A stretch of 64,000 nucleotides of DNA from Eledone cirrhosa. Its lineage: Eukaryota. The position numbers and the translations under genes are program-made. The notes beneath the pieces were generated by a model that was given only the letters and a program-made list of their open reading frames with translations, was not told the DNA's origin and did not search any database. Of the stretch, positions 1 to 64,000 are shown one piece after another. Numbering within the stretch: position 1 is the stretch's first letter; each line of letters opens with the position of its first letter. The stretch spans positions 48,484,001 through 48,548,000 of the forward strand of contig OZ024747.1 in NCBI GenBank assembly GCA_964016885.1, read 5' to 3'.

Positions 1-250
1 TTTGCAATTCACTGTATGCTTAATTAAAAACATTTTGAAGACCTTATGCTATTGTTTTAAAGTAGTGACTATGTCACTTACTTCTATTTTCAGCAAACAA
101 GGAGAGAGAAGCTGACAGGGCTCTGTTTCGTACTGTTGGTACTTATCAAAGCCTAGCACTCCTCCTGTTTGCTTAAAATTATGAATGTTGGATTCGTATA
201 GAATTCCAGTAATAATCAGGAACTGATTAATTTTCAGCAAACAGGATGAC

Positions 251-304
<54 letters not shown>
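251..304. repeat. (AAT)n microsatellite at 3' end of Tx1-like copy 1
   Basis: Pure AAT run directly abutting the element end (minus strand ...AATAAAGAAATC-ATTATT). Confidence 0.95.
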
Positions 305-306
<2 letters not shown>

Positions 307-565
307 TTTCTTTATTAACCACAAGGGTTTACATAAAGTAGACATTAAGGACAGTGCAGGACAATGCAGGACGGTACAAATGGGCATTTCTGCGTGTAAA
401 AAACAAAAACAGAGGATGTAACAAAAATAACAATGAAAATAACAATGAAAAATTCCCCAATAGGGGGGAGACCTCGGAGGGACATTTGTGGAGAAAGCCC
501 AGTAAAAAGCCACAATGACCCTGACCACCAAGGCAAGTGCCCTCTCCCAGTTTTCCACCTTTAAT

Positions 566-3500
566 TTACAGATATATACTCAGAGTAGGCCCATTCACTC
601 GGGCCATTCTTGCTTCTCTCACCCATCTTTCAACAAAATGCTGGGAAGAGAGCACTTCCCTCTCTACTCTGATTTTCCTTTTCAAATGAAATTTGAAAAA
701 GTCAATCAGAGCATCACCGAAGAGGTAAGTGCTCGTCTTCAGCCCTTTCAAACGTGTCCACCATACTATCTCTTTCGCCATGGCCACCAGACAGATAAAA
801 ACTGCCTGCCCTTCCCGGCTAAAGGAGGAGGGCGGGGCAATCCTCACGATGGACTCAGATGATAGCCGGATCTGTCCTAGACGCGACAGCAGGTGTTCGA
901 CATAAACCCACAAGTCAGCAATTTTCGGACACTGGACGAGTGCGTGCAGGACGGTTTCGTCGCCCTGCGCGCATCTCGGACATGCCCGGCTGACGGCACC
1001 TCCATGCCTGTAGAGTTTATCCCGAACTGGCAAGGCTCCTCGGTAGCACTGCCAGGCCAGAGATTTCTGGAAGTTATCCATAGGCCCCGGCCCGAAAGTT
1101 CTTCCGAAGAGATTGGCTAGTTGATTTTCGTCGACGCCTAGAGTTTCCCCAAGTACGTCGTCGCTCTTCCCCTCCACTAATCCTCTATAGAACGCCGAGG
1201 TGGAGTTTCCACCGATCACATTGCCCGATTGGTCGAGGGCTGTGAGCGCCTGAAGACATTCCAGTCTCCAGGCGCTCCCTCTCAGTCTTCAGTTGACCCA
1301 GGACTGCAGCTCCGTCAAGGAAACGAGCTGGGGAAATACGCGCCTAGCAAACGGCGACCACACCTGATCACCGTCAAGGAAGAGGTGGAGATGTCGTAGC
1401 CTGAGCGCGTGCCTGCGCATCATCAGCCACGGCATGCCCAGCCCTCCACGTAGCGGGTGTTGACAACAGATGGACCGCCTGACCATCGGAGCACGTCCCT
1501 TCCACAAAAAGCGAAAGAGCAAACGCTCCAGCGCAGTCAGGCGAGGCTTAGGACAAGGTACGACGGTCAGGCGGTAGCAGATGACAGACGCGATGTACGC
1601 GTTAGCCACCTCCGCTCGACCTTTCAGGGATAGCTTCCTCTCCGCCCATTTCTGGGTGAGAGAAGCCACCCTGCTCGTCACCTCGTCCCAGTTTTTGTCC
1701 GTCTGGAGGTCCGGACCGAACCAGACCCCTAGCAATTTAACCGGTCCGTCCGTCCAGCGCCCGACGACGCTGTTGGACGGCATGGACCTGCCTCTCCAGG
1801 TGCCGAGCTGCAGGCCCACTGACTTTTCCTGGTTGATCATTGCTGCTGTCACCGCTTCGTATTCTCTTAGTGTAGTGCCGATCGCCTCGATGTGTTTGGC
1901 GTTCGACACCACTACGGTGACATCGTCCGCATATGCTGACATGGATCTTCCGCATCCTAGTTCGCGCGGGACTCCCCTCAACGTCTCCAGTTTGTGCAGT
2001 AATGGCTCGAGAGTCAATACGTACAAGAGGGACGAGAGGGGACATCCTTGGCGGACCGAGCGCATGATGTTGAACGGTTCCGACAGGTGACCGTTCACTC
2101 TCACCACAGAGCAGATGTCGCTGTGCATGGCAGCGATCCAGCCTCTGAAGACGGGCCCAAAGCCAGCCGCCCTCAGGACGGCCGCTAGGTAACGATGGTC
2201 GACCCTATCGAAAGCTTTCGACTGATCTAAATTGATCAAGGACCCACCCGTGCCAGGTTCCTTAGCTACCCTCTCTATGATGTATCTCATGAGGTGGAGG
2301 TTGTCGTGGATGGATCTGTCGGGAATGGCGCATGTCTGCGCCTCTCCCACCAGACCACCAACGACAAGCGCCAACCTCTTTGCTAGCACCTTGGCCAAAA
2401 TCTTGAACTCTGTGTTTAGCAGAGTTATGGGCCGGAAATTGTCTATGTTATCCCCCTTGTTCGGATCCTTTCTCAGCAGTGCCACCGCTCCTCGGCTCAC
2501 AGAACTGGGAATTCTCCCGTTCTGTTGCCAGTTGCAGTAGACGTCCGCCAAGAGGCCTCCGAACAAGTCTGGCATCTGTACGTAAAGTTCATAGGGCAGA
2601 CCATCCAAACCAGGCGATTTACCCCTTGTGCAGCCAGTCATTGCCTCCCTTACTTCAGCGGCTGTTATCGGCTTTTCGCAACACTTCGCCTCAGTGGCCG
2701 AGAGCCGCGGCAGTCCGTCGAGGTAGACACTAAAGTCCATCCCTCTACCCGGCCCCCCGCTGCCCCCGAACAGCTGAGCGAAGTGTCGCTGAAAAGCTTC
2801 ACACATTTGCCCGGGATCGAGTAGCATGCGCCCGTCGTGGTCCACCAAATACCGGATCGTGGCTTTGTTGCCACGACGCGCCTCCACCACTCGGGCCCAT
2901 TGAACGGCTTTCGTCTCCTCGTGTCTGAGAGCACGCACCCTTGCTCTGACAACGCAGCCTTCGTGCTTTGCATTGAAGAATTGGTCAAGGGCCAATTTCG
3001 CCGCAAGCACGTCGGTCGCAATGCCTTTGCTAAGCGCCTCGTCTAATTTTCTAACTAGTTCTCCCTCTGCTCTATTTTTCTCTATTGCTAAAGCCTTACT
3101 AAACCTAATCGATTCTATTCTAATCGCTCTTTTCAGAGCAAACCACCACTTGTTGTTGACGATGGTCCCCGTCAACGCCCGCTTAACTAGTTCGCTAATC
3201 CGGTCTCTGTAGGCCTTGCGCGCTGGTAAGGACGCGTTTAGCTTCCAGTAGCCGGGTCCTCGTCTATGAAGCCTATCTAAGTCAAGCACACAGATCACGA
3301 ATTTGTGGTCCGTGTAGCTGACTATCTTGAATTGTGGACAGCCTATGCTAGACCTATCTATTTCCCTACAAAATACTCTATCTAGATATGATCTGGATGA
3401 CCCTATGCGGTTTGTCCAAGTCCACATTGGCACATTCGGGAAATCCAATCGGTACCTGTCAGACAGTTCAAAACGCCTGAGCAGGTTGGTGAGGCTCTTG

Positions 3501-3985
3501 CACCCTCCACCCCTATCCGCTAATCCCACACAGTCCCAGCGTGCATCTAAGATCCCGTTCCAGTCGCCCACTAACACTAAAGAGCGGGACGTTCCAAGAA
3601 ACGTCTCCAGACGCCGGAAGAAATCAGGCCGCCCTGCTCCTGTCGGGGCATAGACGGCCACTAGCCTGAAAGCTTGCCCGTCTCCGCTGGTCACGTCCAG
3701 CACCACCAGCTTACCCTCTGGGTCCAGGAAGATGGCCCGTATGGCGAGATCCAAACCTCTCCGAAAAAGCACAGCAACTCCTCCACCGGATCCAGGACGG
3801 CTGGGAGATGCGTACACATCGTAGCCGCCGAAGATCGGTGCGAAGGCCCGTGCTTCGGAGATTCTGGTCTCGCTGATGGCCACTACATCTATGTTTAGTG
3901 ACCTGAGGTCGTTGAGCAGGTGACCCTGCTTCCATGACGACCCCAAGCCACGCGCATTTATGCTGCCTATTCTGAGTGAGGTCAT
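566..3985 (-). pseudogene. Tx1-like ORF2 (APE endonuclease + RT + C-terminal Cys motif) split by a TGA near 1289
   Basis: APE motifs SINARG, SETR, VYAP, GDWN, YLDR, TDH; RT motifs PGLDG, RPITLLN, LDQSKAFD, VRQGCPLS, YADD; GTCAACTGA here versus GTCAAGCGA in copy 2; frame continues in ORF 566..1219 (CPRC...HALVQC). Confidence 0.9.
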
Positions 3986-4020
3986 GTTTAAAATAGAGTG
4001 GAAAAGATGGGAAAGACCAC

Positions 4021-6120
4021 TTACCGTACTTTTGGTAGAGGAGGGATGGTTTTTACATCCCTTTTCACTTGATCGTCTGGTGAAGGGACCGTTGAATCGT
4101 CCCTTCGGCTGGTCGTCGGCTCTTCTAAGAGAATGTTTGAGTATACTCTTCGATTGATGGTTCCTCCTAGGTCCCTGAAATCACCAACTGCGTTGGGGAA
4201 TTTCGTTTTAATGTTTGTGTATTGTTTCTGTGCTATTTTTAGCAGTCTTATGTTAGTTGGCGTTTTGATTGGTGCTGGTATTATGTAGTCCTGTTGTGAA
4301 ATCTCTGTGTGTTCAATTATGTAAGTCATTAGTTTCTTGTTGTGTGTATTTATTGCCGTGCATTTGTTTTTCTGGGGGTGGGGTGTGGTTCTGCTATTTT
4401 CTTGTCGTTGTTGCTGGGTGTGTGTGTTTTGTTGTTGTGTTTGCGATGTTGGTGCTTGTGGTGGTGGTGTTGAAGGTGTTGTTGGCGGTGGGGTTGTCGC
4501 CGGTGGTGATGGTGGTGCTAGTGTGGGTGGTGATGGTGTTGGTGTTGTTGCTGCTGTGGGTCTCTTTGCAGTAGACTTTACCCTTTTCTCATTTCTTTCC
4601 TCCCTTTTCAAAGGCGACGATGCGCTGCTTCTGCGTTTGTGCCTTCTTACGACCTTTTGCCATCCCTCTTCCACCTCACACTCCATGTCTGATTCTGTGA
4701 GGTCGGGGAGGGGTACCAGCTCCACTCTTTCACTTGTTGTTGGTGATGTTTGCACTGGAGTCTCTGTTGCAGCTGCATTTGGTATTGCTGTTGTTGTTGT
4801 TAATATTTCCACTGCTGCTGCTGTTTTTGATTTCCGTGGAGTGGGTATGGGTGCCACGGGCCTATCGTTCCTGGTTGCCGCTTGTCCTGTTGCTGGTAGC
4901 CGTGGAGCCGGATTCGGAAGGAGGGGGGTTTTCTCCTTTCTCAGGGTCTTCTCGTTGCAGAAGGCCCTGAGGTGAGTCTTCGATCCACAGCGAAAGCATT
5001 TCGGGCGTTTGCCCTCAACACTTATGGGCAGTTGAGTGCCGTTATCGAAGTCTATCACATCCGGGATAGCTTCGATGCACTCCTGGTTGGTTTGGATTAG
5101 CATCTCAATGGAGGAGCCGACCCAATCTTCTCTTACTTTTTTCTGTACTTGCAGTACAGTTGTTTTGTCCTCGATTCCGACGAGGACAGACGCGGCCAGC
5201 CAAGAAGGGGTCATTCCGGGGGGGACGTGGGTCAGTTTGACCCTCACAATTTTTTGCCCGCAGTAGGAGGGCACTAACACCATTTCCTCGCTCCTTAGGG
5301 TCACTACTGATTGGGCCTTTGCCTCCTGGGGTGTGGCAAAAAGTACGTCTACGGTGGCATATTTTTTGCCTCGGGTGATGTGCGTTTTCCGCTGCCACAC
5401 AGACCCCAAGGCTTTTTGTATTTGGGCCTCTGTGCCTCTTTCCACCCTACGGGATTTTGTACTTACTGTACGGTACGTGACCGTACAGTGCTCTTGGGTT
5501 TCGAAAAATTTTTCCGCTGCCTTGCAGATTGCTCGGTGTCCATTCTTTGTCACCATCTTCTTCGCTTCCTCTAATTCCTCATTTGTTATGAGGATTGTTT
5601 CCAAGTTTTTCGCAATACCTGCAAATGAGATTGGTTTTTCTCTGCTGCTGCTGTTGTTGTTGTCGTCAGAGCTGCTGGTACTTTTGTTGTTGCTGCAGGT
5701 ACTACGACTACTGCCTCCGCCGCTGTTGCTGTGGTTGTTGTTGGTGTTGCTGCTGCTAATGCTGTTGTTGTTTATGCTGCTGGTGATGCTGTTGCGGCTG
5801 CTACTGTTGTTTTCATTGTCACTGTTGCTGTTGCTATTACGGCTGCTACTGCTATTATTCCTGACGTCAGACGAATGAACTGGGTTCTCGTATTTCCCGC
5901 ACACCTGTTTCGTCGCTGTCGTCGTCGTCGTGGAGAAACCTTGCACGCTTTGCACGAGACTTTTCTTTTCTTTCGTCACTTGCGAAAGAGAAGGGAGGGA
6001 GAGAGACACATTTAAAGAAGGGAGGGAGAGAGACAATCTTCTCTCTGCTGTAGTGATGATTGAGGAAGAAGAAGACGGAATGAGTGGGAGTGACGTATGA
6101 AATTTCTTTTTCGTAGCCAT
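4021..6120 (-). CDS. Tx1-like ORF1p (699 aa): N/S-rich N-terminus, probable RRM-like region, CCHC zinc knuckle, P/T-rich region
   Basis: Open 699-aa ORF upstream of ORF2; knuckle CFRCGSKTHLRAFC; basic motif WQKVVRRHKRR. Confidence 0.85.
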   Translation of the reverse strand: MATKKKFHTSLPLIPSSSSSIITTAERRLSLSLPSLNVSLSLPSLSQVTKEKKSLVQSVQGFSTTTTTATKQVCGKYENPVHSSDVRNNSSSSRNSNSNSDNENNSSSRNSITSSINNNSISSSNTNNNHSNSGGGSSRSTCSNNKSTSSSDDNNNSSSREKPISFAGIAKNLETILITNEELEEAKKMVTKNGHRAICKAAEKFFETQEHCTVTYRTVSTKSRRVERGTEAQIQKALGSVWQRKTHITRGKKYATVDVLFATPQEAKAQSVVTLRSEEMVLVPSYCGQKIVRVKLTHVPPGMTPSWLAASVLVGIEDKTTVLQVQKKVREDWVGSSIEMLIQTNQECIEAIPDVIDFDNGTQLPISVEGKRPKCFRCGSKTHLRAFCNEKTLRKEKTPLLPNPAPRLPATGQAATRNDRPVAPIPTPRKSKTAAAVEILTTTTAIPNAAATETPVQTSPTTSERVELVPLPDLTESDMECEVEEGWQKVVRRHKRRSSASSPLKREERNEKRVKSTAKRPTAATTPTPSPPTLAPPSPPATTPPPTTPSTPPPQAPTSQTQQQNTHTQQQRQENSRTTPHPQKNKCTAINTHNKKLMTYIIEHTEISQQDYIIPAPIKTPTNIRLLKIAQKQYTNIKTKFPNAVGDFRDLGGTINRRVYSNILLEEPTTSRRDDSTVPSPDDQVKRDVKTIPPLPKVR

Positions 6121-6355
6121 GTTGTTTTTTGTTTAAAATGAATATTGGGTACAAAACCCCAATAACTGGTTATTTAACCCCGAAGGGCCAAATAACGGAC
6201 AGAAAGACCCCTCTCACGAGGAGGAGGGTGTCTTTATCAACAATTTGGTTCAAGTTTTAAACAATTTACAATTGTTTTAACAGTTAAAAATTACTATACC
6301 TTACAGAGCCGAGCCTCCGTCAACCATGGCATTCAATAATAATAATAATAATAAT

Positions 6356-7706
6356 GACACTGAAGAAAGATACAATTATTTGGTGACACTGAAGAAGGAT
6401 TCAAGTATTTGGGTATTCTGAAGGCTGATGACATCAAGAACAAAAAAAATGAAGGAATTGATAAGATCTGAATACATTCGGAGAGTAAGGAGGGTATTAA
6501 AGTCACATCTGAACAGTAGGAATGCCATAAGTGCAGTAAATTCCCGAGCTGTGTCTATTATTAGGTACAGTGCGGGAATTCTGAGATGGAATGTTGCTGA
6601 ACAAAAAGAAATGGATAGGAAGACTAGGAAGCTATTGACTATCTACAACATGTTCCACAAGAGGAGTGATGTCGATAGACTCAACTTAAGGAGATCTGAA
6701 GGTGGAATAGGTCTTATCAGCATAGAGGACTGTGTTCAGATGGAGAAAAACAACCTACACAAATACGTGACCGATAGTAAGGAGCCAATGCTCAGAATTG
6801 TACTGAAGGAGAGGACAATAGACCAGGGGATGTCCAAGGAGGAAATAACAACGAGGAGAAAGAGCAACCTTCATGAAAAATCCCTTCTTAGTACCTTCTT
6901 TGAGAAAACGGAATTCAGAGATCCACAGACATGGAACTGGTTGAGAAGAGGAGACCTTAAAAAGGCTACAGAAGGAATGCTAATGGCTGCGCAAGAGCAG
7001 GCCCTCAAAACGAAATGGCTGAAACACCATATTTACAAGGAGGAGGCTAGCCCACTGTGCAGGATCTGTGGAGAGAGAGAGGAGACTGTGGCTCACATTG
7101 TATCCGAGTGTAAACACCTAGCCCAAACTCACTATGAAGGCTGAAGACATGATGTGATGGGCAGGGTGATCCACTGGCACCTATGCAAAGTAAACAATTT
7201 ACCACATTCTAAGAAGTGGTATGAGCATAAGCCAGAGTCGGTGATAGAAAACGATCAGCTGAAGGTGCTGTGGGATTTTAGGATACAGATGGATAAGAAA
7301 CTGGAACACAATAGACCTGACCTGGTGGTTTTGGACAAGGAAAAAAGATCGTGCCTGATTGTGGATGTGGCCTGCCCATTCGATACGAGAGTGCAAGAGA
7401 AGGAGAGGGAGAAAATTAACCGATACCAGGACTTAAAGTGGGAGGTAAAAAGGATTTGGAAATGCCATGAAGTCAAAGTGGTCCCGATTGTCATAGGTGC
7501 ATTAGGTACTATCTCAAAAGGTTTCCAAGGATGGTTAAAGAAAATTGGCCCCGCCCCGCTTTTTGGAACGCTTCAAAAGGCATGCTTGCTGGGAACAGCA
7601 AGAACCCTCCGATACGTTCTGAATATCTGAGGCTGCAGGTAGTGGCTTGATATTCATTTCAACAAACTTTCCATTTAAATAACATCAATGACTGAGACTC
7701 AAAGAA
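6356..7706 (+). mobile_element. 5'-truncated Dong/R4-type RLE non-LTR retrotransposon, copy 1
   Basis: ORFs 6428..7144 and 7154..7630: post-RT region, CCHC (CRICGEREETVAHIVSEC), RH-D motif, RLE core RPDLVV..D..KINRY; internal TGA at a W codon; (AAT)n both sides. Confidence 0.9.
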
Positions 7707-7748
7707 CAATAATAATAATAATAACAATAATGTATTTAATATAAAAAT

Positions 7749-7837
7749 GACTTTTACAGGACAAGAACTGTTTCATTCGAAGGAAATCATCAGGAAAGCC
7801 CTGATGATTTCCTTCAAATGAAACAGCTATAGAAGCC
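7749..7837. ncRNA. Head-to-head pair of degenerate type I hammerhead motifs (Penelope-like pLTR remnant)
   Basis: Minus 7749-7800: GGCTTTC CTGATGA TTTCCTTCGAAT GAAA CAG TTCTTGTC CTG TA AAAGTC. Plus 7801-7837: CTGATGA TTTCCTTCAAAT GAAA CAGCTA TA GAAGCC. Stem II closing pair is U-U in both. Confidence 0.55.
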
Positions 7838-7930
7838 ATTTCTATATTTAAAATTGATACTCTACTATGTATTGAGTACCTTACTTACTGTGGTTACCCC
7901 CGACTGAACCCGGGATACACCCCCACCCCC

Positions 7931-8024
<94 letters not shown>

Positions 8025-8404
8025 CTTTGTCCTATTCATTATTACACTTTATTTCCCATTTCTCTCCCCTACATATAGTTAACATACCCTATTTCCATTA
8101 GCACCTTTATTGCCACTTTCTAATACTGCTTAATAATTATGCAATATCGCTTTATATATATATTTCCGTATATGTTTGTAGGCATGTGTAACATCTATAG
8201 GTGTGCGTGTATTCATGTGGGTGTCATATGTGTGAGTGTGCAGGCGTGTGTATCTATCTATCTAACTATCTATCAATGTGTGTGTAGTTGCGTGTATTTT
8301 TGTATATCCATGTAAACATAGGATGGTGTATACACGTATGCCTCACACAATTTCATTCGCTAAATTCCTTTAAAATCGAACATACGCGATCGTTCTAGAA
8401 AGCC

Positions 8405-9484
8405 AATAGAACTGGTATAACTAATATTACACTAATATTACACTTCAGTCTTCTAATAGAACTAGTATAACTAATACTACTACACTTCAGTCTTCTAATA
8501 GAACTGGTATAACTAATACTACACTTCAGTCTTCTAATAGAACTGGTGTAACTAATACTACATTTCAGTCTTCTAATAGAACTAGTATAATTAATACTAC
8601 TACACTTCAGTCTTCTAATAGAACTGGTGTAACTAATACTACACTTCAGTCTTCTAATAGAACTGGTGTAACTAATACTACACTTCAGTCTTCTAATAGA
8701 ACTTGTATAACTAATACTACACTTCAGTCTTCTAATAGAACTGGTATAACTAATACTACATTTCAGTCTTCTAATAGAACTGGTGTAACTAATACTACAC
8801 TTCAGTCTTCTAATAGAACTGGTATAACTAATACTACACTTCAGTCTTCTAATAGAACTGGTGTAACTAATACTACACTTCAGTCTTCTAATAGAACTGG
8901 TATAACTAATACTACATTTCAGTCTTCTAATAGAACTGGTGTAACTAATACTACACTTCAGTCTTCTAATAGAACTGGTATAACTAATACTACACTTCAG
9001 TCTTCTAATAGAACTGGTGTAACTAATACTACACTTCAGTCTTCTAATAGAACTGGTGTAACTAATACTACACTTCAGTCTTCTAATAGAACTGGTGTAA
9101 CTAATACTACACTTCAGTCTTCTAATAGAACTGGTGTAACTAATACTACACTTCAGTCTTCTAATAGAACTGGTATAACTAATACTACATTTCAGTCTTC
9201 TAATAGAACTGGTGTAACTAATACTACATTTCAGTCTTCTCATAGAACTGGTGTAACTAATACTACACTTCAGTCTTCTAATAGAACTTGTATAACTAAT
9301 ACTACACTTCAGTCTTCTAATAGAACTTGTATAACTAATACTACATTTCAGTCTTCTAATAGAACTGGTGTAACTAATACTACACTTCAGTCTTCTAATA
9401 GAACTTGTATAATTAATACTACATTTCAGTCTTCTAATAGAACTGGTATAACTAATACTACACACAGTCTTCTAATAGAACTCG
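8405..9484. repeat. 39-bp minisatellite, about 27 units
   Basis: Unit CTTCAGTCTTCTAATAGAACTGGT(G/A)TAACTAATACTACA; matches the 13-aa periodicity CSISYTSSIRRLK of ORF 8395..9465. Confidence 0.97.
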
Positions 9485-9954
9485 TATAATCAATATTCTG
9501 CTAGAAGCTGTCAATTATTTATCAGAGTTGATTTCGTAGTGCTTGTTGATGAGAATCGATTTCTTCGTACTTAACTGCAACATAAGACTATAGTTTACCA
9601 TTGTCTACACTGTTCGGCTCTCACGTACACCGTCTTACATCTTGGATTCATAATGTATTGTCAGTTACACAGAATATATACTATCAAATCAAACCCTGTA
9701 TATATGTGAGCATGTCTCTGTGTGTGTATTCTGTGTGTGTCTGTGTGTCTGTGTGTCTGTGTGTCTGTGTGAAGGATAATTCGACACCATTGTAGAGATT
9801 AACGGTTTATTGAGGTTAAAGGCTGATCCAGTAACCTGTTACTCTGAAGTTTCTCTTGTGAACTACCCTCTGTGCTACAGTTTGACTAAGGAACCTGGAA
9901 CACACCAGGTAGACTTCCCAGTAATAGGATACTGAATAAACCTTAATAAAATGT

Positions 9955-10176
<222 letters not shown>

Positions 10177-10652
10177 GGATTGAGAGAGACGAGGCTGTGT
10201 GGTTACTGATAACGAGTGTTAGAAAGTAAGGAGACATAAACAAGAGATAGACAATTTCCCTTCATCAGTTCTCTACTACGGGTCACAGATGTTTCAGCGC
10301 ATTATAGACAATACATCTATCCGTAGCGCGCCCATGGCCTTTTATCTATCAAAAAACCATGAGGGAAAGAAGCCATGGCGAAAACTCCAATAAGGCCTAC
10401 ATCGGATTAACCGCCTTAACATCCACAGGTCAGAATGTCATCTTACTCCCTCCCCTTTGTTCTACAGGCTAGTTCATGCCCCCACCCCCACCTCCACCCA
10501 ACCCCCCGCCGCTATGAAGGAATTTAACCATGTATATGACATCCCAAAATCTTTGAGCACGCCCCGTGACAAACAATAAAAACAACAATATTTAGGATTG
10601 TTTGATATGATACTTCTACTTTGTTTTGATTGCTTGCCCATATATAGACAGT

Positions 10653-10830
10653 ACCCCTTGATAAGTTCAGCTAGGTCCCTGCTGTTCTAATATTACTGGT
10701 TTAGTTCGGATCTAGCTGTCGAGACGGCCGGAGCTCAGCCGTCGGGGTCATGACTCTTTTCCTATTACCCCTCTGCTACCCTAAGTATCGAGTATTCTGG
10801 TGCGTTATGGTCCACCTGGTTCCTTGCCAC
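10653..10830 (+). mobile_element. Penelope-like terminal remnant with variant hammerhead fold (10653-10748)
   Basis: ACCCC TTGATAA [CAGCTAGGTCC...GGATCTAGCTG] TC GAGA CGGC CGGAGCTCA GCCG TC GGGGT; downstream sequence homologous to the reverse complement of about 31305-31440. Confidence 0.5.
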
Positions 10831-10840
10831 ACTTTCTTTG

Positions 10841-10912
<72 letters not shown>

Positions 10913-12414
10913 CGTAGAATAATGGGGAAAACTCAAAGCAAGGAAGCTGTGAAAACAGCAAAATGCCGTCAATGATGGCATCGAGCAAAATTTACCGCAA
11001 TGGGCAGAAATCGACGGCCAGAAGTGAGTTGGCCCGCAGAACTATTAAGTATGTTTTGGAATAAAGTGTGATATCTATTCTACAGATATGCAATGTCCAT
11101 TTTTTAAATATAAGGAAATAAATGTGAAATATTTTTCTTTATGTGTTTTGTATTGAAGGATGAGTTAACAACAAAAGTGTGTGTCTGAATGTTTCGGGGT
11201 TGAAATAAAATCTGCAGTTATATGTTGTTTATTTTTTGTTGGTATTACAAAAGGGTACTTAACTAGTGATAGAATTATAGGAATGCTGTTACGATAAACG
11301 GCGTGTCTGCGGCATTTTTTACCTGGAGAAACCTGTCCTTCACCATAACTAAAAAGACCATTTTTCTTCCAAAGGAAGGGAGATTGGGAGAGATAGACTG
11401 ATAAAGAAAGATAGAGGAAGAATCAACCCTAGTACTAGATTGGTATATATTTAACGACCCTGAAAGGATGGAAATCAAAGTTAACCTCAGTTTGATGTAA
11501 AATCAGAGCGTAGAGAGTCGGAACAGATGCCAAGGCATTTAATCCGACACTGTTACAATAAAAAGTTTTAAAATAACTTTTAGTTATTAGTAACTTTAAG
11601 GCATGTATTACTGAAGTCTGTGGTTAGACGGATGTTGGGAGATATAAGGTTTCTGAATTGATCTAGAAAGAATGATTGGAGATTTTGTTTACGAATAGGA
11701 AATTAATGAAATAATGGCAGCGTGTTGTTCACGCAAGATTACTGGGATTAGGGGTACGGCGCCATTTTTAGAAGAGCAGAATTATCTTGAAGGACATGAC
11801 ACAATTCTGGGGAAACATGAGAGCAGAATACAAGACTGGATTGAACACACCTACATAACTAATGGGTATTTCTATATGAAGGCTGCCCCCTCGTTATCGA
11901 ATATGGCTATTGCACGATATAACGTTATTAATAATTATCAATCAATTAATGCTATCTGCAATGTTTGTGCATGAAGATTTTTTTTAAAGTGAGGAAAAAC
12001 TGTGCACTGAACCAATCCCACTCTCTGAGCGAAAGTAGCTTTAACCCGAAAAGAAGAAAAGATCAACATCATCGGTAACTACTGAGCCGCAGATTTTATG
12101 TCGGAGTTATTCCAGTTTCCTGAGTTGCCTTCTCCTAGCAGAATGCCCTGACAAAGGCTAGGGGTCCTTCACTCCCAGTGGTTTAACCGCACGATCGGGT
12201 ATCCAGCCCGATTATTTCTATGTCCCCGCGCATATATACACATATGTATACCTGTATATACATATATACATACACACACATGTACACATATATACACATG
12301 TATATACATATTTACACAATTTTGGATGGCCGTTGACTCTTATGAGTTCTTCCGCCCTTTAAACACAACTATATATGTATATCGCCACTGAGGAGGTTAC
12401 AGAATATATACATA

Positions 12415-12470
<56 letters not shown>

Positions 12471-12529
12471 AGAGGTTATATTTAATTTGCTGGGATACAA
12501 CAAGCATATATATATATATATATATATAT

Positions 12530-12761
12530 ATTTCGTTTCTGAATTTGTTTAGCAAGATTCTTTATCTGAAATCGTGTGTTGAAACCGATATTGTTATACT
12601 TTGGGAGGGTCATGTTGCCAATAATGTGGAACCAACCAACCAACCAGAAATTTATAAGTTTGTAGATTTGTAAATTTATAAATTTATAAATATATAATAA
12701 ATTGAAGTGAAAGCAACTGGTGCGTGTGTTTCTTATTAGCAACATGACCCTCCCAAAGTAT

Positions 12762-12769
<8 letters not shown>
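12530..12769. repeat. Dispersed repeat with internal inverted duplication (12588-12623 vs 12733-12769)
   Basis: 12530-12623 nearly identical to 29592-29688; further related sequence at about 15878-16010 and 29690-29830. Confidence 0.8.
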
Positions 12770-12849
<80 letters not shown>

Positions 12850-13223
12850 TTGAGTCATTCGTTACACCACGTGGAATGCTGGGAAACTTAGGATTGCATG
12901 GATTCACAACCCCACAGCTACTATGCTGCGGAGGTATTGATCATGGTATGAGACTGGAGTAGATGGTATTGTAATCGTAAGGGGTAACACGGACGAATGG
13001 AACACGTAGATACATGTATGTATGTATGTATGTATATTTATATATATATATATATATATATAGTATTTACGTATCGAGAAAGAGAGAAAAAATGGAGGGA
13101 TAGGTGATACATATAGTTATTTGCCAAGTAGCGTATGCCAAAGGTGCTCGATACTAGTGCCGGCAGTATTAAATATTCGAAGTGTTAATATTTAGTGGGC
13201 TAGAGAGTTAGCAGAGCGTAAGC

Positions 13224-13446
<223 letters not shown>

Positions 13447-14218
13447 CGTTGTTCTATGTAGAATTACACATACACGCACACACCCAAACGTTATATTCTA
13501 CTGCTATATATGATGATTGCTTTCACCTGCTTCCACTACACTTTGATTTAGCGACCTGTATGTTCTGTGAACCACACAGATAAATTGCATTTGAACGCCA
13601 CCTATAACACTTGTTGCCATACTGTGATGGATACATGGAGTTCCACGATATGATCGCTTCATCTGGCTCCCGCTATATCTGGCTCCCGCTATATCTGACT
13701 CTGCCTACATCATTCACTTTGGTTGATACTATTTTTAAACTGTCACCTCTGGGATCCTCTACTGTCTACAACCATATTTACTTTATTTATTTGCATTGCT
13801 TATATAATGTGTTATCTTTTATGTTTCATTTTTATTTTTATTTTTATATACCTCCTATTTTTTATTCTAATGTTTATTTTTATTTTTATTATTTGTTATT
13901 ATTTTTTTTGTATTTCCTTATATGATCATCACTTTATTGTTATCTTTATTTTATCTTTACTTCTAGACTCTACCCTTTATGTTTTATCTCTTATCTTTAA
14001 TTTTCTTATCTTTTATTTTTCCTTATCTTTAATTATCTTTCCTTATTTTTCCTTAACTTTAATTATTGTAACTGATTTTGGTCTTATATGTATCGGTTTC
14101 TAGCAGTGACGCGTCGTCCAAGCACGCCACTCTTCTTAGTCCTCTTTGCTACATATGGATCGTTCTTCTGATATAGGCCAGTAGAGTTTATACTATTGAT
14201 CTAATTCCTCTTTATAAC

Positions 14219-14263
14219 GCTCTGATGAGTCCTGCAATTATGCAAGGACGAAACACTGTCAGC
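14219..14263 (+). ncRNA. Type I hammerhead ribozyme, canonical core
   Basis: GCT CTGATGA GTCC TGCA ATTA TGCA A GGAC GAAA C ACT GTC AGC; GUC site at 14258-14260; AATAAA follows immediately. Confidence 0.85.
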
Positions 14264-14561
14264 AAATAAAGATTAATTGATGATGTAAGCGCTTTTTGTT
14301 TTTGTTCCATATATATATATATATATATATATACGATATGTATACGATATATATATTAATTTCACGGCCAGGCTGTTCCAAATAATTGGAACACTCATCA
14401 TCAGAGCAGACGAAGGTCCAGCAACAACAGTAATATAACTAACTTTCTTTGGTATTTGGATCATATTTATTTGGTTTTGGGATCATAACTTAAATCTTCT
14501 TACATAAAATTATGATGGAACATTTTTAGATAAATAAAAAACACTTTAAAATAAACATTTT

Positions 14562-14818
14562 TATGTATACCAACGGAATGATGGTAAGCTACAAGGAGAC
14601 AAGCAAAGAAGAAACAGAGAGGAAAAAGTGTGTGCTATGTTTTTTACCCAGAGACGGATGTAGTAGCATGCTGCCACAGTGCTTGCTCGCTTCAGGGGCG
14701 GGCGAATAACGTGGCAGCATGCTACTACGTCCGTCAAAAAACAGCACACACTTTTTCCTCTCTGTTTTTTTCTTTGCTTGTTGCCTTGTCGCTTACCATC
14801 ATTCCGTTGGTATACATA
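14562..14818. repeat. Fold-back inverted duplication, arms about 110 bp
   Basis: 14562-14677 is the diverged reverse complement of 14711-14818 (TATGTATACCAACGGAATGATGGTAAGC / GCTTACCATCATTCCGTTGGTATACATA). Confidence 0.92.
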
Positions 14819-14831
14819 TATTACGCAATTT

Positions 14832-14889
14832 ACACCTGATGAGGTCATAGGATTCTTACGCAACCTGGCCACTGAAATGTGCATGGTGT
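14832..14889 (+). ncRNA. Degenerate type I hammerhead (cleavage triplet reads AUG, probably inactive)
   Basis: ACAC CTGATGA GGTCATAGG...CCTGGCCACT GAAA TGTGCA TG GTGT; shares CCTGATGAGGTCATAG with the 15277 motif. Confidence 0.6.
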
Positions 14890-15094
14890 TTACAGTAATA
14901 AAAATAATAAGGAAATTCAACATATTTGGCCTCCTGTCATTTCACTTTATAATACATTTACTCTGTTTCCGCACCACCAACATGATTCAACATTGAAGAT
15001 GGATGAATTGCATAACGTCGAATGCTTTTCTCATATTACGTCATGATTAGCATTATGACCAATTCTACCCAGTGGTAAACCCCCAAATTTAAAC

Positions 15095-15155
<61 letters not shown>

Positions 15156-15276
15156 CAAGAAAGTAAGTGTTGGTAAAATCCAGTACTTCAGTATGCGGAT
15201 AGGGACCACTCAACGAAGATATAAGTTCCGGAGTTATAATAGTGACGAAACATAAGTCAATTGCATGAACTGACTA

Positions 15277-15332
15277 ACTGCCTGATGAGGTCATAGCCAT
15301 TCAATGGCTATCATCGAAATATATATAGCAGT
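15277..15332 (+). ncRNA. Minimal type I hammerhead with palindromic stem III, enclosed by a perfect 31-bp inverted repeat
   Basis: ACTGC CTGATGA GGTC ATAGCCATT C AATGGCTAT CATC GAAA TATATA TA GCAGT then AAATAAA; inverted repeats at 15241-15271 and 15348-15378. Confidence 0.82.
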
Positions 15333-16139
15333 AAATAAAGGATTATGAGTTCATGCAATTGACTTATGTTTCGTCACTGTATATATATAATGTCAATACA
15401 CTGCCAATAATGAGTGGTCAGTTCTAGCGTCAGTCCCTATGGAAAATGACTGCAGGCTGTATATATGTGCCTGTATGTGTGTGTATATATATATAAGGTT
15501 ATATATATATATATATATTTTAAGGTTTAAACCTGTCTACGGAACAGGTTTGATTTTGAAATTTAAATTTGTCCAAGCACTACGGCCATTGCCAATACAA
15601 TTTGTTTTTGTTGATTTATGATGTATTATCTTAAGTCATGATAGGCAAACTGTAATATTATTATTAGTATATTTCTATCTAGCTAACTTGGTCATTTACA
15701 ATACAAACATAAATATGAGGATATTTGTGTTTATCAAATATATTGATTTATGTTAACCTATATTACACGGCTCAGAAATACTCTTTCTTCGAGCTATTTC
15801 ATTGTAAATGATCGCCTGAGATTTGAACTCATTATTATTGATTTTATATATATATATATATATACACACACATTTATAATAAATTGAAGTGAAAACCAAC
15901 TAGTGCGTGTGTTTTCACAGTTGGTTGGTTGGGTGGTTGGTTGGTTAGTTGATTCAATAAACGGATGGTTGTCTATATATTGTCAAAGCTCTTTCGTCAC
16001 ACATTCTGTGAGTCCCTCAGTTACTAGGTTTTCATTTTGTGTCTCTCCATTGTTCTATCCTACACCATCTTTTTTCTGTGTTGTGTGCTTAGTTTGCGCA
16101 TGCATTTCATCCGGGGGTGGGGCTATTCATTTATGTGTT

Positions 16140-16369
16140 TATGTGGGCTTGCAATCGAAAGGTTGTGAGTTCAATTCTCGGACCGGGTGATGTGTTGTTG
16201 TTTCCTTGAGCAAGACACTTTATTTCACGTTGCTCCAGTTTACTCAGCTGTAGAAATGAGTACCGGCCTGCCCGCCCAGCCAGTGGGATGGCGTTATCTT
16301 ATGGCTAAAACAGCACGACATGCTGTGACCAGCGGCGCCGATTGGCGCCCGACAGACTGGTCGGTCAAG

Positions 16370-16372
<3 letters not shown>
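16140..16372 (+). mobile_element. tRNA-derived SINE, partial
   Basis: B-box-like GAGTTCAATTC followed by TCCTTGAGCAAGACACTTT...AAATGAGTACC central domain. Confidence 0.6.
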
Positions 16373-16454
<82 letters not shown>

Positions 16455-16499
16455 AAATCCGTAAAATCGTGTTCGAACATTGCCATCGCCTGATAAAAT

Positions 16500-17948
16500 G
16501 CTCAAAAATCTGAGGCACGAATTTAGCTCTCTTAAAACCAACCAAAAACTTGCACCTTCTGGCACACACATGGCAACTGTAGACTCGTCTGGGACTTTCC
16601 ACTGCTTGGTTCTGACTGTGTGTTCTCCTGAGTCTTTTAAGACCGCCCTTGCTTGCACATTCCTTGCCACATTCCTTTTCAGATCATGTTGTTCATAATC
16701 TACATGAGGTCTACTGATATGACTTTGTTCAGGTCTCATCAGACCACCTTTGCTCAGGCAGACTCGACCACAGTCCTGGCAAACCAAATGTTACTCAACA
16801 GCAGCCAGTTCAGAACACTCCTTTTTCCTCACCTTCCTTTTCAGTGTTAGGTGTTCTCTTCGACGAGTTTTAAAGTGTTCACTACCTGACTTGATCAAAC
16901 GTCTTCCCTTCACACACTCCTGAGCCATTTTCTCTCATTCGTCAGATGAAATTCCAGCTCAAGCCAAGGTACCCCTGACACAGTCTCGGTACCGTATTTT
17001 TGGTTTGTGTGGTGGTCACCTTCCTTCGCACAGTTCACTGTAGAGAAGTTGCTTTGGAATACGATCATCAGACATACGGACCACGTGACTTCACCATCTC
17101 AACCAATGCCAAAAGATCATGCTCTCTATACACATGCACCTGCTCCGTTCGGGAATTTCCAAATCACTGACGAACATTTTCCATCACACCCCAACTATCT
17201 TACGAAGAGATTGTTGGTGAAACCTCTCCAGTTCCTTGAGGTGCTTTCTGTATGTGACCCACGTTTCACGAGTATAAAGCAAAAAGGAAAGGACACAAGT
17301 CAGATACTCTTTTACCTTGGTTTCAATGGTGTTACCTCGTCTGGACCATAAGCGTTCATTCATTTGTCCAAAAGCATCACTGTCTTTAGTGATTCTTAAG
17401 GATATCTCATCATCAAGTGTGCATGAATTGTTCAACGTTCTACCAAGGTAAACAAACTTGTCAGCAACTTTTAGCCTCTTTCCGTAGACGTACACACTTG
17501 GTGTAGTGTATTCTTTCCCAGGTGCTGACTGGTACATCCCAACAGTCTTTTCCCAGCTTACGATGAGGCCCAAAGCGCTGCAAGCTTCAGAAAAAGAGTT
17601 CTTAATATGCTGCATGTTACTTTGTGAGTGTACAAATAGATCGCAGTCATCTGCATACAAAGAAATCTCGGATTATAGATGTTAATACCTTCGTGCTTGC
17701 ACCAAAGCGCCTGAAGTGCGATACCTGATGTAAACTCCATGCGAACAATTTTTTTTAATGCCATGAGAAACACTATCGTAAAATATAAGGAAAACTAAGT
17801 TGGAGCCGCAATGCCCCCCCCCCCCCCCCCGCTTCCTCTATTTTCAACTGATATTGGTTCAGAGATGCTACCACCAATAATGACCCACGCCTTCATATCA
17901 TCATGAAAAAGACGCAGAATTTTCACAAACTTTGGAGGGCAGCCAAGC
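16500..17948 (-). mobile_element. Decayed RTE-clade LINE, 3' half
   Basis: GCPPKFVKILRLFHDDM, YADD, FVYLG, LLYTRETW and C-terminal C2H2-like CQDCGRVCLSKGGL / CHVCARRC, spread over several frames. Confidence 0.85.
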
Positions 17949-18576
17949 TGCACGCACTCGTCCAGTGTCCGAGCATTGCTGACTTGTGGGTTTATGTCGA
18001 ACACCTGCTGTCACGTGTAGGACGGATCCAGCTATCAGCTGAGTCCATCGTGAGGATTGCCCCGCCCTCCTCCTTTAGCCGGGAAGGGCAGGCAGTTTTT
18101 ATCTGTCTGGTGGCCATGGCGAAAGAGATAGTATAGTGGACACGTTTGAAAGGGCTGAAGACGAGCACTTACCTCTTCGGTGATGCCCTGATTAACTTTT
18201 TCAAATTTCATTTGAAAAGGAAAATCAGGGTAGAGAGGGAAGTGCTCTCTTCCCAGCATTTTGTTGAAAGATGGGTGAGAGAAGCAAGTATGGCCCGAGT
18301 GAATGGGCCTACTCTGAGTATGTGTCTGTAAATTAAAGGTGGAAAACTGGGAGAGGGCACTTGCCCTGGTGGTCAGGGCCACTGTGGTCTTTTAATGGGC
18401 TTTCTCCACAAATGTCGCTCCGAAGTCTCCCCCCTATTGGGGAATTTTTCTTTGTTATTTTATTACATCCTCTGTTTTTTTTTTACACGCAGAAATGCCC
18501 ATTTGTACCGTCCTGTATTGTCCTGTACTGTCCTTAATGTCTACTTTATGTAAACCCTTGTGGTTAATAAAGAAAA

Positions 18577-18577
<1 letters not shown>
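17949..18577 (+). mobile_element. 5'-truncated Tx1-like copy 3 (ORF2 end + 3' UTR)
   Basis: High similarity to 26279-26923; ends AATAAAGAAAAC-(ATT)n. Confidence 0.92.
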
Positions 18578-18634
<57 letters not shown>

Positions 18635-18640
18635 GTTGTT

Positions 18641-20871
18641 ATTCCTTGAATCTCAGTCATTGATGTTGGTTAACTGGAAAGTCCGTTGGATTGAATATCA
18701 AGCCACTACCTGCAGCCTCAGATATTCAGGACGTATCGGAGGGTTCTTGCTGTTCCAAGCAAGCATGCCTTTTGAAGCGTTCCAAAAAGCGTGAAGGGGC
18801 CGATTTTCTTTAACCATCCCTGGAAACTTTTGGAGATAGTCCCCAGTGCGCCTATGACAATCGGGATCACTTTGACTTCATGGCAGTTCCAGATCCTTTT
18901 CACCTCCCACTTTAGGTCCTGGTATCGGTTAATTTTCTCCCTCGCCTTCTCTTGCACTCTCGTGTCGAACGGGCAGGCCACATCCACAATCAGACACGAT
19001 CTTTTTTCTTTGTCCACAACCACCAGGTCAGGTCTATTGTGTTCCAGTTTTTTGTCCGTCTGTATCCTAAAATCCCACAGCACCTTCACCTGATTGTTCT
19101 CCATCACCGCCTCTGGCCTATGCTCATACCATTTCTCAGAATGTGGTAAATTGTTTACTTTGCACAGGTGCCAGTGGATCACCCTGCCCATCACATCGTG
19201 TCTCCAGCCCTTATAGTGGGTCTGGGCTAGGTGTTTACACTCGGACACAATGTGAGCCACAGTCTCCTCTCTCTCTCCACAGATCCTGCACAGTGGGCTA
19301 GCCTCCTCCTTGTAGATATGGTGCTTCAACCACTTCGTTTTGAGGGCCTGCTCCTGCGCAGCCATTAGCATTTCTTCTGTAGCCTTTTTGAGGTCTCCTC
19401 TTCTCAACCAGTTCCATGTCTGTGGATCTCTAAATTCAGTTTTCTCAAAGAAGGTACTATGAAGGGATTTTCCCTTAAGGCTGCTCTTCCTCCTTGATGT
19501 TATTTCCTCCTTGGACATCCCCTGGCCTACTGTCCCCTCCTTCAGTACAGCTCTGAGCATTGGCTCCTTACTATAGGTCACGTATTTGTATAGGTTGTTT
19601 TTCTCCATCTGAACACAGTCCTCTATGCTGATAAGACCTCTTCCACCCTCAGATCTCCTTAGGTAGAGTCTATCAACATCACTCCTCTTGTGGAACATGT
19701 TGTAGATAGTCAATAGCTTCCTAGTCTTCCTATCCATTTCTTTTTGTTCAGCAACATTCCATCTCAGAATTCCCGCACTGTACCTAATAATAGACACAGC
19801 TCGGGAATTTACTGCGCTTATGGCATTTCTGCTGTTCAGATGTGACTTCAATACGCTCCTTACTCTCCGAATGTATTCAGTTCTTAACAATTCCTTCATT
19901 TTTTTGTTCTTTATGCCATCAGCCTCCAGAACGCCCAAATACTTGTATTCTTCCTCAGAGTCAATTTCCTTTATCATCTCACCTGTTGGTATCTGGATCC
20001 CGTTACTTCTGCTCAACCTACCCCTCTTCATCACAATGACTCCACATTTACCAATACCAAACTGCATACATATATCACTGCTGAAAATACGGACAGTGTC
20101 AACAAGCACATCCAACTCCTTCTCACTTTTCCCGAAGAGCTTAAGATCGTCCATGAAGAGGAGGTGACTGATGGTAAGCTCTCCCCTTCCCAACTTGTAT
20201 CCTGCTCTCACTTTTCGCAGCATAATGGTCAAGGGCATCAGGGCAAGGACAAACAACAGAGGGGACAGGCTATCTCCCTGGAAGATACCTCTCTTGATCT
20301 TCACGCTTCCCAAGGATACTCCAGTTGATGTCAACTCTGTCTCCCAGGACCCCATACTCCTGCCTAGCAACTGTCTGATGTTATCTGCCACCTTGAAGAT
20401 CTCCAGGCTTTTGGTGATCCAGGAATGGGGCACCATGTCAAATGCCTTTCTGTAGTCTATCCATCCCATGGCAAGATCAGTGTGTCTCCTCCTGCAATTC
20501 CCCATTACCATCTTATCAATAAGTAACTGGTCCTTTGTACCACGTGACTTCTTTCGGCATCCTTTCTGTTCGTCCGGTAACAAGTTGTTTGTGTGGAGGT
20601 GATGGTAGATTTCCTCAGACACAATGCTCGTCAACAGTTTCCACATTACGGACAGACATGTGATAGGTCTATAGTTGGTAACATCATTACCCTTGATTCG
20701 GTCTTTCATTATCAGAACTGTGGTACCTTTTGTCAACCACTCTGGCACCTCACCCGACACCAAGCAGTCATTGAACATGGCCGTCAGCTTCGGGTGGAGG
20801 GATGTTAAATGTTTAATCCAATACCCCTGCACACCATCTGGGCCTGGTGATTTCCAGTTGGTTAGTTGGTT
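18641..20871 (-). mobile_element. 5'-truncated Dong/R4-type element, copy 2, with uninterrupted RT-CCHC-RLE
   Basis: KSPGPDG, YRPITCL, IDYRKAFD, GIFQGDSLSP, LFMDD, YKYLG, CRICG..H...C, RHD, RPDLVV; (ATT)n both sides. Confidence 0.93.
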
Positions 20872-20898
20872 ATTATTATTATTATTATTGAATGCCAT
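18718..20898 (-). CDS. Chimeric 726-aa RT-RLE ORF; ATG comes from the antisense strand of the Tx1 5' end and reads through (AAT)n
   Basis: MAF-NNNNNNN-QLTNWKSPGPDG..., no stop until YVLNI. Expression unknown. Confidence 0.5.
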   Translation of the reverse strand: MAFNNNNNNNQLTNWKSPGPDGVQGYWIKHLTSLHPKLTAMFNDCLVSGEVPEWLTKGTTVLIMKDRIKGNDVTNYRPITCLSVMWKLLTSIVSEEIYHHLHTNNLLPDEQKGCRKKSRGTKDQLLIDKMVMGNCRRRHTDLAMGWIDYRKAFDMVPHSWITKSLEIFKVADNIRQLLGRSMGSWETELTSTGVSLGSVKIKRGIFQGDSLSPLLFVLALMPLTIMLRKVRAGYKLGRGELTISHLLFMDDLKLFGKSEKELDVLVDTVRIFSSDICMQFGIGKCGVIVMKRGRLSRSNGIQIPTGEMIKEIDSEEEYKYLGVLEADGIKNKKMKELLRTEYIRRVRSVLKSHLNSRNAISAVNSRAVSIIRYSAGILRWNVAEQKEMDRKTRKLLTIYNMFHKRSDVDRLYLRRSEGGRGLISIEDCVQMEKNNLYKYVTYSKEPMLRAVLKEGTVGQGMSKEEITSRRKSSLKGKSLHSTFFEKTEFRDPQTWNWLRRGDLKKATEEMLMAAQEQALKTKWLKHHIYKEEASPLCRICGEREETVAHIVSECKHLAQTHYKGWRHDVMGRVIHWHLCKVNNLPHSEKWYEHRPEAVMENNQVKVLWDFRIQTDKKLEHNRPDLVVVDKEKRSCLIVDVACPFDTRVQEKAREKINRYQDLKWEVKRIWNCHEVKVIPIVIGALGTISKSFQGWLKKIGPFTLFGTLQKACLLGTARTLRYVLNI

Positions 20899-21104
20899 GG
20901 TTGACGGAGGCTCGGCTCTGTAAGGTATAGTAATTTTTAACCGTTAAAACAATTGTAAATTGTTTAAAACTTGAACCAAATTGTTGATAAAGACACCCTC
21001 CTCCTCGTGAGAGGGGTCTTTCTGTCCGTTATTTGGCCCTTCGGGGTTAAATAACCAGTTATTGGGGTTTTGTACCCAAAATTTCATTTTAAACAAAAAA
21101 CAAC

Positions 21105-23206
21105 ATGGCTACGAAAAAGAAATTTCATACGTCACTCCCACTCATTCCGTCTTCTTCTTCCTCAATCATCACTACAGCAGAGAGAAGATTGTCTCTCTCC
21201 CTCCCTTCTTTAAATGTGTCTCTCTCCCTCCCTTCTCTTTCGCAAGTGACGAAAGAAAAGAAAAGTCTCGTGCAAAGCGTGCAAGGTTTCTCCACGACGA
21301 CGACGACAGCGACGAAACAGGTGTGCGGGAAATACGAAAACCCAGTTCATTCGTCTGACGTCAGGAATAATAGCAGTAGCAGCCGTAATAACAACAGCAA
21401 CAGTGACAATGAAAACAACAGTAGCAGCCGCAACAGCATCACCAGCAGCATAAACAACAACAGCATTAGCAGCAGCAACACCAACAACAACCACAGCAAC
21501 AGCGGCGGAGGCAGTAGTCGTAGTACCTGCAGCAACAACAAAAGTACCAGCAGCTCTGACGACAACAACAACAGCAGCAGCAGAGAAAAACCAATCTCAT
21601 TTGCAGGTATTGCGAAAAACTTGGAAACAATCCTCATAACAAATGAGGAATTAGAGGAAGCGAAGAAGATGGTGACAAAGAATGGACACCGAGCAATCTG
21701 CAAGGCAGCGAAAAATTTTTTCGAAACCCAAGAGCACTGTACGGTCACGTACCGTACAGTAAGTACAAAATCCCGTAGGGTGGAAAGAGCCACAGAGGCC
21801 CAAATACAAAAAGCCTTGGGGTCTGTGTGGCAGAGGAAAACGCACATCACCCGAGGCAAAAAATACGCCACCGTAGACGTACTTTTTGCCACACCCAGGA
21901 GGCAAAGGCCCAATCAGTAGTGACCCTAAGGAGCGAGGAAATGGTGTTGGTGCCCTCCTACTGCGGGCAAAAAATTGTGAGGGTCAAACTGACCCACGTC
22001 CCCCCCGGAATGACCTCTTCTTGGCTGGCCGCGTCTGTCCTCGTCGGAATCGAGGACAAAACAACTGTACTGCAAGTACAGAAAAAAGTAAGAGAAGATT
22101 GGGTCGGCTCCTCCATTGAGATGCTAATCCAAACCAACCAGGAGTGCATCGAAGCTATCCCGGATGTGATAGACTTCGATAACGGCACTCAACTGCCCAT
22201 AAGTGTTGAGGGCAAACGCCCGAAATGCTTTCGCTGTGGATCGAAGACTCACCTCAGGGCCTTCTGCAACGAGAAGACCCTGAGAAAGGAGAAAACCCCC
22301 CTCCTTCCGAATCCGGCTCCACGGCTACCAGCAACAGGACAAGCGGCAACCAGGAACGATAGGTCCGTGGCACCCATACCCACTCCACGGAAATCAAAGA
22401 CAGCAGCAGCAGTGGAAATATTAACAACAACAACAGCAATACCAAATGCAGCTGCAACAGAGACTCCAGTGCAAACATCACCAACAACAACAAGTGAAAG
22501 AGTGGAGCTGGTACCCCTCCCCGACCTTACAGAATCAGACATGGAGTGTGAGGTGGGAGAGGGATGGCAAAAGGTCGCAAGAAGGCACAAACGCAGAAGC
22601 AGCGCATCGTCGCCTTTGAAAAGGGAGGAAAGAAATGAGAAAAGGGTAAAGTCTACTGCAAAGAGACCCACAGCAGCAACAACACCAACACCATCACCAC
22701 CCACACTAGCGCCACCATCACCACCGGCGACAACCCCACCGCCAACAACACCTTCAACACCACCACCACAAGCACCAACATCGCAAACACAACAACAAAA
22801 CACACACACCCAGCAACAACGACAAGAAAATAGCAGAACCACACCCCACCCCCAGAAAAACAAATGCACGGCAATAAATACACACAACAAGAAACTAATG
22901 ACTTACATAATTGAACACACAGACATTTCACAACAGGACTACATAATACCAGCACCAATCAAAACGCCAACTAACATAAGACTGCTAAAAATAGCACAGA
23001 AACAATACACAAATATCAAAACGAAATTCCCCAACGCAGTTGGTGATTTCAGGGACCTAGGAGGAACCATCAATCGAAGAGTATACTCAGACATTCTCTT
23101 AGAAGAGCCGACGACCAGCCGAAGGGACGATTCAACGGTCCCTTCACCAGACGATCAAGTGAAAAGGGATGTAAAAACCATCCCCCCTCTACCAAAAGTA
23201 CGGTAA
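21105..23206 (+). pseudogene. Tx1-like ORF1 with 1-nt frameshift near 21895
   Basis: ACACCCAGG here versus ACACCCCAGG in copy 1; split into ORFs 21105..21920 and 21827..23206. Confidence 0.85.
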
Positions 23207-23241
23207 GTGGTCTTTCCCATCTTTTCCACTCTATTTTAAAC

Positions 23242-26200
23242 ATGACCTCACTCAGAATAGGCAGCATAAATGCGCGTGGCTTGGGGTCGTCATGGAAGCA
23301 GGGTCACCTGCTCAACGACCTCAGGTCACTAAACATAGATGTAGTGGCCATCAGCGAGACCAGAATCTCCGAAGCACGGGCCTTCGCACCGATCTTCGGC
23401 GGCTTTGATGTGTACGCATCTCCCAGCCGTCCTGGATCCGGTGGAGGAGTTGCTGTGCTTTTTCGGAGAGGTTTGGATCTCGCCATACGGGCCATCTTCC
23501 TGGACCCAGAGGGTAAGCTGTTGGTGCTGGACGTGACCAGCGGAGACGGGCAAGCTTTCAGGCTAGTGGCCGTCTATGCCCCGACAGGAGCAGGGCGGCC
23601 TGATTTCTACCGGCGTCTGGAGACCTTTCTTGGAACGTCCTGCTCTTTAGTGTTAGTGGGCGACTGGAACGGGATCTTAGATGCACGCTGGGACTGTGTG
23701 GGATTAGCGGATAGGGGTGGAGGGTGCAAGAGCCTCACCAACCTGCTCAGGCGTTTTGAACTGTCTGACAGGTACCGATTGGATTTCCCGAATGTGCCAA
23801 TGTGGACTTGGACAAACCGCATAGGGTCATCCAGATCATATCTAGATAGAGTATTTTGTAGGGAAATAGATAGGTCTAGCATAGGCTGTCCACAATTCAA
23901 GATAGTCAGCTACACGGACCACAAATTCGTGATCTTTGTGCTTGACTTAGATAGGCTTCATAGACGAGGACCCGGCTACTGGAAGCTAAACGCGTCCTTA
24001 CCAGCGCGCAAGGCCTACAGAGACCGGATTAGCGAACTAGTTAAGCGGGCGTTGACGGGGGCCATCGTCAACAACAAGTGGTGGTTTGCTCTGAAAAGAG
24101 CGATTAGAATAGAATCGATTAGGTTTAGTAAGGCTTTAGCAATAGAGAAAAATAGAGCAGAGGGAGAACTAGTTAGAAAATTAGACGAGGCGCTTAGCAA
24201 AGGCATTGCGACCGACGTGCTTGCGGCGAAATTGGCCCTTGACCAATTCTTCAATGCAAAGCACGAAGGCTGCGTTGTCAGAGCAAGGGTGCGTGCTCTC
24301 AGACACGAGGGGACGAAAGCCGTGCAATGGGCCCGAGTGGCGGAGGCGCGTCGTGGCAACAAAGCCACGATCCGGTCTTTGGTGGACCACGACGGGCGCA
24401 TGCTACTCGATCCCGGGCAAATGTGTGGAGCTTTTCAGCGACACTTCGCTCAGCTGTTCGGGGGCAGCGGGGGGCCGGGTAGAGGGATGGACTTTAGTGT
24501 CTACCTCGACGGACTGCCGCGGCTCTCGGCCACTGAGGCGAAGTGTTGCGAAAAGCCGATAACAGCCGCTGAAGTAAGGGAGGCAATGACTGGCTGCACA
24601 AGGGGTAAATCGCCTGGTTTGGATGGTCTGCCCTATGAACTTTACGTACAGATGCCAGACTTGTTCGGAGGCCTCTTGGCGGACGTCTACTGCAACTGGC
24701 AACAGAACGGGAGAATTCCCAGTTCTGTGAGCCGAGGAGCGGTGGCACTGCTGAGAAAGGATCCGAACAAGGGGGATAACATAGAAAATTTCCGGCCCAT
24801 AACTCTGCTAAACACAGAGTTTAAGATTTTGGCCAAGGTGCTAGCAAAGAGGTTGGCGCTTGTCGTTGGTGGTCTGGTGGGAGAGGCGCAGACATGCGCC
24901 ATTCCCGACAGATCCATCCACGACAACCTCCACCTCATGCGATACATCGTAGAGAGGGTAGCTAGGGAACCTGGCACGGGTGGGTCCTTGATCAATTTAG
25001 ATCAGTCGAAAGCTTTCGATAGGGTCGACCATCGTTACCTAGCGGCAGTCCTGAGGGCGGCTGGCTTTGGGCCCGTCTTCAGAGGCTGGATCGCTGCCAT
25101 GCACAGCGACATCTGCTCTGTGGTGAGAGTGAACGGTCACCTGTCGGAACCGTTCAACATCATGCGCTCGGTCCGCCAAGGATGTCCCCTCTCGTCCCTC
25201 TTGTACGTATTGACGCTCGAGCCATTACTGCACAAACTGGAGACGTTGAGGGGAGTCCCGCGCGAACTAGGATGCGGAAGATCCGTGTCAGCATATGCGG
25301 ACGATGTCACCGTAGTGGTGTCGAACGCCAAACACATCGAGGCGATCGGCACTACACTAAGAGAATACGAAGCGGTGACAGGAGCAATGATCAACCAGGA
25401 AAAGTCAGTGGGCCTGCAGCTCGGCACCTGGAGAGGCAGGTCCATGCCGTCCAACAGCGTCGTCGGGCGCTGGACGGACGGACCGGTTAAATTGCTAGGG
25501 GTCTGGTTCGGTCCGGACCTCCAGACGGACAAAAACTGGGACGAGGTGACGAGCAGGGTGGCTTCTCTCACCCAGAAATGGGCGGAGAGGAAGCTATCCC
25601 TGAAAGGTCGAGCGGAGGTGGCTAACGCGTACATCGCGTCTGTCATCTGCTACCGCCTAACCGTCGTACCTTGTCCTAAGCCTCGCCTGACTGCGCTGGA
25701 GCGTTTGCTCTTTCGCTTTTTGTGGAAGGGACGTGCTCCGATGGTCAGGCGGTCCATCTGTTGTCAACACCCGCTACGTGGAGGGCTGGGCATGCCGTGG
25801 CTGATGATGCGCAGGCACGCGCTCAGGCTACGACATCTCCACCTCTTCCTCGACGGTGATCAGGTGTGGTCGCCGTTTGCTAGACGCGTTTTTCCCCAGC
25901 TCGTTTCCTTGACGGAGCTGCAGTCCTGGGTCAAGCGAAGACCGAGAGGGAGCGCCTGGAGACTGGAATGTCTTCAGGCGCTCACAGCCCTCGACCAATC
26001 GGGCAATGTGATCGGTGGAAACTCCACCTCGGCGTTCTATAGAGGATTAGTGGAGGGGAAGAGCGACGACGTACTTGGGGAAACTCTAGGCGTCGACGAA
26101 AATCAACTAGCCAATCTCTTCGGAAGAACTTTCGGGCCAGGGCCTATGGACAACTTCCAGAAATCTCTGGCCTGGCAGTGCTACCGAGGAGCCTTGCCAG

Positions 26201-26661
26201 TTCGGGATAAACTCTACAGGCATGGAGGTGCCGTCAGCCGGGCATGTCCGAGATGCGCGCAGGGCGACGAAACCGTCCTGCACGCACTCGTCCAGTGTCC
26301 GAAAATTGCTGACTTGTGGGTTTATGTCGAACACCTGCTGTCGCGTTTAGGACGGATCCAGCTATCATCTGAGTCTATCGTGAGGATTGCCCCGCCCTCC
26401 TCCTTTAGCCGGGAAGGGCAGGCAGTTTTTATCTGTCTGGTGGCCATGGCGAAAGAGATAGTATGGTGGACACGTTTGAAAGGGCTGAAGACGAGCACTT
26501 ACCTCTTCGGTGATGCTCTGATTGACTTTTTCAAATTTCATTTGAAAAGGAAAATCAGAGTAGAGAGGGAAGTGCTCTCTTCCCAGCATTTTGTTGAAAG
26601 ATGGGTGAGAGAAGCAAGAATGGCCCGAGTGAATGGGCCGACTCTGAGTATATATCTGTAA
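23242..26661 (+). CDS. Intact Tx1-like ORF2p (1139 aa): APE endonuclease, reverse transcriptase, Cys/His motif
   Basis: All APE and RT motifs in one frame, YADD catalytic motif, CPRCAQGDETVLHALVQC. Confidence 0.95.
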   Translation: MTSLRIGSINARGLGSSWKQGHLLNDLRSLNIDVVAISETRISEARAFAPIFGGFDVYASPSRPGSGGGVAVLFRRGLDLAIRAIFLDPEGKLLVLDVTSGDGQAFRLVAVYAPTGAGRPDFYRRLETFLGTSCSLVLVGDWNGILDARWDCVGLADRGGGCKSLTNLLRRFELSDRYRLDFPNVPMWTWTNRIGSSRSYLDRVFCREIDRSSIGCPQFKIVSYTDHKFVIFVLDLDRLHRRGPGYWKLNASLPARKAYRDRISELVKRALTGAIVNNKWWFALKRAIRIESIRFSKALAIEKNRAEGELVRKLDEALSKGIATDVLAAKLALDQFFNAKHEGCVVRARVRALRHEGTKAVQWARVAEARRGNKATIRSLVDHDGRMLLDPGQMCGAFQRHFAQLFGGSGGPGRGMDFSVYLDGLPRLSATEAKCCEKPITAAEVREAMTGCTRGKSPGLDGLPYELYVQMPDLFGGLLADVYCNWQQNGRIPSSVSRGAVALLRKDPNKGDNIENFRPITLLNTEFKILAKVLAKRLALVVGGLVGEAQTCAIPDRSIHDNLHLMRYIVERVAREPGTGGSLINLDQSKAFDRVDHRYLAAVLRAAGFGPVFRGWIAAMHSDICSVVRVNGHLSEPFNIMRSVRQGCPLSSLLYVLTLEPLLHKLETLRGVPRELGCGRSVSAYADDVTVVVSNAKHIEAIGTTLREYEAVTGAMINQEKSVGLQLGTWRGRSMPSNSVVGRWTDGPVKLLGVWFGPDLQTDKNWDEVTSRVASLTQKWAERKLSLKGRAEVANAYIASVICYRLTVVPCPKPRLTALERLLFRFLWKGRAPMVRRSICCQHPLRGGLGMPWLMMRRHALRLRHLHLFLDGDQVWSPFARRVFPQLVSLTELQSWVKRRPRGSAWRLECLQALTALDQSGNVIGGNSTSAFYRGLVEGKSDDVLGETLGVDENQLANLFGRTFGPGPMDNFQKSLAWQCYRGALPVRDKLYRHGGAVSRACPRCAQGDETVLHALVQCPKIADLWVYVEHLLSRLGRIQLSSESIVRIAPPSSFSREGQAVFICLVAMAKEIVWWTRLKGLKTSTYLFGDALIDFFKFHLKRKIRVEREVLSSQHFVERWVREARMARVNGPTLSIYL

Positions 26662-26921
26662 ACTAAAGGTGGAAAACTGGGAGAGGGCACTTGCCTTGGT
26701 GGTCAGGGTCATTGTGGCTTTTTACTGGGCTTTCTCCACAAATGTCCCTCCGAAGTCTCCCCCCTATTGGGGAATTTTTCATTGTTATTTTCATTGTTAT
26801 TTTTGTTACATCCTCTGTTTTTGTTTTTTTACACGCAGAAATGCCCATTTGTACCGTCCTGCATTGTCCTGCACTGTCCTTAATGTCTACTTTATGTAAA
26901 CCCTTGTGGTTAATAAAGAAA

Positions 26922-26986
<65 letters not shown>

Positions 26987-28224
26987 GTTCTTTGAGTCTC
27001 AGTCATTGATGTTATTTAAATGGAAACTTTGTTTAAATCAATATCAAGCCGCTACCTGCAGCCTCAGCTATTCAGGACGTATAGGAGGGTTCTTGCTGTT
27101 CCCAGCAACCATGCCTTTTGAAGAGTTCCAAAAAGCGGGGCTGGACTAATCTTCTTTAACCATCCTCGGAAACTCTTTGAGATAGTACCTAGTGCGCCTC
27201 TGTCAATCAGGACGACCTTGATCTCATGACAGTTCCAAATCCTTTTTTAATCCCACTTTAAATCCTTGTATCGATTAATTTTCTCCTTTTTTCCTTGCAC
27301 TCTCGTTTCAAATGGGAAGGCTACATCTACAATCAGACACGATCTTTTTTCCTTGTCCAAAACCACCAGGTCAGGCCTATTGTGTTCTAATTTCTTGTCC
27401 GTCTGTATCCTAAAATCCCACAGCACTTTCACCTGATCGTTTTCTATCACTGATTTTGGCTTATGCTCATACCATTTCTCAGAATGTGGTAAATTGTTTA
27501 GTTTGCATAGATACCAGTGGATCACCCTGCCCATCACATCATGTCTCTAGCCTTTATAGTGAGTCTGGGCTAGGTGTTTACACTCGGATACAATGTGAGC
27601 CACAGTCTCCTCTCTCTCTCCACTGATCCCACACAGTGAGCTAGCCTCCTCCTTGTCAATATGGTGTTTCACCCAATTCGTTTTGAGGGCCTGCTCTTGC
27701 GCAGCCATTAGCATTCCTTCTGTAGCTTTTTTAAGGTCTCCTATTTTTAACCAGTTCTATATCTGTGGATCTCTGAATTCCGTTTTCTTAAAGAAGGTAC
27801 TATGAAGGGATTTTTCATGAAGGCTGCTCTTCCTCCTTATTGTTATTTCCTCCTTGGACATCTCCTGGTCTATTGTCTTCTCCTTCAGTACAATTTTGAG
27901 CATTGGCTCCTTACTGGCAGACACATATTTGTGCAGGTTGTTTTTCTCCATCTGAACACAGTCCTCTATGCTGATAAGACCTCTTCCACCCTCAGATCTC
28001 CTTAAGTAGAGTCTATCAACTTCACTCCTCTTGTGGAACATGTTGTAGATAGTCAATAGCTTACTAGTCTTCCTATCCATTTCTTTTTGTTCAGCAACAT
28101 TCCATCTCAGAATTCCTGCACTGTACCTAATAATAGACACAGCTCGGGAATTCACTGCACTTATGACATTCCTAATATTTAGATGTGATTTTAGTATGTT
28201 CCTTACTCTCCTTATGTATTCAGT
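26987..28224 (-). mobile_element. Older 5'-truncated Dong/R4-type copy 3
   Basis: ORFs 27247..27537 and 27757..28155 homologous to other copies with stops and frameshifts; same 3' UTR; tail-to-tail with Tx1 copy 2 across (ATT)n at 26924-26986. Confidence 0.9.
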
Positions 28225-28227
28225 GTA

Positions 28228-28415
28228 TTGGCAGTATCGGTAGAGGGTCGGGCGCCATGCTTTTCAGCATAGTTATTTACCTTTGCGATCTGAGGTCGAA
28301 TCCTGCCGAGGTTGACTTTGACTTTCATCCTTGCGGGGTCGATAAAATAAAGTACCAGTAATGTACTGGGTAATTGCTGGCCTTGTGCCGCCAAAAGTAG
28401 AAACAATTATTATTA
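28228..28415 (+). mobile_element. tRNA-derived SINE (family also at 33255, 34880, 40684, 56277, 61400)
   Basis: A-box TGGCAGTATCGGTAG, B-box-like GGTCGAATCC, central CTTTCATCC..CGGGGTCGATAAAATAAAGTACCAG, short ATT tail. Confidence 0.8.
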
Positions 28416-30024
28416 TCTTATCAGTGTCAGTTACAATATATTGAAGAGTAAGAGCAAAAGAACATTATAATGAAAAGATAGTAATAAAGTATTGAAAAGT
28501 ATTACAAAGTAAAGCTGTTTTGAAGCTATATGATATATGCAAGGAATATTACTTATAAAACATATCAAGAATATTATACCAAGAATATAAATAATAGCAA
28601 AGAGCATGCAATAAGGTAAGACAATTGTGTAGTGATAGCATACATATAGGTGTTATACATTATAAGCATTATCAGATATATTAGTTATAGGCGAAGATAT
28701 TTATGCCAAAAGTTATATAAAGTTTATGTAGAAAATGTTAATATCTATATTTGTGAAGTATAGAATTGTACAGTTCAAACAAATATATAAAACAAACACT
28801 TAATCCAAAGGCATGGATTTTAAGGTCCCTCTTTTTTACTGTTGTATTACTAATTTGATGTCGTTGCTGTTGTGTCATATTTATAAATTCAATTGATATT
28901 ATCATTTATAAACAGTGAGTTATATTGATTGATTATATATATAGATAATATACATAATGGTTGGCATTTTTCAAAGTGGTACACCAAGCTAGACTACGTT
29001 GAAATTCAAACATCAGCTTGCAAAAAACCTTAAGATTGTGATAGTGTAAACAGATTCGTATTGACCGTTACAGTTTAAAAGATTTGATGAATTGAGACAA
29101 AGGGAGTTAATTAAATAAGGGAGGTAATTAATAAATGTATTGAGAATAATAAGAAATATTAAGAGAACTTTTGTATAATCTATATATTATTTATTTATTT
29201 AATTATCCTTTACCAAATTGTGTTAAGAATGTCAAAGTTTGTATCTATACATGTTAGGTTTATAGTATATAATTTATGAACCCTATTAGCAGCTACCTCT
29301 TGTGTGTTATATTTATTAATATTAGCTATAATAGAGGTTGGTTACAATCTTATATTATCCATCTTAAATCTAGGTGATGATATCAACTCACTATTATAAA
29401 TGAATTTATATGACTTCATATCAAATAATATGTTAAGTATTAAGAAAAGTAATTAAAGGGACAGAGATGAAATAATTAAATGGAAGATACTTTAAGAAGG
29501 ATAACAAAAGAAGGTATATAATGTATTTATTTAATCTATTTTAGGGTTATTAATGGAATAATGTATAAATAGAGTATAAGATATATATATATATTTCGTT
29601 TCTGAATTTGTTTAGCAAGATTCTTTATCTGAAATCGTGTGTTGAAACCGATATTGTTATACTTTGGGAGGGTCATGTTGCCAATAAGAAACACACGCAC
29701 CAGTTGCTTTCACTTCAATTTATTATAATAAATTTATAAATTTAGGAATTTATAAATTTCTGGTTGGTTGGTTCCACAACCAGATAGTTGTTTATATATA
29801 TTGTCAAAGTTCTTTCGTCACACATTTTGTGCCTCCACTTTGTTCTGTCACATTTTATTATCTCCATTATTCTTGGTTTAAGAAATACATCAACAATTTC
29901 CTTTCTTAAAACAAGAATTAGGTACATCTTAGAAAAAGTATAAATTATTCAAGGGTCTTTGAAAATGTTCAAGGACAACACTTATGATGTGGAAATGCTC
30001 TAACAATATTTACCGGTCTTAGTA

Positions 30025-30417
30025 CGAGGGCAATCCCAACAGTAAGGTCTCCTTCCGATATTGCAACTTTTCCGTTAAAATCCTGTGGATGGTGCTTCGG
30101 GAAACCTCAGGAACCAAAATGCAGAGAGCATCCAGAGTGATCCGCCGATCTTTACGCATGTTTTCCTCGGAAAGGAGACCTTACTTTTGGGATTGCCCTC
30201 TATATAATAACTGCGCGAAATTACGCACTTGGCGGTAGGGTTCAACGGGAGCTCCATTCTCAACGGCTGCCAAGCCAAGATTGAGCATCCCAGCGAAGCG
30301 CGTGCATGCTTGTTTGAGAGTGAAGGAAGCACCAACCACAACAGTGTTGCCAACAGCCGCACGAACAGTTTCTCTGCGTCCCCATCGCTTTGAACCTTAC
30401 TTTTGGGATTACCCTCG
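30025..30417. mobile_element. Tc1/mariner-type MITE with TA flanks and a third internal TIR copy (30172-30200)
   Basis: TA-CGAGGGCAATCCCAACAGTAAGGT ... ACCTTACTTTTGGGATTACCCTCG-TA. Confidence 0.75.
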
Positions 30418-30699
30418 TATTTCTATTTTCCAAGAAGGTGTCTATGTCTGTCCATATAGGGAGTCTTTCAATGTTAACTTTGCCTTTCAATCCTTCGGGA
30501 TAGATAAATAAAGTAGCAGTGGATTAATGGAATTGTTAAAGAGTCGGACAGGATACTCTGTGGTTTCTGGTCCAACTCTGTGTGTTCTAAGATCAAATTC
30601 CACCACCTTTCGAGTGGCAGATTGTGTGTCAGTAAAAGCAAGACCAATTGAAACATAGTTTCCTTGGTCTGATCTAACGATCACCTTTCCTTTCTCTTT

Positions 30700-31190
30700 T
30701 CAATGCTATTACAGAAATGGTTGTACATAACACCAGCTGGACAAGTGGGATGATAAGAACACATTCATTAACTGCTATAATTACTTTAATTTAACGGCTA
30801 GCTTGCTGTAATTCCTTGGCAATTCAGCTCGTTTTTGCATAAAACCATACTCATTTGATATCGTTATCTCGATAATTATTAGGTTATTATCAATTTTGTC
30901 ACAGAGGATGATATCAGGCATAATTGAGGTCGATATGTACACTAAAGTATTTTCATTTTTTAAGACATGTGGCGGTTTATATGAGCATCACGTATCTTCT
31001 TTATCTTGCTTACTTCGAGGTAAGACAGCAGCCATTTTGACTTTAATTCATAGTCTCTATGGGAAAGCCACAGGACAATAACAGTGGCTATACAGACAAG
31101 TGCGAATCTCAATATTTGCATCAGTATAAAGCTTGATAATTTAATTATCACAACGAAAATGGTGCTTTTGAAAATGTCGTTTACTGCACT
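30700..31190 (-). mobile_element. Highly decayed RLE-type non-LTR fragment
   Basis: Minus-strand translation near 30860-30920 gives PDIILCDKIDNNLIIIEITISNE, a PD-(D/E)xK RLE core pattern. Confidence 0.5.
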
Positions 31191-31223
31191 TCTCTATTCA
31201 GTGAGCTTCCGACCAGAAGTATT

Positions 31224-31306
<83 letters not shown>

Positions 31307-31449
31307 ACGAAGGAGTTGTGGTAAGGAACCAGATGGACCATAACGCACCAGAGTACACAATACTTAGGGTAGTAGAGTGGGTAATAGGAAAAGGTATGTC
31401 CTTGACGGCAGAGCTCAAGCCGTTTCGACGACTATTTCTGGACTGTATA

Positions 31450-31565
<116 letters not shown>

Positions 31566-32299
31566 AGCACGGACACTCTATCTCAAAATTATTTTTGAAA
31601 AGCATTTAGAAATGCGCAACCGGTAAAAACTTAAAAACTTAAAACCACAACTGAATACTAACCCATACAATCACTAATACTCTTTTATTCCTAATTAAAC
31701 CATTTTTCAACTGTGAACAATTTGTCAGCATTTTCTATTCCGTTTACCAATATATATATGTATATATATATGTATATATATATGTATATGTATGTATAGT
31801 AATAATAATAAATGTGAAGACTAAAATCCAAAGAGGGTTCGATAAGGATAGATATATATCAAATATATAAGAAACCAAGAGCAAATATTTATTAAAATAA
31901 CATATTAAAGTTTAAGCAAAGAATGGCTGCGTCACCCTTAACGGGATGTTCTGAAACTAAAAAAAATCAATCTGTGAACGCAGAAGTAAATATTTCGAAA
32001 AACGTTGGAACCGAACGAAAACAGGAAGACGATACTTTGGTTCGTGAAGACGTTCCCTGGCAATGAAAGGAAAAAGAGCGAGGATAATACGTCGTTATGT
32101 GGAGCGGTGAGAACAAATAGACGCAAAGACAAAACCACGTTTATGGTATAAATGAAGTCGTAGACTAATATTCTATTTAGGAAACCGAATGATTCTCGGC
32201 TTCGGAGTTAAGAATAATGTAAATAAATTAGTAGAACGAAAATGACAGAGGTTAGTAAAATTAGTAATAATTAAATAAATAAATACACACACCTTCTCC

Positions 32300-33090
32300 C
32301 CCTGTTGATGTCAAGTTCCCCCAAAGCACTTGGGATGCCATCCAGTGCAGCCTGGCCTCAGACAGGTTCACGCGCCAGCTCGATCAGCACCGCCTTGCTT
32401 GTTTTCGTGCGGCCTCTAAACCCCACAGTGGTGCCTGGCTCCATGCCAGGCACCACAGTGGTGCCTGGCTCCATGCCCTGTCCTCCTTCTCCACTGGCAT
32501 GCAGCTAGACAATAATAGCCTGCGCATTGGCGTTTCCTTGAAACTCGGCATCCGGATCTGCGAGCCACACTAATGTCGCTGCGGATTCACTGTGCTCTTT
32601 CGGCCTCCACCCGCTTTCCTCTCGTCACAGTGCCGGCCGCCTTCCACGCCATGCTGCCCTCAACGAGGTCATAAAGCATGGCTTGGACACTGCAGGCTTC
32701 CCCTCCCAGTTCGAGCCGGTGGGGCTGGACCGAGGGGACGGCAAAAGGCCAGATGGCATGACCATCTTCCCGTTCCGCGGTGGCAAACCCCTCGTCTGGG
32801 ATGCCACTTGCACCGACACTTTCTGCAGCCGCAGTCTGCGATTAACCCGGGTTCTGCTGCACGTCGGACTGAGGAGGTTAAACTCCATAAATATCGGTCG
32901 CTCTCCGACAGGTTTGCGGTTGAAGCCTTGGCAGTGGAAACTTCTGGTGTCCTCGGCCCCAGGGATACCTCCCTACTAACCACCATAGGCGCTGAGCTGG
33001 CCAGCCGCAAGTTAGAGTGACCTTTCCAGCGCGTCTCCCTTGCCGTCCTCCGGGGAAACGCCTTCTCCATTCTGACCACCGGGGCTGTGA
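32300..33090 (+). mobile_element. CRE-clade non-LTR retrotransposon 3' fragment (CCHC + RLE)
   Basis: [50 protein letters not shown] across frameshifts. Confidence 0.8.
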
Positions 33091-33254
33091 GTGTGTGTGT
33101 GTGAGTGTGGGGGTGGGGGGTGCATCGCGTATAATTCCATATTTAATTATGGTCGGTATGTGTGTGTTTATATATATTACTTTTATTTTCATTCAGCATC
33201 ATGCCATTTCTTATATTACATGATACTAACTGTTATCTCACATATAATTTATAT

Positions 33255-33440
33255 AATTGTTCCTACTTTTGGCACAAGGCCAGCAATTATTCCAGTGCAT
33301 TACTGGTACTTTATTTTATCGACCCTGTAAGGATGAAAGGCAAAGTTAACCTCGGCGGGATTTGAACTCAGACTATAAAGGGCCGTAACTCTTTGCTGCA
33401 AAGCATGGCGTCAGACCTTCTACCGATACTGCCATTCACT
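33255..33440 (-). mobile_element. tRNA-derived SINE copy
   Basis: Reverse complement of the 28228 family. Confidence 0.8.
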
Positions 33441-33576
33441 CACTCACACACAAACTCTCCCCCTCTCTCTCTCTCTATCTCTCTCTCTCAAAACCTACAA
33501 ATAAACACAAAATACATTCGTACATACATGGGTGCATCAAACCCATACACATACACAGTTATACACACACACACAC

Positions 33577-33730
<154 letters not shown>

Positions 33731-34259
33731 ACACACAACTGTGGCAGAGTCGTTAATGCGTCGTGTGTTATTTGTTCTGGTTCTTGTCGCTCTGAGTTAA
33801 AATTTCGCCACCCATTCTCTTCGAGTCGATAAAGTAGTTCCCAATGCTTGTCTATGGCAGTACACAGCGCCAGACAAAATGTCCTGCTGTATATATTGCG
33901 GTCGTGGAGGTTTCAAAGCTCACCTTGGGTGAAAGGAAAGACATATAATATATAAGTAGTAGCTGTTAATTCTCCCTCTAAAGACTCTATTGTCTTTAAA
34001 AAAAAAAAAGACTTATGGTATGATGGAGTTGGATGCTGTGGACGTGTTGTGGTGAAGTAAAATCACTTCACCTTTAACTCCTACAAAATACTTCAGCAAT
34101 GTTGGTAAAGTCTCTGCCGCCGTCTCATTCGCTCTCCCCATCTCTCACTATCAGAAGCAAATGGAGGCTCACGAGGTGTTTACAGTTGCAACGCCACTAA
34201 TCATAAGTTTGCTCGCTGACGTACGACCTTGGGCTAAACAATAGCAAGAATTAAAACAT

Positions 34260-34640
34260 ATCCACCACCACCACCACCACCACCACCACCACTACTACTT
34301 CCACCATACCGCCTCCCTTATCACCACCATCAACAACACCACCCCTACTAACAGTCTCTCCACCACCACCACCACCACCACCACCACAATACCACACAGT
34401 AACAGACCCACACCCCCACCACTGTGTAACTATGTCACGTGTCTATTCATATAAATTCACAATCGTTATGTGTTGAGAGATTAATTCTTCTGTCCTTGAC
34501 TTGGTGTCTATAGATTATTGTTGATAGTAAGTGGTGGTCATGGCAAGACCGTCTGATATTGGTGGTTGTAGTGATGATGATGATGATGATGATGATAATG
34601 GATATGATCGTAGTGATGGTGAATAGGACGATGAAAATGT

Positions 34641-34681
<41 letters not shown>

Positions 34682-34880
34682 GTGATAATGATGATGATGA
34701 TGGTGGTGATGATGATGATGGTGATAATGGTGATGATGATGACGGTGATGATCTTGATGGTGATGGTGAAGGGGAATTGGATGATGATGATGATGTTGGC
34801 GATGTTGAGGATTATGGTGATGATGATAACGATAAATGTGATGATGATGGTGAGGATGATGATGATGATGATAATGATAA
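34260..34880. repeat. (CAC)n and (GAT/GGT)n low-complexity tracts
   Basis: Direct reading. Confidence 0.85.
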
Positions 34881-35066
34881 TAATTGTTTCTACTTTAGGC
34901 ACAAGGCCAGCAATTATCCCAGTGCATTACTGGTACTTTATTTTGTCGACCCCGCCCATAAGGATGAAAGGCAAAGTTTAACCTCGGCGGGATTTGAACT
35001 CAGATCATAAAGGGACGTAACTCTATGCTTCAAAGCATGGTGTCCGACTCTCTAGCGATACTGCCG
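34880..35066 (-). mobile_element. tRNA-derived SINE copy
   Basis: Reverse complement of the 28228 family. Confidence 0.8.
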
Positions 35067-35373
35067 ATAATGATGATATGATGATTTGATGATATGATGA
35101 GGATGAGTTCATAGTAGCTCTGGCGGCTTGGTAGTAGTTACTGCTCCACCTCTGATTGGAAGATATTTTCATTTCTTTTTTTCAATATTACTGAGAGGAT
35201 CTGTGTTAAGAGAACAGCCGTTCATTTCCATGCCTATTCAATTAAAATATAAATAAAAAAGGTATACACACTTTGATTACCTATACAGGCAATATTTATT
35301 AGAATACTGAAGTGTGTATATATTTTTTGAGGACACCCTGTATATATATATATAATGTTTTATTAGGCAGATG

Positions 35374-35442
<69 letters not shown>

Positions 35443-35462
35443 TAACTACACACATATACATA

Positions 35463-36359
35463 CGAGGTGTATCAGAAAAGTTCCAGGACTGATGTCACAA
35501 AAGATTTATTTCAAACCCAAACTTCACACTAAGAGTTTTCTCCTTCAAAGTAATCACCCCTGGAGTCTAATGCACTTTTTCATCCTTTTCTGCCACGCTT
35601 GCATGCACTCCTGGAAGGATTCTTCCGGGATTCTCCGCAGTTCCGTCGTCATGGCCTTTTAGATGTCGTCCACGTCTTCAAAACGGGTCCCCTCCGGGTC
35701 GTACTCGAAGATCTATGACTCATCACCGGTGATGACTGTCCCTAGCAAGTCTGGTTCGGTTTCAAATCTCTCGAGGATGTCCTGGCACACTTGCATGCGT
35801 CGACCGTTCTGGTCATTGTTCAGCAGTTTTGGCACCATCTTCGCGCAGACTTTCCGCATGTCCAAATCTTCAGTGAGAATCTTCCAGACGCTGTACCGAT
35901 TCATGCCCAGCTCATTTGCCATCAGTCGAACAATCAGCCGACGATCGCTACGCACCATCTGCCCGACGCGCTCAACGTTGACCTCAGTTCTGGTTGTTGA
36001 GGGCCTTCCGTTCCTGGGGTCATCTTCCACGTCCTCGCGTCCTTCTTTAAACCACTTGCACCACTCAAAAACACGTGAGCGTGACATCGTCTCATCTCCA
36101 TACACTTGCTGTAGCAATCCCAGTGCTTCTGACGGAGTTTTCAAGTTTGTTCGTTGCTCTGTGCTCATTGCTTTACCACCTGAGACAGAGGACATATATA
36201 TAAAATTATGAAGAAAAAAGTTTGATCGCTGCAGAGAGCTAAGATTACAGTTACATAATCCAGGGGGATTACTTTGAAGAAGAAAACTCTTAGTGTGAAG
36301 TTTGGGTTTGAAATAAATCTTTTGTGACATCAGTCCTGGAACTTTTCTGACACACCTCG
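35463..36359 (-). mobile_element. Internally deleted mariner transposon with about 100-bp inverted termini and TA duplication
   Basis: TA-CGAGGTGTATCAGAAAAGTTCCAGGACT ... AGTCCTGGAACTTTTCTGACACACCTCG-TA; HTH region SRSRVFEW..WFKEGR..GRP, CAKMVPKLL, ITGDES; most of the catalytic domain missing. Confidence 0.92.
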
Positions 36360-36390
<31 letters not shown>

Positions 36391-36514
36391 GTATGTGTGT
36401 ATATATGTGTCGTCTGCCTAATAAAACAGCGATATCATTTCAGTTATATAGTATTTTTGTATATTAGATTAGATATTGTCTTCCTGTTTCTTATACAACA
36501 ACTACAACGGTACG

Positions 36515-36695
36515 CGATGGGGCCCACCCACAGCCCCGGCGGACAGAATGGAGAAGGCGTTTCCCCAGAGGACGGCTAGGGAGACGCGCTGGAAAAGCCA
36601 CTCCAACCCGCGGGGCTCACACCTGCGGCTGGCCAGCTCAGCGCCTATGGTGGTGAGTAAGGAGGTAGCCCTGGAGCCGAGGACACCAGAAGTCT
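36515..36695 (-). mobile_element. CRE-like 3' end fragment
   Basis: Homologous to 32940-33090 and 60820-61010. Confidence 0.75.
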
Positions 36696-37104
36696 AAATT
36701 GTGGAATGGACTTGTGACTGTTTAGACAGAACGCACATGAGATTAATAGAGACATTCCTTAGAGAAAAACCAGTAATATACTGGAGACTATTGAGGCAAC
36801 TAGAACATTCTCTTTTGGCAGAGTCGCTAGAGCGTCAGATAAAAAAAAATCGTGGTATTTTCCGTCTCTGTAATCTGGGTTCAAACTCCATTGAGCTCAA
36901 CCTTGTATTCCACCCATTCTGTAATCTGGGTTCAAATCCCATTGAGCTCAAACTTGTCTTCTATCCTTTGAGGATTGATAAATCAAAGCGGCAGTCGAAG
37001 TGCGTTAGCTTGGCGGGATTGTTATAGTGCCAGGCGAGATGCTTTGAAGTTTGATGATATGTTTGGGATAGTCACGTCATTCCACGAACAAAGAGATACA
37101 GCAC

Positions 37105-37210
37105 TCTTCTTCTTCTTCTTCTTCTTCTTCTTCTTCTTCTTCTTCTTCTTCTTCTTCTTCTTCTTCTTCTTCTTCTTCTTCTTCTTCTTCTTCTTCTTCT
37201 TCTTCTTCTT
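37105..37210. repeat. (TTC)n tract, about 35 units, forming the 3' tail of Dong copy 4
   Basis: Continuous with the element end GAGACTCAAAGAA on the minus strand. Confidence 0.92.
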
Positions 37211-40200
37211 TGAGTCTCAGTCATTGATGTTAGTTAACTGGAAAGTTTGTTGAAGTGAATATCAAGCCAATACCTGCAGCCTCAGATATTCAGGACGTAT
37301 CGGAGGGTTCTTGCTGTTCCCAGCAAGCATGCCTTTTGAAGCGTTCCAAAAAGCGTGAAGGGGCCAATTTTCTTTAGCCATCCCTGGAAACCTTTTGAGA
37401 TAGTACCTAGTGCGCCTATGACAATCGGGACCACTTTGACTTCATGGCAGTTCCAAATCCTTTTTACCTCCCACTTTAAGTCCTGGTATCGGTTAATTTT
37501 CTCCCTCTCCTTCTCTTGCACTCTCGTATCGAATGGGTAGGCCACATCCACAATCAGGCACGATCTTTTTTCCTTGTCCAAAACCACCAGGTCAGGTCTA
37601 TTGTGTTCCAGTTTCTTGTCCGTCTGTATCCTAAAATCCCATAGCACCTTCACCTGATCGTTTTCTATCACCGACTCTAGCTTATGCTCATACCACTTCT
37701 CAGAATGTGGTAAATTGTTTACTTTGCATAGGTGCCAGTGGATCACCCTGCCCATCACATCATGTCTCCAGCCTTCATAGTGAGTTTGGGCTAGGTGTTT
37801 ACACTCGGATACAATGTGAGCCACAGTCTCCTCTCTCTCTCCACAGATCCTGTACAGTGGGCTCCTTGTAAATATGGTGTTTCAACCACTTCGTTTTGAG
37901 GGCCTGCTCTTGCGCAGCCATTAACATTCCTTCTGTAGCCTTTTTAAGGTCTCCTCTTTTCAACCAGTTCCATGTCTGTGGATCTCTGAATTCAGTTTTC
38001 TCAAAGAAGGTACTATGAAGGGATTTTTCCTGAAGGCTGCTCTTTCTCCTTGTTGATATTTCCTCCTTGGACATCCCCTGGTCTATTGTCCTCTCCTTCA
38101 GTACAATTCTGAGCATTGGCTCCTTACTATCAGTCACGTATTTGTGTAGGTTGTTTTTCTCCATCTGAACACAGTCCTCTATGCTGATAAGACCTCTTCC
38201 ACCTTCAGATCTCCTTAAGTAGAGTCTATCGACATCACTCCTCTTGTGGAACACGTTGTAGATAGTCAATAGCTTCCTAGTCTTCCTATCCATTTCTTTT
38301 TGTTCAGCAACATTCCATCTCAGAATTCCCGCACTGTACCTAATAATAGACACAGCTCGGGAATTTACTGCACTTATGGCATTCCTACTGTTCAGATGTG
38401 ACTTTAATACGCTCCTTACTCTCCGAATGTATTCAGTTCTTATCAATTCCTTCATTTTTTTGTTCTTGATGTCATCAGCCTCCAGAACACCCAAATACTT
38501 GTATCCTTCTTCAGTGTCAATTTCCTTTATCATCTCACCTGTTGGTACCTGGATTCCGTTACTTCTGCTCAATTTACCCCTCTTCATCACAAGGACTCCA
38601 CACTTACTAATACCAAATTGCATACATATATCATTGCTGAAAATACGGACAGTGTCAACAAGCACATCCAACTCCTTCTCACTCTTCCCGAAGAGCTTAA
38701 GATCGTCCATGAAGAGGAGGTGATTGATGGTAAGCTCTCCCTTTCCCAACTTGTATCCTGCTCTCACCTTTCGCAGTATAATGGTCAGGGGTATCAGGGC
38801 AAGGACAAACAACAGAGGGGACAGACTATCTCCCTGGAAGATACCTCTCTTGATCTTCACGCCTCCCAAGGATTCTCCAGCTGATGTTAACTTTGTTTCC
38901 CAGGACTTCATACTTTTGCCCAACAACTGTCTGATGTTATCTGCCACCTTGAAGATCTCTAGGCTTTTGGTGATCCAAGAATGAGGCACCATGTCAAATG
39001 CCTTTCTGTAGTCTATCCATCCCATGGCAAGACCAGTGTGTCTCCTCTTGCAATTCCTCATTACCATCTTATCAATAAGTAACTGGTCCTTTGTACCACG
39101 GGACTTCTTTCGGCATCTTTTCTGTTCGTCCGGTAACAAGTTGTTTGTGTGGAGGTGATGGTAGATTTCCTCAGACATAATGCTTGTCAACAGTTTCCAC
39201 ATTACGGACAGACATGTGATAGGTCTATAGTTGGTAACATCATTACCCTTGATACGGTCTTTCATTATCAGAACTGTGGTACCTTTTGTCAACCACTCTG
39301 GTACCTCACCTGACATCAAGCAGTCATTGAACATGGTTGTCAGTTTCGGGTGGAGGGATGTTATATTTTTAATCCAATACCCCTGCACACCATCTGGGCC
39401 TGGTGATTTCCAGTTGGTTAGTTTTTTGGCCTTACCTTAAGAGTTTTAACTGTGATACTCAAATCAGTTTGTTGGTGTGCCTGTTCACTAATCTCCTTCT
39501 GTACTGTCTCAATTCACACTGCCTGGTCATTATGTTTAACATCCTGCTCCCATATTCCTCTACAGAGTGTTTTAGTTTGTTCCGCCTCAGGGATCAAGTC
39601 GTTGCCTCTTTCTTTCCCTTCAAGCTGTCCAAACAGCATCTTCTGGTTGTTGTCAAACATGCGGTTCTGTCTATACTGACTGACTCTGCTCTCGTATCGC
39701 CTAATTTTTGCACTCTTTGCTACAATGCGTTGCTTCAGTTCCTCTATGATAATATTTAACTTTTTCCTCCTAGTTTTGTACTTTATTTCCAGTCTATTTT
39801 TAGTGTCTATGTTTTTTAGTGTCCCATTCAGTAGGGATTCAAGCTTTCCAATGTCATTTCTCATTTCCCTGATTTGACCACTCAGTCGTTTCTTCCACCA
39901 AGGCTCTGATCTTTCTTGTTTGTTGTTTCCTCTCGTTTGTATACCTAGTAATTTCCTCACTGTATTTGCTGTTACTTTGAGGATATTGTTATACTGGTGA
40001 AGGCTCCTCGCCTCAAGGTATGGGATGACTTTGTTTACCTTAGCTGTTGTTTTTTTTAACTTTTTCCTGTCTACAAATCTTAGGTTCATAGGTTTCCCAC
40101 TATCATTGTTCAATTCATCATCCACTAAGTTTAGGATATCAACCAAATCTTGACCTAGCCCGTCAGCATTTATTTCCTCAATGGCCGTATCTCTGTTCCA

Positions 40201-40596
40201 GGTATTATTTATTTCAGCATTCAGATCATTGTGTGCTTCGGATGGTTCCTCCGTTCTCTCAACCTCTTCACCTTCATTTCCCACTGGCTCGTTTGCCTGG
40301 CTGGCATACTCCACTCTCCATTCCCAAGCTAATCTCTCTGCTCAGTTCCTCCAGTTCCAGCTCGCTTATCCACCCATTAGTTCTTATTACCCGAGCCTGC
40401 CCGGCCAAATTTTGTTCATCTAATTTAAATAGACCAATCTCGTTCCAGATGTTATGCATCCGTCTCCTATAGCCTTTCTCCTTGGGGTTACTCTTCAGGT
40501 AACATTTCATGACAGTTCTATCCAATTCTTTCGTCCAGTTGGTTCTGGTCCCTTTCCTTCTTCTTCTTCCTCCGACACCAGCAGTATTTGGTTGAC

Positions 40597-40598
<2 letters not shown>
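37211..40598 (-). mobile_element. Longest Dong/R4-type element, copy 4 (N-terminal domain, RT, CCHC, RLE; two frameshifts and one stop)
   Basis: N-terminal WTKELDRTVMKCYLKSNPKEKGYRRRMHNIW, PWWKKRL, RQNRMFDNNQK, then RT and RLE as in other copies; (AAT)n at 40599-40683. Confidence 0.92.
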
Positions 40599-40683
<85 letters not shown>

Positions 40684-40684
<1 letters not shown>

Positions 40685-40900
40685 GGGCAGTATCGGTAGA
40701 GTGTCGGACAACATGCTTCGTGGCATATAGTTACGGCCCTATCCGTTGTGAGTTCAAATCCCATCGAGGTGATCTTTGTCTTTCATCCTTACGGGGTCAA
40801 TAAAATAAAGTTCCAGTACCGCACTGGGGTCGATTTAATTGACTTTCTCTCTTCCCTTCAAATTGCTGGCCTTGTGCCAAATGTAGAAAAAAGTATTATT
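40684..40900 (+). mobile_element. tRNA-derived SINE copy
   Basis: GGCAGTATCGGTAGAG...GAGTTCAAATCC...CTTTCATCCTTACGGGGTCAATAAAATAAAG. Confidence 0.78.
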
Positions 40901-41169
40901 ATTAACATTCGCGAAGAAAAAACAGTTTATCGACTATTTTCACCAACCCAAACTAACAATATATTCCCATATGGTAGAATTGGTGTGGCAGCAGAGAAAA
41001 TGCTCTATTTAAATTCCGCTGGTATCAACTTTCATTCTGATTAATTAAACAGTAGCATGTTGAGGAAACTAATGCCGCCTGTGGCCTATAATTAGAGAGT
41101 ATAGACAGTTAAAAAGTCAAATTAATTGGAATAGAAAAATCTTAACGTTTCAGACAGGAGCTTTCATCT

Positions 41170-41397
41170 GGGAGAGAGAGTGGTGGGCGAGAGAGAAGAG
41201 GAAAAAGAGAAAGAGGAAGGAGAAAGGAAGAAAGAAAGTACAAAGAGAGTGAGAGTGAGTGAGAGATAGATAGATAGATAGAGAGAGAGAGCAGGAAGAA
41301 AGAATGGGAGATGGAGGGAAAAGAGATAGAGGAGAGAAAAATAGAGATAGACGGAAGGAGATACAGAGAGAGGGAGAGGGGAGAAAGAGAGAGCAGG

Positions 41398-41478
<81 letters not shown>

Positions 41479-41500
41479 AAGGAGAAAGAAAAAGATAGTG
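41170..41500. repeat. Polypurine/(GA)n tract
   Basis: Direct reading. Confidence 0.9.
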
Positions 41501-41910
41501 GGAGCGAGAGAAGTTTTCGTATATATTTCTATGTGTCGGTAAAATGAGTACCCCTGAAATACTGGGTAGACAACCAAATATTCTCACCTCTTCCCCAAAT
41601 ATAGGCTGTGTTTATGTTGTATGGACTGATAACTCCTGATTAAATCGTTGGAGCCCATCTCCTCTCTAGTTCTGAACACAGCCGATTATTTCCAGAGAGA
41701 GAGAGAGAGGGAGGGAGAGAGAGAGAGTATGTTGAGAAATGAGAACGAGGTATAAAGGAAGAATCGACCCCAGTATTAAACTGGTACTTTTTTTTATAAA
41801 TATTATTTCTTCAGTTCTGAAACGCAAAATATAACTCAGCAGTAAACGCTCATGTAAATATACAAAATCATAGAAATCACAGAATGTCTAAATATATGTA
41901 TAAAATATCG

Positions 41911-42021
<111 letters not shown>

Positions 42022-42035
42022 ACACACACACAAGA

Positions 42036-42539
42036 TAGTTTTAAAATGATAATAATAACAAAGGTAAGTTATTTTACAAAATTCTTTCATTGTAGGGTTG
42101 ATCATATTGATATATTGACTGATCTATAGCAGTTAGAGAACTGTATACTATCAGGCATAATATATAGGTTTGATCATACCGTCTTCTTCGGAAACAATGA
42201 AGTTAGAATCTTTATTGGTAGTATTATAGTTTAGATATAAACGGGGTAGATATAAGAAGAGACATACCATACAAATATATATTCTAGATTATATAATTGT
42301 ATCGTATGTCTCTTCTTAAATCTACCCTGTTTATAATACTACCAATAAAGATTCTAACTTCATTGTTTCCGAAGAAGACGGTATGATCAACCTATGTATT
42401 ATGTCTGATAGTATACAGTTCTCTAACTGTTATAGATCAGTCAATATATCAATATGATCAACCCTCTGAAACGATCGTAAAACAATGAAATAATTTTGTA
42501 AAATAACTTGCCTTTGTTATTATTATCATTTTAAAACTA
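42036..42539. repeat. About 500-bp fold-back palindrome
   Basis: 42036-42275 is the reverse complement of 42297-42539 with small indels. Confidence 0.93.
42359..42489 (+). ncRNA. Variant type I hammerhead (CCGAAGA core, about 90-nt stem II, palindromic stem III)
   Basis: TTCATTGTTT CCGAAGA [AGA...long hairpin...TCT] GAAA CGATCG TA AAACAATGAA; 10-bp stem I; GUA site at 42477-42479. Confidence 0.7.
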
Positions 42540-42761
42540 ACATCTAATATATGTGACTCTATATCTGAAGGTTGAACTCAGCGAAACACGGAACTAATCT
42601 CTAGATCTCACTGAAATACTGGCTAGCGGATTACATTGAGTTCTAACTACGGTATAGACTCTACCACTATATATAACAGAACTGAGAGAGAGAGGTGTAA
42701 TTATAGTTGTGACTTCTAGGTTTGTAGGTTTATTCAGTCAGGGTTGAGCTAGAACTGAAGC

Positions 42762-43092
42762 ACAGCAGCAGCAGCAGCAGCAGCAACAACAACAACAACA
42801 ACAACAACAACAACTGCAGCAGCTACAACAACAACAACAACAGCAGCAGCAGCAACAACAACAACAACAACAACAAAAACAACAGCAACAGCAGCAGCAG
42901 CTACAACAACAACAACAGCTACAACAACAGCAGCTACAACAACAACAGCAGCAAACAATGTCATCAACAATAACAGCAGCAACAACAACAGCAACAACAA
43001 CAACAACAACACTAGCATCAATAACATCAACAACAACAACAACAACAACAACAACAAACAACGTCATCAACAACAGCAGCAGCAGCAGCAGC

Positions 43093-43168
<76 letters not shown>

Positions 43169-43578
43169 GCAGCAGCTACAACAACAACAACAACAGCTAC
43201 AACAACAGCAGCTACAACAACAACAGCAGCAAACAATGTCATCAACAATAACAGCAGCAACAACAACAGCAACAACAACAACAACAACAACACTAGCATC
43301 AATAACATCAACAACAGCAACAACAACAACAACAAACAACGTCATCAACAACAACAGCAACAACAACAACAACAAACAACGTCATCAACAATAACAGCAG
43401 CAACAACGGCAGCAATAACAGCAGCACAACAGCAGCAGCAACAACAACAGCAACAATACTAGCATCAATAACATCAACATCAACAACAACAACAACAGCA
43501 TCAACAACAACAACAACAAACAACGTCGTCAACAATAACAGCAACAACAACAGCAACAACAATAACACTAGCATCAAT

Positions 43579-43643
<65 letters not shown>

Positions 43644-43888
43644 ACAAACAACGTCGTCAACAATAACAGCAACAACAACAGCAACAACAACAACACTAGC
43701 ATCAATAACATCAACAACAACAACAACATCAACAAACAACATCAACAACAACAACAACAACAAACAACGTCGTCAACAATAACAGCAGCAACAACAACAG
43801 CAACAACAATAACACTAGCATCAATAACAACAACAACAACAACAACAACAAACAACGTCGTCAACAATAACAGCAGCAACAACAGCCG

Positions 43889-43926
<38 letters not shown>

Positions 43927-44070
43927 ACAACAAACAACGTCATCAACAATAACAGCAACAACAACAGCCGCAACAACAACAGCAACAACAATAACACTAG
44001 CATCAATAACAACAACAACAACAACAACAACAAACAACGTCGTCAACAATAACAGCAGCAACAACAGCCG

Positions 44071-44108
<38 letters not shown>

Positions 44109-44285
44109 ACAACAAACAACGTCATCAACAATAACAGCAACAACAACAGCCGCAACAACAACAGCAACAACAATAACACTAGCATCAATAACAACAACAA
44201 CAACAACAACAACAACAAACAACGTCATCAACAATAACAGCAACAACAACAGCCGCAACAACAATTCCACTAGCATCAATAACAT

Positions 44286-44317
<32 letters not shown>

Positions 44318-44338
44318 ACAGCAGCAGCAACAACAACC
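42762..44338. repeat. Cryptic (CAA/CAG)n satellite with higher-order units
   Basis: Recurring anchors ACACTAGCATCAATAAC and AAACAACGTC(A/G)TCAACAATAACAGC within CAA runs. Confidence 0.92.
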
Positions 44339-44764
44339 GCTACACACACACAGATATATAAATATCAATAAACACACACACACACAAACTGCGCATAATC
44401 ACACATAACACAGATAACGCTTCTAAATACATTGATGTACACAACCATCTTTTAAAAAAAGTTTCAAATCTGTGCTCCACCCTTTGGTTCCACACACATA
44501 CACACACAATGTATATATATATTGACATGTATGTGTATACATACTCACACATATATATTTATTACTTGTATGTGTACACGCTCACACATATATATGTAAG
44601 TGTATGCGCGCGTGTGTGTATGTGTGTATATGCAAGGCGGGTACAGAGTACATTTCTTTCAATCAAGTTACGCTCCACTCAGTGAACACAATCATACTAA
44701 GTGTTGTATGGAAGGGGGAGAACTAGGCCAGACATACATATACGTGTATATATACCTTGGGTAC

Positions 44765-45080
44765 GTTGGACCTTCGTCGGTTTCGATGAAGAGTGTTCCA
44801 GTTATTTGAAAAAAAAAACAAAAAAAAAAAACGGTGGAGTCTACACATGAAATTAACGTGCATTCCACAGACACGTGTACCCATAACGTAGTTCCCAGGG
44901 AGATTCAGCGAGCTAGAAGGTAACAAGACTGTCCCTTTTGTATTACAGTTACAACTCATTTTTGCCAACTGAACAAGACATAAAGTGTCTTGTTCAAGTA
45001 GAAAAGACGCTGCTGGGAATCGAACTGACGACCTTACCATTGTGAATGGAACAACCTAATCACTAAGCCACGTGCCTTCA
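44765..45080 (-). mobile_element. tRNA-derived SINE, second family
   Basis: Minus GGCACGTGGCTTAGTGATTAGG (A box), GTTCGATTCC (B box), TTGAACAAGACACTTT; tail motif also at 14380-14422 and 47235-47275. Confidence 0.7.
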
Positions 45081-45272
45081 CACACACACACACACAGACA
45101 CACACATATATATATATATACAATCCCACACACACACACACACACACATACGCACGTCCTATGACAGAAATACCTGTGATACACTGTGATAGTTCTAGGC
45201 AGGTTTAATAAGTCGTTATTTAGCCCTAGGTCAGTAATGATCGACCATCTTCATTGATCAGAGATATTCCAG

Positions 45273-45618
45273 ATGGTGGGGGTAGTAGTAGTGGTGGTGA
45301 ATGTGGTAGTGGTGGTGGTGGTGGTGGTAGTGATAGTGGTAGTGATGGTGATGATGGTGGTGGTATGTGGTAGTGGTGGTGATAGTGGTAGTGGTGGTAA
45401 TGGGGGTGGTAATGATGATAGCGGTGGTGGTGGTGATGGTGGTGGTAGTGATGGTGATGATCGTGGTGGTGGTAGTGCTGGTGGTGGTGGTGGTGGTGGT
45501 GGTGATGATGGGGTGGTGGTGGTGGTGATGATGGGGTGGTGGTGGTGGTGGTGATGAATGCTGATGATGGTGGTGTTGGTGATGATGGTGATGGAGGTGG
45601 TGGTGATGATGATGGTGG

Positions 45619-45649
<31 letters not shown>

Positions 45650-47220
45650 GGTGATTGTGGTGATGGTGATGGCGATGAAGATGATGACGGTGATGATGAT
45701 GATAGTGGTGGTGGTGATGTGATGGTGATGGTGTTGATGATGGGGGGGGGGGTAGTGTTGGTGATTTGATGGCGATGATGATGGTGGTGGTGATGGTGGT
45801 GGTGATGGTGTTGATGATGGGGGGGGGTAGTGTTGGTGATTTGATGGCGATGATGATGGTGGTGGTGATGGTGGTGGTGGCAATGATGGGTGTGGTGGTA
45901 ATAGTGGTGGTGGTGGGAGGGGGTGGGTGGGTGGGTGACCTGTGTACATCCAAGGTGGGTACACAGTACAATCCTTTCAATCAAGTTTCGCTTCACTCAC
46001 TGAACACAATTATTAAAAGAATAGTGGTGGTGGCAGTGGTGGTAGTAGTAGTGGCGGTGGCGGTGGTAGTGGTGGTAGTAGTAGTGGCGGTGGTGGTGGC
46101 AGTGGTGGTGGTGGTGGTGGCGGCGGTGGTGGTGATGGTTGTGATGATTAGTGTGGTAGTGGTGGTGATGGTGGTAGTGGTGGTGGTGGTGGTGGTAGTG
46201 GTGGTGGTGGCGGTGGTAGTGGTGGTGGTGGTGGTGGCGGCGGTGGTGGTGATGGTTGTGATGATTAGTGTGGTAGTGGTGGTGATGGTGGTGGTGGTAG
46301 TGGTGGTGGTAGTGGTGGTGGTGGTGGTAGTGGTGGTGGTGGCGGTGGTAGTGGTGGTGGTGGCGGTGGTGGTGATGGTTGTGATGATGAGTGTGGTAGT
46401 GGTGGTGGTGGTGGTAGTAGTGGTAGTGGCGGCGGTAGTGGTAGTAGTGGTGGTGGTGGTGGCGGTGGTAGTGGTGGTGGTGGTGGTGGCGGTGGTATGG
46501 TGGTGGTGGTGGTGGCGGTGGTGGTGATGGTTATGATGATGAGTGTGGTAGTGGTGGTGGTGGCTGTTGTGGTGGTAGTAGTGGTAGTGGTGGCGGTGGT
46601 GGTGGTGGTAGTAGTGGTGGTGATGGCGGTGGTAGTGGTAGTAGTGGTGGTGGCGGTGGTGGTGATGGTTGTAATGATTAGTGTGGTAGTGGTGATGGTG
46701 GTGGTGGTGGTGGTAGTAGTGCTAGTGGCGGTGGTAGTGGTGGTTGTGATGATGAATGTGGTAGTGGTGTTGGTGGTGGTAGTAGTGGTGGTGGCGGTGG
46801 TGGTGGTGGTAGTAGTGGTAGTGGCGATGGTGGTGATGGTTGTGATGATGAGTGTGGTAGTAGTGGTAGTGGCGGTGGTGGTGGTGGTAGTAGTGGTAGT
46901 GGCGATGGTGGTGATGGTTGTGATGATGAGTGTGGTAGTAGTGGTAGTGGCGGTGGTGGTGGTGGTAGTAGTGGTAGTGGCGGTGGTGGTGATGGTTGTG
47001 ATGATGAGTGTGGTAGTGGTGGTGGTGGTGGTGGTGGTGGTGGTAGTAGTGGTGGTGGCGATGGTGGTGATGGTTGTGATGATGAGTGTGGTAGTGGTGG
47101 TGGTGGTGGTGGTGGTGGTGGTAGTGGTAGTGGCGGTGGTGGTGATGGTTGTGATGATGAGTGTGGTAGTGGTGGTGGTGGTGGTGGTGGTGGTAGTGGT
47201 AGTGGCGGTGGTAGTGGTGA
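45273..47220. repeat. Cryptic (GGT/GAT/AGT)n satellite with recurring GTGATGGTTGTGATGATGAGTGTGGTAG anchor
   Basis: Direct reading; short non-satellite island at 45940-46020 homologous to 44630-44692. Confidence 0.92.
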
Positions 47221-47579
47221 CTGTTTCGTTGATCACATAACTGGAACACTCATCATCGAAATCGACGGACGTCCATTTTATTCCCCCTCAACCGTTTCCC
47301 CTTTAATTTCATGGGTAGACATTAGGTTGAACAGCTCACTGTTCATCGTCCTAAGTCTATCCTCGGACTATATTTACAACGTAAATCTTTACATAAGTGT
47401 GTATGTGTGTTCACATACACACATACACACTTATACATGCACACCCGCTTTTAAGAATATATACATATATTATTTAAATACATACATGTGCATACACACG
47501 CATACGTACGTACGCACGCACATACATACATACATGCATACATACATACATGCATGGTGGCTGCCAACTCGTTTTCGAG

Positions 47580-48160
47580 TACGGCCACTACTTTATATCC
47601 ATGTAGGAGAACCCCTACCGATGCGCTGAACGAGTGAGGCTTTTTAGTCTCAGCCAGCGACTTGAAAACTCTGGTACAAACACTACACTTGTGACAATTA
47701 TTGACACATAGTGCTGGGCCCACGGTACCATGTGACGACAAGTGCAGAGAGATCTCCAGATATGAAGCAATGCCTGTGCCGTGAAGCTTTTATAGTGAGC
47801 AAAGGCACTGCACAAAGCCAGTCCCACTCTCTTAACCAAGATGATATTTACCAAAAAGAAGAACAAGTCAACATCATTGGATACCATCAGGGTTGCAGGT
47901 GTTATATCAGAGTTTTCCTTCTCCTAGAATTCTGCCTTGACAAAGGCTAAGGGGTCATCTCTCCCGGTGATTTTGGTGACATTGACTCTTAAGAGTTCCT
48001 TTGCCCTTTGACAGGTTTTGTTTTTAGTCCTGCAGGATGTCCAAAGTCACCCTCCTCACCAAGAAACCTTGGTGGGGTTGCCAGTTTAGTCGCCAACGAC
48101 CCGACCATGAGACAGGTTGTACTGGGATACATGTTACCAGTAGCACCAACTGGTGACCTG
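47580..48160 (-). mobile_element. Probable RTE-type 5' UTR / derived non-autonomous element
   Basis: Minus TTAGCCTTTGTCAAGGCAG..CTAGGAGAAGGAAAACTCTGA motif, which I recognise from RTE leaders; related copy at about 12115-12175. Confidence 0.45.
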
Positions 48161-50629
48161 ACATACATACATGCATACATACATACATATGTGATTATTG
48201 GGGCACTGGGGTATGTTAGTAACTGCCTCAGTACAAATCATTGAGAAGCTGGGCTTCACAGAAACATAAAGAACACAACTAGTTAGGAAATTACAAGTAC
48301 AATACATTAATGGAACAGTAAAAATATGTAAAACATTCCAAACATTCTGCATCTAATAACTGCATATACACTTGTACAGATACAAAGCATATACATATGC
48401 ACACATATAACTCAAAACATACACATCCACACATACAATAACATCCATACCTGCACACACATGCATGTAGACATGCAGACATATGTACCTAGTTGATGTT
48501 GTGTAAATTACAATGAGAGAGTCTTGTGTCTATGTTAGAAACCGACTCTCTCTCTATTGGCAAAAAATTGTAAAATTGTAAAACCAGAAGAACACACACA
48601 CACATACATAGATTGCAGAAGACCTTAACCTTTTAGAGAAGGCCACTTGTGTGTTATATTTAATAGAACTAAGGAAGGTAAAATTCTACATAAACTGGTT
48701 TACTATAACTCGGAGAAATTTCGTATCTAAGAATAGTTTCTAATTCAGGCACAAAGACAGCAGTTTTGGTGGGAAAAGAAATCTGAACAGTACTTTATTT
48801 TATCGAAAGGATGAAAGACAAAGTTTATTAAGTTCTAAATAATATTAAGTTTATCTAAACATAATGTATAAATCATTTGAAAATCGAACATCTTTCGTAG
48901 TCCAACACAATAATAATTGATATGCAAGAAGATGGAAAAAAACGTAGTACCAAGCGGTATGTTACTGTTGGAAGTGAAGAGAATCAAATATGGTAGAAAC
49001 CTTGTATCAGCATGGTGCGATTACAAACAACATTTTAGATTCTATTCTTTGCTAATGGTTGTTCAAATAACTGCATTTGGTAACAGTACTTACAGCCTTA
49101 GTTACTGGTACTGAATGATACAAATACAAGGTCAACCATCTTCAACATTGTAACTGAAAAAAACGTAACGGTTGTCTCCGTTGTTATATAATTTAGTCGG
49201 CCTTTGCTTTTGTATATTTTGACATTAACTCAAATGTCATTTCTTTTACAATATTTAGTGCTTGTATGCGTGGGTCTACTGCAGCAAGAAACTCAAATGT
49301 AACCCTTAATTTTTTATTGTTGTTGATTTTAATACACTGGAAATCTCTACAATGTTGGGATGCAGCTGGATTTAATAACAGACATTTCAGCTGATATACC
49401 GATAGAATTTCTCAAGAGGAAATGTTCATATTTAATAAAACAAGAAAATCACTTTCTAAACAAAAACCATCAACAATAAGTCTCTCTATTTCCTGTTCCG
49501 CATAACCAGCGCTAGAAATACCGAGGTATTAACGAAGATGTATTATATACATGTGGCGTGAATAAATATAGTTTCCGGAATCTTAAAAATATGACAGTTG
49601 AAGTGTTCTTACAATCAGAGAATATCCCACAATGTATTTGTGGTACTAGTAGTGAGCTCAATATTTGAGACACTTGATTGGTTTATGGAGAAAATGTCCA
49701 CCATATTTGTTTTATTAAGCACTCCACAAGATTTCCGTTAACTGGAAACCTTAAGATAAATAGGGCTATAGACAGACACAGACTCATAAGAAGGGGCTTA
49801 CGGTCGGTTCAGACAAAACTAGAATCTTTCATAGTATCATCCAGACCACATTTGCTAAACAACAATAATCGCCTCACCTATGTATTAAAAAATGAGAGGA
49901 GCTACAATTCATGACCCGGAAGTAAAATCTCTAAGAAGTAACGGGTTCCTGATGACCTTTGATGTGATTTCAAAACAAAGACCCAGAGGAGAAATAGTCA
50001 GTGTACGAAATATTTTATACACGAGTATGATTCACTAGAAATGTGTGAATAATGCGAACGTCATCAGACTTGTGGCCATTACATTACGTTATACTTCAAA
50101 AACCATGTTTGCAATTAAAGAGCGTATTTGTTGAGCAAAATAAAACAGTAAAGCTCTGAAGCTCTCACATTATGCCAAAAATCCATCGTATCATATATCT
50201 ATAAACGAATTTCCATATGTGATTAGTACTTGCACTAATATGCCATTAAGTTTCAGTGTGGTATGACATTGTTTTTAAAACAGTATATATAAGAACTACT
50301 CTGGAATAAGCACACAAAATATTTCTGGTATTGAGAATATTCACACATTGCGAGATAAGGAATATTGGTGAAAAATTGTCACCAAGACGTTGGAAGTTGC
50401 ACTATAGAATTTCCTAAGATTCAGAATTGTAAAGTTAGAAAGACCTTTTATTTATAGTGTAGTATTTTACAAAGCATAAATAATTTTAAATTTCATATTT
50501 AATGGTTGACTTTAAAGTCTAAATAATTATAAAGTGTTTCATCTGTTTAATGTCTCAAGAAGCCTTGGATTTATTTTCTTAGAAATATATCTTTAGAATC
50601 CATAAATTCGCAGAAAACCTGTTTTAGTT

Positions 50630-50830
50630 TACCGGAATCTTGCTGAAGACCTGTCTCTTTATAAGTCTGTGTGCCGCTCTCGTTGAAACTATTTTCCAGT
50701 TCGTGTGAATGTCTGAATGCAACACACTACTTTCTCTTTGACTTCGTCTAACATTGACTGCCTTTAACTGACGTAGAAACCCAATCGAGCCGTGGTGGTA
50801 GTGACCGTCATTGGTTTGATATATAACAGC
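50630..50830 (-). promoter_or_regulatory. Candidate host promoter and non-coding first exon
   Basis: Within the only long microsatellite-poor stretch; CpG-richer patch with two opposed CCAAT boxes and TGACG half-sites, then a possible donor CCG/GTAAAC near 50632. Confidence 0.3.
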
Positions 50831-51489
50831 CGATAATCGTTTCTTCGAAAGCTTTATTCTGATTGATCTATTCAAGTTCTCTTCATGATGAAGAAAGAAT
50901 GAATACAGAATGATGTCTACGCCACAATATTAAGTTAAATTAAATTACAAATACACCCTGCTATGTGAGTTCATGTGAGTTCATTTAATTTATCCTAAAA
51001 TACTCCCAAAACATTAATTTTTCTATATTCGTTCTTTCTCATTCATGGGAAGAACGAGATTAGACCAGGCACAGCAAATATATTTTTCTTAATCCTACCA
51101 CCAATAATAATTATAATTTATGAAGACTAACCTAATTTACATATATATATGATTTTACACAGCAATAATGTTACTCTTTATTTATATGCAAACCAAGCGG
51201 TTTATTTTCAAAGTCAAATACTTTGTTTTATTGTTTTTTTTTTTAAATAAAAGTTTCAAATCCATCTATATTCAACCGTCTCTCCCCAAAACATCCAAGT
51301 TTATCCACCTTCTATTACATATATCATTTCCCTTAATATGCTTTGCAAAAATCGTATATTTTACGATTTAATTTTGTCACTTCAAATACTTAACTTCAAA
51401 ACAAGCATAAGTAGTGAAAGAGTAATTCGTTGGGAAGGAAAAATTAACAATCTCCCATCTGTAACAACAATGGCGCTAAAGCTGAGCGA

Positions 51490-51800
51490 GGCACTGCCCC
51501 TGGAGCAGATACAAACTATACAGTGTAGAAATGCCTAAACAGACTAACATCTGGTGTTGGACGTCCAAAAGTAAATCTGGAAAACTGGCGATATTTAAAG
51601 AATGGGGACGTTGTGTGTGACTGCGGCAGCAAACCACAGACTACGCAGCACCTCCTGATATGACCCCTGCTGGAACATCCCAGCACAGCATTGGACTAGG
51701 CAAAGTTTAATGAGAAAGGACAGCAATGTATTCAGCTGTGGCAAAAACACATCTAACCAAGCTTTGCAACTGACTCTCTTGTGGACACGATAAGAAGGAA
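51490..51800 (+). mobile_element. Vingi/Ingi-like LINE 3' remnant
   Basis: Translates LNRLTSGVGRPKVNLENWRYL...CDCGSKPQTTQHLL. Confidence 0.6.
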
Positions 51801-52190
51801 AACTTCAAAACAACTTTCCAAACCTCTCCGACTCTAACCCTTTCTAATATTCAATTTCTTTACACCAAAATTTCGATATAACATAGGTTGTTTTAATCTT
51901 AGGATTTTGTAGAACAGTCATACAACGCTGTTAAAACTATCCATAGTACATACAGAGTCCTCACAACCTCTAACTGGATTACCTAAAACGATAACTTGTT
52001 ATCCCATATATATATATATACATATATAAAGGTCTGATGACATGGTGTGTTGGCTTACAGTGTACTTTCGGTTTTTGATAATATTTGTGTATTATTCAAA
52101 TAGCGAGGTATAGGTAACTCATACACTATAGAAACAATTGTTACCTAATAAATTCTATATACCCGCATTTCCATTTCGTAAATTTTTTCT

Positions 52191-52261
<71 letters not shown>

Positions 52262-52364
52262 TTATATATATACATACACAGACACACACATATATATACA
52301 TACACACTCACATATATATATATATATACATACACAAACACACACGCAAACATATCTATCTATC

Positions 52365-52620
52365 TAGAGCGGGTAAAATTCCCGAGATCCATGGACGAGT
52401 TCTCTCCAGCGGTCTCTGTCCCTCATTATCGCTGCCATGTCCCGCGTCTCCAACAGACCAGTGTCTGTCCTTAGGGCATCAACATACGTTAACCTTGGTC
52501 TTCCTCTTCCAGTGTGTCCATGCAGGGGCTCCCACAGGAGCACTGAGTGCAGTGTCAACCCTGGATGTCAGTGAGCATGTCCAGCTAACCCCAGTCTCCT
52601 CTGTGTCACTTTTGATCTGA
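52365..52620 (-). mobile_element. RTE-group LINE 3' remnant
   Basis: [28 protein letters not shown]...MRDRDRWR. Confidence 0.75.
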
Positions 52621-52622
52621 CT

Positions 52623-52656
<34 letters not shown>

Positions 52657-52764
52657 GTATATATTCATATATATACACACACACATACACACATATATAT
52701 ACACACACATACACATATATATATATATATTCCTACATACACACACACACACATATATATATAC

Positions 52765-52865
<101 letters not shown>

Positions 52866-52974
52866 CGGAGAGTGCTTGGCTCTGATGGTCGCCAACAGCG
52901 TGAAACAGACTGTTAGCTTCTCTCCCTTCTTTCTATGCTATAAAGCATGGTCTCCGACCCTCTACCGATACTGC

Positions 52975-53350
52975 CGAATGAATATTAAATAATTTATGTA
53001 CTAAATTTTGTAACTCTTGATTACATATAAATAATTTTATTTTTCTTATTTCAAGATTCACTTGTTTAAAAATTTTCAAATATCAATACTTCCGGTTATG
53101 ATATAATGGACGCTATATCACATCGCTTATATTTCCGTCGCTAATTTTCTCCTTTTTCGTTTTCATAAAATGTTGCCGTAATGCAGTTTATATATAATAT
53201 CGTCTTTTTTAAATGTATCATGGATTACTTTACTGATTACAGAAGACAGTGTAACACAGTCTGCCTTCAATTTCTGTGCATATAGTCAATTACAATTTTA
53301 TTTGAGGTATCATATCTAGATGCATATATATTTGCATATAATATCAATAT
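52975..53350. repeat. Unclassified AT-rich dispersed repeat with inverted homolog at 60198-60530
   Basis: Shared segments such as ATGTATCATGGATTAC, GTGTAACACAGTCT, TTCAATTTCTGTG. Confidence 0.75.
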
Positions 53351-53397
53351 ACACACTACACATGCAGAAAACCATCCGAAGGGTGGTCTTTCTGCTA

Positions 53398-53444
<47 letters not shown>

Positions 53445-54079
53445 AAAGTTATGTAAATATTGGTTTCAGGTTTGATGAAGAGCGACATAGCGTCTGGTTT
53501 TGGAGAGAAAGACAGTGTTGCTGTTAAATGATAATTGAGATTTTGTATAGAGTTTGATATTTCCTTCCGGCGGATATGGCGTTGATTAGACAAAAGATTT
53601 GTAGGATAATGAACTCTGTGATGCATTAAGTGGCATAGGCGACGATGATTGTGATGGTAATGGTGGTGAGGGTAATGGTGAGAGTGGTGATGGTGATGAT
53701 GGTGGCGGGCGGTGGTAGTCACGGTGGTGGTGACGGTGGTCAGGGAGATGGTGACGGTGCTGGTGAAATCGGTGATGGATTGGCAGCGTCATCAAAGCTT
53801 CTAGAAAAAAATCCTCTTGTGGTATTTATTCCGCCCCTTTACGTTCACAGTTCAAATCCTGCCGAGGTTAACTTTGCCTTTCAATTAGAAACTAACCAGT
53901 GACGGTGATGGTGATGGTGATAAAGGTCGAATACCCAGAGATGTCTTCTGCAGGATAAAGAAATATTTAAATTCACCGAGATCAACTTTGCATTTCATCA
54001 CCTCCGGGGTCGATATAATCGACTTTTCCCTCCCCCAAACTGGTGGCCTTAACCATTTGACAAATAGAGATCAATGAAA

Positions 54080-54990
54080 TACTAGGTTAACTACCGTTTG
54101 AAAAAAGAGTAAGATTCTGGTTGATAGTCATAATCCGAATATATCAACTAACATCATACTGGATGGAAGAAGACTTGAAGAAGCAGACACCTTCAAGTAA
54201 CTTGGATCAACTCTGACCAAAGAGGGTAGATCTTTAAAGGAGATATTGACAAGACTGGCCACCTCTGCGATGATTCAATTCAATTCAATATATTTGGCAG
54301 AAATTAAAAGATAGATGCTTCAGATGCCATGTAAGGAGGGGAGGGGTCAACATTTACACAGTCGGAAACACAGTGGTCCCACACCGGTCCACTTTCACCT
54401 TGAATTGTTGCGTGGTTGACGCGTTGACTACTTCTTCTGGAAGCCGATTCCAGGGTCCAGAGATGCAGATCGAGAAAGCAGCTTTACGTCTATTTAGGCG
54501 AAAGCGGCGGTGAAACAGCTTTTTGTCATGTCCACGTGAATGTCCTTGGTGACTGGGCATGAGAATTTCCCTCTCACAGCTGACACATGGAACGAAGAAT
54601 CCAGTCATTTGAGCACAACTGCTTCAGAAGGTTGCTATATATCCCATACACGGAGCATAAAACAAATAGCCTTGTCAGGCAGTAAAAGTTAAAAAATATG
54701 CTGACAGACAGGAACCACTCCTAGCAATGGTGAAATGATGGAAGTTTGCCTGGTATGGTCATGTATCCTACCACAACCCACAACTCCTTGTCTAAAACCA
54801 TCTCCAAGGCACAGTCGAGGGAGTACGATGGAGATGAAAACACACACAAAAAATCCCGATCTGATAACATCAAAGACTGGACTGGTCACAACACCGAGAC
54901 CCTTCTACGCATGACAGAGAATAGAGACCAGTAGCAATGGCTGACTAGGAAAGAGTGTAATGGTACCCTAAGGACTGTCTGCACCAGTTG
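54080..54990 (+). mobile_element. Decayed RTE fragments interrupted by a minus-strand CR1 3' end (about 54275-54560)
   Basis: RTE: LEEADTFK*LGSTLT, WYGHV, HNSLSKTI, NIKDWTG. CR1: SRGHDKKLF...FS....PWNRLPEEVVNA...FK..VD with an (ATTCA)n tail. Confidence 0.7.
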
Positions 54991-55387
54991 TGGGAACATG
55001 ATTGATTGATTTCAGTCACTGGACTGTGGCCAAGCTGAGAAACCACCCACAACGGTACTTAATCAAATATTTAATCGATCTTTAGTTATCGAATGGCTAA
55101 GCTACTGGCAGCTGAGACTGCAGCAGATTGGTGTTTTTAAACGTTTAACACCATTCATTTCTATTAGAGGTATGTTAAAAAATAAATAGGTAATGGTTTC
55201 TGTTTTCATGAACTAGACTGTTATTTACATTAAAATTGTTGTCCATTTTCATTATTGATTGAATTTTGTGTATAAAAAAATAAAAATGTACGTCTTCAAC
55301 ATTTAATTTATTGATTATGTGAGTGAGTGGACACACACGCAGATGCATAAACAGACAGACAGACATACAGACATACAGACAAACAGA

Positions 55388-55503
<116 letters not shown>

Positions 55504-55504
55504 C

Positions 55505-55536
<32 letters not shown>

Positions 55537-56276
55537 TTATGTGTATGTGCGTGTGTGACAATAGCGATGGTTTTACATTTATATGAATATGATGATAGTG
55601 TTGTTGCTGCTGCCCTTGTTTTTGTTGTCGATGTTTGTTGAATAGTCTGATTAGATTGTTGTTGTAATGGTTATATAAGGAAGTGGGGTGGCAAAAGGAA
55701 ACTAGTTTGTTTAGTTTCACGGCAGGGTAGCTCAGTATAAATTTCTCTTGTACTTTCGGGTCATTATGACCGGCTGGGAAACATACGACCTTTTTTTCTG
55801 AAAAGAAAGCAACTTAAAAACAAACTAGGATGGAACGAAAAAATAACTGTAATATCAAATTCAACAAATAAATAGATTATTTTGAACGAGATACATTAAT
55901 TACGAGTTTCTGCATTAATTCAGGCATCTAGAGCCATTCGTCAATGTATGTTGTAGTTTTTCACTTAATGGAATCTTTTGATCCTGGCTGTTCATATGAC
56001 GTTCTTTCGCTCATCATCGACGCTCATGAATCAACGTTGACTTGACTCTAGCTCTACCGTTGATATCACACCTCGCTGACACCCCATAGTGGAATTCTTT
56101 GTCATTGGTGTTTACTGGGCGACATGGCAGTCAGAAAGGTAGATAGATAGACATTAATTATTTTTGTTATTGATGAGTATAAATAGAGTAATGAAACATT
56201 GAATTTACAGTTAAACAATTATTCCCAAAGACACTCCATCAGCTTCAGGAATAGTTATATGAAGAACACACAAATA

Positions 56277-56470
56277 TAATTGTTTCTATTTTAGGCACAA
56301 GGCCAGCAATTACCCAGTACATTACTGGTACTGTATTTTATCGACCCCGTAAGGATGAAAGGCAAAGTTAACCTCGGCCGGATTTGAACTCAGATCGTAA
56401 AGGGACGTAACTATGCTGGAAAGCATGGTGTCTGACCCTCTACCAATACTGCCAATTCACCGCCATTATA
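56277..56470 (-). mobile_element. tRNA-derived SINE copy
   Basis: Reverse complement of the 28228 family. Confidence 0.8.
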
Positions 56471-56709
56471 ATGTTAGTCAGTAAACCATCAACGACATTC
56501 TTGGAAATAATGGTCATAAATGGAATCAACATTTTCCATTAATTTGACAATAAAAATCACGCTGGGAATAAAAGAAAATATAGCTCCACTTACAGATGTT
56601 TATATATTTTTTACTGGCCATGCTGTACTTCTTTTAGTTATTTGTCGACTGATGCATATTTTATCAATCCTTTTTTGTTTTTTCGTTGCACACACAAAGC
56701 GACAAACGT

Positions 56710-56785
<76 letters not shown>

Positions 56786-56794
56786 AGTGTGTGT

Positions 56795-56878
56795 ATTAGC
56801 TTTCATTTTCCACGGTACCATGTTCAAGTGTCTTCTACTATAGTCTCCAGTTGATCAATGAGTGAAATTACGGAACCT

Positions 56879-56941
<63 letters not shown>

Positions 56942-56971
56942 ACACACACACACCCACACCCACACACACAT

Positions 56972-57023
<52 letters not shown>

Positions 57024-57108
57024 CAGGTTTTGTAATTTCACTCATTGGTCAACTGGAGACTATAGTAGACGACACTTGAATATGGTACCGTGGAAAACGA
57101 AAGCTAAT
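56795..57108. repeat. Fold-back element: about 90-bp inverted arms around (CA)n(TA)n(TG)n
   Basis: ATTAGCTTTCATTTTCCACGGTACCAT...CCTGACA versus TGTCAGG...ATGGTACCGTGGAAAACGAAAGCTAAT. Confidence 0.9.
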
Positions 57109-57794
57109 ATTCATATAAAATTACTGGAAATAAGTAAAACTTATCGAATCAACAGAACAATTGGAAAGGTTATAAACAAAGAAATGTTGGGGAATCTAGA
57201 AGATATGAAAAAGCAAAACAAAACACAACAAAAAGCAACATCCCCAAACATAACAAAGAATTTAGTTTGGATAACAGTACATTTTACTGACATCAAGACA
57301 ACTAGGCAACTTGAAATATAGAAATATCATGTTCGAAATTAAAAACCGATAGCTAATTTATAGAGCATTCAGGGGAAAGTAGTAAAATGTATAACAATGA
57401 AGCATACAGAAGGATTGAAATTTAATCAAGGCTCTAGGAAAATGTTGCAATAAATTAAAAAGAAAGATATGGGTGTAACATTTATGAAAGAGTGGAACAT
57501 GGGAGCTTCTATATAATTATGTAAGAATAGTTTGGATAAATTTATTTACATTGAGAACACAACTACACAGAAAAATAGATGTTGGGAGCTCCTGTATGGT
57601 TAAAGACATCTACAGAGAGAAATAGATCTTAGAAATTCCTAATTACACTAAGAATGGTTTTGCTAAACACCCCTATGTTTCATGAAAATATCAGGTATTA
57701 GACTTTTCTACGATATTATTGAAAATCTCTGATCAACCCTAACTGACTTACTCAAGGGTTTACACTCCTTGTTTACAAGGCCAAAAGGAAGGGC

Positions 57795-58040
57795 AATTAG
57801 TTGACAGACAATTCGTCACCAGATGGTTGCTAGGTTAATTCGTCACCATGGTTGCCAGATCAATTGAATGCCAGGTCAATTATTTGCCAGGTCAATTGGT
57901 TGCCAGTTCAATTAGTTGCCAGGTCAATTAGTTGCCAGGTCAATTGGTTGCCAGGTCAATTGGTTGCCAGTTCAATTAGTTGCCAGTTCAATTTGGTGTC
58001 AGGTCAATTGGTTGCCAGTCAATTTGTTGCCAGTCAATTG
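57795..58040. repeat. 16-bp minisatellite (TTGCCAGGTCAATT(G/A)G)
   Basis: About a dozen clear units, degenerate at the left edge. Confidence 0.88.
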
Positions 58041-58727
58041 TTTTGTTTTAAACTCGGAGAACCAAGTAAGTTTTGTTGCTGTCAATTGTTCTACGAGTAT
58101 CTTGAGCTAGTTTAGAAGCGTTCCATTGTGCGCCGTACAATGAGCAATTTAAAACGTGGTAAGTCTGTCTCAAACTCTGAGGTCCACTAGGCTGATGCTT
58201 ATCCAAGATTCAAAGACAGTAAGCGGCCGAGAGTAAAAAAAAACTGGACAAAACCTCCAACTACGGCTGATACTGTGTTTTTTTTAGGTGAGTGGAATAG
58301 ACCAATGTGAAATGAAGAGTCTTGCTCAAGGATGCAATGCGCATCCATGTTCAAAGATGGGATCCACAAGCTTATAATCGTGTGTCTAACAACTAAGCTA
58401 TGTGACTTAAACGTTAGTCATCGAAAATATTAGGAACTTTGATGTGTAAAATATGAAGAACGTTTTGCGAAAATTTATCCAGGGATTATAGATAAACAGA
58501 TGAAGAAATACAGAAATAATCCTTTATGATTCTTTTACGTGTTTCTTTTACGTACTAGACTGCGGTCATGTAGAGCACAGTATGTATTTAGTTGATCAAT
58601 CTATTTTTATCGATCTATTTTTATCGAACCACCTGGTTTATAGATAATAAACAAATAGTTAACTTCAACACAGATACGGACACACATGCACATGCACTCA
58701 TTCACACATACATATACACACACGCAC

Positions 58728-58801
<74 letters not shown>

Positions 58802-59689
58802 GAATATATATACGCCAGTTTCACACAGTGTTCGTATACAAATTTAACTCACAAGGTTTTGGTCAACTTGAGACTAAGGTAGAAGATACTTGCCTAAGGT
58901 GCCAGGCAATGTGCCTGAATCCCAAACCATGTGGCTATGAAGCGGATTCTTTAACTATACAGCCATGATTTTGACTATGAATAAACGTATTAGGAATGTG
59001 ATAAACAAAAGCCGGGATGTGGTGTCAAACTGTTGGACGATTAAGTAAGTTACAATGCAAAGAGCCCGAACAGACACCCAATGCATCTAGTTGGATGCCT
59101 TTACAATTCTCCATATCCGTCACTCTTGTCTGGAACTTTATTTCATCACGTTCGAAAGTATGGAAAGCAAAACTGACCTCGGTGGGATTTGAACTCAGAA
59201 CGTATATGGTGACGTATTGCAAAAATATGATGGGTTGTAGTGTAATACAGGGGAACATTTTCAAAATAGTGAGTTATGTCAAAATATGATTAAATTCGAC
59301 GATAAATCGAAGAAGCGGAACAAACAGGTAACTATTACACTTGGTTTATATAGGCATTTAAGATGCCACAATTTTCATGTAAGGTTTTACATACATTAAC
59401 AATAAAACACTGCATAGGCTATTGTGAACAAATGGTTTTATAATGAAATTTTCATGGTTTGAAAAGTAGATGATATGAAAAGTATGAAAAGTACCTGAAA
59501 TACTACATGACATGCTACAATTCATTAAAAAAAAACAAAAACAAATTTTAAAATGAAAACAATTTGTGAATGAACTTGCAATCAACAGGTAAACTATAAA
59601 CCAACCGCGCCATTATATACACTAGCAGAAAAACCACCCAAAGTGTGGTTTTCTGCTAGCATGTGTAGTGTGTATATTGATATTATCTT

Positions 59690-60200
59690 AGTCTTAGTTC
59701 CTCCAGTCCCTTGTGGAACATTGGGCGACGAGCTTCCTCCACTTGATCCTGTCACTGGCGGCCCTTCCAGCACATCTCCAGGTAATGCCCATCTCCCGCA
59801 GTTCCTCCCTGAATGTGCTCCGTCATGTTTTTCGTGGTCTTCCCCGTTCTCTCCTGCCACCTTCTGGTACCCATTCCATGGCAATATGAGCAGGTCGATC
59901 TGCCGGCAAACAAAGGATGTGGCCCGCGAACCGCCGTCTCCTTTTCCGGACAATGTCCCTTAACCTCTCCAATCCTGACCTCCTCATCACTTCCTCGTTG
60001 CTAACTTAGTCTCTCCATGAAATTTTCAATATGGTCCGAATGCAACGACGGTGGAATACATCAATATATTAACATCTTCAGGTCGCTGTACCGACATTCC
60101 AGGTGCTGCGTTAGGACAAAGGACGGAAACACGGAAATGTTTGACATCTTGACGGGTGTTCGACAAGGCTGCATCCTTTCGCCTTTCCTTTTCCTCATAT
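59690..60200. mobile_element. RTE LINE remnant: minus-strand 3' end plus an inverted RT piece
   Basis: Minus 59690-60010 reads MEWVPEGGRRERGRPRKTW-like; plus 60040-60200 reads TGVRQGCILSPFLFL. Confidence 0.7.
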
Positions 60201-60819
60201 TGATATTATACGCAAGTATATATACATGTAGATATGATACATCAAATAAAATCATAATTGACAATATACACAGAAATTGAACGAAGACTGTGTTACACTC
60301 TCTTATGTAATCAGTAACGTAATCCATGATACATTAAAAAAGACGATATTATATATAAACTGCATTAGGAGAAAATTAGTGACGGAAATATATGAGTATT
60401 TATTTAAACGATCGCTAACCGGAAGTGTTGACATTTGAAAATTTTAAAGAAGTGAATCTTTAAATAAATAATAAAATATATTTAATGAACAGCCACGAAA
60501 TTTAGTAGATAAATTATGTAATATTCATTCATTATTTATTCAAAGTAATCCAACTTATTTTACTAATGGGATAAAAAAAATTATAAACCGTACGCAGTCC
60601 CGCGCTCCTTACTTTATTATAGTTTAGATATATATGTGTATATATATATATAATTAGTTGCAAACACAAGGTTCTAAAAACCTTCTCTAAATAGAAACCA
60701 CTATCTCTCTACGGACAACTGACGCTGCACACCAGGTCCGAACACGGAAGTGCCGCACTCCCACTGTCATCGCCTCCATCTCTCTCGCCCTCCCCATCTC
60801 TCTGTATTATGAGCAAATG

Positions 60820-61345
60820 GGGTCCCACGTGCTGGCCGCCCCACGGCCCCGGCGGAAAAAATGGAAAAGGCGTTTCCCCGGAGGTGGGTAAGGGAGATGC
60901 GCTGGAAGAGCCATTTCATCTCGCGAGGCTCACACCTGCGGCTAGCCAGCTCAGCGCCTATGGTGGTAAGTAGGGAGGTAGCCCTAGAGTCAAGGACACC
61001 AGAAGTCTGCACTGCTAGGGGCTCGACTGCAAACCTGTCGGAGAGCGACCGATATTTGGAGAGTTTGCCCTCCTTAGCCCGAAGTGCAGCAGAACCTGGG
61101 TTAGTCGCAGACTGCACCAGGTTGCGACTGGAGAATGTGTCACTGCATCCCAGACGAGGGATTTTCCACCGCGGAACGGGATGATGGCCATACCATCTCG
61201 CTTATTGCCGTCCCGTCGGTCCAACCCCACTGGCTCGAGCTGGGAGGGGAAGCCTGCAGCATTCAAACCATGCTTTATGACCTCGTTGAGGGCGGCATGA
61301 CGTAGAAGGCGGCCGGTACTGTAGCGTCAAGAAAGCAGGTGGAGG
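60820..61345 (-). mobile_element. CRE-like RLE fragment
   Basis: [42 protein letters not shown]; homologous to 32600-33090. Confidence 0.8.
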
Positions 61346-61902
61346 GTTATGACTTCAAAGGAATATAACGCAATGCATCAGGAAATTGAAAAACATTGAT
61401 GTCTAATTTAGGCACAATTGGGGATGGAGTAAGTTGATTAAAGCCCTGGTACTTTATTTTATTGACCCCGGAAAAATGAAAGGCAAAGTTGACCTCGGCA
61501 GGATTTGAACTCAAAATGGCATTTTATCCGACGCTCTACCAATTCTGACAACCCACCATTTTTTAAATTGTGAAATATTACATAATATCAGTATATGCCG
61601 ACTATTGACGGAATATACCGAACATTGACAGAATAAAACGCAATGCGGTGAAGTCCGGAAAATCATAACAGACCCAAGTTGACTGAAGCAGAAAAACACG
61701 TAGCTATATGTGGCGGAAGTTTCGTGCTATGGTGGGGCACAGCTTAATATAGATAGCTTCATTAAAGCAGCAGGTGGGGGAAGCTTTCCAGTCATATATA
61801 TAATGTTACTACTGTTAAAGAGATCTGGTTTGAATTACAATAATATTTCTAATTACTTTATAAATCACAGGCTGCTGAAATAAAAACAATGTTTTAGAGA
61901 AC

Positions 61903-61949
<47 letters not shown>

Positions 61950-61951
<2 letters not shown>

Positions 61952-64000
61952 TTTCTTTATTGGCCACAAGGGCTGACATCAAGAAAAAACATTACAGACG
62001 GCACAGGACGGTACAGGACGGTACGATGTGGGTTTTGTGCGTGTAAATATTTTTATTATTTATATAAGAAAAGAAAAAAAAGGACATAGAAACATATATA
62101 TATATAAACAATAAAAATGAAAATTGAAACAATGAAAAATTCCCCAATAGGGGGGGGGGGAACCTCCGAGGGTTACTCGTGGCGAAAACCACACAAAAGA
62201 CCACGGCCACCCTGACCACCAGGGCAAGCGCCCTCTCTCAATTTTTCCATTTCTCAAACTACAGACGTATATTCAGAGCGGTCTCGTTCACTCGGACCAT
62301 TCTCGCTACATTCACCCACCTTTCAACAAACTTGCTAGAAGGCAGCACTTGCTTCTCCACCCTGATTTTCCTCTTCAAGTGAAACTTGAAAAAGTTAATT
62401 AGGGATTCGCCGAAGAGGAAAGTGTCTGTCTTTAACCCTTTTAACCTTGTCCACCACACAATCTCTTTCGCCATGGCCACCAGGCTGATGAAAACCGCCT
62501 GCCCTTCCTCCCCGAAGGAAGACGGCGAGACCATCTGCACAATGGACTCAGTCGATAACCGGATCAGTCATACACGCGACAGCAACTGTTCGACATAGCT
62601 CCACAAGTCAGCAATGCTCGGGCACTGAACGAGTGCGTGCACGACGGTTTCGTCGCTCTGTGCGCATCTCGGACAGGATCGGCTGACGGCACTTCCGTGC
62701 CTGTAGAGCTTATCTCGAACCGGCAGCGCTCCCCGGTAGCAGTGCCAGACCAGGGATTTTTGGAAGTTATCCATAGGCCCTGGGCTTAAAGTTCTCCGGA
62801 AGAGAGCAAACAGCTGATCTTCTTCGACGCCCAGGATCTCTCCGAGAATGTCGTCGCTCTTCTCCTCCACTAGTCCTCTATAGAACGCCGAGGTGGATGT
62901 TCCACCGATACTGCTGCCCAGCTGACAGAGGGCAGTAAGCGCCTGGAGACATTCCAGTTTCCAAGCGCTATCCCTCGGTCTTTTTCTGACCCAGGACTGC
63001 AGCAAGGAGACGAGCTGTGGGAAAACGTGCCTGGCGAACGGCGACCACACCTGTTCACCGTCAAGGAAGCACCAGAGATGTCGCAGCCTCACCGCATGTT
63101 TGCGCATCATCAGCCATGGCATGCCCAGTCCTCCACGCAACGGGTGTTGACAGCAGATGGATCGTCTGACCATGGGAGCGCGTCCCTTCCACAAAAAGTG
63201 GGAGAGGAGGCGCTCCATTTTGGTGAGAGTTGGGCTGGAGCAAGGGACGTCGGTGAGGCGGTAGCAGATGACGGATGCGATGTACGCATTCGCCACCTCC
63301 GCCCGGCCTTTCAGGGACAGCTTCCTCTCGGTCCATTTCTGGGTGAGGGAGGCCACCCTGCTCGTCACCTCGTTTCAGTTGTTCTCCATCTGGAGGTCCG
63401 GTCCGAACCAGACCCCGAGCAATTTAACCGGTCCGTCCGTCCAACGCCCCACGACGCTGTCGGACGGCATGGACTTGCCTCTCCAGGTGCCGAGCTGCAA
63501 GCCCACCGACTTTTCCTGGTTTATCTTTGTTCCTGTCACCGCTTCGTATTCCTTGAGAGCGGTGCCGAGCATCTGGACGTGTCTGGTGCTCGACGCCAAC
63601 GCGGTGACGTCGTCGGCGTAAGCCGACTCGGATTTCCCGCATCCTAGTTCGCGTGGGACGCCCCTCAACGCCCCCAGTTTGTGCAGTAACGGCTCGAAAG
63701 CCAATACGTACAAGAGGGACGAGAAGAGACAACCTTGGCGGACTGAGCGCATGATGCTGAACGGCTGCGACAGGTGACCGTTCACCCTCACAACTGAGCA
63801 GATGTCGCTGTACATCGCTGCGATCCAACCCCTGAAAACGGGCCCGAAACCGGCTGCCTCGAGGACTGCTGCCAGGTACCGATGGTCGACCCTATCGAAT
63901 GCTTTGGATTGATCCAAGTTGATCAGAGCCCCACCCGTGCCAGCTTCCTTAACCACCCTCTCTATGATGTATCGCATGAGGTGGAGGTTGTCATGTATGG
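61950..64000 (-). mobile_element. Diverged Tx1-like subfamily copy 4 (RT to 3' UTR, runs off the window), ending in (AAT)n at 61904-61949
   Basis: LDQSKAFD, YADD and the downstream region homologous to ORF2 with stops and frameshift; same AATAAAGAAATC-(ATT)n terminus. Confidence 0.92.

Follow-up and report, generated by a model that had tools for sequence, protein, structure and literature searches.

Hammerhead-bearing insertions at AT-rich sites, probably 5'-truncated ends of Penelope-like elements, in a repeat-rich animal DNA region

The 64-kb stretch of DNA analysed here (the window) is repeat-rich animal DNA containing LINEs and long microsatellites. Two inverted copies of a two-ORF LINE, 98.9% identical, are located at 251–6354 and 20870–26977, with an intact-looking frame of 1204 aa at 23047–26661, and the identity between them suggests that this LINE family is young. 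A protein search with a LINE gave distant invertebrate matches only, the best at 70% identity and nearly all unnamed. A second LINE is present in several copies (6384–7730, 18579–20867, 26925–28224 and 37143–39423) and a tandem array of ~39-bp units at 8405–9495 is open in two opposite frames for ~355 codons. The region under study holds the ends of three hammerhead-bearing families, here called A, C and D, and consists of the following features.

14100–14310, + strand: 3' end of a third family, reaching (TA)n on the right, left bound unseen; it carries hammerhead A, which has its core at 14222, GUC at 14258–14260, a stem I of 3 bp and AATAAA at +5
14430–14561, no strand: very abundant AT-rich repeat, unrelated, forming the left flank of insertion C; bounds approximate
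14562–14693, - strand: insertion C, inverted arm, which in element coordinates falls 18 nt short of the hammerhead core
14695–15081, + strand: insertion C, direct copy, which runs from the right fold-back arm through the hammerhead and AATAAA into ~200 nt of 3' sequence
14832–14889, + strand: hammerhead C, decayed in this copy, with G at position 17 and a G.U, not G-C, at the base of stem II
14897–14902, + strand: AATAAA after hammerhead C
15095–15151, + strand: G(TA)28 on the left of insertion D, a candidate target-site duplication that would have lengthened afterwards as a microsatellite (a duplication within a microsatellite being unprovable)
15152–15271, - strand: insertion D, inverted 5'-truncated copy, 120 nt, made up of the left inverted repeat arm (15241–15271) and an 89-nt 3' extension (15152–15240) ending at (TA)n
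15267–15271, no strand: GAACT, 5-bp microhomology at the head-to-head junction, fitting both copies; the inverted arm stops at 15271 and family reads fit from 15267
15267–15378, + strand: insertion D, the 112-nt direct copy, 5'-truncated, which stops at the common short end of the family
15277–15332, + strand: hammerhead D, type I minimal; stem I has 5 bp, the long stem II has G-C at its base and stem III is palindromic
15334–15339, + strand: AATAAA, 7 nt past the predicted cleavage site of hammerhead D
15348–15378, + strand: right inverted repeat arm, the last 31 nt of the direct copy, where both copies overlap
15379–15389, + strand: G(TA)5 on the right of insertion D, counterpart of G(TA)28 in the candidate duplication

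Both strands of the window were scanned with a minimal hammerhead descriptor permitting any base at position 17, and two passes were found, with cores at 14836 and 15282, and no others. Both are type I minimal hammerheads followed by AATAAA, in agreement with the preliminary description, which had proposed two related hammerhead cassettes with poly(A) signals. In 100 shuffled windows the mean number of passes was 0.03 and a self-complementary stem III appeared in none. Stem I is ACTGC/GCAGT (5 bp) in motif D and ACAC/GTGT in motif C, a difference of three compensatory pairs, and stem III, ATATATAT and ATGTGCAT in the same order, is self-complementary in each motif and also covaries, bearing out both the stem I covariation and the dimer-type palindromic stem III suggested earlier. 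Relative to the cleavage site AATAAA starts at +7 (D), +12 (C) and +5 (A), the chance of finding one within 15 nt being ~0.03 for each when calculated from the local density. An alignment of motifs C and D gave a z of 5.1, indicating related motifs, and the two cassettes belong to separate, distantly related families.

A search against Rfam covering 14100–15450 detected neither motif C nor motif D, the sole hammerhead match (15.6 bits, cut-off 48.5) being at the third hammerhead, 14181–14259. A double hammerhead exchanges stem I strands between its two units, and a C-D heterodimer was excluded from the sequence since the two stem I strands are not cross-complementary. Pattern scans of metagenome and viral contigs gave six metagenome loci and one viral locus, all seven of which were rejected as chance matches, none having a palindromic helix III or a matching stem I.

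Other hammerhead-like sequences were observed in the window. A small repeat with a hairpin followed by GAAAC...GTC, resembling the 3' half of a hammerhead, occurs in three copies (14360–14420, 44767–44820 and 47222–47275), the one at 14.4 kb being degenerate. A further family, likewise with (TA)n at its end, has two copies, at 10653–10843 (+) and 31305–31430 (-), and the 10.7-kb copy contains a hammerhead-like motif with a U3-A8 core variant (TTGATAA), a 5-bp stem I, a long stem II and a real hairpin as helix III, 100 nt before its end. At 52034–52146 (+) a hammerhead-like sequence whose stem I has 4 bp, whose stem II region measures 90 nt and whose helix III word is palindromic may be due to chance.

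In hammerhead D cleavage is predicted after AUA (15327), and the core, the three helices and the NUH are all present, helix III as a dimer only. The minimum-energy fold (-14.7 kcal/mol) sequesters the core, the active-like fold lies at -13.6 kcal/mol, and the stem III self-duplex (-3.2 kcal/mol) forms only between two molecules. Unaided self-cleavage of the D insertion, with its single motif, is unlikely; to cut it would need a second D-type copy and perhaps also the protein of the element. The ATG inside the hammerhead core is followed by a stop after 3 codons.

Of 12 public sequencing runs, four were aligned to 14100–15460 at 80% likeness, X1 and X10 (organism A), X4 (organism B) and X6 (organism C). 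The read tables comprise the best-supported entries, that is 40 of 360 differences, 15 of 84 joints, 24 of 1119 loose ends and 24 of 16,513 pieces, skipping 15084–15168, and contig depth in this analysis does not equal copy number. The X10 library is a restriction-based reduced representation in which molecules begin with CATG and end with AATT, and piles of read starts and ends at 14670, 14718, 14917, 15262 and 15355–15360 were rejected as element ends, being CATG/AATT library sites. The 16-bp word shared by motifs C and D in the preliminary description is present here but partly peculiar to this copy, 254 of the 280 X10 reads having C, not T, at 14848.

The perfect 31-bp inverted repeat reported earlier at the ends of 15241–15378 was recovered at 15241–15271 and 15348–15378, while the longest one in 300 shuffles of 14100–15460, with TA runs removed, was 16 bp (mean 11). 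Insertion D consists of two head-to-head copies of one family end joined at a 5-bp microhomology. The hammerhead part belongs to the end of a very abundant repeat, and the segment 15267–15389 is the deepest stretch of the region in X1 and X10, and one X6 contig matches it with 1 difference in 123 nt. Behind 15389, 357 X10 reads run into (TA)n (depth 391 at 15379), and 15378, next to (TA)n, is the fixed short 3' end of the family; at 15379 A is found in 390 of 391 X10 reads, so that the G seen here is site-specific. Before 15267 other sequence is found in 1220 X10 reads (1613 deep at 15301), in 21 contigs of X1 and in one of X6, and the sequences preceding the equivalent of 15267 in other copies are mutually similar. 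Because these copies share a different sequence upstream of 15267, the family is longer than the D copy, which is cut at this point.

The sequence of the inverted copy is likewise found elsewhere. The stretch 15169–15262 is present in other copies, with 128 X10 reads at 15206 from about 18 starts, 127 of them carrying the family letter G, a letter also found in 21 X1 and 42 X4 contigs, and since this stretch lies between two AATT sites at the D locus its X10 reads stem from other loci. At the AATT site 15262, 95 X10 molecules end (depth 103 beside it), and over 15169–15240 X10 depth is flat, with no step near 30–40 nt among the rows listed. In one X4 contig 15378 is connected with 15240 on the opposite strand, the shorter side measuring 59 letters, and in another 15261 and 15327 are joined on opposite strands. 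An X4 contig that runs from 15200 to 15276 on the same strand has 37 other letters in between and resembles a further insertion of the D design with a different junction. The segment 15152–15240 is thus a longer 3' end of family D, carried here by the inverted copy only, its far end at 15152 being set from the TA junction of the window only, as the alignment skips 15084–15168. The ratio of short to long ends varies by run and is unreliable: X10 reads give ~3:1, while contig depth gives 28:1 for X1 and 2:1 for X4. The repeat is 31 bp long because the two copies overlap by the 120 nt of the inverted copy minus the 89 nt of the extension.

The inverted copy can be read through for 40 codons (15151–15270, - strand). 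The tails of PLEs (Penelope-like elements) reportedly code for the initial residues of the ORF, but a search of 1.84 billion proteins with this frame, which includes the extension, matched no PLE protein. The one match, to a hypothetical tandem-repeat protein of a leafhopper, was rejected, having 10–11 identities in 23 per repeat and a score summed over seven repeats. Likeness of the long end of D to A, to C or to the ends of the 10.8-kb and 31-kb repeats was also rejected, not being above shuffles (z -1.1 to 0.5). When read in element antisense, the inverted repeat arm 15241–15262 and its mirror have the sequence GACGAAAC-ATAA-GTC, which looks like the 3' part of another hammerhead; a matching 5' half was not found nearby and the resemblance is probably due to chance.

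The fold-back that was earlier said to precede the relative of hammerhead D at 14832 is present, as is the motif. It spans 257 bp (14562–14818), and its arms, which match at 110 positions, mismatch at 13 and are gapped at 10, reach almost to a centre formed by a G.U-rich hairpin with a 3-nt loop. Two letters unlike the family majority are common to both arms, at 14591/14789 and 14592/14788, where the majority letters are found in 435 of 455 (14591), 429 of 455 (14592), 490 of 501 (14789) and 481 of 501 (14788) reads, and therefore the arms derive from one template. The direct copy is spanned by contigs of X1 (14745–14945, 14765–14941 and 14931–15081) and X4 (14793–15081), and X1 depth is ~11,000 on hammerhead C against a few hundred on the arms, this being contig depth and not copy number. 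In motif C the cleavage site of this copy is AUG, not NUH, and stem II is irregular. G at position 17 prevents hammerhead cleavage, and from its sequence hammerhead C is likely dead in this copy; at 14885, 324 of 342 X10 reads have A, giving AUA as the family majority. The inverted arm ends before the ribozyme and not at a 3' end of the family, against the unrelated AT-rich repeat, and either a stop of synthesis or a later deletion may account for this. The flanking repeat is of high depth at 14468–14559 in all four runs, with loose ends at 14497 and 14540, and no target-site duplication was seen at insertion C.

In other copies of family C the hammerhead segment is missing or replaced, as seen from the joints 14831–14971, 14839–14909 and 14563–14925 (among the 15 of 84 joints listed), the last in 58 reads from one start. 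In the third family, also an abundant one, X4 contigs cover 14100–14298 of the 3' end carrying hammerhead A, which is very deep in this run.

It is highly probable that the region holds short 5'-truncated ends of several abundant hammerhead repeats, likely Penelope-like, situated at AT-rich or (TA)n sites, and that the 138-bp unit (15241–15378) is the middle of one insertion at ~15152–15378 and not a mobile module. For insertion D an endonuclease of the element would have cut both strands inside a TA run, and from each cut end reverse transcription of the element RNA would have been primed at either of two fixed internal sites (51 and ~140 nt beyond the ribozyme cut), after which both cDNAs would have ended early and been joined by microhomology, a course of events that yields precisely the structure of D. 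Since the inverted copy holds sequence missing from the direct copy it cannot have been copied from it, and both came from element RNA. Insertion C would be an older insertion of a sister family, its near-perfect fold-back likely resulting from snap-back of the cDNA on a GC-rich hairpin at its 5' end, and the meeting of the C arms in a hairpin with a 3-nt loop is as expected of snap-back priming. The hammerheads would in both cases be cargo of the pseudo-LTR of the element.

None of the 126 non-LINE reading frames of at least 60 aa in the window matched the GIY-YIG family, and the D and C copies are in any case too short to carry an RT-GIY-YIG gene. As no such gene is linked, we infer Penelope membership from the hammerhead type, the truncation, the inversion and the one-sided extension. 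Features of PLEs found here are a type I minimal hammerhead near the 3' end, a fixed 3' end together with 5' truncation, a head-to-head inverted 5'-truncated copy (with microhomology in D and a palindromic centre in C) and a one-sided extension. For a target-site duplication, which in PLEs is variable and often hidden in microsatellites, the candidate at insertion D is G(TA)28 on the left with G(TA)5 on the right. The extension of D is 89 nt long, outside the 30–40 bp that is the usual, though not a strict, value for PLE tails. The creation of the inversion during Penelope-type integration, which had been proposed before, is supported by this comparison, the structure of D, its family ends and its microhomology agreeing with the published insertion pattern.

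For family D itself we regard it as an even call whether it is a young, very abundant Penelope-type family, either autonomous or a minimal non-autonomous derivative, with two reverse transcription start sites ~89 nt apart. It is less likely, and on balance doubtful, that family D is a short non-autonomous element which derives from a pseudo-LTR, resembles a retrozyme or SINE, depends on a Penelope-like enzyme acting in trans for its movement and has no upstream coding region. The high abundance of near-identical members would suit such an element (425 of 8636 X1 records have 99+ likeness over the whole region, and the X6 contig has its single difference in 123 nt), as would the absence of a PLE coding fragment from the 126 frames, and in 10.64898/2026.07.22.740005 non-LTR retrozymes are proposed to derive from PLE pseudo-LTRs. 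The missing ORF can however be explained by extreme 5' truncation alone, and retrozymes, according to PMC7229834, are tandem repeats with canonical hammerheads, while family D has a single minimal motif; direct tandem repeats were not found at the locus and none of the 15 joints listed, out of 84, is a head-to-tail D joint. A non-autonomous element overlaps with the preferred reading of Penelope-like ends, the insertion mechanics being the same and the difference lying only upstream.

Other fold-backs are found in the window. That at 7740–7850 has a 5-nt spacer and two arms which both begin with CCTGATGA and carry GAAAC, and from its sequence is likely a Penelope-type palindrome pivoting at a degenerate ribozyme core, and those at 13224–13343 and 42036–42539 are near-perfect (120 and 500 bp) with no hammerhead core by scans. 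The presence of these three fold-backs would fit inversions that arose after insertion, by repair or by replication fold-back in a repeat-dense, TA-rich region, as would the left end of C, which adjoins another repeat and may be a later deletion, and the divergence of the C arms. For C such an inversion is possible; as an account of the region it is improbable, the inverted copy of D carrying 89 nt of family sequence that the direct copy lacks and both outer ends of D meeting (TA)n, the short one at the fixed end of the family.

Least probable of all is the compact mobile module of the preliminary description, an IR-ribozyme-AATAAA-IR unit of 138 bp with fixed ends moving MITE-like or as hairpin RNA, for although perfect 31-bp arms enclose an intact-looking motif and the X10 library would under-sample the resulting CATG-CATG fragment, so that a small sub-family could escape the best-supported rows, both supposed left boundaries fail (in other copies the left arm is missing and the sequence ahead of 15267 differs, and a longer family sequence runs through 15241), no piece or joint listed (24 of 16,513 and 15 of 84) repeats the D junction, there is no look-alike among the metagenome and viral contigs, and the unit, with no left boundary of its own, falls in the middle of a head-to-head insertion of ~230 bases.

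The locus adds one more case of Penelope-like elements leaving hammerhead-bearing stubs in animal genomes, an ordinary observation of limited import, and cautions that perfect inverted arms on either side of a ribozyme can arise as by-products of insertion instead of marking a mobile unit. Its one use is that both alternative 3' ends of the family, ~89 nt apart, are borne by one and the same insertion. If true, this spacing would be two to three times that of the textbook tail and the arm length would equal the long copy minus 89 at every site; if confirmed genome-wide, the known range of PLE tails would become wider and many natural insertions would be at hand to test priming from two start sites and on two strands.

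The insertion pattern itself is already published, the sole odd feature being the one-sided extension of ~89 bases. In the literature searched, supplements and Arkhipova 2006 aside, where other lengths may stand, no report of PLE tails beyond 30–40 nt was found. PMC8557442 describes PLE insertions with an inverted 5'-truncated copy, a one-sided tail and a TA bias (Craig et al. 2021), and PMC3846280 interprets palindromes at head-to-head junctions as self-priming (Arkhipova et al. 2013). As in these accounts of endonuclease-bearing elements (Penelope/Poseidon, Neptune, Nematis), the copies in D and C are head-to-head with their 3' ends outward and truncated at the 5' end, and a short overlap at the junction, an extension of one end, a hammerhead near the 3' end, a microsatellite or AT-rich target and palindromic junctions are shared. 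Differences from the same insertions are the extension of ~89 nt instead of 30–40, the lack of a linked ORF and the inverted arm of C stopping short of the ribozyme.

Metazoan PLE hammerheads are, according to PMC4209133 (Cervera and De la Pena 2014), mostly single motifs of truncated copies, and the minimal ones cleave weakly and only as dimers in vitro. The motifs described here share with them a helix I of 4–5 bp, a long helix II, G10.1-C11.1, a palindromic helix III for dimers, the many single motifs and the occurrence of several families per genome. With non-LTR retrozymes as described in PMC7229834 (Cervera and De la Pena 2020) and in a preprint (Li et al. 2026) they have in common a small size, a type I hammerhead, unseen coding sequence and a high copy number, whereas retrozymes are direct tandem repeats of canonical motifs (PMC7229834) and the present case is a single motif in an inverted insertion; such retrozymes are proposed as derivatives of PLE pseudo-LTRs in 10.64898/2026.07.22.740005. 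For Octopus vulgaris the available text of PMC13282606 lists 31 recently active Penelope-like families and makes no mention of hammerheads.

The closest comparison is offered by PAc, Poseidon of Anolis carolinensis. According to PMC11167929 (Frangieh et al. 2024) the lizard PLE protein cuts and extends both strands at AT-rich sites, reverse transcription starts at two internal sites whose spacing equals the tail, and the hammerhead requires the protein and is dispensable for insertion. In PAc the start site falls 111–118 nt inside the ORF, the ribozyme cuts at +26 and the tail measures 30–40 nt, while the ends seen here lie 51 and ~140 nt past the cut. Shared with PAc are an AT-rich target and two alternative 3' ends past the hammerhead, and the cutting and extension of both target strands would yield two head-to-head cDNAs, as in the insertion described here.

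Follow-up and report, generated by a model that had tools for sequence, protein, structure and literature searches.

Several LINE families pile up in the (AAT)n microsatellites of this genome, each kind in a fixed orientation: Tx1-like APE elements, together with a SINE, read ATT, and Dong-like RLE elements read AAT. Their junctions are tracts, many families take part, and insertion shows no preference for a partner. We put at roughly 0.8 the probability that the arrays are such pile-ups, likely the outcome of insertions that recurred irrespective of partner, in tracts most of which were already the ends of elements. A new copy would enter an existing tract by target-primed reverse transcription, splitting it and leaving target on both sides. 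Long AAT tracts are scarce (about 20–24 per Mb) and about three quarters of them touch a LINE of this guild, so a new copy would usually come to lie beside an older one. Because the polarities are fixed and opposite, Tx1–Dong contacts are antisense by geometry and same-kind contacts are tandem.

The window, by which we mean the whole 64-kb stretch of DNA analysed, contains the following features:

251–304: (AAT)18, 3′ flank of the first Tx1A copy
305–6334 (−): first Tx1A copy, a full-length Tx1-like LINE; ORF1 open at 4021–6132 (703 aa, stop to stop), ORF2 broken by a stop near 1288
6335–6355: (AAT)7, head-to-head junction of Tx1A and a truncated Dong
6356–7707 (+): DongA (Dong/R4-like), 5′-truncated, with a 29-bp duplication at the 5′ junction
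7708–7722: (AAT)5, 3′ flank of the DongA at 6356–7707
17948–18577 (+): Tx1 3′ fragment of a second subfamily, 93% to Tx1A, 5′ end without a tract
18578–18634: (ATT)19, tail-to-tail junction
18635–20869 (−): DongA, 5′-truncated; RT, CCHC knuckle and RLE motifs in an open frame of about 716 aa
20870–20889: (TTA)6+TT, head-to-head junction; exactly six floor ATT units at 20872–20889
20872: predicted RNA start of the second Tx1A copy
20890–26923 (+): second Tx1A copy, full-length; ORF1 frameshifted (21093–21920, 21779–23206), ORF2 open (1139 aa, APE-RT-zf)
20899–20903: DPE-like GGTTG in the second Tx1A copy
26924–26986: (ATT)21, tail-to-tail junction
26987–28224 (−): DongA, 5′-truncated, decayed, 88–91% to other DongA; 5′ end meets a SINE without a tract
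28225–28407 (+): SINE-like repeat in Tx1 polarity with (ATT)n at its end, closing element of the array
37200–40598 (−): fourth DongA copy, flanked 3′ by (AAG)35 and 5′ by (AAT)28, not next to any Tx1
61948–64000 (−): diverged copy of a Tx1-like element (80% to Tx1A) that ends at an (AAT)15 tract at 61903–61947

The arrangement of Tx1, Dong and (AAT)n in the original prediction is real: every piece was found at its given place, and each of the four junctions between Tx1 and Dong consists of microsatellite, with the two elements antisense to each other. Some details need correcting. The outer ends of the second cluster are tract-free, with 17948 joining unique DNA and 28224 a SINE; the fragment at 17948 belongs to another Tx1 subfamily; and duplicated Dong sequence lies at the junction at 6355. 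Judged by divergence alone, the young Tx1A copies were likely the last arrivals, inserted into the tract 5′ of an older Dong.

Fixed polarity and tract association across the genome

Counts of exact patterns, which miss mutated ends and tracts longer than about 70 bases, returned over 11,000 Tx1-like and over 11,000 Dong-like ends genome-wide. Upstream of Tx1A heads the ATT tract TTATTATTATTATT is present at 1608 of 1687 (95%), far above the level (one type making up more than 20% of the flanks) that Kojima takes as target preference (PMC4494074). Antisense tail-to-tail junctions between Tx1 and Dong number 1293, against a single same-sense junction of a Dong tail with a Tx1A head, in which the tract itself changes polarity. 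The claims that full-length Tx1 copies carry (ATT)n at the 5′ junction, that neighbour orientation is non-random, and that Tx1 and Dong occupy one microsatellite with fixed and opposite polarity are thus all borne out. Exceptions are L235, where a truncated Tx1 stands in the same sense behind a Dong tail, and L224, where a SINE faces a Tx1 tail.

AAT-type repeats come next at 30 of 30 Dong 3′ ends, and AAT precedes the randomly positioned 5′ truncation points in 17 of 20 visible junctions (from the 30 copies, 8 that ran off the locus and 2 with internal deletions were left out). These are the TAA-repeat target and the AAT sense strand by which Dong/R4 elements are recognised. Truncated Tx1 copies have an upstream tract in 6 of 17 cases, against a background of 0.03%; the remaining 11 indicate either that Tx1 targeting is looser than that of Dong or that many Tx1 copies were cut later. 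The chance level was taken from 1 Mb of random DNA from C1–C4, which held 58 AAT tracts of at least four units; such a tract lies within 10 bp at about 0.03% of positions per polarity. The (AAT)n insertions are dispersed, on at least C1–C7 and C28.

Element families and their known counterparts

The site is shared among a SINE, several Tx1-like families and at least three Dong-like ones; a system of just two elements is not supported. Tx1A ORF2 has an N-terminal APE endonuclease, an RT and a C-terminal zinc motif (PF03372, PF00078, PF13966), and its best relative of solved structure is L1 ORF2p (E 2.6e-52). The Tx1 clade, within the L1 group, features a separate ORF1 with an RNA-binding domain and a CCHC knuckle. 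Tx1A ORF1 had no Pfam match at cut-off; a CCHC-type motif is visible in it, and its look-alikes in the Atlas are zf-CCHC and ZCCHC3-type RNA-binding clusters (scores 0.88–0.93). This architecture is the basis for the putative assignment of the APE elements to Tx1 rather than to another branch of the L1 group. Tx1A is a young family with intact copies, both ORFs being open in 12 of 36. DongB has a single ORF of 1216 aa, with an RT followed by a CCHC knuckle and a PD-(D/E)xK endonuclease, the last two motifs read by eye. Pfam found the RT of Dong and no APE, and in structure comparison Dong lies nearer to R2 than to L1 structures; its placement in R4, as against HERO or NeSL, is likewise putative.

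Dong elements of the R4 clade (Bombyx Dong, DongAg and the snail DongBg) are described as targeting TAA microsatellites (PMC3812793), and in the Bombyx primer the TAA repeats stand upstream, on the sense strand (PMC3774820); the elements here agree in target, polarity and the order of RT, CCHC and RLE motifs. They differ in the number of Dong-like families on the target and, compared with Bombyx Dong, at the 5′ end, where no HDV-like ribozyme was found by Rfam in five loci or by a loose descriptor, both of which divergent folds may escape; such a ribozyme is not known to define the clade. The Dong 5′ head is similar in layout to Tx1-type heads. In Octopus vulgaris, recent activity is recorded for both Dong-R4 and L1-Tx1 (PMC13282606).

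Tx1-clade APE elements are reported from other microsatellites, namely Kibi in (TC)n, Koshi in (TTC)n and crocodilian elements in (TTCC)n/(TTTC)n (PMC4494074). Tx1A resembles them as a Tx1-type APE element inserting in a microsatellite, and differs in its (ATT)n target, in sharing that target with an RLE clade, and in a six-unit floor at full-length heads. We did not find (ATT)n as the target of a Tx1 family in the literature searched; it is an added target for Tx1-like elements.

TRAS and SART are both APE elements of the R1 clade, and R1 and R2 are APE and RLE elements at the same target in 28S rDNA. TRAS and SART insert into opposite strands of one repeat, the silkworm telomeric (TTAGG)n, and face opposite ways (PMC7265360), much as the two kinds here do; the present elements work like that pair without being members of it, since they are of APE and RLE kinds and occupy dispersed tracts rather than telomeres. 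Keno (APE) and Utopia (RLE) arrived in parallel at U2 snRNA genes (PMC4640811), and so also combine the two kinds on a common target, but they share a strand, with identical 3′ flanks, in a host gene, whereas here the strands are opposite and target survives on both sides. The (AAT)n arrays join opposite-strand sharing with APE–RLE convergence at a dispersed target. That about three quarters of long AAT tracts are LINE ends bears on the origin of microsatellites and on their use as markers.

The six-unit floor and the aiming of insertion

Full-length Tx1 heads show a sharp minimum of six ATT units upstream. Among the matches listed, fewer than six units occur in none of the first 100 Tx1 tail–Tx1A head junctions; they occur in 3 of 76 Tx1B junctions of the same type, and for comparison 9 of 37 Dong heads have spacers under 18 nt. 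A long target-site duplication is excluded as the cause by five loci (L070, L074, L076, L086 and L213): downstream they have 1–4 ATT units and then other sequence, and upstream they have pure or nearly pure ATT that does not repeat that downstream sequence. If each insertion regenerates target, as originally predicted, it does not do so through such a duplication.

We give about even odds to full-length Tx1 RNA starting six units upstream in the tract, with this leader copied into the new site, where it would add target. R2 RNA keeps 9–36 nt of upstream 28S sequence, a target-derived leader that yields uniform 5′ junctions (PMC3774820), and junctions at Tx1A heads are likewise uniform; the R2 end is set by a ribozyme, whereas the Tx1A end would be set by a promoter starting in the target. 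More tentatively, and at odds clearly short of even, the microsatellite may be both landing site and half promoter. A DPE-like motif in the Tx1 head would place the start six ATT units upstream; every full-length RNA would carry an (AUU)6 leader that, written into the new site, becomes new target; Tx1 and Dong families would make most long AAT tracts; and the Dong elements of this genome may rely on a related 5′ module instead of the Bombyx Dong ribozyme. If the leader model is true, this is a LINE whose transcription start is supplied by its target, which it in turn replenishes.

A recognition footprint, with the Tx1 protein needing about 18 bp of upstream tract, is a serious contender for the floor, somewhat below an even chance. 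Counts are near zero below six units and level off from six onwards without a spike, truncated Tx1 copies that have a tract mostly show at least six units, and SART1 is reported to require 12 bp of upstream repeat (PMC7265360). A protein footprint sits poorly with the upstream tract being present in 22 of 23 full-length copies and in 6 of 17 truncated ones (p=5e-5). The DPE-like motif divides the evidence: its spacing, at +28 counted from the sixth ATT unit in Tx1A, is shared by Tx1E, Tx1F and DongB, which speaks for the leader, but the motif is absent from Tx1B, Tx1B2 and Tx1C, and Tx1B still has the floor. Drosophila LINEs are known to carry DPE-like motifs at +29 to +36 (PMC1636488).

Reading of opposite strands by the two enzymes, as in the original prediction, is a candidate explanation of the polarity; annealing of (AUU)n or (AAU)n RNA ends would yield an identical one. 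Tx1 might locate the tract through base-pairing between an RNA end of (AUU)n and the AAT strand, its APE being loosely specific, so that polarity arises without convergence of enzymes; this we consider less likely than not. Most truncated Tx1 copies have a downstream tract even though 11 of 17 lack an upstream one, and some insertions lie within (ACT)n or at (CTT)n/(ATT)n borders (L228, L239). However, L086 and L213, with a single downstream ATT, offer little to pair and have no RNA-made tail, and related Tx1-clade families are thought to be mainly endonuclease-targeted (PMC4494074). With two unrelated enzymes on one substrate and a young family, enzyme versus RNA aiming of microsatellite-specific LINEs becomes testable.

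Neighbours and independence of the arrays

Partner-blind insertion is favoured by what lies beside random tracts. Of 35 full-length Tx1A copies, 11 have Dong upstream, compared with 7 of 24 random tracts (p=1), and a further comparison gave 10 of 35 beside Tx1A and 5 of 24 beside random tracts (p=0.56). This baseline comprises 24 long tracts in 1 Mb from four chromosomes, 18 of which touch a guild LINE (95% interval 53–90%). Outside the window, a guild element lies just upstream of the tract in 33 of 40 full-length Tx1A copies. The comparisons with random tracts left out the window's own copies, five duplicated loci (L010, L015, L021, L093, L094) among 40 upstream flanks and two (L093, L094) among 37 downstream flanks. 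Hand counts gave 12 Dong and 9 Tx1 as 3′ neighbours of 40 unselected Tx1 copies, and 7 of each as 5′ neighbours of 23 full-length copies. The 1293 Tx1–DongA junctions compare with an expectation under independence of 1380–3489 for tracts of at least six units, 944–1948 for at least five, and 569–968, below the number seen, for at least four; a modest Tx1–Dong preference may exist.

Strict alternation, the original prediction's two-element system with a preference of Tx1 and Dong for succeeding each other, is very improbable and already largely refuted. Both window clusters alternate, as do arrays at L085, L100 and L238, and Tx1–Dong junctions are many; but Dong adjacency is not enriched over random tracts, and same-kind tandems are common. 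Tx1 precedes 456 of 1687 Tx1A heads (27%), more per element end than the 11.6% of DongA faced by Tx1. Dong–Dong tandems occur (L056, L125), with 53 DongB tail–Dong head junctions having spacers of up to 33 nt, and additional families occupy the same target.

Least credible of all is an origin of the arrays in mis-assembly at AAT tracts or in duplication of one compound unit: the junctions are simple repeats, certain arrays are duplicates (L092–L094 differ by 0.03–0.08%) and seven copies at C1:441.10–441.13 Mb have a common interrupted junction, but each site has its own Dong truncation point, and a Tx1-head-specific floor with family-specific polarity at thousands of sites is not expected from such errors. 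Unequal crossing-over likely lengthens some arrays. Short contigs from four sequencing runs included none bridging the window junctions. No empty insertion site was found; a joint skipping 17830–28223 was not accepted as one, its short side being just 21–22 letters beside a poly-C run. The two clusters are independent events, as predicted: their Dong pieces are 92.4% alike with different truncation points, and the two full-length Tx1 copies differ by 0.99%, as much as a typical family pair (median 0.96% over 609 full-length copy pairs), which rules out duplication of a single compound unit within the window.

Opposite polarity on shared AAT tracts

Tx1-like LINEs, Dong-like LINEs and a SINE form a guild that shares (AAT)n/(ATT)n tracts genome-wide. 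Exact patterns counted across the whole 3.0-Gb assembly gave 1687 heads (5' ends) of the full-length Tx1-like family Tx1A, 1608 of them directly after 14 bp of perfect ATT tract, together with 11,479 Tx1A/B tails (3' ends; reversed-pattern control 39) and 11,125 tails of the Dong-like family DongA (control 67). A Tx1 tail faces a DongA tail across a tract at 1293 junctions in the assembly; a same-sense passage from a DongA tail to a Tx1A head occurs once, and there the tract switches from AAT to ATT. These counts bear out the opposite fixed polarity of the original prediction, including the ATT tract at the Tx1A 5' junction on which it chose to stand or fall. AAT-type repeats lie directly 3' of Dong at 30/30 fetched 3' ends; 20 of the 30 copies have a true 5' truncation inside the locus, with AAT at the truncation point in 17, and Dong therefore inserts inside existing tracts. 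A guild element stands immediately behind the upstream tract in 33 of 40 full-length Tx1 copies. Polarity exceptions are a truncated Tx1 in the same sense after a Dong tail (L235) and a SINE facing a Tx1 tail (L224). In three Tx1 copies (L057, L091, L234) the 5' part is inverted, as twin priming would produce.

Tx1A encodes ORF1 and ORF2, the latter with APE, RT and a zinc motif and with L1 ORF2p as nearest solved structure; both ORFs are open in 12 of 36 copies examined. Dong carries an RT, then a CCHC knuckle and PD..D..K motifs (identified by eye), and lies nearer to R2 in solved-structure comparison. Because homologue searches gave no named references, Tx1 and Dong/R4 are best taken as labels from architecture and target, with no tree behind them. 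Both window clusters have, in the assembly sequence, the layout originally described; the second has no tract at its outer ends, 17948 and 28224. The window belongs to C7 of the assembly, which probably comes from an octopus, judging by the SINE and by the repeat classes catalogued for Octopus vulgaris (PMC13282606). The two full-length window Tx1A copies are 0.99% apart against a family median of 0.96%, and are therefore independent insertions, in keeping with the claimed independence of the clusters. The window contains:

251-7731: first cluster
8431-9489: minisatellite, 39-bp unit, 27 copies, open on both strands
17184-17672 (-): fragment of a different reverse transcriptase, presumably RTE-like, just upstream of the second cluster
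17949-28224: second cluster
35713-36417 (+): decayed transposase frame, which we take to be mariner-like
37105-40830: Dong copy bounded by (AAG)35 on the 3' side and by (AAT)28 plus a SINE on the 5' side
42784-47219: very extended fields of degenerate trinucleotides, (CAA)n of ~1.5 kb and (TGG)n of ~1.9 kb

The mixed guild is a variant of known target sharing. Dong on TAA is described, one snail family included (PMC3812793); TRAS and SART share one repeat on opposite strands (PMC7265360), and an APE-RLE pair, Keno and Utopia, shares a single site (PMC4640811). The Tx1-clade Kibi and Koshi target microsatellites other than (ATT)n (PMC4494074). Literature search listings showed neither an APE-RLE guild of this kind on one microsatellite nor an (ATT)n-targeting Tx1, although such a Tx1 could be recorded in Repbase, in Kojima and Fujiwara 2004 or among the Tx1 targets in the figure and supplements of PMC4494074.

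Neighbours and further members

Alternation of two partners was also proposed, with Tx1-Dong adjacency above expectation as the check, and the comparison does not support it. The baseline was 100 random 10-kb stretches of chromosome-scale sequences C1-C4, in which 18 of 24 tracts of at least 18 bp adjoin a LINE of Tx1- or Dong-like type. With the window's own copies and duplicated loci removed from the Tx1A set, Dong lies upstream of 11/35 Tx1A copies versus 7/24 random tracts (p=1) and downstream of 10/35 versus 5/24 (p=0.56), and a Tx1 tail lies upstream of 16/35 versus 5/24 (p=0.06). Tx1A and Dong thus show no clear partner preference. Genome-wide, 456 of the 1687 Tx1A heads (27%) follow a Tx1A/B tail, and 11.6% of DongA tails face one. 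The 1293 mixed junctions fall inside or just under the independence range when the minimum tract length is set at five or six units and exceed it when it is set at four; because of this dependence, a small Tx1-Dong preference is still conceivable. By hand count, 12 of 40 genome-order Tx1 copies have Dong as their 3' neighbour and 9 have Tx1. Some Tx1 tandems arose by recombination, among them seven copies with a common interrupted junction at C1:441.10-441.13 Mb. Near-identical element-plus-junction units are repeated at G000:C1:441098472-441134902, L014/L015 and L092-L094, pointing to recombination amplification on top of retrotransposition.

Nor is the system confined to two elements, as had been proposed: DongB (a second Dong-like family with a 1216-aa ORF), a third Dong-like family (L080), additional Tx1 families with different 5' ends and a SINE ending in ATT also take part. 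The SINE tail is weakly like two Tx1 tails (p=0.008, p=0.05), gives p=0.09 against DongB, and shows no resemblance to the tails of Tx1A (p=0.45) or DongA (p=0.98). ORF2 of the family Tx1B is ~95% like that of Tx1A while its 5' UTR and ORF1 differ (L064:7035+, L210, L211, L219), the likeness switching near Tx1A nt 2271; we read this as 5' module exchange.

The six-unit floor

Full-length Tx1 heads have a sharp floor of six upstream ATT units. Fewer than six occur in none of the first 100 Tx1 tail-Tx1A head junctions among the matches listed, and in 3/76 Tx1B junctions (spacers up to 27 nt) versus 9/37 Dong heads (p=0.002). A tract precedes 22/23 full-length versus 6/17 truncated Tx1 copies (p=5e-5; truncated copies from an unselected series; background 0.03%).

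The simplest reading, at roughly even odds, is that Tx1 RNA begins within the tract and so has (AUU)6 as leader, a promoter with a DPE-like motif setting the start. The start of an RGWYV motif lies 10 nt past the tract in 84/84 Tx1A records (loci overlapping), 5/6 Tx1E, 1/1 Tx1F, 6/11 DongB and 2/6 DongA (at 9 nt in 3 more), and in none of 22 Tx1B, 1 Tx1B2 and 3 Tx1C. Counted from the A six units upstream, this start falls at +28, the spacing of a DPE. The chance that 3/5 lineages have such a motif at the same position, with 20 positions allowed, is ~0.004, for a pattern noticed post hoc. DPE-like motifs occur in Drosophila LINEs at +29 to +36 (PMC1636488), and the (AUU)6 leader would resemble R2 RNAs, which keep 9-36 nt of 28S and have uniform junctions (PMC3774820). 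An 18-bp recognition footprint would explain the floor about as well: unit counts make a step and show no spike, Tx1B shows the floor but lacks the motif, and in Dong the motif is present and the floor absent.

Full-length Dong 5' junctions are variable, some repeating the head's first few letters (e.g. C2:378811977), and Tx1A junctions are uniform. Dong and Tx1 heads have a common layout of ~210-225 nt to an A-rich ATGG (L098 DongA, L099 DongB, L125:4019+, other Tx1), with hairpins and, in most, a GTAAG-type motif between +27 and +46. DongA and Tx1E heads have 15 identical letters in common; head likeness reaches shuffle p 0.003-0.03 in 7/14 pairs, uncorrected.

Persistence of the target

Long target duplications are excluded at five loci (L070, L074, L076, L086, L213), because 1-4 ATT units lie downstream and the following sequence is not repeated upstream. 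The Dong at 37200-40598 ends 3' in (AAG)35, not AAT, so tails can be target DNA. Together these results make it likely that insertion splits an existing tract; it would proceed by a target-primed route and may bring a net gain of target. The Dong copy at 37105-40830 probably inserted at a compound microsatellite border. Tx1A copies are ~1% apart and window Dong copies 4-12% apart, divergences from which the order of arrival in the arrays may be read.
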